A stretch of DNA of 64,000 nt from positions 6,810,470 to 6,874,469 of the forward strand of contig OZ316897.1 of NCBI GenBank assembly GCA_973895155.1, given 5' to 3'. Position 1 is the first letter of the stretch. Every line of letters begins with the position of its first letter. Position numbers and translations under genes: made by a program. This stretch comes from Marsupella aquatica (Eukaryota; Plantae; Marchantiophyta). This document shows positions 1 to 64,000 of this stretch, in pieces. The notes under the pieces were generated by a model. That model worked only from the letters and a program-made list of their open reading frames with translations, ran no database searches and was not told where the DNA came from.

Positions 1-1023
1 AAGTGGAAGCGAGAGCTTAGAGACGCAGAGGAGGCCCACATAGCAGCCAACAACCGGGCCATGGCGGAGACCCAGAGAAGGGAGAGGGCGTTGAAGGGGG
101 AGCTCGAGGATATCCGCGGAGCCCTTGAGCAGAAGGAGGCCGAGTTAGGAAAATCCTATTAGGCGATCATTGTGCTAGGACAGGAGCTTGCATCCCTGAT
201 GGCCAGCTTCAAGGCCGACCTCCGTGAGAAAGACGACCAGCTCGACCAGACTTATGCCAAGATGAATAAAATGGAGTCTGAGGTTGTAACAGAGCTCAAC
301 AAGGAGCTAAGAGCAACCCAGGAAGAGAGGGCTACCTTAAAAAAGGAGCTAGAGAAAGCCCAGAGAGAGTTGGAGGAAGCTCAGAAGGAGCTGGAGGAGG
401 CATGCAAGGACCTGGACGAATTGCAGGAGGAGTTGGAGGAAAGCACGCGGAAGATGGAGAACTTACAGCGGCGGGCTAACAACCACACGGAGCGGTTGAA
501 GAAACAGGCAGCAGTATTTAAGTATTTAATAGGGGCAACCAAGTTGCCAGGAGTAGTACTGGCCGAAGGACAAGCCGAGACACTCGCACCCGTGCCGGAG
601 GTAAGTGGCAAAGGGAAGGGACCAGCTGCCAAGACAAGGAAGAAGAAAAAGCAAAAACCTTTTGGGTCGGGGAGTAACACGGCTTCTCAAGCCGTTGTGA
701 CCAAGGAGGTAAACCCGACACCAACCTCAGGCAGGGTCACGGCAGAGGATCCAACTGTCCTACAAGGGGATGGCAAGGGCAAAGCTGGAATGCTCAGTGA
801 TGAAGCCGGGGTACCGGATCCACCACTAGAGCATGCTGGGGAGGCCGTAGCCGTATTAAAGGTCATGGCCAATGTTGAGGCCAAAGCCGAGGGTGGACCC
901 GGTCAGGCCGCGGGTGAGTTGACTGGGTGTGGGGCAGGTAATCTGTCAGAGGACGGACCTACAACAGTGGCTACGGAGGAAGAGTTGGGGGCGTCCATTG
1001 AGGATCAGCCACCGCTACCATGA
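1..1023 (+). pseudogene. C-terminal coiled-coil/low-complexity part of the LTR-encoded protein
   Basis: ORF 172..1023 matches the C-terminus of the 1207-aa ORF (QELASL..SFKADLREKD..ENLQRRA.N.TERLKKQAA). There is an in-frame TAG at 159-161. Confidence 0.85.
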
Positions 1024-1915
1024 CGGTGGTGAGGGCCACTCCTTTTAAGGAGGGCGGACGTGGAGGGAGGAGGCATGAGTAAGCAGGGCGGGCTCAGATC
1101 TCCAAGTTTAGAATTAGGATCAGGACCAAGAGGTGGCCCTGACACTTAGATTAGTGGGATTGCGGATCCACTGGTAAGAGCAACACTTGTGCTCCTGCCT
1201 CACTGTACATAGTAGATTACAGTTAGGATAGATTAGGCTTACGCTGCAAGGAATTAGGTGGATCCACTACCAGGATAAGTACCTGGGCAGCGGGTAGTTC
1301 AGGGCCTTCTTCCTTAGCAAGTTTTTTGTGCACCAGCAGGGCTAGGATCAAGTAGTTAAAGAAGATCTCGGTTAGTTATGTTGTGACCCTTGTGTATATT
1401 CATGTTTCCTCATAACTAAGAGATGAATCTCTTGGCCTCACGGCTTAGTTCACAGATCTTGTGTATGAGAAGTACTGTTTGTATGGCAAGTGCATGGTAT
1501 AACTCAGTCAGAAGGAGTCATTTTGCTATTTGTGTGTCGCATTAACTTGTTTGAAGATTGCCCACATCAACCAAGAAGGGAGTAAGCAAGGTAGTAAGAG
1601 TTGGATGTGTTGAGCTGAGAGAGGTCTTAGCGGCTTACCCAAGCCAGTTGGGGATCATTCCGACGGCGGAATCCAAACATACCTAAAGGAAGACCCGGAG
1701 AGGAGGACAAGGGAAGGCATAGAAGAGGCCGGCTACATATTTCATGACCCGATGAAGGATTTGTCCAGTATATGTGTGTAAAATGTTAGTCGAAGGAAGT
1801 TAACAGCGTCCCATGCCGCTAAGCCGCGAAACCGGCCTCGCCAAGAGCAAAACCTGCAAGAATCGACTTGTGCAGGGGGGTTTCTTGGGTTCAGGGAGCC
1901 ATGGGACGCACCACA
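1..1915 (+). mobile_element. 3' part of a giant gypsy LTR (family A, older/diverged copy); solo or 3' LTR
   Basis: Colinear with ~53981-55924. It ends in the family terminus ...ATGGGACGCACCACA at 1915 and is not followed by a PBS. Confidence 0.9.
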
Positions 1916-2095
1916 CATTGATCAGCGCCGGGTCGTCCCACCCAGAGTTCTCTCAAACTTGGTTAGCCAAACTCTTGTAATACTCTTTTGTCTTAGTTAT
2001 GAGGCCTTCCAACTCAATTTTGTAAACATTTGCTTCAGCAAGTGAAGAAGATGCCTCTTCAACCGGCTTACCAGCTCACTTCTCAACCAAGGCCT

Positions 2096-2960
2096 TCATG
2101 CCTCCTTTGCTAGAGTTAAACATAATTGAATTGGTTCCTTAGAATCCAAGAAAGATATCTGGCCAACCTTGCCAATGAACTTCACTAGCCCTTTATCCAT
2201 AGCTTCCTTGAGATCTTGACAATTCCTCTTATCATGCTCCTTGCTATCACACCACATGCATGGCCAGCTCTGTCCTTCTTGCTTCTTCTTTGGAGCACCC
2301 ATTGCTCTTGGTTTTGGATTCTCAACGTCAAGATCTTCAGGTTCTTCGTCATCTCTATGAGATCATCCATGTCGGCTTTTCCACTTCCTTGACTGATTCT
2401 TGCTTCCCTTTTTTCAACACCGGTTCCAATGAATTTAGGTCAAGAGTAGTCGCTTCCTTGTCTAGCTCTCTCCTTTGATGCCAATTGCTCACTTTTGACA
2501 CTGCCTTCTCAACCTTGTTCCAGTCATTCAATAAGGTAACTCTGGTCGGTTCCAACAACTCCATATATATTTTTTCCAACTCCTCTTGAAGGTCTCCATT
2601 GGTTGCTCTCAAGAAGAGAGTCAAGCGTTGCAGCTCGATTATCCCCACATCGATCTTGTTTGGCAATTGAGACACCCTTTGCTTACACTCTCTTATCAAC
2701 TCTTGTGGACCCTTTAGCTTCTTGTTCTGATCATTCACCCAATCCAAAAATGTAGCTTGAGTGACCTGATCAGCATCCTCAGCTTGAAACTCTCCTTTCA
2801 TTTTCTGATCAAAGTACTCCCAGTTCTCAGCCAAACCAACAATAGCTTTCACCATCGAGCTCAACTCTGGCTTGACCAGCACAAAAAACTTCTTCACCGT
2901 TGTTTCTTTGTTGAACTTGTAGACAAATGCCTTTGTCAAGTAAGACTTCAAGTAACTCAT
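2096..2960 (-). pseudogene. gag: Degenerate LTR-retrotransposon gag with a zinc knuckle
   Basis: Frameshifted ORFs 2355..2960 and 2096..2302; CCHC motif CMWCDSKEHDKRNC. Confidence 0.7.
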
Positions 2961-3349
2961 CTGATTGAGCCTTGTCCAATAGATGTGAGTAGAGTTTGGG
3001 CATTCATGGGATTGTCAATCTATTCATTAAAAGTGAACCATTATTCAATTTTTATGAACATTTGGGCAATATAAAGTGTACATTTGGCCTTCAAAAAGTG
3101 TATAATTGGGCAAGAAATAAAGTTGATGGCCATCAGATGTACCACCATGTTCATCAGGACTTTGTAAATGAACTAGGATGAGACTCCTTCTAGTCAAGAT
3201 CATTTTTGTCTCCTCAAGTTTACAATTGATCATTTAAGTGTAGAGTATTGTACCATAGTGTACCTTTTGGGTTTAAAAAGTGTACATTTAAAATATCAAA
3301 AAGTGAACAAAATAAAGTACACTTTTAATGAATAGGCAAGTACTGGAGA

Positions 3350-3850
3350 CATATGAAGGGATTCAGTGCTATGGCAAAGCCTTTGAACCAATTGCTAAAG
3401 TTTGATCAGGAGTGGCAATGGGAGATGACCAAGAGCGAGCTTTTATGGAGCTCAAAGCCCAGTGGTAGTTGTGCCTATCTTGAGGAGACCTATCAGGGGG
3501 CGTCCATTTTAGCTGACACTGATTGGAGTATGTTGGGACTTCGAGCAATGTTGACACAACACAGTGATGAGGGTAAGGAGTTTATGGTGGCCTAAGTATG
3601 CAAGTCGTTCAAACAATGCAGCGGAGTCGTGCTATAGTTCGTACAAGGGAGCTAGAGTCCTTGGCAGCAGTGTGGGTTGTGGCATAGAGGTTACCCTTGT
3701 TATTGATTACCAGCCGCTCAAGTGGTTAATGGATTCTAACAAGCTTACAGGGAAGCTTGCAAGATGGGCTCTTATCTTACAAGAATATGACTTTCATGTT
3801 GTGCATAGACCTGGAATTGCCAAGCTTGATGCTGATGGGATGGTCACTCT
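3350..3850 (+). pseudogene. pol: Degenerate Ty3/gypsy RT-RNaseH fragment
   Basis: KGFSAMAKPLNQLLK, DTDWS..GL.AMLTQ, YASRS, IDYQPLKWL..KLTGKLARWALILQEYDF.VVHRPG...ADG. Confidence 0.85.
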
Positions 3851-3853
3851 TGC

Positions 3854-4265
3854 GTGATAAAGCTAAGAAAACTTTTGAGTGATCCCAGGCCTAGATTACA
3901 GTATTTTATGAGGGATGTAAACCCCATGATGCTGTATGAAGAGCAAGAGTATTGTAGAGCTCCCATTTCTATGAGGTTGAGACAAGTGATTGCTAGATAT
4001 AGACTCACCTCACATCACTTGGAGGTAGAGGAGGGTAGATGGAAGGGAATTAGGAGGCAGGATAGGGTGTGTAGACTTTGTGATAGTGGTAGCATTGAGA
4101 ATGAATATCATGTATTCATAGCATGTAGACAATATGAGGAGGTTTGAGTAGCACATCAAATCCTTGTTTCTGATCTGCATGATCTATTTAGGTTGCCACC
4201 AAAGCAACTTGGATTGTATATCATGGCAGTGGATAGGAAACGGTGTGATAGCATTACACATTAGT
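3854..4265 (+). mobile_element. 5'-truncated LINE fragment (ORF2 C-terminal Cys/His region) inside the old gypsy pol
   Basis: ARYRLTSHHLEVEEGRW...RVCRLCDSGSIENEYHVFIAC is typical of non-LTR ORF2 C-termini. Boundaries are approximate. Confidence 0.75.
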
Positions 4266-4691
4266 GACTCTTAGGGTCCTTAGTTTGTTATTAGTGAGGA
4301 TGTAGAGATCCTCACATGAGCATTTGACTCATTTCTTTGCTTTGTATTTGGCTTTTTTTGCCACGGCTCCCTTGACTCATTGGGTCGTCGTGGAGCTTAG
4401 AATTTGACTTTGACTTTGATGGGTTGAGTAGGAACCCATGCACTAGCCAAGAGGATGAGACTGGAGCTAGAGGGCATGGTGAGGTTGATGAGGAGATGGT
4501 GCCAGGTTGGCATGCATCTGCCTTCTTGTGTTGGTTGCCTGGGTGGACTCTAGTATGGAGGATCACATGATGTCTTACTCTAGTAAGAGAATAGATGGCC
4601 AACCTTCAGATCCTGAGGTTGGAGATGGTGGTATGGATCCGCATGTACCCCATCTAGCTTAGAGAGAGCGCATTGTGAGACATGCTCATGA

Positions 4692-5940
4692 GTGGAGAAA
4701 TTTTGGATTAAAGCATACACCAATGCCCCTACACCACAACTACACCCCTTGCCTATTATGGGGTTTGGTTATCATTGGAGTGTGGACTTTGCGGGACCAT
4801 CATTGTTGACTGTACAACATCATTGGTATCTGTTGGTGATGGTAGAGCACTTCTCCAAGTGGATTGAGTTGGTGGCATTACCTGACAAGGCAAGTGAGGG
4901 AACGGTGTATGCGTTTCTTGATAGAGTGTTGAGTGATTTTGGTGCACCAGCCAAGGTGTTGACCTACTAGGGTACGGAGTTTTAGGGTGAGTTTCAGGTC
5001 TTGTGTGGCAAGGTGTTGATTGATCACCAAACCACGTCTTGAGATCATCCAAAGGCAGATGGTTTGGCTGAGCGGGTATGGCGCGCGTGACAGTAAACAG
5101 GAAACAGGTTTACTAGTACCAGGAAAAATTTTCCTGTTACCAGCAAAAAGTTACTGTTACCAGGAAAAATAACCATGTCAAAATATTTTCTAAAAAGTCT
5201 CATTTTCCAAAAAAATCTAAGTTACAACATTTTTTGGCTAGCTTTGGGCGCTAGCAAAAATAAATAAATTTTTGAATTTTTATTTTTTTCCTTCCCCAAA
5301 TTAAAAAAAAAAAATTCAAAAAAAATTCAAAAAAATTACCACTCACTTTCCTGTTACCAGTTTCTGTTTTCTGTTATTGTTTGCTATTTTCTGTCGTTTG
5401 TAAATACCCCGGCTGAGCGTGTTGTTCAAATTGTGAAGAGGGGATTGTGCAAGTATGGCCTATAGAAAGGGCATCTGGGAAACTAGGATGTCCATTCAGT
5501 TGCCATGGTTGGCCTTGGGGTATAGATTCACTCGTCAAGCATCCTTGGCCTCCTTCTCACCTTATTATCTAGTGTACATCCAACATCTACACTTGCTAGC
5601 AGCAATTCATCAAGTGTCTAGTGAGGTGGTGAACCTTGACAACCCAAAGACGTGGATGAGGGTGTGTTCTCAAAGGGCAGAGCTCGTGTAAAGAGTTATG
5701 CCAACAACCTTTGAGAACCTTGCCATTGCTCAACATGATAAAGATACGTTACATGCAACCATTCAGGGTGGAGGTTATTGACCATCGATTTGTAGGTTTT
5801 GTGTGGGGGACTATGTCTATTTGCAGCACACTCCACCAACAAATTTGGATAATTTGACTAAGAGGGGAGCTACACCTAAGGTATTGGATTTGAATGGGTG
5901 TTGTGCTACAGCTGTCAGGATCCACAACGCCGACTATCAC
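4692..5940 (+). pseudogene. Degenerate gypsy integrase, interrupted by a MITE
   Basis: WSVDFAGP...VMVEHFSKWIELVAL...FGAPAKVLT, then HPKADGLAER across the MITE junction, then LALGYRFTRQASL..FSPYYL. Confidence 0.85.
5074..5410. mobile_element. 337-bp MITE of the Mutator-like family at 17904-29363
   Basis: 8-bp TSD GGCTGAGC (5066-5073 and 5411-5418). Its ends GGGTATG... and ...GTTTGTAAATACCCC match the two ends of the 11.46-kb element (GGGGAATTTACAAACGACAG / ...CATACCC). Confidence 0.88.
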
Positions 5941-6984
5941 TGGCAACCAACTAACTAAGAAGATTTTGGCCTACAAGCTGATTACTAGAGCAAAACAGAT
6001 AGAGACGCTACTAGAAGTCGGACACTAGAAGAAACCGGCCCATTTTGAGACCCTGCCTTTAGTGACTCCAATGAGACCGGTCAGAATTTGTGACTCCTAG
6101 ATTGTTTGTGTCATTTTAGTTACAAGTTGTGGACTTAGTTCACGGTTTTTCCTGGGGATGTCATTTGTATAACTATTGGAAAAGTTGTAACTTTAACTTA
6201 GTTAAGCCAACTCGAATGAAGTTATATAAGTGACTCATGAATGAAGTTATTGCACCAGGCAAGGATTCTGAACCCTGGTTTTGTGTATAACTCATGGTTT
6301 TGTGCACTATTAATGAGGATGTTTTTTCAGTTTGTCAAGACCTTATTTTAACACCTACTTTTATTCAATAAGTCCATGCAATTCTTTGTCTTAATATTTT
6401 TTACAAGCAATGCATGCTTCAGATTCAATAAGTCCAACCTAGCCTCCATGACACATATTCCATGGAAAAGTCTTCAATACCTTACCCTAAACAAGAATAC
6501 TTTTCATAATGGTCATGTTTAGTCATACCTGACCATTTGGCCCCGTTTTTCACCAAAGGGGGTGTTGCTAACCACTCACCCCACATATAACGTCAGTCCT
6601 TTGGATTAGGCAAAGGAAAATAAAGCTTAGGCAAATCATAGCTTTTGTGAAGTTGGGGGCAAAATTCAGGGAGTACTTGGGGGGAAAATACAAGGCGGAA
6701 CCGGTTTTGGCCCCCCCAACAACAGTCGCCACTTCTCACCGCGACTTAGGGTGAGGGGAGCCTGGCTAAGCTCTGCCCAGCCCCGATGTGTGCTGCTCAA
6801 TTTCCCGCATTTTTCTTTGTTGCGTTGCATTGTTGCCGAACTGGAACTCCATTGCTGCAAAGAGTTTAGGGTCTAGGTGACATTGCTGCTGAGCTCAATT
6901 CGTGAGCTGCCTAGGTTCATTGCCAAATGCTACTTCCTTCAATCGCCTATTGCCTGTTGTTACAATCGCCTGCTCAATCGCGCA

Positions 6985-7070
6985 CCTAATCGCCTGGAGC
7001 TCATTTCTCCCCGAGCTCATTCGCCTGGAGCTCATTTGCCTGGAGCTCATTCGCCTGGAGTTCAATCGAC
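6985..7070 (+). repeat. 15-bp tandem repeat (TCGCCTGGAGCTCAT), about 5 copies
   Basis: Read directly from the sequence. Confidence 0.8.
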
Positions 7071-7508
7071 TGCTGCTGAAACTACTATTGCTGCAATCGC
7101 GAGCTGCTCAATCTGTTGTTCGACGCAAGTGTGGCGGAGGACTGAGACGGGGAGCTAGAGAGTTGCAGAGAAACCAAGTGCCGAACACTCCGCTTGCAAG
7201 AATACTCTTTTCCGGTCTTGTTGTCAACTCTTGCACTCTGGTTTAGGGATTTGGCGCTTTTGGAGGTGGGCTTTTGGTGCTTCTCGAAGAAACCTTGCGC
7301 TTCTTGGAGGTAACCTTGCACCCTTTTTGGTAATAGAGCAGGCAGTAGTTGTTGTTTAGGGTTGTCGGGTTGGGTCAGAGATGTGGAGGATTGAGGCTGC
7401 TGCGCGCAAACAATGTTTTTCTTTCAATTGGTGTTTTTCTTTCAAGTGGTTTTCTCCTTCAGCCTGTTCATATTTACCCAAGCTAATGCTGTGTGATTGT
7501 TTGTTCAG

Positions 7509-8217
7509 GGAGTATGAGTCATTGAAGGCGGCCCATCCCACTGCAGGAACAACTTTTCCAGGTTTCATGGAGTGGATTAGAGTGGCAATTAGAGAGCATC
7601 ATGAGACCCACCCAGACATGGATGCAGACGTTTACCTACTGTCTAATGCCCCTAGCCTGAAAGTGAAGACTTACAACCGGATGAGAGCATATGGGAATCA
7701 CTTTCGAGTGAAGGATGGTGACAGTGCCTACAGGGTGACGAATGACTGTGGGCTCATCACTGTATTTGAGCAACAGAGCCACAATGACGACATGGCCTGG
7801 ATGGAGATGGGATATGTGGGAGAATTAGTTGACATATGGGCTCTGGACTATGGGGCGGTGTCCAGTCCTGTGATTCTTATGAAAGGTTCATGGGTGCGGC
7901 AGGATTGGCTTGGTAATAGGGCTACCATGAAGAGAGACAACGACGGTTTCTTGCTGGCCAATTTCAGAGGGAAATTGCCCGAATGGTCTGAGCCATTTGT
8001 GTTTCCCAATCAGGTGGAGCAAGCTTTCTTCCTGGATGTGGAAGACTCCCCAGGTTGGCGTGTAGTGTGTCATAAACAGGCCAGGCAACGTCAGATGGAA
8101 GGATCAAACCTTGAGTTTCATTTACACTCTCATAGTGCCTTTGATTGTCGGCGTTCAGACCAAGTGCCTGTAGTTCATGATAGCGGGGACTTCATTCCTG
8201 TGACAAGGGTAGATGCA
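7509..8217 (+). pseudogene. CACTA transposase C-terminal exon (DUF4216-like); continues at 14566-14622 after the LTR insertion
   Basis: RMRAYGNHFRV...NDCG...GYVGELVDIWALDY...MKGSW...EPFVFPNQVEQAFFL...WRVV. Acceptor TTCAG at 7504-7508. The frame resumes as FAEGGKF...VP* after the TSD. Confidence 0.85.
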
Positions 8218-8220
8218 TGT

Positions 8221-11200
8221 TGTGGTGCGTCCCATGGCTCCCTAAACCCAAGAAACCCCCCAGCTCAAGCCGATTCCCGCAGGTTTCGTGCTTGGCGAGG
8301 CCGTTTCCGCGGCTTAGCGGCATGGGACGCTGCTAACCTTCTACTACTACTATTAACATTTTACACACATATACTGGACAGATCCTTCATCGGGTCATGA
8401 GATACGTAGCCGGCCTAATATAGGCCTTCCCCTGTCTTCCCCTGTCTTCCCCTCCGTCTTGTTAGGTATGTTTGGATTCCGCCGCCGGAATGATCCCCAA
8501 TAGGCTTGGTTAAGCCGCTAAGACCTCTCTCAGCTCGACACATCCAACTCTCACTCCCCTGCTTACTTTCCTTCCTTCTGTTGATGTGGGCACTCTTCAC
8601 ACAAGTTAATGCGACACACAAATAGCAAAATGACTCATTCTGACTGAGTCATACCATGCACTTGCCATACAAACAGTACATCTCATACACAAGTTCTGCG
8701 AACTAAGCCGTGAGGCCAACTCTATTCAGCTCTTAGGCATGAGGAAACATGAATATACACAAGGGTCACTGTATGACTAACCGAGAGCTTCTCGTACTAC
8801 TTGATCCCAGCCCGGCTGGTGCAAACTAAAAACTTGCTAAAGAAGAGGCCCTGAGCTCCCCGCTGCCCAGGTACTTATCCTGGTAGTGGATCCGCCATTC
8901 TTTGCATCGTAAGCCTAATCTACTTAACAGTAATCTACTTGCCCGAATCTACCTATGTACAGCAAGGCAGGAGCACAAGTGTTGCTCCTACCAGTGGGAC
9001 CGCAATCCCACTAAGCTAAGTGTCAGGGCCGCTCCTGGTTCTGATCCTAATCCTAAACGTGGAGATCCGTGCCCGCCCTGCCCACTCACGCCTCCTCCCT
9101 CCACGTCCGCCCTCCCTAAAAGGAACGGCGCCCTTGCACCGTCACGACACCGGTGGTGGATCCTCAATGGACGCCCCCAACACTTCCTCCTCAGCCACTG
9201 CCGTTGGCCCGCCTACTGACAGATTACCTGCCCTTGACCGAGTCAACTCTCCATCGGCCTGACTGGGTCCACCTTCGGCTTCAGCCTCGACAACTCCCAC
9301 GGCTTCGGCTTCAGCCACCCCCACGGCTTCGGCTTCAGCCATCCCCACGGCTTCGGCTTCAGCCACCCCCACGGCTTCGGCTTCCCCTTCCCCTAGGGTA
9401 GTTGGATCCTTAGCCGTGACCCTGTCTGGGGTCGGTGCTGGGTCTACCTCCTTGATCACCACGGCCTGTGAAGTCGTATTACTCCTTGACCCTGAAGGTT
9501 TCCGCTTCTTCTTCGTTGGTGGCTCGGCAGCTGGTCCCTTCCCCTTCCCACTTACCTCCGGCACTGGTGCAGGTGGCGCGGCTTGTCCTTCGGCAATTAC
9601 CACCCCTGGTAACTGGTTTGTCCCAACAGGAGATGGACCTGCTGCAGCTAAGCATTTAAATACTGCGGCTTGTTTCTTCAGCCGCTCTGTTTGGTTGTCG
9701 GCCCGCCGCTGTAGGTTCTCCATCTTCCTCGTGATTTCCTCCAACTCCTCTTGGGTTTCATCCAGGTCCTTACGTGCCCCCTCCAGCTCGTTTTTGGCCT
9801 CCTCCTGCTCCCTGTGGGCTTCCTCCAATTCCTTCTTCAAGGTAGCCTTCTCCTCCTGGGTTGCTCTTAGCTCCTTGTCGAGCTCTGCAATGATGACAGA
9901 CTCCATCTGGTTCATCTTGGCGTAAGTCTGTTCGAGCATCTCGTCCTTCTCCCTTAGGTCGGCCTTGAAGCTGGCCGTCAGGGACGCAAGCTCCTGCTGC
10001 AGCGCCATAATCCCTTGATAGGATTTCCCTAACTCGACCTCCTTCTGCTCAAGGGCTCCGCGGATTTTCTCGAGCTCCCCTTTCAACGCCCATTCCTTTC
10101 TTTGGGTCTCCGCCATGGCCCGGCTGTTGGCTGTTATGTGGGCCTCCTCTGTATTCTTCAGCTCTTGCTTCCACTTTTCCCTTTCTTTGATCGTGTCGGC
10201 CAACTCTTCCTGCGTCTGAGTCAGTTTATCCTTGATATTCTGATTATCAGCCTGCGCGGCGTCCAACTGCCCCTGCATGATGTTCAGCTCATGTCGTTTA
10301 ATCCGCAGTTCATCTTGGGCTTTCTTGGCCGCCCTTAGATCTTCAATCTCGGCTCCCATCCTCCTAAGCCGCCGAATGACCTCGTCCTTCTTGCTTCTCT
10401 CTAAAGCCACCGCTTCTTCTAATTGGTGCTTCTCCAACTGCTCCCTATGGAAAAAGGGTCCTACCTCCAACTCCTCTCCAAAGATGCCGAGCGCAAGTTC
10501 CCCACACATCTCACCATACTCCATGGCTCTATTCTTAGCGTAGGTGGAGTAAGTAGAAGTGATCGGCATCGCCCATCGTGGCCTCTGCTCCCAAGCCGTC
10601 CTGCGGATCTCTTCAATCGTGGCTAGAGGTTTGCTTCCTTTTTCGGCTAGCCGCCTGATGTCCTCCGGCCAATCTCCTCCTGGTAAATCCTTTTCCTTAG
10701 CCAGGGCGGCCTCTTCCTCCTGCTTGATTCGCTCCTGAAATTCCTGCACCGTCTGTTTTATGCCGTCGAAGCTCGGGGGAGCAACATCTGGTGGGGGAGA
10801 CTCAGGGCTACTCTGCTGGTTGGGGTCCCCTCGCACTACCCTTGGAAGTGTGGGGACAAACCGGCCACAGGTCCTTACTCCTGGAACGTGATGGTCCGAC
10901 CCATAGCCGGAATTATCATGGCTGCAGTCCTCCACTGCCTCCTCTACCTCTTGGATTTCCGGCTTCTCCCTCTCCTCTTCCTCGGTAGGAGCTTCAGGCA
11001 ATTCTGCCTCAGATTCGGAGCTTGAGGTTCCCATGTACATTCGAACACCTGGCTTGGATTCCGGCCTGATTCTCTCCTTGTCTCCAGCAAAGGGTTTTTC
11101 TCTTGTGAGCCGATGTAGGCCTACCTCTGTAGTAGTGTCCTGCATTGTTGCCGTTGCCGTTGTTGTTGCCGATGCCGATTTCTTTTCTTTCTCCAGTAGT

Positions 11201-12892
11201 TTCAGCAGACTCTGCATGCCTGGTTGCTGCATCGGCAAGTCTTCCTTCCTGGGCCTAAACACCTGCTCGATCGTAGGACTAGCAGGTGGTTGAGGCTTCT
11301 CAGCCAACGGCCTCGGCGTTGGAGCTTCCTCGGGTGTCCTTACCTGCAGGGGAAGTACCGGGGCAAAAGTCTGACCTCTGGCATACCGGCACAACAGCGG
11401 CATGTGATAGCCAAGCCGCGACACGCTCCCCATGCCGATTACCTGCTGCTCCTCCTTTAAGATCTTCTTCAATTGGTTGAGGAGGTACCCGTTGTAGTCC
11501 CGGCTTGGGTCTGGCCTTTCTGCCAGATAGACCTGTGCCTTGCCGATCTCTGCCCTCGGCAAGTTACAATGCATGGTCACCCGCAAGAAGTCAATCATCT
11601 CTCCTATGTGCGGGTTGGTGCAGGTGTTCCGGAAGAAGCCATTCTTCATTGATGGCCCGGGGAACGACCGGAACTCCTTGTCAGGCAAGGTCTTCCTGGT
11701 ATCAACTTTGGTCTTATTGCCTATCGGCAGGCCAAACACTTCGGCAATTACCTTGGGAGTAAGATAGAAATCCTTCCCATATATCCTCGTGCAATTGGTC
11801 TCGGGTTCCCATGACCCCATGAATTCTAATAGGTCTGACTCTGGTACCTCCCGCTTCAGCCATGGTAATCTTACAAAGGCCTCCAAGCCGGATCCGGCCA
11901 TGAAGCCTTGGTACTTCTTGGTCTGCATGGCCGTAAAGCATGCATCCTCCTCCCGTGCAAAATGTAGTTGCACCTCCACCGGTAGGGTTGCCGCCCAGCC
12001 CTTCCAGGTGTCATCCCTGGTTGGAATGGCCTTGATGGGATCGACCTCCTCCTCTTCGGCTTCTCCCTGCCTCCTGCTCTGCTGCTCGGCTGGCTTCTTT
12101 GGTGCCGCCGACCTCGTTCTTTTTGCCGGGGTGGCTTCATCGTTGACGGCTCCCTTCCTCTTCATCTCTGCTGCCGTGGAGGTTTCTCCTAGCACCGTTG
12201 CCTGGGTCCACCTTTCCGTGCTACCCTTTAATTCCCAGTGTATGTCATTGCAGTTCTTGATGGCCTCCCGGATGCCGACGACGCTGTCTTTGCAAAACAG
12301 AAGATCGTCGAGTTGATTGGAAGTAGGCGTCCACAGGAACTCGTCCTTGATGAGTTCGCCTCCTAAGAAAGCCGTCTTCTGCAGCTCCCACAATCGAGCG
12401 AGCTCCTGCCGTTCTCGAGCTGCCCTTTCTGACTCCTCGTCCTCGTAAGTCTTGATGTACTCAGTTGCCCGTTCGAACAGGCATCCCCAGAAATGTGCCG
12501 CTTGATTGACGTTGCTCATACCCTCCTTAGGTTGATCGTCGGTATCTACTCTCTCCCCGAGTGCTTGCCTAAGCAGCTGACAGTAGTTGGCCTCCCGTAG
12601 TCGTCTGCCTAGTTCGTGCTCGCAAATGAGCCACCATCTCCTGCAAGCGCTCCTTACCCCTCTCCTCTGCTAGTCCTTCTTCCCGTTGATCCTTCCTAGC
12701 CGCCGACGCTTAACGCGCCCTAACCCTAATCGGGTTTTCACCCTCAGCCTTACCTCCGGCCTCTGCCCGGGTTCCATGGTTGCCCCTAATTGTTTATATT
12801 TTCCTTGTTTTGTCACTATACTAAGGTGTTCCTAGGGTGCCTTCCTGCTTTACCCACTTAACCGGCCGAGTGATTCCTGTCTAGGCATCACA
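8221..12892 (-). mobile_element. Complete giant LTR, family A (4672 bp)
   Basis: Termini TGTGATGCCTAG...GCACCACA on the minus strand; nearly identical to 51265-55924. Confidence 0.95.
9142..12519 (-). CDS. LTR-encoded 1125-aa protein (plant-transposon accessory domain plus long coiled coil)
   Basis: Uninterrupted ORF lying wholly inside the LTR; homologous copies occur in every A and B LTR. Confidence 0.85.
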   Translation of the reverse strand: MSNVNQAAHFWGCLFERATEYIKTYEDEESERAARERQELARLWELQKTAFLGGELIKDEFLWTPTSNQLDDLLFCKDSVVGIREAIKNCNDIHWELKGSTERWTQATVLGETSTAAEMKRKGAVNDEATPAKRTRSAAPKKPAEQQSRRQGEAEEEEVDPIKAIPTRDDTWKGWAATLPVEVQLHFAREEDACFTAMQTKKYQGFMAGSGLEAFVRLPWLKREVPESDLLEFMGSWEPETNCTRIYGKDFYLTPKVIAEVFGLPIGNKTKVDTRKTLPDKEFRSFPGPSMKNGFFRNTCTNPHIGEMIDFLRVTMHCNLPRAEIGKAQVYLAERPDPSRDYNGYLLNQLKKILKEEQQVIGMGSVSRLGYHMPLLCRYARGQTFAPVLPLQVRTPEEAPTPRPLAEKPQPPASPTIEQVFRPRKEDLPMQQPGMQSLLKLLEKEKKSASATTTATATMQDTTTEVGLHRLTREKPFAGDKERIRPESKPGVRMYMGTSSSESEAELPEAPTEEEEREKPEIQEVEEAVEDCSHDNSGYGSDHHVPGVRTCGRFVPTLPRVVRGDPNQQSSPESPPPDVAPPSFDGIKQTVQEFQERIKQEEEAALAKEKDLPGGDWPEDIRRLAEKGSKPLATIEEIRRTAWEQRPRWAMPITSTYSTYAKNRAMEYGEMCGELALGIFGEELEVGPFFHREQLEKHQLEEAVALERSKKDEVIRRLRRMGAEIEDLRAAKKAQDELRIKRHELNIMQGQLDAAQADNQNIKDKLTQTQEELADTIKEREKWKQELKNTEEAHITANSRAMAETQRKEWALKGELEKIRGALEQKEVELGKSYQGIMALQQELASLTASFKADLREKDEMLEQTYAKMNQMESVIIAELDKELRATQEEKATLKKELEEAHREQEEAKNELEGARKDLDETQEELEEITRKMENLQRRADNQTERLKKQAAVFKCLAAAGPSPVGTNQLPGVVIAEGQAAPPAPVPEVSGKGKGPAAEPPTKKKRKPSGSRSNTTSQAVVIKEVDPAPTPDRVTAKDPTTLGEGEAEAVGVAEAEAVGMAEAEAVGVAEAEAVGVVEAEAEGGPSQADGELTRSRAGNLSVGGPTAVAEEEVLGASIEDPPPVS

Positions 12893-14560
12893 TGCTGCAT
12901 CGGCAAGTCTTCCTTCCTGGGCCTAAACACCTGCTCGATCGTAGGACTAACAGGTGGTTGAGGCTTCTCAGCCAACGGCCTCGGCGTTGGAGCTTCCTCG
13001 GGTGTCCTTACCTGCAGGGGAAGTACCGGGGCAAAAGTCTGACCTCTGGCATACCGGCACAACAGCGGCATGTGATAGCCAAGCCGCGACACGCTCCCCA
13101 TGCCGATTACCTGCTGCTCCTCCTTTAAGATCTTCTTCAATTGGTTGAGGAGGTACCCGTTGTAGTCCCGGCTTGGGTCTGGCCTTTCTGCCAGATAGAC
13201 CTGTGCCTTGCCAATCTCTGCCCTCGGCAAGTTACAATGCATGGTCACCCGCAAGAAGTCGATCATCTCTCCTATGTGCGGGTTGGTGCAGGTGTTCCGG
13301 AAGAAGCCATTCTTCGTTGATGGCCTGGGGAACGACCGGAACTCCTTGTCAGGCAAGGTCTTCCTGGTATCAACTTTGGTCTTATTGCCTATCGGCAGGC
13401 CAAACACTTCGGCAATTACCTTGGGAGTAAGATAGAAATCCTTCCCATATATCCTCGTGCAATTGGTCTCGGGTTCCCATGACCCCATGAATTCTAATAG
13501 GTCTGACTCCGGTACCTCCAGCTTCAGCCATGGTAATCTTACAAAGGCCTCCAAGCCGGATCCGGCCATGAAGCCTTGGTACTTCTTGGTCTGCATGGCC
13601 GTAAAGCATGCATCCTCCTCCCGTGCAAAATGTAGTTGCACCTCCACCGGTAGGGTTGCCGCCCAGCCCTTCCAGGTGTCATCCCTGGTTGGAATGGCCT
13701 TGATGGGATCGACCTCCTCCTCTTCGGCTTCTCCCTGCCTCCTGCTCTGCTGCTCGGCTGGCTTCTTTGGTGCCGCCGACCTCGTTCTTTTTGCCGGGGT
13801 GGCTTCATCGTTGACGGCTCCCTTCCTCTTCATCTCTGCTGCCGTGGAGGTTTCTCCTAGCACCGTTGCCTGGGTCCACCTTTCCGTGCTACCCTTTAAT
13901 TCCCAGTGTATGTCGTTGCAGTTCTTGATGGCCTCTCGGATGCCGACGACGCTGTCTTTGCAAAACAGAAGATCGTCGAGTTGATTGGAAGTAGGCGTCC
14001 ACAGGAACTCGTCCTTGATGAGTTCGCCTCCTAAGAAAGCCGTCTTCTGCAGCTCCCACAATCGAGCGAGCTCCTGCCGTTCTCGAGCTGCCCTTTCTGA
14101 CTCCTCGTCCTCGTAAGTCTTGATGTACTCAGTTGCCCGTTCGAACAGGCATCCCCAGAAATATGCCGCTTGATTGACGTTGCTCATACCCTCCTTAGGT
14201 CGATCGTCGGTATCTACTCTCTCCCCGAGTGCTTGCCTAAGCAGCTGACAGTAGTTGGCCTCCCGTAGTCATCTGCCTAGTTCGTGCTCGCAAATGAGCC
14301 ACCATCTCCTGCAAGCGCTCCTTACCCCTCTCCTCTGCCGGTCCTTCTTCCCGTTGATCCTTCCTAGCCGCCGACGCTTAACGCGCCCTAACCCTAATCG
14401 GGTTTTCACCCTTAGCCTTACCTCTGGCCTCGGCCCGGGTTCCATGGTTGCCCCTAATTGTTTATATTTTCCTTGTTTTGTCACTATACTAAGGTGTTCC
14501 TAGGGTGCCTTCCTGCTTTACCCACTTAACCGGCCGAGTGATTCCTGTCTAGGCATCACA
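12893..14560 (-). mobile_element. Partial family-A LTR (5' 1668 bp) in tandem with the complete LTR; contains truncated ORF 12850..14187
   Basis: Duplicates 11225-12892 with scattered SNPs and ends at the LTR terminus (AGGCATCACA at 14551-14560). ATGCA follows it and matches 8213-8217. Confidence 0.92.
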
Positions 14561-14983
14561 ATGCATTTGCTGAAGGAGGCAAATTCATAGATGCAAATGC
14601 CAACACTGTGCTTGTGCCATGAGTAATGTGAATTGTTTGCATGGACATTAGTGAGGGGAAGGATGTGTAATAAAGTAATTCTGAAGCAACACAGATGTAT
14701 GGATGGATGCCTGGTGATTGTAGTTGCATTGTGTTATACGGGGTGACCATAGATGACATGTTTTTGTGGTCCAGTAGGATGGAATAGAGTGACACAGAGA
14801 TGTGTGAGTATGAAAGGAAAGCTATGGAACAACGAGCATACGTGAAAGCCAAAATTGCAGAACTGGATCTGGAAAAGGATGTGGCTGAATTGTAAGGGAA
14901 TGATTCTCAACTACACCCCTCCGCTGAGTTTGTGTGACATGAATAGTTCAATGTGGCACTGAAATTGTGACTGTATTCTCATA

Positions 14984-16813
14984 TTGGAATGTTGCAGAGC
15001 CACAGCATTTTCAAAGAAACAAAAGGAGTACGCAAGAAGGGTGACCAACACTATCTCTGGGCCTGTGCATTGGAGTGACAGGTTGAGCAAGAAGGTCGTA
15101 CCTACAATGGCAAAATGTGGAGATGACATGGATGTTGCACAGGTGGGTGCAGACACTAGACAAGAAGATGCAGATGATGAGTATTTTCCAGAGGAAATGG
15201 ATGAGGATGGGGGTTATGAAGATGAATACATTGCAGAGCAGCCCCAAAAGAAATAGATAAGTAGTTTTCCCAACAAGGTTTTGAGTTAAAAACTCTTGTT
15301 TAGAGGTTTCATATGTTCAGTACTACACATATGTACCTTGCTTAGTTCCTGACATTGTAGTTGGTGATGTGATGCAGCGTCTTGCTAGTTCTGTTTTGCC
15401 TTCAAAGCCTGTGCATGCACCATACCAACAGGGGGGGCTGACCTCTGATCAAGGTTGGCGAGGTGGTAGTAGTGGTAGATCCCAGGCTGGTGCCCAATAC
15501 TATGGCAGGGGGCAAGCTCTAGGTTATGCCCGTGGTAGAGGCAGAGCAGGTCCAAACCAACAGTCTCGTGGGTATGGACGTCCACCTCAACCATGGGGAT
15601 GTGAGTATATATCTATATGCCAGTTCTTTGTGAAGGCATGGCACTCCTGAATTTCAGATCGCATATCAATTTTTGACATTGTTTGGGATGTATTGGATTC
15701 AGACAACATGAAATTTTATCCACCTGCCATTAATGCATGCAGATTTTGCCCAACCTGATTGGGCAAATGCTGGTAATGATCAGTTCCAATGTCCACAAGG
15801 ACAGACATGGGTTGAACCAGGTTGGGAGGATGGTGGTGGGTCGTGGAATGAACAAGGTTGGGAAGGTGGTGAAGGTAATTGGCAGGGATATCAAATACAG
15901 TACCTACAAACGCTGGAAGAGGGGCAGGTAATGTTTGATCTTGTCAGCAATGGAAGAACTCATTATATTTGGAGTCCATTCACGTGGGGGGGATGCTGCA
16001 CATGTATAATGATAGAAAATGTATGTGTGCAGGTTGGACAGTCAAACCATCAACTCAAGTATTCACTAATGCCCCTATGCAGATGCAGCACGGAAGGGGG
16101 CCAGGTATGTCGGTGAATGTTCAGTTGTTTTCCTACAGTTTGTACTTAGTTTTCAGTACATATGTTTGCACACACATACCTAGAAAGTGACATCATCTGG
16201 CCCCTGTACTAGGCTGGACAGGTGGTCCAAGGTCGCAACAATTCCACAGTGCTGTCCCTGCACAGGCATCTATAGGCAGAGCTACAGGTATGTATGTTTG
16301 AAATTTTTTTCTTTAATTGAAGCATTGAATGTTGCCGTCATCCATTCTGCTGTATGTAGTTCTCAAGCATGAATGGCATTGTATTTTCCCAGGTGGCTTT
16401 AGAACCCCAGGTAGGGTGAACCAAGGGGTGGCCAATACAACGCCCAGTACTACCGAGAGCAGTGCACGAGGGGAGGTGACAAAGAAAGGGAACGTAAAGT
16501 TGAATGAGAGACAATGGGTGGATGCTGAGTGTCCTCGCAAGAACCGATGGCATGCTGATTTGAAAGCTGAAGTATTGCGTTGGTTAGATGTGAGTGTTAT
16601 TAATTTTAAAAAACAGCATCCAAAAGATTGGAAGACTGTATGTGAAAATGTTGCTGCCAAATGGAATTATGTGGGCAGTGATGATGGCGTGGATATAGGT
16701 TGCCTAGAGAGTACAGCAGGTAAAATCATCAAGCAAGAGAGGTGGAGAATGCATAAGGCTTGGAAGGAAGGTGGGGAGAAGCCAGATATGCCTCCACCAG
16801 CCAGTTGTGATGG
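14984..16813 (+). pseudogene. CACTA accessory (TnpA/Ptta-like) gene exons of CACTA-1
   Basis: KNRWHADLKAEVLRWLDVSVINF...W..V.ENVAAKWNY...IIKQERWRMHKAW; near-identical inverted copy at ~43260-43998. Confidence 0.65.
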
Positions 16814-17676
16814 CACTAGTAGAAACCGGGGGGTATTTAGACCCCATTAAATGACTATTCAGTACCGTATAGGACTTGGAAATGACTGGGAAGGACTCCA
16901 GTCCTTTATAGGACTGCAAGTCGTATGTTTTGTTACTATAATCAAGTGAGTCCTTTATAGAATTGGTTTATAAGTCGTTTAATAGACTGGATTTTCAGTC
17001 TATTGTAGTCTTTGTGTGGGTAGCTTTGGTGAGTCGTTTTCAGTCTTTTATGGGCTGCGATGGTGAGTCGTTGGAAACGACTAAAAAGGTTATGGAGGGT
17101 AGTCTTTAAATATACTCTGTGGGTTTATAAAAAGACTAAAGTAAACACTTTGTGAGGTATGTATAAGTCTTTCATGTCAACTGGATATGAGTGATGAAGA
17201 CCTCACTATACTACTTGGAATGAACTCACTCTTGTGCATAAATAACACATTCCATTCATGTTTTATTGTGTACTTGGAATGAACTCACTCTATAAGCTCA
17301 CCATTCATCATGTTAACATTAGAACACATAGAGTTTCAGAAAGCCATCTTCTCTACCATGTACACTAATATGAATTCACAGATTCAAACATCATAGACTA
17401 CAAAGAAGGTCACAAAGTATTCCTCTATACCATACACACTAATACTGAAATGATACAGAACACATTCAAGTATCATAGACAATCACCATAGAGCCATAGT
17501 TTGACATCAATCACTTGTTTCATACATACAAAATTCAGAAATATCAATGTCACACACAACGGCTCCTTCATCCTCTTTACCAAATGGAAAAATTGGTATA
17601 GATATTTCTTGGATCTTTCCAAGGCAATGTCAAAATGTGACACAATTCACATGATTCTATCTACACTTGCATTCAG

Positions 17677-17903
17677 TCACTGCAGACTAACACACTCTGA
17701 TGGCCAGAGCACAAGAGATCCTACTGCATCTGCAATTATTTCCTGAGGTGGATCATTGTCTCTATTTGGAAATGGCAAATTACAATCAGATACAATCACT
17801 GTAGTCAACAACACTACTACATGGTCATCCGGGACCACTTTGCCATGGAATTTAGCATGGTCCGGTCGCAAAATGCCTGTACCCACACATACCTGCGTGT
17901 CAT
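17677..17903 (-). pseudogene. Last exon of the CACTA-2 accessory gene (Tnp1-like C-terminal domain); upstream part at 29372-29690
   Basis: Removing the MULE and one TSD gives in-frame EDDT|QVCVGTGILRP...FHGK...NDPPQ...DAVGSLVLWPS, homologous to the C-terminus of 41603..42451. Confidence 0.75.
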
Positions 17904-18609
17904 GGGGAATTTACAAACGACAGCAAACAGATAACAGTAACAGGAAACAGATTCTGGTACCAGTTAAAAGGAGCTGTTACTAGTGAACAGTGTTTGGATG
18001 GTCGTGAACAGTGATCTTAAAAAAAGGTCTCAAAATCTCCATTTGAAAGTACAAGAATAGAAAACAAAACCACCAAACCCTCGTGATAAATAAAAGAACA
18101 ACACGGAATTTATTTTTTTAAACATAAAAGACGGCTGCCAATTGAGATACACAAAATCCAAGACAAATACAAGTAGAAAAGAAAGGTCGGAAAAAACATT
18201 CGCATATATTATCGCAAAATAGAAAATGCGCTCAGCTTAAGTGATACAAAATGCAGTTATCAACATCAACAATTTGGCCTAAAAATCCCATCCATGAAGT
18301 CACGGTCGACACCATCGGAGGTTTTCGACTAATACATGAACAGCGCTCGGCGCTAGCCAAAAACTAACTAGAAAACTAGTCGTTTCTTGGAGACAAGATG
18401 CGTCCAAACCCAGACAACATAGTCAAGATCCATTCCCTCCCACAAAATCCGTTGTCGTTTCAATAGCGCCCGGCGCTAGCCAAAACCTAAATAGTAGACA
18501 ACCGGGAAAACCCTAACGCCAGAGCTGAGGTCGACTTCAATGCCACAAAATCCGGAAAACTTTAGCAGTGCCCGGCGCTAGCTTAAAGCGATCAGCAAAA
18601 CGAAATTTC

Positions 18610-19074
18610 CATCTAGCTTTCCGAGTTGCAATCATCATCCACTCCTGTTGCTTCTCTCCGCCGATCTTTCTTGAAGCCGAGACCACGCAAATGAACGTAT
18701 CCCTTTGAAGGTCCTCGACGAACAGCCCTCGTAAAATGTTCATTAGGAATATTACTGTCCTTAAAATCAACTCACCCAAACATTTCTTGTCCTCTTTGAT
18801 CGATTGGGAGTACCCCATCAACAAGAACTCCCGGGTGAGACGAAAACCGACTAGAGAACGGAGGCCCAGGGGAATCGACAATCCAAGGGATGTTCTTCTC
18901 TCCAGGACTAATAGCCTCATCATACGGGAGAGCATGACGGTTCCGAAAAGTGGAAGTTTCAGTTTCTTCAGTCTCCATCCGCGATTCAAAAGAGTTGAAA
19001 TGGCTCTCTTCCGGACGCACACGAGAAGGATGAAAAGCTGCCTCCCAATCCATTGGCTCATACTGACTCGCCAT
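18610..19074 (-). pseudogene. Small unknown cargo ORF of the MULE (MASQYEPMDW...), with an internal stop
   Basis: ORF 18772..19074; the same frame appears to continue past the TGA to about 18612. No recognisable domain. Confidence 0.35.
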
Positions 19075-19224
19075 GTTTCAAAGATCCCGATCTAATATGT
19101 AACCTCTCCTCCCGTAAGAACGTCATCCGCGAGTGCTATAGCCAACAAAACTCAAAGAAAGGTCCGCGAAGACTAAGACGCCAGATAAAGGTCCGCGTAC
19201 ACTACCGTTCCGAAATGACCATCA

Positions 19225-19525
19225 AACTATCATCGTCCCGTTCTATTGCCTCCCGAAACTATCTTCGCCTTGGTAACAGGTATCATCCCATTCTATCGCC
19301 CTGCTCTAACGTCCCGTTCTATTGTCTTCCCGAAACAAAGTCTTCCCAAACGAACTATCGTCCCGTTCTATCGTCACGTTCTATCGTCCTCCCGAAACAA
19401 AGTCTCCCCTCCTGTTCTATTGTCCCGTTCTATCGTCCTCCCGAAACTATCGTCGTCCTCAACTATCGACGTCCCCAACTCTCGTCGTCCCGAACAAACC
19501 TAAACTGAAACTATAGTCGTCCCTT
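19225..19525 (+). repeat. Degenerate tandem array of CTATCGTCCCGTT / CCTCCCGAAAC units
   Basis: Read directly; lies upstream of the small minus-strand ORF. Confidence 0.75.
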
Positions 19526-20262
19526 CCACCCGGTCCCTAAACTATGGAATCATTGTCCCAAAACTATGGTCCCCAATGGCTTTCCGGCGACTGACTAAAG
19601 AACACAATCCAAATGGCAGTTGGTATCCAATGACGATGACCGTTGACAGGAAACGACAAAGACTAAACGGCCATTTAGAGATTCCATTTGGCGAGCGCCA
19701 GGAGCTTGTAAAGAACAGAAGTCAAAAGTAATCAACAAGTAGAGAGAAATCAACAATTTAAAAGGACCCTCAGCAGAGGGAAATAATACAGATGTTACAA
19801 GCGCCGGGCGCTGCTAAAAGATTTAGCCTCAAACTACCCACTACTTCTCACGGTTCCGAAGATTCTGAGTCGGAACCAAAATCTGTACTCTGGGATCTGT
19901 CCGTGGACACAGCCTCATCATCTACGTACTGGCTGCGGGAGAAGTCATCAACATAAGGATGTTTAATGAACTTTCGGTCAACACCCCTTCGTAACCGAAG
20001 ACCTTTGTTTTCCCAGCAAAGTGTCCTTGCACTTTCTGCTTTCCTTGCGGCTTTCTCTGCATAGGAGGGAAGAACAAACTGTTTTTTCCGGTGTTTCTAA
20101 GTTGTGTCTCGCGATCTTCCTCCGCAGTTTGAATCGTCTCCTTGCATTCCACTCTGACCTGATATAACAAAGTCCATTTTGTAAGGCGCCTTTCCCCAAA
20201 ACAACAAAAGAAATGTTATGAATTGACGGGAATGGAGAAAGAAGCTTACGAGTTTATGAACA

Positions 20263-23200
20263 TTACTCGGAAGAGTCATCACTATCGGTTTCATCTGCAG
20301 CTACACGACGCTCTCCCTTTTCCTCCTCGGAGTTTCTTGTACCTTGTTCCTCTCCACCTTCACTCGATTCATCATCAGAAGCAAAATTGAGAACCGACCG
20401 AAGCTTATCTCTCTTTTTTCTGTCGGCAGTAGGAACAGGTGGAGGTAACACTGCAATCTCTTTGGGAGACAACAAATCCATGAAAACCTTTGAAGCGGTT
20501 TCAATAAATTCTTTCCGGTGTTCTATCCCGAGTACAAATCATCCAGAGAAGTCGCCAGCAATGTAAGAGCTTCCAGCCCCAGCAGTCCAATCCATAAAAA
20601 TATCACGAGGCCGTGTGACAAGCTCTATAATAGATTGCATAAAACCCACAGACAGACGAGCATTTCCAGCAAACTTCATTTGCGGGAATGGATCTGATTT
20701 GAGAGAAGAGAGTCCGATCAAATTGGTAACCGAAGGGTCCTCACTGATGGACAACGGCCAAAATTTGGGGTCTTTGGGAATTTTACATTTCCCATTAATT
20801 CGGCCAAATATGTCGAGCCTGAGGGTAAACATCTCTCGGTCTGTCTTTGCCACATACATCGGGTCAGACATCACAACATTATGCGAGCATATACACTGAA
20901 ATTTCCTTGACTCCTGACAGGCAGCAATGACTTGCGACATGGGATCGTACTCCCCATTGTGTAGAATTACAAGGAACCCATCATCTGATAAAAATGGATC
21001 CATGGATTTGAAAAAAGATCTAGCCATTGAGTGATCTGGAATGTTCCATTTAGGAACCTTCTTATCAATGATAGATGGTTTGAACCCGGTCGGTAGGTAA
21101 ATGAAGCCGGCATCCACTCCAAACGATCTTACTTTCCCCCCCGGAACAACTCCCTTATCTTTAAATCCCAACTTAACGAGGTCTTTTCCCCATTTCTCCA
21201 CATCACTAACCCACTCGGGCTTCTTCTCCTTGTTGAACGTCGAGTCAAAAAATTCAGAAAGGCTTGTCTCAACCATGCAATGGCGAGACACAGTTGTTTT
21301 GAAGTTTCCAACTTCACGTTGGAAACCAGAAGCTATAACACTCTCCCTTAAAGATTGTCCACCTTCGATAGCTCTCTTTCGTTTCTTCCTGGTACTCGTG
21401 GCGTCGATAGGAACTATAACCTTCCCTTTGTCGACTAGAGTAATGGGGTCCGATCGAGCTCCCGTGTTTGCCTTGGAAACTTCAGGTGTAGCATCCTTTT
21501 TCGTATCTCCCATTCCCACCGTATTAGACTTCCTCCCTCCTAAAATATAACCAGGTCGTAGTTAGAATAAGTACTTTTAAAGTATTGAAAGAAGCTAGCG
21601 CCTGGCGCTAACCAAATGCAATTCACTTAAGTCGCAACCGAAGCCTAATAACCAAGAAAGAGAATACCCTCAACAGAATATTTTTTGCCAGCGCCTGGCG
21701 CTGGCAAAATCATGGATAGCAATACTTACTCTTCTTTCCAGATTTAGTAGACTCGCTCGGTGCTGCTAGCTCCGCTTTGGCTTTCGCGCGAGGTTTGCGA
21801 CTCCGGTCCACATGCACAACAGTTGTTTCACAGATAGTTTGTAAGTTTGTGGCAGACTTGTCTACATCGTCAAGTAGACCCTGCTTCATGTCGGACACAA
21901 GTTTTGCTGGCATCTGAGACTTTGAAAGCTTATGGAAGGCATCTTTTTCCCTTTGATCAAAAGGAGAATCCCATCTATCTGTATCTAGATACCAGGGGCA
22001 GTGAGTTCTCTCCCATTCTGTCATTGGTCTCGGAGGAAATATGCCCTCCGTGGGGTACATAGAGTACAAATCAGCCAAGGCATCATCTTCACTTATTGAA
22101 ATCCACTTCATAAAAGCTGCAGGATATGCCCAGAAGTAATCAGGTTTGGTTACCTCCATGTGCATGTAGAACCTATACACAAACCTCTTCGCTCGCTTCT
22201 GGTTTCTCTGGGTGTAATCTTCTTTGTCAGGGTACTTTGAAGGCCACATAGTGTGAAAGAACTTATTCTTCACGGAATCACCAAATCTCTTGAATTCATT
22301 TGTAACAAATTGAACTAGATCATCAAACAAACTACAATTCCACTCTTCCAATCTATTCGCGGGCATGGTTTGCTCAACTTCACGTAGACATGAATGTAAC
22401 ATGCCAGCAGCAATTCCCTCCACACTATTCCAAGTGATCCAAGTGTGGCACCACTGTTTGACTGGATCATCGTGAACACTTGCTGGGTGAAAAAACTGTC
22501 TCCGCAGCTCAGGATTGCAATGTGCCACAAGTAAAGTGCTTCGTAACTTTGGGTCTAGAGCAGAAACAGCGGTGAACAATCGTGCGCGGTCCATCGTACA
22601 TACAACGGTGTCAGGCTTGTTCTCTCTCTTGTTTCTCTCTGTGACAGCATACATTTTTGCACATGTACTGAGGAAATCTTCAAATTCAGGACTTAATAAG
22701 GGCGTAATTTTTGAAGACTTCACTGCCCAATCTTTGGTTGCGTCTTTCATCATGGCCGCATGCTATTTTGAAATCTCGTCCGCCGACCATGGACTCCCTT
22801 GAGCCTCCGCTGCCTCCATGTCGAGTTTGAATTGATGCGAGTACGACTTTATCTTATTCTCACAAAGAATGTAAACAAGTGCTTCTTGTGGCATCTTCTT
22901 CGTATACCATGACCCCTTCCGAGTTTTCAGCCGAATGCTTTCAAACTTCTTGAAATTACCCGGGTCAATCAATTTACTGTAATACTCAAGGTCATGCGCC
23001 AGAATTTGTTTGATTCTGTCCGCATCCAGGATCCAGGAAGGCTCTACAACTGCTTGGCCAAGCCTACACGAACAAACGTTGAGAGTAAGAGTCAATGAAA
23101 AACAATTCATGTATAAGCAGCGCCGAGCGCTAGTAAATACAGCACTCGCAAGATTTAAGGAAAGAACTGGAAATCATGAGAACTTACTGATTCACGGTGT

Positions 23201-23974
23201 GCATAGCTGCCTCAATTTCAATGAGAGATCCCTTGTCTCCTTTAAATATTGTACAGAGCACACAAGGATGATATTTTGGATTGTCCGGGTTTTCCTCTGT
23301 TACAAGCGTCCAGGAGTACAGCCTGTGATTTCCATCGAATACAGAGAACATCTTATCCTTCAAGACGAGAAAATCCGGGTCAGCCTCGCATTCAGCCTCA
23401 ACTTCTCGTTCTCCAATTGCCATATTGGATCCCATGAATCACGAATGTCCTGGGTACAGGTCAGAACAATTCCGTTCTCATCCGTTGGCTGCACATAGAA
23501 ACACATCCCTATCGAAGAGTTGTAACCCATACTACGAAAAGAGTCTTTCAGCTTCTCGATGGAAGAGCTGTTTTTCTGCAGAGTACGAACCACCTCCATG
23601 TGAACCAATCGACACAGAGGGATTCTAGGCGGCTCCTTGTCAAATCCACGAGAATCCTTTCCAAAAGACATGACATGTTTCGAAATGAGATCAGTCTCAG
23701 CAAGCGCGCAATCCGCAACATCCTGGATCGCAATTGTGTCTACGTTGTCCATCTTTCTTCGCAAAGGATTTGGACCCAAAACACCGCTGACAGAAGTGAG
23801 CGGCAACAACTTTGAGGAACGAGTTACACGACGTGTATAGACTGAACCAGTAAACAAAGACTGCGAAGATTCAGAATAAGCTCGCTCCTGGTCAGGAACC
23901 GCACTATACCCTCTGGAAGAAGAGGGGAATACCTCCATCGTCTTCCTTCTAGAAGCGTACGAACTATCGTACAA
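20263..23974 (-). pseudogene. Spliced cargo gene: ParB/Srx-like domain fused to a beta-class N6A/N4C DNA methyltransferase-like domain
   Basis: ParB-like part: IPLCRLV..VR....IEKLKDSFRSMGY...VFDGNHRL. MTase part: VDAGFIYLPTG, FLSDDGFLVILH, FMQSIIELVTRPRDIFMDWTAGAGSSYIA...G*FVLGIE...FIETA. Putative GT-AG introns at ~23187-23064 and ~21729-21540. One frameshift (~23400) and in-frame stops at 22763 and 20539. Confidence 0.8.
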
Positions 23975-25199
23975 TGAAATTATGGAACTATAATCATCTC
24001 TGAACGTGTAATATATTCTAGCGGGAGGATGACATAACCTAGAGGAAAGCCATTAGCTCTGATGTTTGGTAGTTTCCAACGTCTGTATACGGAAGGTTTA
24101 ATTACCCAAATCAAACGGTAGAAGATGCGTAACACACACGGAAGTCATAAGTTACCGTTGAATGTTACCGTTAAAGACATTTCCTAACATCATATCAATA
24201 CTAGCGCCGGGCGCTAGCATTAATGATGACCATCAAGGTGAACAATTTAGAGTATGCTTATAATAGCGCCCGACGCTAGTATAAACTGGAAGAAATTTAG
24301 AGGTCTTTTTTGAAGGAGCTATGACATAAATTTTGGCCTTTCCACCCCCATATTTTATTAAAGTATCATTCAGTACATCGTTTACGGAGAAATATTTCTC
24401 AAATGTACTAGCACCCGGCGCTAGTATAAATGTTCATTTATCATCCATAATCCATCAAAACCATCCTTTGAAGGCACCATTTATTCCCAATTACCACCTA
24501 GTATGTGGTCATAATGTTCATTTTCAGGGAATTTATTCTATACTAGCGTCGGGCGCTAGTTTGGAATGTCAAGATTTCAGACACATTTTTAGTGGCGTAT
24601 TTTAGTTAGCGCCAGGCGCTACTAAAATTTGACAATACCTTGTCATGTCTTATGGTCTGTTTAAGTAAGGTTGGTGATCTTTTTAGCAATATGTTCGTGT
24701 CTGACATCCGGACTTATCGGGGAAAAAATGACAAAAATCATTTATGGTGCCAATGGATCCTCCATCGTCTATGTTTTATGTCGTATACAAACGGATCGGT
24801 TAACGTCAAATTCCCAGGTTCGACAGATATAAGCTGAACAATACCATGAACTTTTCTTCTTTCAAACGCTATAGCCCTCGGTTTTTGTTTTTGTTCACCA
24901 TGTCTCGGTCTATCATTCTTTCTCGATTCGGTTCTGAAGATATTGTGACTATCCCCGTCCCCATGGAAGATACGTACAAGCAGGTCCGGGAGAGTTATCT
25001 CTGCGGGAGATTTGATTTGAAGATGAATGATATTGAGGCCATTGTTTGAGAGCTCGAATCCATTGATGATATCGAGGATGCTGCAACGTTCAATGTCGAT
25101 GACGGTGAACGGTTTTGGCATCTCTACGCAGGGATCTCATACTCGGTTTGTTTAAGACAGCATGGAGGACTGTCCAGTTTCCCGCCGGTTCCATGTGAT

Positions 25200-28100
25200 G
25201 TGGTTGAGATTTCTTCAAGTGAGGATGGAGATCGTACTCTAAGTCCACCGTCGAAGAAGAAAAGCCCGCTCCCTACTGTCGTGAAAGCTGAGACTCCGGG
25301 AAGCTCTAAGCAGTTGGAGGTCGTGTACCTGCGCAGTGCGATGGATACGTTACTCAAATCAACTGGTCATAGTGAGTTGTCACGGTTCATATCAGCGGGT
25401 GATTTCAGGCATGAACAAGTGTCCTGTTTGCCAACTAAGTACAATGGTAACATCGTGTTTGAGTTGCCGCCCATTGATAAGATGCTCTCTAAAGGCTCTA
25501 GGCTTAGGGACATGGATCGTGCCAAAGATTGTTACATTTGGACACGCATATTTCCAACAACTGCAATTGTTCATCCTAAAAACCTTTGGCAGTTTGGGAA
25601 GGTTACCTGTACAGGATTCATTGAATGCAGGAACAAGTCCTGCGACTATTTCCAAAGGAAGAAGAAGGCAAATGCTAAGGCATGGCAGGGTACTCCAAAG
25701 CTCAATGGTCAGTATGCTGTGGGATCTTTCATCGAAGAGGGAGGTGTTGTTTGTCATTACTGTGAACAGATTCCTTTTTGTGTGAAGTACTGCCCTGCCC
25801 GTTTGTTTTACATGTACCCCCAAGTATTACTTGATGCGGAAACATGTAGTCATATGTCCCGCCTGGCAATTCATATAGGTGAGCACAACCATCCAGGTAG
25901 AAAAACCTTCTATAGGAGTGTGGAGAAGATAGCTGAGGATCTAATTAAAAAAAAACATGAAGCCAATCCTCTGTCAAAACCGGCAGGGATCTTGAATTCT
26001 GCTACAGGGTCCTTAGTGAAATCTCTCTGCGAACATGTTGACGACATGGTCGATATCGAAAAAACTGAAATATGGAAGTCTCTGATGGTCCTTTCCACTC
26101 CGCAGAAGTTTGCATCTCTTTGTCAGAGCGTTAGGATAGACCAAAAAGGTCGGGGTGAATTAGATTTTCTCTCGCAAATGCAGAGGAGGATTCATGTGTC
26201 GTTTCTCCAGAGGTATTTGCTTCCAGGTCAGGGATGTCAGAACGATAGGCCTCACATCTTTAAAATGACCGTGAAAGGTCACGGTTCCAATGTGGATCTT
26301 TTGAGGCAGATGCAACCGGGTGGAAGACTCGAAGGAGCCTGGGTAAGTTTCGATGTGATGTAGCGTGTCACCACGGATTGGTTTACTTTCAGCGCACACG
26401 TCTACGACCACAATTTCCGTGCACTGTGTACAATTTTCACATGCAAGTTGAAAGGTGAAGACACTGAGTCTTTTGAAAAGGCATGGAGAGTGATGATTGA
26501 GGTTTGCAAAGAAAATGAACTTTAGGAGGTTGTCATCCAAGGATTTATGGCCGACAATGCACAAGCTGGATGGAATGCAGTGCGAAATGTTTTTTTTGGT
26601 GGACACCCGGACCCGGAGAGGGAGCGCTCTGATGCATTTCACTTTTATCAATCTTTTCATCGTCATTCCAAGGAAGGAGTACTGGAAGAATGTCAATCGG
26701 AGCATCGGAGACTTTGGGAGAAACTGAGAAATGCTCCATCATTTGTGGCAGCATATCGGGTGTCCCGAGAGATTGTTGTGTGATGGCAATCAGGAAACTG
26801 TGTCCCCGGAAAGCTGAAGATGCTGCAAAGCTGGATATCTTGGTGGGTTGTTCGCTGGCGCCAGTGGGGCAATTTTATTCGAGTGGTAAGGCATCCATCT
26901 ATCTAGACTGTAATGTTCATCAACTTCATATTAGCGCCAGGCGCTGGTTATTTTCTCCATACACGTCAAAACAAGTAGTACAAGAAATTGAAGCCAATAT
27001 GTAGTTAGAATTCAGTATTAAACATTGAAATTGTATTTCAGGCCTGTTCTACATATTTATGTTGCCAGCGTCGGGCGCTGGTAATAGAATACTACTTACG
27101 GTTGACATTTTCGTATGGCAGAGCAAAAGCGCTGAGGAAGGTGCCTTGATCCCCAACTGTACAGGGTCAGAATCAAGGCATGCGTCCATGAAAGCCTCGG
27201 CTACAAAGAAAAAGGTCGGTCTTCATGAAGCTTGCGAAGTTGACCAAAACCGTGCTCTGTCTCAAGTTGCCGGATACAGTGCATACCGTAAAGGCTTGAA
27301 CCGGGGGAAGGGGCCAACTATATGGGAATTAGCATTCCGTTCCGCCGATCAAGCAGGTTTGCCAAGATTGTTTGAAGAAGCGACTAATATGCTTCTATCT
27401 AACGCAACAGAATTTGATTTGGAAAGAAGTACTCCCCTGAATGGAGATATAATGACAAAGTCAATGAAGAGGAAGGGACATGCAACTGGGACTGTCTCTC
27501 CACAAGATTCCCATCGGCATGACATCGTTCTAATAACCACACCAAATACTCGTGGTTTGAAAAGGAAGAACCTGAACAGAACTGACTTTTCTTCTATTCC
27601 CTCAAGTTCTGATCATCCTGTCACAAAGGCGGTGAATCTCTCAGGTATGGTCACATCAGAGAGTGATACTGATTCACTGGACTATACTCCTCAAACAACC
27701 CGAACAACAAGATCCTCAAAACCTCCGCTCAGTGCCCCAGTAGCACTTCAGAATCAACTTCCACGCGCGATTGTGCTAGAGAAGGGTGTCCCTCTGGGGC
27801 AGTGGCAGTTGCGATGGATATCGAAGTATGGAGCAGGTCCGCAATGCAATGGTACCCTGAATGGGAGTTCGGATCGCGATGAGTGTCGAAATCGTATCAA
27901 GAAGGTTGGCTTCCATTCGTCTGAAGGTGTTGTCGGAATTGTCGTGAAGGGCCATCGTCTCTTCAGGGGCGAACCCATCTCCGAAATGATTTGGTTTTGC
28001 CCGAACCAAGCGTGTTACAAGAGTCATCCGCGTCATGGTATTCAGAAGCTTCCTCCTTTTCCTGACATTTTGCCTGTTCTGAAGGGTACGAGCCCGTCTC

Positions 28101-28651
28101 CTTATGAAATTACATTCCTGGAAGAGCAAGGACTTGTCTTAGAGCGAACAACAGGATTGAGTCGATCTGCGCCATCTGCTTTTGACCTCAGGATAAATGT
28201 TAACGTGTTCCCAGAAACAATAAGGTTTTTGGAGCCGAATCTCCGACTTGGTAGTCGGAATGGGAGGAACTCAAGGCCTCGGTCTAATCTCACTGTGGGT
28301 CACACGAAGCGAATGGAGTCTGCACGACAAGAAGTGATGAGTTTGGATGGGGAATGGAATGTTCAGACCGGAAATGCTTTTGGAAAGCAATTTCAAATTT
28401 GAACCCATGGGAACCATCGATCACCAAGCACATACTTCGTCCAAATCTGTATCTTCCCCGCTTGCTCTTGTGAAGACTTCTTCCTCCGACATTCGCGTGG
28501 CAAGTCGTACATGCCTTGCAAACATCTATACTGGGTGTACATAAATGTTTTCAAACTTGAGATTGAGGAGTCAACTCTTTGTAGCCAACCTATTTTGACT
28601 TTAGGCGAAGTCAGGCTTGTGCTGGAGAGGCAGAACTTGAATGGCTTATGA
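25200..28651 (+). pseudogene. MULE-type transposase with GCM/WRKY-like Zn domain, DDE core and SWIM finger
   Basis: CTGFIECRNKSC..CHYC..CPARL..HIGEHNHP; SFDVM / MADNAQA / AFHF / GSESRHAS; SWIM CSCEDF..PCKHLYW at ~28463-28535. Intron ~26886-27121. Several in-frame stops. Confidence 0.85.
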
Positions 28652-30947
28652 GAGAGATCAAAACTGCCCAATAGGTCATCGTTCAATATAACGGTTATTC
28701 CTATTTTGTCTTTTTCCAACGGATATTTTAGTTGTTTTATTGAGACTTTGTTGGTTAGCGTCGGGCGCTGGTTCTAGGAAACCGGATATTCATTGCTTCA
28801 TTATGTACGTGTATTGTGGAAGAATGACCTCTTGTTTTATTTAAAATATGTCAGTTGATTAAATTTTCTACTGTCTTCAAAGCCTCGAGGATGTGATTTG
28901 TCATTTGTTTGTGACGTTACAAGGTCCATTTAATCAACTCCTTTAGATTGGGTTGATTTGGACTCCACGATTGACATGTGCTATGGTGGGTCCCACTCTA
29001 AGGGTCACTATTTGGCGATGAAAATAGATTGATTTGCATGAATGTTTCTTTAGGCACACTCCTAATACCATGTTTTTTATCTTCTACAATAAATTGTTGT
29101 GTCAATGGAGGATTGATAGTACACTTCATCCATCGGATGGCACAAAATAATTGTTTGTTTTAAACTTTATTGCCCCTCGAAAAATTATGCCATTAGAGTG
29201 GTGGATATGCACCTTAGAGTGGTGGATATGCACGTTATGGTTCAGGCAAAACTGGTAACAGGGACAAGCTTACTGGTAATAGGTACAATTTCCCTGTTAA
29301 CAGAAAATAAACCCCTGGTAACAGGTTTTCTGTTTTCTATTTTCTGTCATGGCTATCATACCCCGTGTCATCCTCCCATGAGAGAAGATTATGGACTGGC
29401 TCTACTGTGGCTATCACCTCCACCTTACCCTGGCCGTTTTTCTTGGCTTTCTTGGGTGGCTTAGACATGACATTATTCATACCTTGGTTGCGAGTCATGA
29501 CTTTGGCACAAGTGCTTTGTGCTGGTGATCGAGAATTGGCTACACTCTTCTTCAAAGAATCTGCATCCATATGTGACACTTTTGATTGTGTAGCAGGATT
29601 TCCCTGCAACATCATCTCAGTATCTACCAACATTGTACTTGCTTCAATTGAAGCATCTACAATCTTACTTGAATCCAATGTTGCTCCCAAGTTTCGACGT
29701 CACTTCACCCTGCTCCCACTTGGTTGAGAGTCTGTCAACTTTGCATCAACTACAATTCAGTGTCATGTCCAACATAAGTCAATCACTCATCACATGTACT
29801 AAATGTACATGTCACCAAGCACAAAATTGTCACTATCTCCTTACCATTATGAACAACCTTCTTCCCCTTCTTTGCCATTGCCATATCCTCCATGTCTGCT
29901 TCTGCTGATCAATAAACACACCACAATATTCAGGTTGAATCTATTAACCACTGAATTGTTTCTCAACATTCATATAGAGGAATTTAAAGCATCAGCTTAC
30001 CTGATACCTCCTTGGCTATGGTCACTGAGGCACTGGGCACATCTTTTTCATTATTGCTCTTTGAATCACCTGATACATCAATCATGATGTCACTTCAGAT
30101 CCTAGTTGATCCAACCAGTTCTTACATAAAAGATTACCTCCAACCTGCTTAAGCTTCACAAACTCCATGCACTTTTCAAATGATTCATATTGGATCATAG
30201 CAGGTTACCTGTCTCAGCAACCTTCTTGCCCTTCTGCTTACTGATTCTAGGGTCCTTCTCTGCCTCCACTCTTCCTGCATTCAAACCATTCACTCAATTC
30301 ATGAAAACTTACTTCTAACATTTGAACATAGGACACAATGAACAATGGGCCGGTGTCATTTCCATACCTGTGTCAGATTTGCCAATTCCCTTTTTTGTTA
30401 ACAAGGGCACACTTTGTACAATGTTGCCCTCATTGTTTGGTTGGGAACCACCCAATTTTTCAATCACAAGCTTGAAATTAGATTCCACTGATGCAAGAAG
30501 GTTCGCTACAGATGCCTCCACAATATCCAAACAATCAGCCAATTTACTTTCCACTTGAGGGAGTCCACACTCTAATGACTTCAACCGTTCACACATCTCT
30601 GTGAGAGTTGTAACAGTTCCCTGTCCTAACACAGCTTACATATCTCAGATAACTATCCCCAAGAATTGGTTACTTACTTCCTACTACATTTCTTTCTGAT
30701 GCTCAAGGCCAAATAGTCACAGAACATACATAATTACAACATAATCACCTGTTTGGAAGTCACACTTGTTACCTCACTCCTTTGTTTCATGAACTCCTCT
30801 CTCACTTCTTGCGCTGAAGGTTCTTCACCTGTCAATTTCTTCTGTAGTCCACATCAACATACATATGAATGAAACCAAATGTTGATTGTTAATGAAAATG
30901 TAATAATGGTAGCAAGATGATAAGTTTGAGGCTTACTATCAGGCATG

Positions 30948-31504
30948 TCACTGCCTTACCAATTGTTCTTTCACTAGAGCATAACTTCCTCTCCCAGCCT
31001 GTGAAAGGTGTTTCACTTTGCCTCGAGCATTTGACATCAGTTCACTCTTGCTTTGTCCAGCCTCCGACATGAACCCTTTGATTAACCGTGTCCATTGATC
31101 CAGTTCCAATGATGGGGGTGGTGGCATTCTCCTATTAGAACCATTGTCTATCCACATCCTTTTCAACCTATGCCTCTCTTGTTTCAAAATCCTCATTGCA
31201 TAATCTGATATGCAATCTTCAACTGGGCCCTTACCATCATTACCAACATAGTCCCACCGTTCAAGAATGTCCTTGCAGATAGCAGCCCAATCAGCTTTGT
31301 TCTGATTCCTAAACTCTATAATGCTCAAATCTAACCAACGCAATACTTCTCCTCTTAGGTCAGAATGCCAACGGTTCTTACCATCACATGTGGGAGTTAT
31401 CCAACCATCGGAATTCACTTCTACTTTACCAAATTTGTTACTGTCTCCTGCCTTGGTACTCCCTGAAATGCTACTAGGTGCCCCTCCACGGCCTGGTGTC
31501 CCCC
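30948..31504 (-). pseudogene. CACTA-2 accessory exon; continues at 36141-36225 beyond the family-B LTR
   Basis: KNRWHSDLRGEVLRWLDLSIIEF is homologous to 16329..16850. PGRGG repeats flank both sides of the LTR. Confidence 0.7.
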
Positions 31505-34500
31505 TGTGATGTCGTGCCAGGATCACGAAGTACTTAGTTAAGCCTACAATAATGGCTAAATAAAGATTAGGTAGATATACTTAGGGAGTTATAAGGATCG
31601 AAGCCGATTGCAATATGTTTGGGGGACATTGTGATGGGATCTGATCCAACGGTCGTGATTAAGTGGGATTAGGGTTATGACCTAATCAGGGCTTGATCAG
31701 GTAAGCCATCAGGAGGCGGCTTCGTAGGGAGGGGACCGACACTCTGTACACTAGTGCAATTGCTTGTTTGATCAACCTAGGGAGGTGGAATCAGCTGCCG
31801 ATCGATCAAAGGAGGTGGTTTGGGAAATTGCGCAAGTTCTTGGCATTCGATGGAATGAACATGGTGAATCAGGCAGGGAAGTTTTGGGGCTGTTTTCTTG
31901 AAGAAACAAGGCAGCTGATACCTACGTATGAAGACGTTGAGCCAGAGCGCGCAGCCAGAGAATGAGCAGAGCTTGCGCGATTGTGGGGAATTCACAAATC
32001 GGCATTCGTAGATACGGAGGAGGTGTTGGAAAAGTTCTCGTGGACACCCACCAGTGCGGAGCTTGACGAATTGCTAATTCGGAAGAATAAGGTCATGGGG
32101 ATCAGGGAGGCAATCAAGAACGTCGGGCAACCACTTTGGGAATTGAAGGGTCACACTGCAAAGTGGACGAAGGCAGCTATTCTTGGGGAGTATTCAGGCG
32201 CTGAAGAGATGAAGCGCAAGGGAGTTTTGGCATCTGCAACTCCAGCAAAGCGAACTAGGTCGGAGAGACCAATCAAGATGGAATCCGGGCCAATTAGAGA
32301 TCGGGCTGTAGAAGATAAAAACATGACAGGGTGGGCGAATAGGTTACCTATCGATTTACAATTACAGTTTGCAAGAGATGCGGATGAGGTCTTCAGTGCC
32401 GTTCAGGATAACAAATATGCAGGATATATGAATGACATTGGGTTGGAGGGCTTTGTCATGTTGTCCTGGAGAATGATAGACATACCGGATGAGGATCTGT
32501 TGGACTTTGTGGGATGCTGGGAGGCTTCTTCCAACACAACGCTGCTGTATGGAAAGGTGTTCGAATTAACACCTGCGCTTATCGAAGCCGTGTTCGCTTT
32601 ACCAAGAGGAAGGAAGACAAAGGTGGAGCAGAGGAAGATGTTGCCGGATGACCAGTTCAGGTCATTTCCAGGGCCTTCCACTAAGAATGGGTTTTTCAGG
32701 AATCAATGTACCAACCCACATATAGGGCAGCTGATTGATTTCCTGAGAGTCACATTGCATTGTACCTTGCCGAGAGCAAAAATCGGCAAAGCCCAGGTAT
32801 TTTTGGTAGAGAATATCGATGCAAGCCGAGACTACAACGGCTATCTCTTAATGCAGTTGAAGAAGGCATTAAACAAAGAGAAGCAAAGCATTGGGGAGGG
32901 AGCGGTATCCAGACTAGGGTACCATCTGCAATTACTTTGCCGATATGCAAGAAGCCAGTCTTTTGCACCAGTGTTGCCTATTCAGGAGCGGATGCAGATC
33001 ACTGCACCACTTGAGGAGGTGGAGGAGGACAAGGAGCCTCTAAACATACGACGCCACGGGAGGAAGTCGGCAACACAGGCAACACAAGAACGGGAGCATT
33101 CCCCTATCAAGGAGCCAGAGGTAGTAACATATGATGTAGTGAGAAATCCGTTACGCCGGCCTACTCGCAATAATCCATATGCAGGCATCCAGTTGGTCGA
33201 GAGGAAGATGACTGCCAAAGAGAGAAAGAAATATGACGAGCAAATGGATTTGGAGACAGATGAGGAGGTAAGCCGAGGCCAGGAGAGGCTGGTAGTAAAA
33301 GCTTCTAACAGAGCCCAAGTGAACGGACCCGTGGAGGAAGGTCAACCAGCAGCAGCCCAACAATTTTCAGAGGAAGAGATCGGGGGCTTTGGAGGAGAGG
33401 CCGACATGTTAGGTAGTCAGGTTAATGTGGATGATTACAACGATGACTATGTCGATCACGGGGAGAGGCCGGTACCAGGAGTTAGAACGATGGGAAGGTT
33501 TTGTAGAAGACTTCCCGCAGTCTTCTATGGCAAACCGGAGGACCAGAAAATGCCAGAATCTCCTCCACCAGATGTGACGCTATTGGAATTTGACAAGATG
33601 AAGGAAGCTGAAGCCGGGCTACATGAGAAGATTAAGGAGTGGGGGGCCTGGAATGCAGAACATGAATGCCAGCTACCAGGAGGAGAGTGGCTGGAAGGAA
33701 TAAGACGGCTTAGTGAGAGGCAAGCCGAACCTCTCACTGACTTTGACCAATTACGGGCAGAAGCTTGGGAGAGACGACCTCAATGGCACATGCCAGTATC
33801 ACCTGGGAGGTCAAACTATGCAAGAAATTGGGCTAAGGAGTATGGAGACATGTGTGGACTCTTAGCCTTAGAAATCTTCGGCAACGAGTTGGAATCCGGG
33901 CCATTTCTTAGAAAAGAAATGGCTGATCAGACGAGACTGGAGGAGGCAATGACATTGGAGCGATTGAAGAAGGAGGAAGTAATCGCTCGGCTTCGCTCCA
34001 TGGAGGCCAAAGTTGCTAAGACGAAGTCTGGTCAACCAACTCAGCAGGATCTCTTGGCTAGGTAGCAGGAATTGGAAGTGGCAAACAACCAATTGGAAAA
34101 CTACCAATTGGATAACCAGCAGATCAAGGAAAAGTTGACAAAGATAGAGATGGAGTTAGCCGATTCAAAAGTAGAAGTATAGGGTTTAAATTGCCAAGTT
34201 GAGAGGCTCAGAAAGACGGCTAAGGAGCAGGCCACCCAGAGCGAAAAGGCCTTGGCAGAAGCCCAAAGGAAGTATGATAAGTTACTCGACCGGTTGGAGG
34301 CCATGCGTGAGAAGCATGATGACGCCATGTGCACGGCGGCCAATGATCACCTAAACCGGGTTCAACAGATACGCAAGGAGCTTCAGGAGGAGCTAACCAG
34401 GACAAAGCAGGCATGGACGAACGAGGTCACAAAATTGGAAGGTATCAACGACTCCTTGAAAGCAACCGTAGATAAGCAAGAGTTGGAGATCGTGCAGATC

Positions 34501-36140
34501 TTAAATGAGGAGTTGAAGACGGCCAAGGCCGAGATACTACGGCTTAACGATGAAGTTGAAGACGTATCTCAGGAATTGGAGGAGGGCAAGGATAAGATGA
34601 TTGGGTTGCAGAGGCGTGCCGACAATCAAACGCAGAAATTGAAGAAGTATGCCGAAGCAGGATATGGGTCACCAACTGAAAGGCTTCCCGACAGTAGTAT
34701 GGTAGGCGGAAATATAGTGAAGCCAAAGCCGAAGCCAAGCTCCCTATTGTCAAGCGTGACTGGGGGCAAAGCCATGCAGTTGGTGGCAGACTTGGCAAAG
34801 ACGTTCATGGGGCCAGGCGATAATAAAGTTAAGGCCCTTAAAGCCACTCCGGAGGAAGTCAAGAGCATGGCCGCTCACATTTGTGGTACTGTGGCCCTGA
34901 AGGCAGCGGTGGTAGAGGTAAGTATTGCGGATCAACTTGGAGCTGCGGTAACAGGTTTAGATGATGATACTACTTCTATGGACGCACAGAACGTGAAACC
35001 GTGGGTTACTGAGACCGAGCGCATCGGGGAAAAGGCTTGGATTGAGGAAGTTAAGGCAAAGGCTCTCCAAGCCGTTTCCCAGGAGGATGCCAATGTAGAT
35101 GCCGATGCCAAGACCGAGGCCGGGGCCGGCAAACCAGAAGCCGAAGTCGAGGAAGCCGAAGGGGTCAGGCCGGGGCCGATGGCAGGAGAAGGTGCAGAGT
35201 CGGAAGATTCGGACTTACCCCCGGTCATCTGACAATTAAAGAGGGCCAGTCATCGGTTGGAAGGAGGACGTAGCAGCAGGAGAAGGGCTTGGGCCAGAAG
35301 GGCGCGGCCGTTGTAGGATGGGATAGGGCAAGTAGCACCCTGTCGGTTTAGGTAGTAGTAGATGCTCGTTTCACACAGGGTTCCGGGCTATTCAAGTTTT
35401 TAGGTGATAGTTTTTTGGTAGGATTATCGCGGTGGAAGGCCGTGTGTGGTGGTTAGGATTTCCGTTTGTTTTTTCCTGAATGCGCTGCAAGGATAAAAAC
35501 CTGGGCAGCGTGGCTTCGGGGGCTTTTTCTTAGTCAAGGCTTTAGTGTTAATCTGTATTGTTGTGAGCACAGGAAGCTCTCGGCTAAATCTAGACCGCAG
35601 GGTATCAGTAAACCACCAGTTCCCTTGGATTTCTGAGCAATTGTTTGAATTGAGTTGGCCTCGTTGCATAGTTCGCAGATTCTTGCCTTCCAAGAAATTG
35701 AGTGTTATGATATCTGTTGCTTGATCAATTTGAGTCAGACAGGGTGAACTGTTGAGCAAAATACAATCGCATTGTCTTGATTGGAGACTGCCCAATCAAA
35801 CTCTGAGAGAAAAGTGAGGATTGAGAGTGTTAGTCGGTGAAGTGTGGGTTGAGTCAGTCTGAAAAAGACCTTCAACCAGCTTAAGAAATTAAGCCGTAGA
35901 GGTACATTCCGGGGGTGGAATACAAATATACCTGAAGAAGTTAAAGCGGAATTAGGTGTCTCAGTTGTGCACAATTCACAAGCCCAGTGAAAGAATCGGT
36001 CCGGTAAGTGTGGATCGAAGGAGAGTATCGCGTTTCCAAGCCGAATAGCTGCCATAAGGCAAGAGGACGGACATAAACAAGTGGTTTATGATCGGTTGAG
36101 GGTAGTTCTCGGGGTTAGAGGTCTTGGGAAACGTGCCACA
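31505..36140 (+). mobile_element. Solo giant LTR, family B (4636 bp)
   Basis: TGTGATG...GCCACA termini with TSD CCCCC on both sides; encodes a diverged homologue of the family-A LTR protein. Confidence 0.9.
31855..35232 (+). pseudogene. Family-B LTR-encoded protein with three in-frame stops
   Basis: ORFs 31768..31965, 31981..34065 and 34252..35232 share one frame. FRSFPGPSTKNGFFRNQCTNPHIGQLIDFLRVTLHC is conserved with family A. Confidence 0.85.
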
Positions 36141-37254
36141 CCCCCCACGGCCTGGGGTCCCTCCACGGCCTGATCTCCCCCCACGGCCTGGATTGCATTG
36201 TCCAAACCTCCCTGGAGTCCCTGCACATTTATGGGATCCATTAGGTAAGTATGAAGCATAAATTTTGCTGCCAAATATACACTGGACTTCAGAGCAATTT
36301 TGCAATGACCAAGTTACCTCTCCCTTGGCACATAGATGGTTCTGGACCACCTGTCCAATTGCTTTGTCTTGATGAATTAGGGCCGTTTCTCCCGCCTATG
36401 AATGATTGCCTCCTATCTGAACGTGGATGGCCTTTGTTGTTTTCGTGATTGTCTCAATCAGAGTCTGCATACCAACAGGTACATGCCACACTTATGGACC
36501 TGTAAGATAAACTCTTTGCCCTAGCTAGCTAGACATCAGAGAAGTCCATATTGAGCTAAATCTCTACTACCATCACAAAATCACTAGCACAAGGCACTTA
36601 CTTGTCCAATCATCCTCCTCACCTTTCCATTGCCCTCTGTACCCGTCTCTACCACGCTCTGGGTGTTCATATTCATCCCATCCATCTTCTGCTCCATCAT
36701 AGTCATCATCATAATCATCACGCGTCCCTTGCCAATAACTCTGGCTCCTTCTAGGGTATGGATTATGTGATTTCTCTCTAGCTGCCCACCTACCTGGCAC
36801 TTCATGAGGGCCCTGTGCATCCTGCACAGGTGCATTTTTTTGTGAGCCCCCTGCATCTGGGTCTCCATCCATATCCAATCTTTCCTCTTCACCCCACTCT
36901 CCAAGCCCCATGTCTGTCTCCATGTCATCACCCTCTTCCCCCATAGCTTCTGCACAGCACCCACAACCAAACAGGGAGAATTAGCACACTAAATTCAAAG
37001 TATCAATCAATTTCATGCATATCCAACTATCCTAAACATCATTCCAGGCATCAATTCCCGTTCTATGACTCTGTGCAGGTAGTCATCCTCAACCTCATAC
37101 TTGCCAATTGTGACGCCAATGACATGGTCCTTATTTTGTAATCTGATTAAGTAGGTTGCTGTATGCAAGGAGTAGCTATTGATATTGCATAACAATTAAC
37201 AAGATGGCAAGAATAAGGGCAATCATGGCGTTAAGAGTAGGGAAATAAAAGCTA

Positions 37255-39470
37255 TGTCGCGGGTGGTCGATGACCATATCTCTTTCAATATGTCACCAAA
37301 TCCGGATCTGTAAAGAGCATTGGAAAGATCTGGTCAAGGCGAGTAAAATCGATATAAAACACTCGGGAAACGGTGGTGTATTAAGGAAGATACGGCCTGA
37401 TTAGTGTGACGGGTTAACTTGTGGCCGGAATTAGCGGGTTCGGTTTCAGTTTCGGGTTAACCCAAGCTCGACCACGGCTTAGCTTATGTGAGCACGGCTT
37501 CAGCTTAGCTCAGGTCAGCACGGCTTCAGCTTAGCTTAGGTCAGCACGGCTTCAGCTTAGCTCAGGTAAGCACGGCTTCAGCTTAGGCTTAACCCGGGTT
37601 CGGATTAGATTGATCCCGGGTTAGACTTAACTCGGGTTAGCCTAAACTCGGGCTCAGGTTAGCATAGGTAAGCTCGGGTTCGGGCTCAGCTTAGGCTAGG
37701 ATAGCAGATAGCGGATAGCGGGTAGCGGCCTAACCCAAGACCACGGGTTAGCTCTACTCGGGTTAGATAGGATAGCTAGGTTAGCCGAACTCGGGTTAGC
37801 TATGTAACTCGGGTTAGCGCAACAGTGAGTACCCCCTCTCGGTTACGGGGGCATAACTCTCTGTGTATTTGACCAAATCGGCTATAATTGACCTCGTTGG
37901 AAAGAGGAGCTCAAGCCGCTTCCAACGCTGTTATCCACGCAGCAAATGGTTGAATACAGAAATCGGGAGAGGAGGCGTAAGCTCGCAAAAACCATGGAGG
38001 AGGGCCGAATCCGAAGTACATAGCCAATTCGAGATAGAAATAAAGTTGCGAGTTAGGGTTCAGTAGTTAGAGATAGTGGCGGCTCTGTTAGGGCTGGGAT
38101 GGGGCTCCAGCAGCGTAGCATCCACCCATTTGGGCTCAATGAGAGAGTATATAGAGCAGCCCTCCGGTAGAGGCAGGGGGGGAACTTCAGTTGTGTGATC
38201 TCACTTAGACTGAGTAGCAGGGAGGAGCTTTGTGCAAGCAAGGCTGGACTTGGACGCTGCGTGTTGGGGAGAGCTTGGTTGTGCTATTACTCAGGGAGTA
38301 ATCAGCCAAGCTTCACAACAACGGGTTGCTAGGTTTGCGAGCTGGATTGTGGCTCTTTCTAGTGGGCAACACAACTGGGTTCTTTTCCCCCGATACAGAG
38401 CCTTGGTGAAGGTGATGTGTTGGTGATTGTAAACTGTGGGGAGGATTTCAATGCGATTTGCGGTGGGCACATTAGGGAGGCTGAGGTACTGATTTAGGGG
38501 CAGCAGGAGGAGCATTTACAGTTCAGTCTGGCAAGGCTACGTGATCCATGGGGAGTCCCGGCCTTTGTCTGGTGGAGAGCACTAAGGGATCTATGGCCAG
38601 AGCTGAGCTTGCAGGGCAAGCATGAGGCCAGGCCTCATTGTAGTTTGGGGTAGATCGCCGTTAGGCCTGGTACCAGCTTTGAAGTCGAGTCAACTGTGCA
38701 TGCGTACTTGACATTCTGAAATGGAGGTGTGAGATCTGTACGTGCCCCCAAGAATGAAGTGCAGTGAAGGAGGTTGAGTTCAGGATTGAGTTTGCAAGGC
38801 AAGTACGGGATTGGTTCGAGTCCAATCTGCCGTCGCAATCTGGAGTGAGTCGGGCTCAGGTTCAGGATTGAGCTTGCATGGCAAGCACGGGGCTTGCGGG
38901 GCAAGCACGTCGCAATCTGGAGGAGACAGCCTTCGGGCCTAGTGTTCGGATCAAGTGTTCTCAGTGAACTATTGTGCACATCTTTGAATCCAATTGAGTT
39001 TTCCTTTCAGGCCTCATTTCTCTCATGGATGTGTGTGTGTGAGGCAATCTGAGTGTATGATGAGACTAGCAGCGCCACTGAGAGGTGTACCGGGTGCATT
39101 GAAGTGGGTTGGGTGAGGGCTGTCACAGCTCTGATTGCTGAGAGTGGAATGGCAGAGTGGTGGGGCAATGGCTTAGAAGTCCCTAAGCCGGGAATCAGTC
39201 AAGAGTCACTGGTTTATGGGTACATTCCGGCGGCGGAATAGAAACATACCTATGACAGTAAGCATACGTATAGACCTATGCGCACCGTAGCGCTAGGCCC
39301 TGTGTGTACGGGCCCGATATGAAGACCCCTTCTCACCAGAACTATCATGAGCGCAGATCTGATCCCCAACCTTGGTTCCTTGGGATTGAGCTTGGGTGAT
39401 GTGTGATAGAGCTTTGCTATGATAGTCTGGTGTTAAGGGCATAAATTGGTGTTTATCGGCCTTCACAACA
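37255..39470 (+). mobile_element. Putative LTR of a third family (C), about 2.2 kb, without the large ORF
   Basis: TGTCGC follows a purine tract ending AGCTA, and the segment ends ...CACAACA. It carries the CATTCCGGCGGCGGAAT..AAACATACCTA motif ~250 bp from its end, as LTR A and B do. No TSD was found. Confidence 0.45.
37471..37820 (+). repeat. 26-bp tandem repeat (CACGGCTTCAGCTTAGCTCAGGTCAG, about 4 copies) grading into AACTCGGGTTAG repeats
   Basis: Read directly from the sequence. Confidence 0.85.
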
Positions 39471-39575
39471 TCCCTTCGTGATCCTCAGGTACAAGGAGAT
39501 GGTTTTGGCACCCATAGTGACGTCTTTGGTGTTAAGACCCATGTCAATCGCGTGACACCAATCGCCAGCTGTTGC

Positions 39576-40747
39576 CTATTGCACATCATCAACCTCATCA
39601 TATTCCATCTCCCTAGGTTCATATGTCTCTCTCAATATCAACAGGATGTAGTCGGTCCCTGCCCGAGTTGGAAGTACAATCTCCTGACTAGGATGCTCGA
39701 ATGCAGCATGGTCATCCAAACTGAACTCTACTTTACTTCCATCCATCCGCCTGTTCCGTGCTTGGCTATGGCATACCACCCTCTAGTCATATGACCCCTC
39801 CACATCTAGAAAGAAAGCCTGTTCAACTTGGTTAGGAAAAACAAAAGGCTCAGACCATTCTGGTACTCTGGACCTAAAATTGGCCAACAAGAACCCATTA
39901 GGATCACGCTTCATGGTGGCCCTTGGCCTCTGCCATTCTAATTTCACCCATGCTCCCTTCATCAATATTACAGGGACACTTGTGTTACCATTATTCAAGA
40001 CCCAAATGTCTGTCAACTCCCCCATGTAACCCATCTTCATCCACCCCCTCTGTTCTTAAGAGGTTCTCTGCTCAAACACAGATATGAAACCATAATCATA
40101 TGATACACAATGGTCACCCTACTCATCCCTCACTCAATAATGATTTCCATAAGCTCTCATCCGTTTGTAGGTCAGAATAGACAATCGTGGTGGCACAGAT
40201 AGAAGATACAAATCCTTCTCCATATTTGGGTGATGTCTACTATGCTCTCGAATTGCCACGCGAATCCACTGCTCGAACTGTGGGAAGGGATCCTGCTGCC
40301 CAGAGTGTGCAGCTTTTTGCATATATTATATTCCCTGCAATATGAGGTACAGGCATAGTTAGGTCTAAACAACACATGACAACCTAAGATCACCCTTGGA
40401 ATAGACAAGAAGCATCACAACAAAGGCAAGTCAATTCAATCACTCACCTCCACCATGGTTGCATAGGCTCTATGTTCGCCAACACATATGAATGAGCCTT
40501 GTCTCGAATCGCAATAGACAGCTACACAACACGTCCCACACCTTCAACAACCTTGCCACTCACTCCATTATCTTCACCAGATTTCCAAACTCTTGTCATA
40601 GCTTCACCAGACCCAGCCATGTACTCTGTTAGGAACCCCAACGTCTCATCCTTAATGTACCCCAATGCCATGGAAGCCTCTGACCTGTAGTATGTTCTCA
40701 CATGACCTTTCAACAACTTCATGTATTGCTCCATAGGGTACATCCAT
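39576..40747 (-). pseudogene. CACTA-2 transposase C-terminal exons (DUF4218/DUF4216-like)
   Basis: WMYPMEQYMKLLKGHVR...EASMALGY; RMRAYGNHY; EPFVFPNQVEQAFFL. Cut at 40748 by CACTA-3. Confidence 0.88.
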
Positions 40748-43700
40748 CACTAGAAGTATCCGAGGTGAACTAAGACTGCAATATGTGACTCATTTTGGCT
40801 CATGTGACTTCATTGTGACTCAACGTGACTTGACCCACGTTGTGACCCTTGGAGTTGCAAAAGTTGAGACCAAAAAATGGAAGTCACTATTGATACTGGG
40901 CTTTGCAACTTGCTTGATACCCATTTGTGACTGATCTGTGACTTTATTGTGGAGTCTAGCCTTGTTTCTACGTGACTGCAATATGACTTTAACGAGTCAC
41001 ATGGTAAGTCATATACATGACTTGCTCGCATTCAACAACGACTAGCGTGTGACCATTTAGTGTCACAGGAGAGACCAATGGAGACCCTGGCCCGGGTCAC
41101 ACAACAGAACCATTTGGGACTCTATATACTCATGTTTATAACTAATAAGGTTCACATGCAAGTTGTAACCATGACTAATGAACACAGAGGGACAGTTCAT
41201 AAGGAGAGAGAGCACTTCACATTACAATACATAGAAACCTGATGTTCTAACTTTAGAAATATAACACATTGAATACAAGAAATGAACATAGCATGAATGA
41301 CATCCACATCAAACAAAGCATCATATAAGCAGATCCTACATAAAACATTCATAAGAATTAAACATAATCACAATCTTGCTCTAAAATTTAGATCATTTGA
41401 ATTCCAATGGAATAGTTTACAATGTGATCAATGTAATTCAGACAAAACAGGAACTCATAATTGATGACTGCAGGATGAGATAACTGAAAGCACATGCATG
41501 ATACTATGAATCTCCAAGAGGACATGATTCTTGTACTCCTTCTTCACATCTAAAATCTACATAACATGACTCACACTACAAACAAATAATGGCATGACAT
41601 TGTTATGGATCCTCTATGAACTTGCTTGGCCATAATACCAAAGAACCTGCAGCATCTCCAAGTGTCTTTTGAGGAGGATCATCATTTGTGTTTGGAATGG
41701 GAAGGACAGCTTTAGGTTTCACTAGTAATGTGACTAACACTACTGAATAACCTGGGGGAATCCTCTTGCCATGGAACGTTGTGGAACCAACCTGCACTCT
41801 GCCAAATCCTACTCGTGTTCCACTCTCATCAACAGCTAACAAGCCACTTTGTCCCTCAGCATTAGGTGCTTTCCCCACTTCCACCTTAGATCTTTCTGCC
41901 AGCACTATTCTTGGAGGTTTGTATGAAACCTTTGACGTGGCTCTGCTCCCACCAGCAGACTTGCTTTGTGTGCGCATGCTTCCTCTCTTCACAGTAGTGA
42001 AGCTAGGCTCAATAGGTTCCTCTGTTAGGACTGTCACAGTAGCAGGTTCATCACCTGGGAGTGTCATACCAACTAACTCTTTGGTTGGTTTTATCTCAAC
42101 AAGAGGCACACCTGTCATTGAGAATGATACATTCTGCAAATCATTTATCTCTTCAATGGAGTCAAGATCTACATAGCATGAATCTAGCTCAATGGTATCA
42201 TTGTCATGCTTGCTGATATCCTCATTTGCCCCAACATTGATATCATCCACTCCCTTGCCAATGTCATCCTCATCCAAACATGGTTGACTGCCCTCTGTCA
42301 AACAAGTTGCTTGTACAGACTGCAACTTTGTTGCCTCTAAATTACAGCGAGTATTTGCCAGGTTCTCATACTTCTTCTCTGCAGCACCTGTCTTATTCTC
42401 TATGGACACAACAACCACAATATATGTTACTAAAAATAACACATTCAACAAACAATGTCAATTCAAACTATACATTTACTAATCATATCCCACACAGTTG
42501 TAAAGGCCTTACCTTCAAGCATGCCAGAAGAGTGCATGAACTTTGCCACCTCAAGTGGTGATGGTGGAACTCCTACAGAATTGGAATCAATTTTATCTCT
42601 CATCGACACAACAGCTTCCATTAATGTCTTGAAGTTCACATGGAACAAGTCAGTCAATGAATTCAAACGTTCATTGATCTCTGGAAGACATGTTTTGACA
42701 ACCTTCAAATGACCACTTATCTCTGTAAGTGAAGATCCACCTCCCTACATGACATAGGGGTATAGGTTCAATCACTCCATATGAAATGTTGGGCAATATA
42801 TGCACAATCAATGTTATATACAGTGTACACCTGAAATTCAACGCAGGTCATTCAATTACCAATCAGAACTCATATAACTTACATGCTTGGAGGATTCAAA
42901 TGCACCCTCTTGAGCCCGGGTGTTCACAATTCCAGCCCTCAACTCTTCTTTTGAAGGGCTTTGCCCCAATTGGGTTTTCTGCACATGCATGGCAAAAACA
43001 AGTTATCATTATTATTTAGGGAACGTACACTAAAAAACAAAGTTTACATGTATGGGTTTACACTATAAAACAGTACATAGTGTAGCATAAATTACATAGC
43101 TAGGCCATTGATTTTTACCAAACGTTTTGCTGTCGGTGCAGTGCCAGTCCTTCCTGTCAGATTAGGGTTTTGAACACTCAACCTGGCCTCGATCATCTGT
43201 GAACTCTTCTTTTTTGAAGCATCTGTTACAAAATAAGCTACTAACCTTGCCCACACTTTATCATCACAACTGGCTGGTGGAGGCATGTCTGGCTTCTCCC
43301 CACCTTCCTTCCAAGCCTTATGCATTCTCCACCTCTCTTGCTTTATGATTTTACTAGCTGTACTCTCTAGGCAACCTATGTCCACGCCATCATCACTGCC
43401 CACATAATTCCATTTGGCAGCAACATTTTCCAGTCTTCCAATCTTTTGGATGCTATTTTTAAAAATTAATAACACTCACATCTAACCAACGCAATACTTC
43501 AGCTTTCAAATCAGCATGCCATTGGTTCTTACGAGGACATTCTACATCCACCCATTGTCTCTCATTCAACTTTACGTTCCCTTTCTTTGTCACCTCCCCT
43601 CGTGCACTGCTCTCGGTAGTACTAGGCGTTGTATTGGCCACCCCTTCATTCACCCTACCTGGGGTTTTGAAGCCACCTGGGAAAATACAATGCCATTCAT

Positions 43701-43998
43701 GCTTGAGAACTACATACAGCAGAATGGATGACGGCAACATTCAATGCTTCACTTCAAGAAAAATTCTTCAAACATACATACCTGTAGCTCTGCTTGTAGA
43801 TGCCTGTGTAGGGACTGCACTCTGGAATTGTTGTGACCCTGGACCACCTGTCCAGCCTAGTACAGGGGCCGGATGATGTCACTTTCTAGGTATGTGGCTG
43901 CAAACATATGTACTGAAAACGTAGTACAAACTATAGGAAAACATATGAACATTCACCAACATACCTGGCCCCCTTCCGTACTGCATCTGCATAGGGGC
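40748..43998 (-). mobile_element. CACTA element 3 (same family as CACTA-1, inverted); interrupted by the gypsy element at 43999
   Basis: CACTAGAAGTATCCG at 40748 with GTGACT subterminal repeats; ~43260-43998 is the reverse complement of ~16071-16812. Confidence 0.8.
41603..43740 (-). pseudogene. CACTA-3 accessory gene exons (TnpA/Ptta-like and Tnp1-like domain)
   Basis: ORFs 43459..43740, 43092..43475, 42463..42708 and 41603..42451; homologous to the CACTA-1 and CACTA-2 accessory exons. Confidence 0.7.
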
Positions 43999-46900
43999 TG
44001 TGGTGCGTCCCATGGCTCCCTAAACCCAAGAAACCCCCCAGCTCAAGCCGATTCCCGCGGGTTTCGCGCTTGGCGAGGCCGTTTCCACGGCTTAGCGACA
44101 TGGGACGCTGCTAACCTTCTACTACTACTATTAACATTTTACACACATATACTGGACAGATCCTTCATCGGGTCATGAGATACGTAGCCGGCCTAATCTA
44201 GGCCTTCCCCTGTCTTCCCCTCCGTCTTGTTAGGTATGTTTGGATTCCGCCGCCGGAATGATCCCCAATAGGCTTGGTTAAGCCGCTAAGACCTCTCTCA
44301 GCTCGACACATCCAACTCTCACTCCCTTGCTTACTTTCCTTCCTTCTGGTTGATGTGGGCACTCTTCACACAAGTTAATGCGACACACAAATAGCAAAAT
44401 GACTCATTCTGACTGAGTCATACCATGCACTTGCCATACAAACAGTACATCTCATACACAAGTTCTGCGAACTAAGCCGTGAGGCCAACTCTATTCAGCT
44501 CTTAGGCATGAGGAAACATGAATATACACAAGGGTCATTGTATGACTAACCGAGAGCTTCTCGTACTACTTGATCCCAGCCCGGCTGGTGCAAACTAAAA
44601 ACTTGCTAAAGAAGAGGCCCTGAGCTCCCCGCTGCCCAGGTACTTATCCTGGTAGTGGATCCGCCATTCTTTGCATCGTAAGCCTAATCTACTTAACAGT
44701 AATCTACTTGCCCGAATCTACCTATGTACAGCAAGGCAGGAGCACAAGTGTTGCTCCTACCAGTGGGACCGCAATCCCACTAAGCTAAGTGTCAGGGCCG
44801 CTCCTGGTTCTGATCCTAATCCTAAACGTGGAGATCCGCGCCCGCCCTGCCCACTCACGCCTCCTCCCTCCACGTCCGCCCTCCCTAAAAGGAACGACGC
44901 CCTTGCACCGTCACGACATCGGTGGTGGATCCTTAATGGACGCCCCCAACGCTTCCTCCTCAGCCACTGCCGTAGGCTCATTCCCTGACAGATTACCTGC
45001 CCTTGACTGAGTCAACTCTCCATCGGCCTGACTGGGTCCACCATCGGCGTCGGCATCGGCTCGGGAATGGGTTACGGCCTCAGCCTCGGCTACGGTCTCC
45101 CCGGCTTGCTCAAGAGGCGGATCTGGAATACCGGCCTCATTACTGAGTAGTTCGGCTTGGGCCGCACCACCCCCACCTGTGATGATAGCGGGATATATTG
45201 CTGTATTCATGCCGGAGGATGGTGCTGGTTCTACCTCTTTGGTCACCATGGCTTGTGGAGTCGGATTACTCCTTGACCCTGAAGGTTTCCGCTTTTTCTT
45301 CTTTTCTGGTTCGGCAGCTGGTCCCTTCCCCTTCCCACTTACTTCCGGCACTGGTGCAGTTGGCGCGGATTTTTCTTCGGCTAGTACCACTCCTGGTAAC
45401 TTGGTTGCCCCAATTGGAGTTGGGCCTGATGAAGACAAGCACTTAAATACTGCGGCTTGTTTCTTCAGCCGCTCCATTTGGTTGTCGGCCCGCCGCTGGA
45501 GGTTCTCCATCTTCCTCGTGATTTCCTCCAACTCCTCCTGGGTCTCATCCAGGTCCTTGCGTGCCTCCTCTAGTTCCTTCTGGGCTTCCTCCCGTTCTTG
45601 TTTCAAGGTAGTCCTCTCCTCCTGGGTTGCTCTTAGCTCCTTGTCGAGCTCTGCAATGATGATAGACTCCATCTGGTTCATCTTGGCGTAAGTCTGTTCG
45701 AGCATCTCGTCCTTCTCCCTTAGGTCGGCCTTGAAGCTGGCCGTCAGGGACGCAAGCTCCTGCTGCAGCACCATAATCCCTTGATAGGATTTCCCTAACT
45801 CGGCCTCCTTCTGCTCAAGGGCTCCGCGGATTTTCTCGAGCTCCCCTTTCAATGCCCATTCCTTTCTTTGGGTCTCCGCCATGGCCCGGCTGTTGGCTGT
45901 TATGTGGGCCTCCTCTGTATTCTTCAGCTCTTGCTTCCACTTCTCCCTCTCTTTGATTGTGTCGGCCAACTCTCCCTGCGTCTGAATCAGTTTATCCTTG
46001 ATATTCTGATTATCAGCCTGCGCGGTGTCCAACTGCCCCTGCATGATGTTCAGCTCATGTCGTTTAATCCGCAGTTCATCTTGGGCTTTCTTGGCCGCCC
46101 TTAGATCTTCAATCTCGGCTTCCATCCTCCTAAGCCGCCGAATGACCTCGTCCTTCTTGCTTCTCTCTAAAGCCACCGCTTCTTCTAATTGGTGCTTCTC
46201 CAACTGCTCCCTATGGAAAAAGGGTCCTACCTCCAACTCCTCTCCAAAGATGCCGAGCGCAAGTTCCCCACACATCTCACCATACTCCATGGCTCTATTC
46301 TTAGCGTAGGTGGAGTAAGTAGAAGTGATCGGCATCGCCCATCGCGGCCTCTGCTCCCAAGCCGTCTTGCGGATCTCTTCAATTGTGGCTAGAGGTTTGC
46401 TTCCTTTTTTGGCTAGCCGCCTGATGTCCTCCGGCCAATCTCCTCCTGGTAAATCCTTTTCCTTAGCCAGGGCTGCCTCCTCTTCCTGCTTGATTCGCTC
46501 CTGAAATTCCTGCACCGTCTGTTTTATGCCGTCGAAGCTCGGGGGAGCAACATCTGGTGGGGAGACTCAGGGCTACTCTGCTGGTTGGGGTCCCCTCGCA
46601 CTACCCTTGGAAGTGTGGGGACAAACCGGCCACAGGTCCTTACTCCTGGAACGTGATGGTCCGACCCATAGCCGGAATTATCATGGCTGCAGTCCTCCAC
46701 TGCCTCCTCTACCTCTTGGACGTCCGGCTTCTCCCTCTCCTCTTCGTCGGTACGAGCTTCAGGCAATTCTGCGTCAGATTCGGAGCTTGAGGTTCCCACG
46801 TACATTCGAACACCTGGCTTGGATTCCGGCCTGATTCTCTCCTTGTCTCCAGCAAAGGGGTTTTCTCTTGTGAGCCGGTGTAGGCCTACCTCTGTAGTAG

Positions 46901-48660
46901 TGTCCTGCATTGTTGCCGTTGCCATTGTTGTTGCCGATGCCGATTTCTTTTCTTTCTCCAGTAGTTTCAGCAGACTCTGCATGCCTGGTTGCTGCATCGG
47001 CAAGTCCTCCTTCCTGGGCCTAAACACCTGCTCGATCGTAGGGCTAACAGGTGGTTGAGGCTTCTGAGCCAACGGCCTCGGCGTTGGAGCTTCCTCGGGT
47101 GCCCTTACCTGCAGGGGAAGTACCGGGGCAAAAGTCTGACCTCTGGCATACCGGCACAACAACGGCATGTGATAGCCAAGCCGCGACACGCTCCCCATGC
47201 CGATTACCTGCTGCTCCTCCTTTAAGATCTTCTTCAATTGGTTGAGGAGGTACCCGTTGTAGTCCCAGCTTGGGTCTGGCCTTTCTGCCAGATAGACCTG
47301 TGCCTTGCCGATCTCTGCCCTCGGCAAGTTACAATGCATGGTCACCCGCAAGAAGTCGATCATCTCTCCTATGTGCGGGTTGGTGCAGGTGTTCCGGAAG
47401 AAGCCATTCTTCGTTGATGGCCCAGGGAACGACCGGAACTCCTTGTCAGGCAAGGTCTTCCTGGTATCAACTTTGGTCTTATTGCCTATCGGCAAGCCAA
47501 ACACTTCGGCAATTACCTTGAGAGTAAGATAGAAATCCTTCCCATATATCCTCGTGCAATTGGTCTCGGGTTCCCATGACCCCACGAATTCTAATAGGTC
47601 TGACTCCGGTACCTCCGGCTTCAGCCATGGTAATCTTACAAAGGCCTCTAAGCCGGATCCGGCCATGAAGCCTTGGTACTTCTTGGTCTGCATGGCCGTG
47701 AAGCATGCATCCTCCTCCCGTGCAAAATGTAGTTGCACCTCCACCGGTAGGGTTGCCGCCCAGCCCTTCCAGGTGTCATCCCTGGTTGGAATGGCCTTGA
47801 TGGGATCGACCTCCTCCTCTTCGGCTTCTCCCTGCCTCCTCCTCTGCTGCTCGGCTGGCTTCTTTGGTGCCGCCGACCTCGTTCTTTTTGCCGGGGTGGC
47901 TTCATCGTTGACGGCTCCCTTCCTCTTCATCTCTGCTGCCGTGGAGGTTTCTCCTAGCACCGTTGCCTGGGTCCACCTTTCCGTGCTACCCTTTAATTCC
48001 CAGTGTATGTCGTTGCAGTTCTTGATGGCCTCTCGGATGCCAACGACGCTGTCTTTGCAAAACAGAAGATCGTCGAGTTGATTGGAAGTAGGCGTCCATA
48101 GGAACTCGTCCTTGATGAGTTCGCCTCCTAAGAAAGCCGTCTTCTGCAGCTCCCACAATTGAGCGAGCTCCTGCCGTTCTCGAGCTGCCCTTTCTGATTC
48201 CTCGTCCTCGTAAGTCTTGATGTACTCAGTTGCCCGTTTGAACAGGCATCCCCAGAAATGTGCCGCTTGATTGACGTTGCTCATACCCTCCTTAGGTCGA
48301 TCGTCGGTATCTACTCTCTCCCCGAGTGCTTGCCTAAGTAGCTGACAGTAGTTGGCCTCCCGTAGTCGTCTGCCTAGTTCGTGCTCGCAAATGAGCCACC
48401 ATCTCCTGCAAGCGCTCCTTACCCCTCTCCTCTGCCGGTCCTTCTTCCCGTTGATCCTTCCTAGCCGCCGACGCTTAACGCGCCCTAACCCTAATCGGGT
48501 TTTCACCCTCAGCGTCCTTACCTCCGGCCTCGGCCCGGGTTCCATGGTTGCCCCTAATTGTTTATATTTTCCTTGTTTTGTCCCTATACTAAGGTGTTCC
48601 TAGGGTGCCTTCCTGCTTTACCCACTTAACTGGCCGAGTGATTCCTGTCTAGGCATCACA
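43999..48660 (-). repeat. 3' LTR (4662 bp)
   Basis: Starts TGTGATG directly after the PPT and ends CCACA at 43999. Its end matches the 5' LTR at 63638-64000. Confidence 0.95.
44911..48545 (-). pseudogene. LTR-encoded protein in the 3' LTR, with one frameshift near 46560
   Basis: ORFs 46524..48545 and 44911..46515; a G run is one base shorter than in the intact copies. Confidence 0.85.
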
Positions 48661-51264
48661 TAGCTCCCCACTGAATTGTGAAGCGTCCTCGCGAACAACT
48701 TCATCTTCGTCCATATAGTATTTCTTGAGGCGGTCATAATGGATGCGAACTGGATATACCTCTCCCATAATGTTGGCCAATTGTACGGAGCCATTGGGGA
48801 ACATCATGGTTACTCTAAAGGGTCCTAACCAGCGAGTGTAAAGCTTTCCTGGAAACCTACTATACCTACTGTCATAAAGTAGCACAAGATCACCGGTATG
48901 AATACTAACTACTTTCAACTTTTTATCATACTGCTGCTTCATGATATTCTGTCTATATTCTACTCTCTCGGCTGAAATCATTCTCGCTTCCTCTAAAGCT
49001 TCTAACCTATATTCTCGCTCCTTTAGGCTCTCCTCCGCTGAGGCTCTTTCCTCAATTGTAACTTGAAATGTCGGTATCTCAAGTTGCATGGGTACCAGGG
49101 CTTCTTGTCCAAAGGTTAAGAAGAAGGGTGTATGACCGGTAGTGGATTTATAGGCAAGATTGTAAGCAAAAACAGCAGCAAACAATTTATCATCCCAATC
49201 AAGTTTGTTCTGAGCTACTGTTTTGTTCAATATCTTTCCTATAATTCTGTTTGCTCGTTCTGTCAACCCGTTTGCCTTTGGATGGTAGGGAGTAGTAGGC
49301 CTATGTTTAACTAAATACTGCTCATTTAAATGACTAATTATATCATTCAAAAAATGGGTTCCTCTATCACTAACTAATTCTAGGGGTGCTCCATACCTGG
49401 TGAAGATCTGCTCATACATGAATCTAGCCGTAGTAATTGCATCATCCTTCGTTGTTGGTCTGGCCTCTACCCATTTAGTTGCATAATCCGTAGCCAGGAT
49501 TATGTACTTGTTCCGTCGAGGGTGGGTCAGTGGTTTCAGAGGTCCAATGTAATCAATACCCCACTTCTCGAATGGTGCCAGAGGTAGAATAGGGTGCAGT
49601 GGATGCCTGGTGGACGCCCTTGGTCCTCCCGCTCGTTGACAAGGATCGCATTGTTTGATAAACTGATAGACATCTTTGTGCAAGGTGGGCCACCAGTAAC
49701 CGGCATTTAATATCTTCTTAGACGTGGTTACTGGGGCAAAATGTCCTCCGGCCTCCTCTCCATGCATGGCCCGTAGGACTCGTTTTACCTCTCTCTTTTC
49801 CAAACATCTTTGAATCGTGCCGTTGATTCCATGCTTGTGCAGTATGCCTTTAATGCACTGATATTGTCTGACCTTCCGCACAAAGACTGCGGCTTGCTCT
49901 CGGCTTAATCCTGGCTGTAATCTGGAAGTGCTGAGAAATTGTAAAATCTCAGGGTACCATGTACCAGCTATTTCCACAATGAATAGCTCCTCGTCGGGGA
50001 ATCGATCATCGATGCAATCTGTGGCAGGTTTACCTGTGATCCTTGAAAAGAAGTCGGCATTGGCATGTAACTTTCCCGGCTTGATCCTCAGCTCATAGTC
50101 AAACTCCTGTAATAGCAAAATCCATCTTGCTACTCTACCTGTAAGGTCCGGCTTATTGACTAGGTACTTCAAACTTTCATGATCGGTATGAAAGATTACC
50201 TTGTACCCTAGTAAATAATGCCTAAACTTTTTACAAGAATAAATGACTCCTAATGCTTCTCTCTCTGTGGTGGAGTAGTTCCGTTCGGCATCGGCAAGCT
50301 GACGGCTTGCGAAGTATATGGGATGGTCCCTTCCTTGTCCATCCAACTGACTTAGTACTGAGCCAATACAGAAGCCCGAGACATCTACAAAAACATGAAA
50401 ATCTTTGTTCCAGTCCGGTGCTATCATGACTGGGGCCTCTACTAACATCTGCTTCAATTCTACCACCGTTGTGACTCGTTCGGGTGTGGGTTCGAAGTCT
50501 GCTCCTGCCTTGAGCATGTTGGTTAATGGTAAAGCTAGCTTGGCAAAATCCTTGATGAACCGGCGATAGTAACCAATGCATCCCAAGAAGGATCTTACAT
50601 CCTTTATGTTCTTAGGTTGCATGATATCTAGCCATACTGCTAGCTTACCTTTGTCAATCTCAATGCCCTTCCTTGATACCTTGTGACCTAGTAGCACCCC
50701 CTCGGTTACTGCAAAGAAACATTTATCTGGGTGTAACTTGAGACCCACCTCTCTACATCTCATGAAGGTTTTCCTGAGGTATTTAGCATGTTTCGATGCC
50801 TTCCCGAATACTGCAAAGTCGTCAATGAAGATTTCCATGAACTTTCTCAAGTAATCATGAAAAATGTTCACCATTAATCGTTGGAACATAGCTGGTGCGT
50901 TGCAGAGTCCAAACGACATACGATTGAAGACATAGATCCCCCATTCCGTGATGAAGGCCGTCTTGATTTGGTCTTCCTGCCGAATCCTGATTTGGTTATA
51001 ACCAGAGTATCCATCCATGAATGAATATAGTTCATGACTGGCTACCATGTCTAGTACCATATCAGTAAACGGTAAAGGAAAATGGTCTTTTAATGTTGCT
51101 TCATTCAGCTTCCTGTAATCCTGACAAACCCGGATCTTGGGTTTACCATCGGGTCCAGCTTTCTTGGGAACTATCATAATTGGAGACACCCAGTCTGAAT
51201 GCAGGACTGGAGTGATGAATCCAGCTTCCACTAGTTTGTCGATTTCTGTTTTGACCAGCAGGGA
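48649..51264 (-). CDS. pol: pol, 3' part: RT, RNaseH, integrase
   Basis: RVCQDYRKLN, DGYSGYNQI, FIDD, DVSG..YFASR..EREAL, HHCC (H..GGH..CDPC), WGIDYIGP, SDRGTHF, GLTER, WLGPF. Confidence 0.97.
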   Translation of the reverse strand, partial: SLLVKTEIDKLVEAGFITPVLHSDWVSPIMIVPKKAGPDGKPKIRVCQDYRKLNEATLKDHFPLPFTDMVLDMVASHELYSFMDGYSGYNQIRIRQEDQIKTAFITEWGIYVFNRMSFGLCNAPAMFQRLMVNIFHDYLRKFMEIFIDDFAVFGKASKHAKYLRKTFMRCREVGLKLHPDKCFFAVTEGVLLGHKVSRKGIEIDKGKLAVWLDIMQPKNIKDVRSFLGCIGYYRRFIKDFAKLALPLTNMLKAGADFEPTPERVTTVVELKQMLVEAPVMIAPDWNKDFHVFVDVSGFCIGSVLSQLDGQGRDHPIYFASRQLADAERNYSTTEREALGVIYSCKKFRHYLLGYKVIFHTDHESLKYLVNKPDLTGRVARWILLLQEFDYELRIKPGKLHANADFFSRITGKPATDCIDDRFPDEELFIVEIAGTWYPEILQFLSTSRLQPGLSREQAAVFVRKVRQYQCIKGILHKHGINGTIQRCLEKREVKRVLRAMHGEEAGGHFAPVTTSKKILNAGYWWPTLHKDVYQFIKQCDPCQRAGGPRASTRHPLHPILPLAPFEKWGIDYIGPLKPLTHPRRNKYIILATDYATKWVEARPTTKDDAITTARFMYEQIFTRYGAPLELVSDRGTHFLNDIISHLNEQYLVKHRPTTPYHPKANGLTERANRIIGKILNKTVAQNKLDWDDKLFAAVFAYNLAYKSTTGHTPFFLTFGQEALVPMQLEIPTFQVTIEERASAEESLKEREYRLEALEEARMISAERVEYRQNIMKQQYDKKLKVVSIHTGDLVLLYDSRYSRFPGKLYTRWLGPFRVTMMFPNGSVQLANIMGEVYPVRIHYDRLKKYYMDEDEVVREDASQFSGELCDA
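48661..48672 (-). promoter_or_regulatory. Polypurine tract
   Basis: AGTGGGGAGCTA immediately before the TG of the 3' LTR. Confidence 0.8.
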
Positions 51265-54200
51265 TGTGATGCCTAGACAGGAATCACTCGGCCGGTTAAG
51301 TGGGTAAAGCAGGAAGGCACCCTAGGAACACCTTAGTATAGGGACAAAACAAGGAAAATATAAACAATTAGGGGCAACCATGGAACCCGGGCAGAGGCCG
51401 GAGGTAAGGCTGAGGGTGAAAACCCGATTAGGGTTAGGGCGCGTTAAGCATCGGCGGCTAGGAAGGATCAACGGGAAGAAGGACCGGCAGAGGAGAGGGG
51501 TAAGGAGCGCTTGTAGGAGATGGTGGCTCATTTGCGAGCACGAACTAGGCAGACGACTACGGGAGGCCAACTATTGTCAGCTGCTTAGGCAAGCACTCGG
51601 GGAGAGAGTAGATACCGACGATCGACCTAAGGAGGGTATGAGCAACGTCAATCAAGCGGCACATTTCTGGGGATGCCTGTTCGAACGGGCAACTGAGTAC
51701 ATCAAGACTTACGAGGACGAGGAATCAGAAAGGGCAGCTCGAGAACGGCAGGAGCTCGCTCGATTGTGGGAGCTGCAGAAGACGGCTTTCTTAGGAGGCG
51801 AACTCATCAAGGACGAGTTCCTGTGGACGCCTACTTCCAATCAACTCGACGATCTTTTGTTTTGCAAAGACAGCGTCGTCGGCATCCGAGAGGCCATCAA
51901 GAACTGCAACGACATACACTGGGAATTAAAGGGTAGCACGGAAAGGTGGACCCAGGCAACGGTGCTAGGAGAAACCTCCACGGCAGCAGAGATGAAGAGG
52001 AAGGGGGCCGTCAACGATGAAGCCACCCCGGCAAAAAGAACGAGGTCGGCGGCACCAAAGAGGCCAGCCGAGCAGCAGAGCAGGAGGCAGGGAGAAGCCG
52101 AAGAGGAGGAGGTCGATCCCATCAAGGCCATTCCAACCAGGGATGACACCTGGAAGGGCTGGGCGGCAACCCTACCGGTGGAGGTGCAACTACATTTTGC
52201 ACGGGAGGAGGATGCATGCTTTACGGCCATGCAGACCAAGAAGTACCAAGGCTTCATGGCCGGATCCGGCTTGGAGGCCTTTGTAAGATTACCATGGCTG
52301 AAGCCGGAGGTACCGGAGTCAGACCTATTAGAATTCGTGGGGTCATGGGAACCCGAGACCAATTGCACGAGGATATATGGGAAGGATTTCTATCTTACTC
52401 CCAAGGTAATTGCCGAAGTGTTTGGCCTGCCGATAGGCAATAAGACCAAAGTTGATACCAGGAAGACCTTGCCTGACAAGGAGTTCCGGTCGTTCCCCGG
52501 GCCATCAACGAAGAATGGCTTCTTCCGGAACACCTGCACCAACCCGCACATAGGAGAGATGATCGACTTCTTGCGGGTGACCATGCATTGTAACTTGCCG
52601 AGGGCAGAGATCGGCAAGGCACAGGTCTATCTGGCAGAAAGGCCAGACCCAAGCCGGGACTACAACGGGTACCTCCTCAACCAATTGAAGAAGATCTTAA
52701 AGGAGGAGCAGCAGGTAATCGGCAAGGGGAGCGTGTCGCGGCTTGGCTATCACATGCCGCTGTTGTGCCGGTATGCCAGAGGTCAGACTTTTGCCCCGGT
52801 ACTTCCCCTGCAGGTAAGGGCACCGGAGGAAGCTCCAACGCCGAGGCCGTTGGCTGAGAAGCCTCAACCACCTGTTAGTCCTATGATCAAGCAGGTGTTT
52901 AGGCCCAGGAAGGAAGACTTGCCGATGCAGCAACCAGGCATGCAGAGTCTGCTGAAACTACTGGAGAAAGAAAAGAAATCGGCATCGGCAACAACAACGG
53001 CAACGGCAACAATGCAGGACACTACTACAGAGGTAGGCCTACACCGGCTCACAAGAGAAAACCCCTTTGCTGGAGACAAGGAGAGAATCAGGCCAGAATC
53101 CAAGCCAGGTGTTCGAATGTACGTGGAAACCTCAAGCTCCGAATCTGAGGCAGAATTGCCTGAAGCTCCTACCGACGAAGAGGAGAGGGAGAAGCCGGAC
53201 GTCCAAGAGGTAGAGGAGGCAGTGGAGGACTGCAGCCATGATAATTCCGGCTATGGGTCGGACCATCACGTTCCAGGAGTAAGGACCTATGGCCGGTTTG
53301 TCCCCACACTTCCAAGGGTAGTGCGAGGGGACCCCAACCAGCAGAGTAGCCCTGAGTCTCCCCCACCAGATGTTGCTCCCCCGAGCTTCGACGACATAAA
53401 ACAGACGGTGCAGGAATTTCAGGAGCGAATCAAGCAGGAGGAAGAGGCCGCCCTGGCTAAGGAAAAGGATTTACCAGGAGGAGATTGGCCGGAGGACATC
53501 AGGCGGCTAGCCGAAAAAGGAAGCAAACCTCTAGCCACGATTGAAGAGATCCACAGGATGGCTTGGGAGCAGAGGCCACGATGGGCGATGCCGATCACTT
53601 CTACTTACTCCACCTACGCTAAGAATAGAGCCATGGAGTATGGTGAGATGTGTGGGGAACTTGCACTCGGCATCTTTGGAGAGGAGTTGGAGGTAGGACC
53701 CTTTTTCCATAGGGAGCAGTTGGAGAAGCACCAATTAGAAGAAGCGGTGGCTTTAGAGAGAAGCAAGAAGGACGAGGTCATTCGACGGCTTAGGAGGATG
53801 GAAGCCGAGATTGAAGATCTAAGGGCGGCCAAGAAAGCCCAAGATGAACTGCGGATTAAACGACATGAGCTGAACATCATGCAGGGGCAGTTGGACACCG
53901 CGCAGGCTGATAATCAGAATATCAAGGATAAACTGACTCAGACGCAGGAAGAGTTGGCCGACACGATCAAAGAGAGGGAGAAGTGGAAGCAAGAGCTGAA
54001 GAATACAGAGGAGGCCCACATAACAGCCAACAGCCGGGCCATGGCGGAGACCCAAAGAAAGGAATGGGCGTTGAAAGGGGAGCTCGAGAAAATCCGCGGA
54101 GCCCTTGAGCAGAAGGAGGTCGAGTTAGGGAAATCCTATCAAGGGATTATGGCGCTGCAGCAGGAGCTTGCGTCCCTGACGGCCAGCTTCAAGGCCGACC

Positions 54201-55924
54201 TAAGGGAGAAGGACGAGATGCTCGAACAGACTTACGCCAAGATGAACCAGATGGAGTCTGTCATCATTGCAGAGCTCGACAAGGAGCTAAGAGCAACCCG
54301 GGAGGAGAGGGCTACCTTGAAGAAGGAATTGGAGGAAGCCCACAGGGAGCAGGAGGAGGCCAAAAACAAGCTGGAGGGGGCACGTAAGGACCTGGATGAA
54401 ACCCAAGAGGAGTTGGAGGAAATCACGAGGAAGATGGAGAACCTACAGCGGCGGGCCGACAACCAAACAGAGCGGCTGAAAAAACAAGCCGCAATATTTA
54501 AATGCTTAGCTGCAGCAGGTCCATCTCCCGTTGGGACAAACCAGTTACCAGGGGTGGTAATTGCCGAAGGACAAGCCGCGCCAACTGCACCAGTGCCGGA
54601 ATTAAGTGGGAAGGGGAAGGGACCAGCTGCCGAGCCACCAACGAAGAAGAAGCGGAAACCTTCAGGGTCAAGGAGTAATACGACTTCACAGGCCGTGGTG
54701 ATCAAGGAGGTAGACCCAACACCGACCCCAGACAGGGTCACGGCTAAGGATCCAACTACCCTAGGGGAAGGGGAGGCCGAAGCCGAGGGAGTGGCTGAAG
54801 CCGAAGCCGTGGGAGTGGCTGAGGCCGAAGCCGTGGGTATTGCCGAGGCCGGTGTCGAGGCTGAAGCCGAGGGTGGACCCAGTCAGGCCGATGGAGAGTT
54901 GACTCGGTCAAGGGCAGGTAATCTGTCAGTAGGTGAAACTACGGCAGTGGCTGAGGAGGAAGCGTTGGGGGCGTCCATTAAGGATCCACCACCGGTGTCG
55001 TGACGGTGCAAGGGCGCCATTCCTTTTAGGGAGGGCGGACGTGGAGGGAGGAGGCGTGAGTGGGCAGGGCGGGCGCGGATCTCCACGTTTAGGATTAGGA
55101 TCAGAACCAGGAGCGGCCCTGACACTTAGCTTAGTGGGATTGCGGTCCCACTGGTAGGAGCAACACTTGTGCTCCTGCCTTGCTGTACATAGGTAGATTC
55201 GGGCAAGTAGATTACTGTTAAGTAGATTAGGCTTACGATGCAAAGAATGGCGGATCCACTACCAGGATAAGTACCTGGGCAGCGGGGAGCTCAGGGCCTC
55301 TTCTTTAGCAAGTTTTTAGTTTGCACCAGCCGGGCTGGGATCAAGTAGTACGAGAAGCTCTCGGTTAGTCATACAGTGACCCTTGTGTATATTCATGTTT
55401 CCTCATGCCTAAGAGCTGAATAGAGTTGGCCTCACGGCTTAGTTCGCAGAACTTGTGTATGAGATGTACTGTTTGTATGGCAAGTGCAGGGTATGACTCA
55501 GTCAGAATGAGTCATTTTGCTATTTGTGTGTCGCATTAACTTGTGTGAAGAGTGCCCACATCAACAGAATGAAGGAAAGTAAGCAGGGGAGTGAGAGTTG
55601 GATGTGTCGAGCTGAGAGAGGTCTTAGCGGCTTAACCAAGCCTATTGGGGATCATTCCGGTGGCGGAATCCAAACATACCTAACAAGACGGAGGGGAAGA
55701 CAGGGGAAGACAGGGGAAGGCCTATATTAGGCCGGCTACGTATCTCATGACCCGATGAAGGATCTGTCCAGTATATGTGTGTAAAATGTTAATAGTAGTA
55801 GTAGAAGGTTAGCAGCGTCCCATGCCGCTAAGCCGCGGAAACGGCCTCGCCAAGCACGAAACCTGCGGGAATCGGCTTGAGCTGGGGGGTTTCTTGGGTT
55901 TAGGGAGCCATGGGACGCACCACA
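51265..55924 (+). mobile_element. Solo family-A LTR (4660 bp) inserted antisense into pol of its own family
   Basis: TG...CA termini; TSD AGGGA at 51260-51264 and 55925-55929. Excision restores MNPKYSLLVKTEIDKLVEAGFI. Confidence 0.97.
51380..55003 (+). CDS. Intact LTR-encoded protein (1207 aa; probable true start at 51638, MSNVNQ)
   Basis: Uninterrupted ORF covering 78% of the LTR, with a globular N-terminal domain, an acidic linker and a ~300-aa coiled coil. Confidence 0.88.
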   Translation: MEPGQRPEVRLRVKTRLGLGRVKHRRLGRINGKKDRQRRGVRSACRRWWLICEHELGRRLREANYCQLLRQALGERVDTDDRPKEGMSNVNQAAHFWGCLFERATEYIKTYEDEESERAARERQELARLWELQKTAFLGGELIKDEFLWTPTSNQLDDLLFCKDSVVGIREAIKNCNDIHWELKGSTERWTQATVLGETSTAAEMKRKGAVNDEATPAKRTRSAAPKRPAEQQSRRQGEAEEEEVDPIKAIPTRDDTWKGWAATLPVEVQLHFAREEDACFTAMQTKKYQGFMAGSGLEAFVRLPWLKPEVPESDLLEFVGSWEPETNCTRIYGKDFYLTPKVIAEVFGLPIGNKTKVDTRKTLPDKEFRSFPGPSTKNGFFRNTCTNPHIGEMIDFLRVTMHCNLPRAEIGKAQVYLAERPDPSRDYNGYLLNQLKKILKEEQQVIGKGSVSRLGYHMPLLCRYARGQTFAPVLPLQVRAPEEAPTPRPLAEKPQPPVSPMIKQVFRPRKEDLPMQQPGMQSLLKLLEKEKKSASATTTATATMQDTTTEVGLHRLTRENPFAGDKERIRPESKPGVRMYVETSSSESEAELPEAPTDEEEREKPDVQEVEEAVEDCSHDNSGYGSDHHVPGVRTYGRFVPTLPRVVRGDPNQQSSPESPPPDVAPPSFDDIKQTVQEFQERIKQEEEAALAKEKDLPGGDWPEDIRRLAEKGSKPLATIEEIHRMAWEQRPRWAMPITSTYSTYAKNRAMEYGEMCGELALGIFGEELEVGPFFHREQLEKHQLEEAVALERSKKDEVIRRLRRMEAEIEDLRAAKKAQDELRIKRHELNIMQGQLDTAQADNQNIKDKLTQTQEELADTIKEREKWKQELKNTEEAHITANSRAMAETQRKEWALKGELEKIRGALEQKEVELGKSYQGIMALQQELASLTASFKADLREKDEMLEQTYAKMNQMESVIIAELDKELRATREERATLKKELEEAHREQEEAKNKLEGARKDLDETQEELEEITRKMENLQRRADNQTERLKKQAAIFKCLAAAGPSPVGTNQLPGVVIAEGQAAPTAPVPELSGKGKGPAAEPPTKKKRKPSGSRSNTTSQAVVIKEVDPTPTPDRVTAKDPTTLGEGEAEAEGVAEAEAVGVAEAEAVGIAEAGVEAEAEGGPSQADGELTRSRAGNLSVGETTAVAEEEALGASIKDPPPVS

Positions 55925-57874
55925 AGGGAATACTTCGGGTTCATCCTTCGAATTGGTTGTCGAAATGATTTGGCTCCTAACATGAGATCAATTCGATGTT
56001 CCCCTAGTGTTGGATCTACTCCCTTTAGATCTTGGTGACTCCATGCAAACACATCCTGAAATTCAATCAATAAGTCACTGATCTCTTTCTCGAGCTCAGG
56101 TGCTAGGTTTCTCCCTAAGTTCAGTTCTCTTCCCTCTCCTAAGTCGAGCTTCCGATATTGCCGTGCTTGGATCATATTAATCTGCTTCTTCAAATTCGGG
56201 TCCAGTTCGGCTTCCAGTCTCTCTAATCTCATACCTCCATAAACTGGAATCTCGGCTGGACTAGCCGAGTCGGTCCCGTCCTTGGTGTCCATAGATTGTC
56301 CCCTTGCCGGTCTATTCGGTTTTGAATTGGTGGTCGGCTCCCCTTCCTGCCTTGGCTCTGGATTGTGTCTGTCCATCTCATCCACCTCTTGTTCCTGAGA
56401 GTCAGGCCGTTGTGCTCTCTCGGCTTCTAATAGGGCCTCAATTTGTTCTGCCCTCGTAATCGGCTTGTATGCCGATCCCTTGGTATTTAATTCCTTGCCG
56501 ATGATTGATGGCGTTGTGAACCCTGCCGGCTCTGCCACAACACCTGCAGAAAATCCACTGTCCCTGCTACTGCTCCCCACTTAGCCGTTTCATCCAATTG
56601 GTCTACATCCTTTACTTCCTCCGGAATTGCAGCTAAAAAGGTGGATTCTATTGTAAAGCAGTCCTCGACCTCTTCGTCTTCTGCTTCCAAGTCACCTTCC
56701 ATTGGTTCTTGCCATAATCCACTGGGGGGTACCTCTGGTCCAAAGACACTTTCTTCGGTTAGGTTAGTGAGGCATTCTAACCAACGTACTTCATCGGCTG
56801 ACTCCAGTCCACTGTCATACCCATCTACTTCCCTTATGCTTTTCCTACGGTCATCCTTAGTGTCCCAGGATACCGTGATAGAGGGGGTCCCGAAAGTGAA
56901 CTGTTTTTTACCCCAATCTTCTATTACCTCGGCTAGGTACAGCCATGGCCTACCAATCAATAGCCGGAATGACGTAGGATTTACCAGCTTCATTACTACA
57001 TAGTTAATGCTAAAGAAGATACCTCCTATCTCTGTCTTGATGCCGGTTAACACTCCCGTGGGAATGACCTGATATCCATTGGCCATGTTCAACACTCTTC
57101 CAGTCATCTCCGGTGTTAGACCCCACCCTTTTGTTGTTGAATCAATCATAATACATACCCCTGATCCTCCATCGATGGGTACCCGTAGTAATAATTCTCC
57201 TTGAATCATTAATGGTAATGCTGGGGCTCCTTGATCTTCTTCTATCATTAGTACGTCGGATCTGGTTGCTACTTGGGTAACCTCGGCTTGCCGAGAATAG
57301 CCTTCCTTAATTGCTTCCGGAAGTATGGGCTATTTTTCAATAGTTGAACTACTGTTGCCGAGACTCTAGATTCTAGTACATCTTTAGCCAGGTCATAGGG
57401 AACAATCGGCTTCTCCTCTGGTGGTGTTTCCGTCTTGGATTCGGCCAGTTTTGCCACGCTAGTCTCCACAGCTGTTGGGTCTTCCGAAGCAAACAATGCT
57501 TTTGCTCGTTTTACATCCTTGGCAATGGCTTCGGTATTCTCCAGGGTTTCTAATTCTCTTAGTTGTTCCTTAACACTAGCCGTAACAGAGGGGTAGAACA
57601 ACTTAGGATGATCTCGATTGAAGTCGCTATCTTGTGAAGGATTGGTTTCACTGGTGGGCTCATGGCTTACCTGTATTGCCGGAGCCCTCCCTTCTCCTTC
57701 TGTTGATGTTGACGAAGAGTCGATCTTTTTCTCCGTAACCTTCCCTTTATTTTTGGCCAGCCCATCCCACCTTTCCTTCCTTCTGGTAGATCGAGTAGAG
57801 ACCCGGTAGCAATCATGATCTAAATCCTCCTCTGAGAAGGTTGATAGGGCTTGTAGTTTGCCATAGAGAACCAA
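55925..57874 (-). pseudogene. pol: pol, 5' part: gag-pro linker, aspartic protease and start of RT (frameshifted)
   Basis: VSTRS linker; IDGGSGVCIM; LLIGRPWL; EFQDVFAWSHQDLKGVDP..EHRIDL. The three ORFs are in different frames. Confidence 0.9.
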
Positions 57875-58760
57875 AAATCACATTTTAAAGTCTCCAAACT
57901 CGGTATTCGTTCCCTTTAAGAACAAGATGGGGTTGGTTTGATGTAATAAACTAAAAACAAAGCTTTAAGCTCTTGTGTCACACATAGTAATCAATCTTGA
58001 CTACTTTAATCAGGTACTTTGAAGATCGCTCCACAGCGGTGAGTAGTTTTTGATGATAACTCAACATCAGATAACCTTCAATTAAGCAAAAGATTGCAAT
58101 TAACAAAACACAAGGAAAAATCTCTCAGAGTATGCTTAAGGGAGTCTGGAATAGACCAAGGTTACTCCTTAGACATAAGTAATAATGGAATGACTTTAAG
58201 GGAATCCAAATCCACACGGCTTTTCAGATCTAAACTGCATACTAGAGTATCCTTTTAAAATGCTGGCAACATGTCTTGACCTTTCTTCCTAAGTGATACT
58301 TAGTCAAGATCTAAAAGGATAAATACTTCAGCATTTAGATGGTACTAAGCAACATGAAGGTGAAAACATCATTTCCAATGTAACTTAAACTCAATGAGTT
58401 AACTCTAAGAACTTGTGAGATTACAATGTGTCACCAAAGCGGAATCTGACATTATAATTCACGAGATTCATAACTGAGGTTTTACTTCAAGTATTTGGGT
58501 TCCAAAATACAAGAAGGAGGTAAGTCTCTCCAATTATTAAGTCTGATTTAGAACTCGTAGGTTCAGAATCAATAGACTTAACAAAAGGGAGGCAAAAATG
58601 CAGAACTTAACCATCTCTCTACACTAGGGGAAGAGGTATAAATAGTGATGAACTACAGAATAAGAGGTCACAGGGTCGAAGAGACATGCCTCTTCATAAC
58701 CCTCAAAAAGTCAAAACGACGATTCAATAAGTGGAAAGCCGGAAAAAATGGCTAAGTATG

Positions 58761-58831
58761 AACTCTTAAACTCTTAAAAACTTAAACTCTTAAAAACGTA
58801 AAAACTTAAACTCTTAAACTCTTAATTTCGG
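58761..58831. repeat. (AACTCTTA)n-type array downstream of the extra ORF
   Basis: Read directly; ends AAACTCTTAATTTCGG, like the array at 61649-61828. Confidence 0.8.
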
Positions 58832-59030
58832 TATACTAAAAATTGAGTAGATTCAACTATTTTTAACTTTCTACTCCTGATTCAAAAAACTCTGAAATTT
58901 TTCCAGTAGGGTTTCCTAGGTACAGACTACAGCCTAAAGAAGTCTCATAGCTTTTAAAGCTCTACAACACATTTAGAAAAATTGGTAAAAGTACTATACT
59001 TTTCAATACTAGCTAAAAAGATAGTCTCCT

Positions 59031-61445
59031 TCAAGCTTGTTGTCGAATATCATCGAGTTCGAGCAGCTCCACGTAGGTGACAATCCGATTCTGTGTTACC
59101 TCCATCAGCTCAGTCTGACGTGGTGATCCTCGAGAGTAGGGTAGGCACCTTAGTTGTCTCTCAGGATACATCAAAGGCATTCGCTTCATCAAATAACAGG
59201 AATCTATACGAAGAGCTTCTCTGTATATCCCTAGTACATCATAGTTGTTGCAGGTGGCAGCATATACTTGGGGATAGTGATGCAGAAACTCATCACTATT
59301 CATCATCCTGGAATAGAAGGGTCGAAGTCTCCATCTGACATCCTTAAAATATCGGTTGAAATGAGCCAGGGTCTGAGTAGTGACATTATTCCAGATCCTC
59401 TGTTTCTCAGCTAGGGAACTGGTGGAAACAAGGACAACCTTCGGCTCTCGTGGAATGTAAGAGTTCTGGTGAGAAGTGGATTTCTTACTCTGCATGAGAA
59501 AAGAAATCACAAAGTCCAGAGCGTAAGCTGCAAAATTCCCGAAATAGGCCAAAACCAAATCTGGATCTTCTACTTCTACATCCCCTTGAAGTAGCATCAT
59601 AGCAAGGATGGGTCGGAAGTAGATTGAGTCAGTCCAGAACTCATCAAATTGAGCCATCTCCACTCTTGAAGTTCCGAAACTTCTGAGGTCAAATATGTAA
59701 CTGGCCTCAGTCTTCTTAAGGTAGTAGTATCTCCAAAACTCTCCAATTGGGGGTCTGTTGGCCTGCATTATCTTACAAGTCTCCACGTACCTCTGCACTT
59801 GAGACTCTGGATGTCGTGTATATCTTTTTTCAATGACAGAATACCGGGGTGTTTGAGTAGAGGAGGTGACAACTGCCACTAAATTTGGATCAGATCTTAA
59901 GGTAGTGTCAACATCCTCAAATCCTTGCCTTGGTGACGACTCGACAGAGTTGTCATAAGATCGGATGGAATCAAAATCAGAGGGTGGATCAGAATCCTCA
60001 GGAAGATCCTGTCTAACAGAAGGATGTTCATACTGTGGTTGGGTATAAATAGGTCCCTCGGTTGGCTCATAATTGGAATCTGGACTATAAATGCAGTCAC
60101 CCGGGTTGGAAGGGCCTTTGAATTCTGTGTACTTCGGAATTAAGTCACTAACCACAGAGATTATCTCCTCAGGTTCACACTGAAGCAATTCCAGTAGGTC
60201 AGTTACAATTGCAACACAACTTGTGTTTCCTATCCTTGAGACAGGTTCACTTGGCTCTGGAGGTAGATTCTGTGGGACAGTAGGAGTGAGAGCAACAAAT
60301 TCTTCTGGTGCTGACCTCTCAATGGGAGAAGCGGTCCTGACAGGGGTTAGCTGATCTGGAAATGGAGAGGATAAGCTAACTGCCTCGGATCTCAAATCAC
60401 AGACAACATCGTAGAGTTCAACATCACTGCAACCGAAGAGAGAGATTAACTTATCAATAAGCTGCTGATTTGACTCTGCTTTCGAAAAAGGGGGCATGGT
60501 GACTCCTCGTATGGCAGTAATAGTTGGTTCAACAACGACTTCTTGTTGCTCAGGAAAAATCTCGTCTCCTTCAGCTTCAAGTTGATCTGCTCCACTGATT
60601 TCTCTTGGAGAGTATAAAATGACCTCCATGTTGTGTTCAGGGGGAAATTCCGAACCACCTATCGAGACATCCTCCATATTAACATCGATGTCCATATTAA
60701 CATCCTGATCAGTGGAATTCAGCAGAATGTCCTGTTCTGATTCTGCTACACTAATTTCTTCCTCAATGTCCAACTCGATCAGAAGTAATCCCCTTTCTGT
60801 TTTCTCCTCCGGATGTAAACAGTCATGTGCTTGATACAGCTGAGATAGATAGACTTGTAGACAAGTAGGTCTGCCTGCCTTCATACTTCTCACCTGATCG
60901 TTCATCACATTGAAAAGTAACAACGCCCAATTTGCTTGGATAGCTCCACTGTGAGAAGCTACGATAGTATTCGCCAATGCCACAGGGCAGATAGTTGGTC
61001 TCTTCGGATGGAGAATGGGCACTAGAAATTCTAAAAGAATCCTCAAATCCGGATAGGTACATTGTGTCACATTCCAGCCATTGGTAGGATGGCGAATCCC
61101 TGAAAAGTAAGGAGTGGACAAATCTTTTTTCTTTGAATATAATCCTTCTCCATCTAAGGGGCAGCGGAAGGCATGAGCTACTTGCTCAACTGTCCATAAA
61201 CTTGGCCGAGCTCGAATGGTTTGTCGAAATTCAGGGGCAATCAGTGATCCTCTCACAAAATCCTGTAAATAAGAGTCGAGCTCCACATTCCAAGGGATTG
61301 CGAGTAGATGTTCCAATCCGAGCTGCTGTAACGATGTTCTCAAATTTTCACAACTGTCGGGCGCCAAAGGAATTCGAGCGACCACACTCTTAGGAATTGC
61401 CAGAGTTTGAACACGATACTGTGCATCAGCGTCCAAGTCAGCCAT
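59031..61445 (-). CDS. Extra 804-aa ORF between gag and protease
   Basis: Intact ATG-to-stop ORF in the sense orientation of the element. Its N-terminal domain resembles the LTR protein (GL...PW...F...VA..F..P...NGW...C...L.FL). Confidence 0.8.
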   Translation of the reverse strand: MADLDADAQYRVQTLAIPKSVVARIPLAPDSCENLRTSLQQLGLEHLLAIPWNVELDSYLQDFVRGSLIAPEFRQTIRARPSLWTVEQVAHAFRCPLDGEGLYSKKKDLSTPYFSGIRHPTNGWNVTQCTYPDLRILLEFLVPILHPKRPTICPVALANTIVASHSGAIQANWALLLFNVMNDQVRSMKAGRPTCLQVYLSQLYQAHDCLHPEEKTERGLLLIELDIEEEISVAESEQDILLNSTDQDVNMDIDVNMEDVSIGGSEFPPEHNMEVILYSPREISGADQLEAEGDEIFPEQQEVVVEPTITAIRGVTMPPFSKAESNQQLIDKLISLFGCSDVELYDVVCDLRSEAVSLSSPFPDQLTPVRTASPIERSAPEEFVALTPTVPQNLPPEPSEPVSRIGNTSCVAIVTDLLELLQCEPEEIISVVSDLIPKYTEFKGPSNPGDCIYSPDSNYEPTEGPIYTQPQYEHPSVRQDLPEDSDPPSDFDSIRSYDNSVESSPRQGFEDVDTTLRSDPNLVAVVTSSTQTPRYSVIEKRYTRHPESQVQRYVETCKIMQANRPPIGEFWRYYYLKKTEASYIFDLRSFGTSRVEMAQFDEFWTDSIYFRPILAMMLLQGDVEVEDPDLVLAYFGNFAAYALDFVISFLMQSKKSTSHQNSYIPREPKVVLVSTSSLAEKQRIWNNVTTQTLAHFNRYFKDVRWRLRPFYSRMMNSDEFLHHYPQVYAATCNNYDVLGIYREALRIDSCYLMKRMPLMYPERQLRCLPYSRGSPRQTELMEVTQNRIVTYVELLELDDIRQQA

Positions 61446-61648
61446 AGCTCAAATTCTGCTCACTGAGCTGCGCGAAGAATTGTTTGGAGTCGAGAGCGAT
61501 GAAAGATGCAGCGGAAGAGAAGTCAGGAGTGAGCGCCTATGTTCTGGATTCCTCCCCCTTCAAGGCCTGCTCCTCGTTTTGTTGCAAAGTCCCGTTGGAG
61601 TTAGCCGTAGCCTGTCACAATCGCGGGGCTCGCCAGTTCGCAAGTCGC

Positions 61649-61828
61649 AACTCTTAAAGTCGTAAAGTCTTAAAGTAGGGTTTACTCGTAAACCCTTAAA
61701 CTCTTAAACTATTAAACACTTCAACTCTTCAACTCTTCAACTCTTAAACTATTAAAGTAGGGTTTACTCGTAAACCCGTAAACTCTTAAACACTTCAACT
61801 CTTCAACTCTTAAACTCTTAATCTTCGG
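61649..61828. repeat. (AACTCTTA/C)n-type array upstream of the extra ORF
   Basis: Read directly; includes a duplicated TTAAAGTAGGGTTTACTCGTAAACCC block. Confidence 0.8.
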
Positions 61829-61928
61829 CAGAGTTTAGTTTACTCGAGTTATCAGCAAATATAGTTTAACTACTTCAAAAATTTAAAAATTTTCCGGTTT
61901 TCTTCATGACTTTGGAATTACTGCCTAT

Positions 61929-63568
61929 CTACAGGGCTTCGGCCTCATCATCAGATGGTACGAACTCTGCCTCGGCATCCTCTTGCCATCCTAGTTCGAT
62001 GTGGTTGATTTGAACTCCTCCGGGGGTAGTACCTGGCGGTAAGATCTTGATCGGCAAAAGCTTATGATTTGCGGCCAGGCCTGCCAACCAAGTAGGACAT
62101 TGCCCTAGCATATGACCTTCCTGTCGGCATCCCATACATAGCTGAGCTGGTTGTCCATCACCCTGTTTGCGTGCATTCGGGCATTCTCTAGCAAAATGGC
62201 CAGGTTGACCACAATTATAGCACGCCGCAAATCTTTGCACATTCGGCCTAGGAGGTACTAACGGGTTCTGAATAATCCGAGGATACATCTCTCCTGGATT
62301 GTTCCTTAACCCTGACCATAGAGATGCAGGTCTGTTGGATAGGTCTCGTGCTCCAGTCTCACTGATGCCGAAAACACTATCAGCGGCATCTCCTAAAAAG
62401 TACTCTACTTCTCCCTGACATGGTCTGATCTCGGCCACATGCCGAACATGATTAGTATGAAGCTTAGGACACGCATCTTTATGGTGTCCGGTTTTATAAC
62501 ATAAGGCACACCATACAGAGCTATCCTCCTGTACTACCTTCTTCTTCGGTTTTACCTCTGCAATGATAGCCTTAAGTTGCTCGGTAAGGGCTACGATGTT
62601 ATCTGGTGGCTTAGCCTCCAGCTTGACTTTCGTCTTCCCTCTCCTTCTGCCCTTCCTTTTCCTAGTTTTTTCTTCTTCAGAACTAGAAGATGACTCACTC
62701 TTGCTACTCCCACTATCCGAGCTTGACTTATCACTTCTAGACTTCTTAGAATGTTTCTTCTTCTTATCTTTTTTCTTATGGGGTGATCCCTCCTCTCTGA
62801 TGAGGAACTCTCAGACTTAAGCTGTTTCTTCCGGCTTGTGATATCTGCATTAATGTATAATTGAATATCCTTAATTGCTTCGGCTAAAGTCTCCGGGTTC
62901 TCCTTCCTAATTGCAAAACTCATCTTCTGTGGCAAAGCATTCACCAACCATTGAAGTTGCATACCTTCAGATGCATTGGTCTTTGTACGTCTTACCAGTT
63001 TCTGAAAGCGTTGCAAGAACTTCCTGAAGGATTTGTTCTCCTTGAACCGAAGTTGTCCCAACTTCAGCACTGCTAGTGCTGAAGTTCCAATGGGTTGAAA
63101 CTCCTTAACAAAGAGTGTTTTGAAGATATCCCAGATGGCTTGATCTTCCACATCTAATGCTCTATACCAAGGCCTAGCCTCACCCTTGAACAGGCCGGGA
63201 AGAATCTGCATCTTGATGGCCGATTCTCCATTTGCTATAGCGGTTCCCTCGAAATCATCCAACCATTCGTCCGGATCCTCATCTCCTCTCCCATGAAATG
63301 CCTTGTAATGTATGCGCGACCGCTGGCTCAATCTGGTCCCTGGCCTCTCGTCTGGCCGTGCCTCTGGTTCCCCCATGTCGGTTGGAGACTCACTTCTCCT
63401 TACCGACTCTTCTTCTGGTATGTCTTCTTCGACGCCACTTCCAATTTCGGAGCTACCAGCTCTTTCTGCCCCTCTCAGTCGCTGTGTATCATGCCACCCG
63501 GCGAGCTGCTGCAGTCGAGCTCTCTCCCGTTGAATCACTCTTTCTTCCCTCGGCGTAAGGTCAGTCAT
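61929..63568 (-). pseudogene. gag: gag with three CCHC zinc knuckles and one frameshift near 62790
   Basis: FHGRGDEDPDEWL...GEARPWY...WDIFK..F; knuckles CALCYKTGHHKDAC, CYNCGQPGHFAREC and CMGCRQEGHMLGQC. Confidence 0.9.
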
Positions 63569-63615
63569 TACCTACGCTTCCGTTCTAACTTCATATCTCA
63601 CGGCTTAAGAAATGC

Positions 63616-63633
63616 CCCCTCCATCTAGCGCCA
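63616..63633 (-). promoter_or_regulatory. Primer binding site
   Basis: TGGCGCTAGATGGAGGGG, 4 nt after the CA end of the 5' LTR. The cognate tRNA was not identified. Confidence 0.8.
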
Positions 63634-63637
63634 AAAA

Positions 63638-64000
63638 TGTGGTGCGTCCCATGGCTCCCTGAACCCAAGAAACCCCCCAGCTCAAGCCGATTCCCGCGGG
63701 TTTCGCGCTTAGCGAGGCCGTTTCCGCGGCTTAGCGGCATGGGACGCTGCTAACCTTCTACTACTACTATTAACATTTTACACACATATACTGGACAGAT
63801 CCTTCATCGGGTCATGAGATACGTAGCCGGCCTAATCTAGGCCTTCCCCTGTCTTCCCCTCCGTCTTGTTAGGTATGTTTGGATTCCGCCGCCGGAATGA
63901 TCCCCAATAGGCTTGGTTAAGCCGCTAAGACCTCTCTCAGCTCGACACATCCAACTCTCACTCCCCTGCTTACTTTCCTTCCTTCTGGTTGATGTGGGCA
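63638..64000 (-). repeat. 3' end of the 5' LTR
   Basis: Near-identical to 43999-44360 and followed by the PBS on the minus strand. Confidence 0.95.

Follow-up and report, generated by a model that had tools for sequence, protein, structure and literature searches.

A solo LTR in the liverwort Marsupella aquatica holds a long protein-coding frame that has been under purifying selection in the replicating lineage of its Ty3/gypsy family, and the core of the encoded protein has a predicted VANC21-like fold. From this structural prediction we consider the chances about even that the LTR carries a selected accessory gene whose VANC21-like protein binds the DNA of its own element and counters silencing. 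All positions refer to the window, the whole stretch of 64,000 nucleotides that was analysed.

The 4.66-kb repeat is the LTR of a Ty3/gypsy retrotransposon

Self-comparison of the window revealed seven pieces of the repeat family of A, given here together with the parts of the host element that A interrupts:

51265–55924, plus strand: solo LTR A, 4660 bp with TG..CA ends, interrupting the RT of the minus-strand host Ty3/gypsy element
48660–43999, minus strand: host 3' LTR (C), the same repeat as A, starting directly after the PPT
64000–63638, minus strand: end of the host 5' LTR (D), its last 363 bp, up to the window edge
12892–8221, minus strand: solo LTR B, its ORF open from Met83, with a stop at codon 36 of the long frame
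14560–12893, minus strand: partial copy B' adjoining B, the first 1668 bp, truncated, with a stop at codon 59
1–1915, plus strand: diverged copy E, of which the window holds the 3' part, with 82% nucleotide identity, followed by no PBS
31505–36140, plus strand: diverged solo LTR F, 4636 bp, TSD CCCCC
48661–48672, minus strand: PPT, abutting the integrase end
63616–63633, minus strand: PBS, beginning TGG, 4 nt past the 5' LTR end
48649–57846, minus strand: host pol, interrupted by LTR A and comprising the protease region, RT, RNase H and integrase
61939–63568, minus strand: host gag with a zinc knuckle, in two frames (Pfam Retrotrans_gag, zf-CCHC)

The repeat starts after the PPT and ends before the PBS around gag-pol; the A-type repeat is therefore a Ty3/gypsy LTR, with A as a solo copy of it. 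The PBS is presumably of the tRNA-Asn type. Pfam matches in host pol comprised RVT_1, RT_RNaseH, Integrase_H2C2 and rve, and the stop codon of the integrase falls within the first 12 nt of LTR C. The two LTRs of the host element differ at 5 of the 363 sites available (98.6% identity), and the flank of C matches another repeat copy at 16071, whose start equals the expected TSD.

Unit A starts with TGTGATG and ends with CACCACA, and is flanked on either side by the TSD AGGGA (51260–51264 and 55925–55929). TG..CA ends with TSDs of 4–6 bp were likewise found for F (CCCCC), for a unit of a second family, G (GGGCT), and for B and B' taken as a pair (8221–14560, minus strand), which has TGCAT on both sides and the three additional bases ACA on the right. 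The empty-site joint 51259>55925 was recovered for A from X1 (three contigs), X3 and X6 (one each), and a near-identical joint from X2, thus in all four runs compared; the contigs spanning this empty site are further copies of the host element, and one of the runs may itself be the source of the window. Together, the PPT, the PBS, the TG..CA ends, the TSD AGGGA and the empty-site joints bear out the LTR identity that the first-pass annotation had proposed for the repeat. All three complete TSD-flanked solo LTRs of the family (A, B, F) contain the whole ORF region, and by this and by LTR replication the host 5' LTR would also hold the gene.

The RT–RNase H region of the host element shares 67–70% identity with sequences of Calypogeia fissa, 56–58% with Riccia sorocarpa and 37–51% with seed plants, the closest named RT being that of Calypogeia fissa (70%). 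Pfam gave no Chromo match, host pol ending where the LTR starts, and the second (archaeal-type) RNase H of the Tat clade was not found in host pol.

The gene within the LTR and its selection

The reading frame of A is laid out as follows:

51380–55003, plus strand: LTR ORF; its first ATG opens a frame of 1207 codons
52142–52828, plus strand: globular core domain with predicted VANC21-like fold, aa 255–483
53777–54660, plus strand: charged, likely coiled-coil region judged from sequence, about aa 800–1045
55004–55924, plus strand: non-coding LTR tail, 921 bp

A gene inside the LTR, as claimed in the first-pass annotation, was confirmed within A, where the 1207 open codons compare with a longest stop-free run of 306 codons (mean 174) in 300 Markov-shuffled LTRs. 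The 3.6-kb frame described earlier is open as such, but the gene is probably shorter. Similarity between A and F starts at Met83, upstream of which F has stops in all three frames, so that the gene probably starts at Met83 (51626) and comprises 1125 aa and 3378 bp, or 72% of the LTR. Likewise, the ORF had been called intact in two copies: from the first ATG to the stop only A is open, one of the four near-identical copies with a 5' part (A, B, B', C), whereas from Met83 both A and B are. The ORF of C carries a frameshift from a 1-bp deletion at codon 661, and that of F, with about 40% amino acid identity to A overall and 65% in the core, has one stop and one frameshift.

Every whole-ORF comparison yielded a dN/dS well below 1, with 0.375 for A–B, 0.33 for A–E, and 0.34 and 0.42 for the two frames of A–C, in keeping with the non-neutral evolution expected earlier. 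The N-terminal part of A–F gave 0.17 and the A–F core a pN of 0.23 at saturated synonymous sites, one A–F segment aligned over only 24 codons being left out; short sub-regions of A–B with few changes gave ratios near or above 1. The non-coding tail diverges by 0.115 between A and E, where the dS of the ORF is 0.47. These data show purifying selection in the replicating lineage, a signal that does not speak for the solo copies. The further idea that the gene is positioned to survive solo-LTR recombination found no support: selection could accrue during full-element replication, and in the solo copy F the ORF is broken by a stop and a frameshift. Within the tail, a TATA-like TATATTA at about 55726 was rejected as a promoter element, being conserved in none of C, E and F.

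Predicted fold and relatives of the protein

Structure prediction of the core was confident and matched VANC21 (PDB 9LNK, 9LNJ) over about 200 residues at a sequence identity of 9–10%, so that the fold prediction suggested at first pass led to a predicted VANC21-like domain. The action in trans proposed at the same time gains plausibility from this predicted fold. The prediction covers the core domain only; aa 83–250 and 690–800 are also conserved between A and F. Coiled-coil Pfam matches to the A ORF were weak and below cut-off, and an NLS-like KKKRK lies at aa 1089.

A search of 1.84 billion representatives with a three-sequence profile retrieved 155 homologue clusters at E ≤ 0.001, as judged by protein sequences alone; four of the 30 clusters looked up carried an organism label, in each case Calypogeia fissa. 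Neither the LTR ORF nor its homologues matched any Pfam family above cut-off, DUF1985 (VANC) included, and none of the 34 homologues scanned had a family at E ≤ 0.001. The plant mobile domain PF10536 had no Pfam match either, the link of the core to PMD running via VANC only. Atlas scores of the LTR ORF to the PF20167 and PF03078 clusters were 0.89 and 0.87, with the lead line at 0.9, and the Athila ORF1/Transposase_32 profile gave a weak match (E 0.014) in one of 78 members. Searching PDB sequences with the profile returned acidic or low-complexity matches only, word-seeded searches restricted to lengths of 663–2113 aa and 1298–3705 aa found no ORF homologues, and none of the 312 pattern matches in a metagenome contig scan was confirmed.

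A second family sharing the core domain

A unit without nucleotide similarity to A or F lies within the same host element:

57852–61933, minus strand: unit G, 4082 bp with TG..CA ends and TSD GGGCT, between host gag and protease
59031–61445, minus strand: G ORF, 805 aa, with the same core domain as the A ORF in N-terminal position
61648–61821, no strand assigned: array of AACTCTTAA-type units, 200–380 bp upstream of the G ORF
58761–58825, no strand assigned: second AACTCTTAA-type array, downstream of the G ORF

The core domain of the G ORF was matched at E 9e-6. Empty-site joints for G were recovered from X1 and X3, two of the four runs, and its end at 61933 meets differing flanks in all four. 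In one of the five flanks listed, a single contig of X4, a minus-strand purine tract and CTA precede the TG at the end of G, like the host PPT; by this one contig, in which no PBS was seen, G would be an LTR whose ORF runs in the sense direction. The second family very likely also has a gene within its LTR. The non-coding parts of G contain AACTCTTAA 11 times, in two arrays on either side of the ORF, against a mean shuffle maximum of 2.7, and these arrays are a candidate binding target of the family G protein. The same search for short-motif arrays gave no significant enrichment in A or F.

Discussion

The sag gene of MMTV, nef of HIV and the accessory genes of foamy viruses lie in U3 and, like the A ORF, are copied with the LTR, but they are much smaller and encode unrelated proteins of animal retroviruses. 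A further likeness is to VANC of the Arabidopsis VANDAL (MuDR) elements, also a TE-encoded accessory gene, with which the predicted fold is shared over about 200 residues. VANC21 is described as binding a motif of 9 bp, which has been amplified to form tandem arrays, and as removing methylation in trans (PMC5735166). In the accounts available, VANC is structurally like MAIN/PMD, gypsy elements encode PMD-A, and PMD-C proteins act against silencing by Polycomb (PMC13547354, bioRxiv 2024.09.27.615353, PMC5418596). The likely coiled-coil region of the A ORF recalls the dimer helix described for VANC21 (PMC13547354), and the tandem short motifs of VANC systems have a candidate counterpart in family G only. 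Unlike VANC, the A ORF lies in a liverwort and inside the LTR of a retrotransposon, not in a VANDAL/MuDR DNA transposon; its core is only 9–10% identical, it lacks a DUF1985 match, and the A and F families are without a motif array.

The extra ORFs described for OTA elements (Athila ORF1/Transposase_32, Ogre and gypsy PMD-A, Retand TRP28) resemble the A ORF as sense ORFs after the integrase, without a transmembrane helix and in a non-chromovirus-like host (PMC6317226, PMC7264820, PMC11963269, PMC5418596, PMC11728184). They are described as sitting in the internal region (PMC6317226, PMC7264820, PMC11963269, PMC11728184), whereas in the family of A the ORF comes after the PPT and so forms part of the LTR. 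In their size of 4–5 kb and frequent solos, the LTRs resemble the giant plant LTRs reported for Ogre (1.9–6.5 kb; PMC6431247) and Retrosat2 (>3.2 kb; PMC3485330); the extra ORFs of those elements are given as internal, while one ORF here fills 59–78% of the LTR.

In the explanation that we prefer, the gene would be the kind of extra ORF that Athila/Tat-like elements usually have on their 3' side. It would have come to lie in U3 because the plus strand is primed from a PPT directly at the integrase end. Through reverse transcription both LTRs would then receive the gene, and recombination to a solo LTR would leave one whole copy. The protein is predicted to be nuclear and to dimerise through the coiled coil; it would bind sequence-specifically to the element's own DNA, with the AACTCTTAA arrays as the candidate target in family G, and act against silencing in trans, keeping the element transcribed. 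Anti-silencing is our best guess because VANC21 demethylates in trans, VANC and PMD are akin, and PMD-C acts against Polycomb. A bolder version, which we hold to be doubtful, would have a bryophyte gypsy lineage carry in the LTR both an anti-silencing gene of the VANC type and the motifs that it targets, each solo forming a self-contained cassette by which the family escapes silencing in trans, and would make the fold an old retrotransposon fold that exists beyond flowering plants and a possible source of host PMDs and VANCs.

It is quite possible, if short of probable, that the VANC/PMD-like gene is real and has another job, such as tuning or repressing LTR transcription, tethering the integration complex or binding element RNA, its place in the LTR being a by-product of the PPT and the solos being silent. 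Extra ORFs of unknown role are described as common in OTA elements (PMC6317226, PMC11963269), fold matches do not give function, the A and F families are without a motif array, and the copies C and F are broken. The sole characterised structural neighbour, however, is an anti-silencing factor, and motif arrays stand on either side of the G gene.

It is very unlikely that the repeat is no LTR but an element of its own, with a single gene and a borrowed integrase. This reading would account for the window's four single units with TSDs (A, B, F, G) beside one full element, whose 5' LTR lies mostly outside (363 bp inside). The same sequence, in direct orientation, stands after the PPT and before the PBS around gag-pol, and long LTRs are expected to yield many solo LTRs. 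The ratio of 2.6:1 reported for Retrosat2 (PMC3485330) is in line with this.

An env-like membrane protein would suit a sense ORF just past the integrase, where env-like ORFs are described in Athila (PMC7264820), but is highly improbable: a hydrophobic helix is absent (maximum 19-residue hydropathy 0.98 in the A ORF and 1.53 in the G ORF), the predicted fold matches a DNA-binding protein, and the core had no match at E ≤ 0.001 in the viral fold library. A neutral, non-functional frame, which would fit the interruption of B, B', C and F by stops or frameshifts and the A–B sub-regions with dN/dS near or above 1, is refuted at the lineage level by the whole-ORF dN/dS, runs against the 155 homologue clusters and the confident predicted fold, and retains next to no probability, though neutrality may still hold for single solos after insertion.

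Non-chromoviruses have already been described with LTRs of around 5 kb and with extra ORFs (PMC6317226, PMC6431247, PMC7264820, PMC11963269, PMC11728184, PMC3485330). Our literature search, confined to main texts and with thin coverage of subscription journals, found no report of a plant LTR holding a whole accessory gene, nor of a VANC-fold protein in an LTR retrotransposon. Sequence-specific anti-silencing proteins have been described for DNA transposons, their occurrence in LTR retrotransposons and the role of the many extra ORFs there being presented as open (PMC12844716, PMC11963269). As a candidate for such a protein in an LTR retrotransposon, the LTR ORF is concrete: the fold of its core is predicted, and family G offers a motif that its protein may bind. 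It challenges the habits of treating solo LTRs as non-coding relics and of looking for extra ORFs between LTRs only. Leftover single LTRs may carry a gene for self-protection. The PMD/VANC fold has so far been described from angiosperms in the sources available (PMC5418596, PMC13547354), and the predicted fold of this liverwort protein bears on its origin.

Insertion targets and other probable transposon remains

The solo LTR B (12892-8221), the diverged solo LTR F (31505-36140, plus strand) and the minus-strand Ty3/gypsy host element have all inserted into pieces of CACTA-like DNA transposons, which we located at four places:

7360-8400, CACTA-like DNA transposon piece
16071-16850, CACTA-like DNA transposon piece
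30948-31580, CACTA-like DNA transposon piece
41603-43998, CACTA-like DNA transposon piece

Among these pieces we observed a weak DUF4216 match at 7381-8397 as well as similar ORF fragments at 16329 and 30948. In the region 20539-28402, both strands carry ORFs, several in all and 170-450 aa long, including a cysteine-rich one at 25050-26363. None of them has a Pfam match, and the region is probably a further degraded DNA transposon.

At 8213-14565, a single TSD pair encloses a partial LTR (first 1668 bp, CA end) and, after it, the full LTR B. This arrangement is consistent with an insertion whose target was an LTR of the same family, with subsequent recombination.

Non-coding parts of the LTR

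Comparing the ORF-bearing solo LTR A with E, the 3' part of a diverged copy, revealed a divergence of 0.115 for the non-coding tail (55004-55924 versus 1024-1915), whereas synonymous sites of the ORF reached 0.47, which may reflect cis constraint or recombination between subfamilies. In the 3' LTR of the host element (43999-48660, minus strand), the tail is less diverged than the 3' end of the ORF.

The telobox-like TTAGG occurs 12 times in the non-coding parts of A (51265-51625 and 55004-55924) and 8 times in those of F, against about 3 expected. As TTAGG was picked post hoc, after inspection of the sequences, it is at most a weak candidate target motif.

In a contig of sequencing run X1, the LTR end (55924) is linked via 9 letters to the PPT position (48661); this joint may represent an internally deleted element or an LTR-LTR junction.

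A second gene-bearing family

57852-61933, minus strand, unit G of a second gene-bearing LTR-like family, with an 805-aa ORF that is flanked by AACTCTTAA arrays

Logan contigs of 3.4-3.9 kb encode 808-aa proteins near-identical to the G product. Near 58637, G contains a TATA-like GGTATAAATAG that faces the ORF in antisense orientation.
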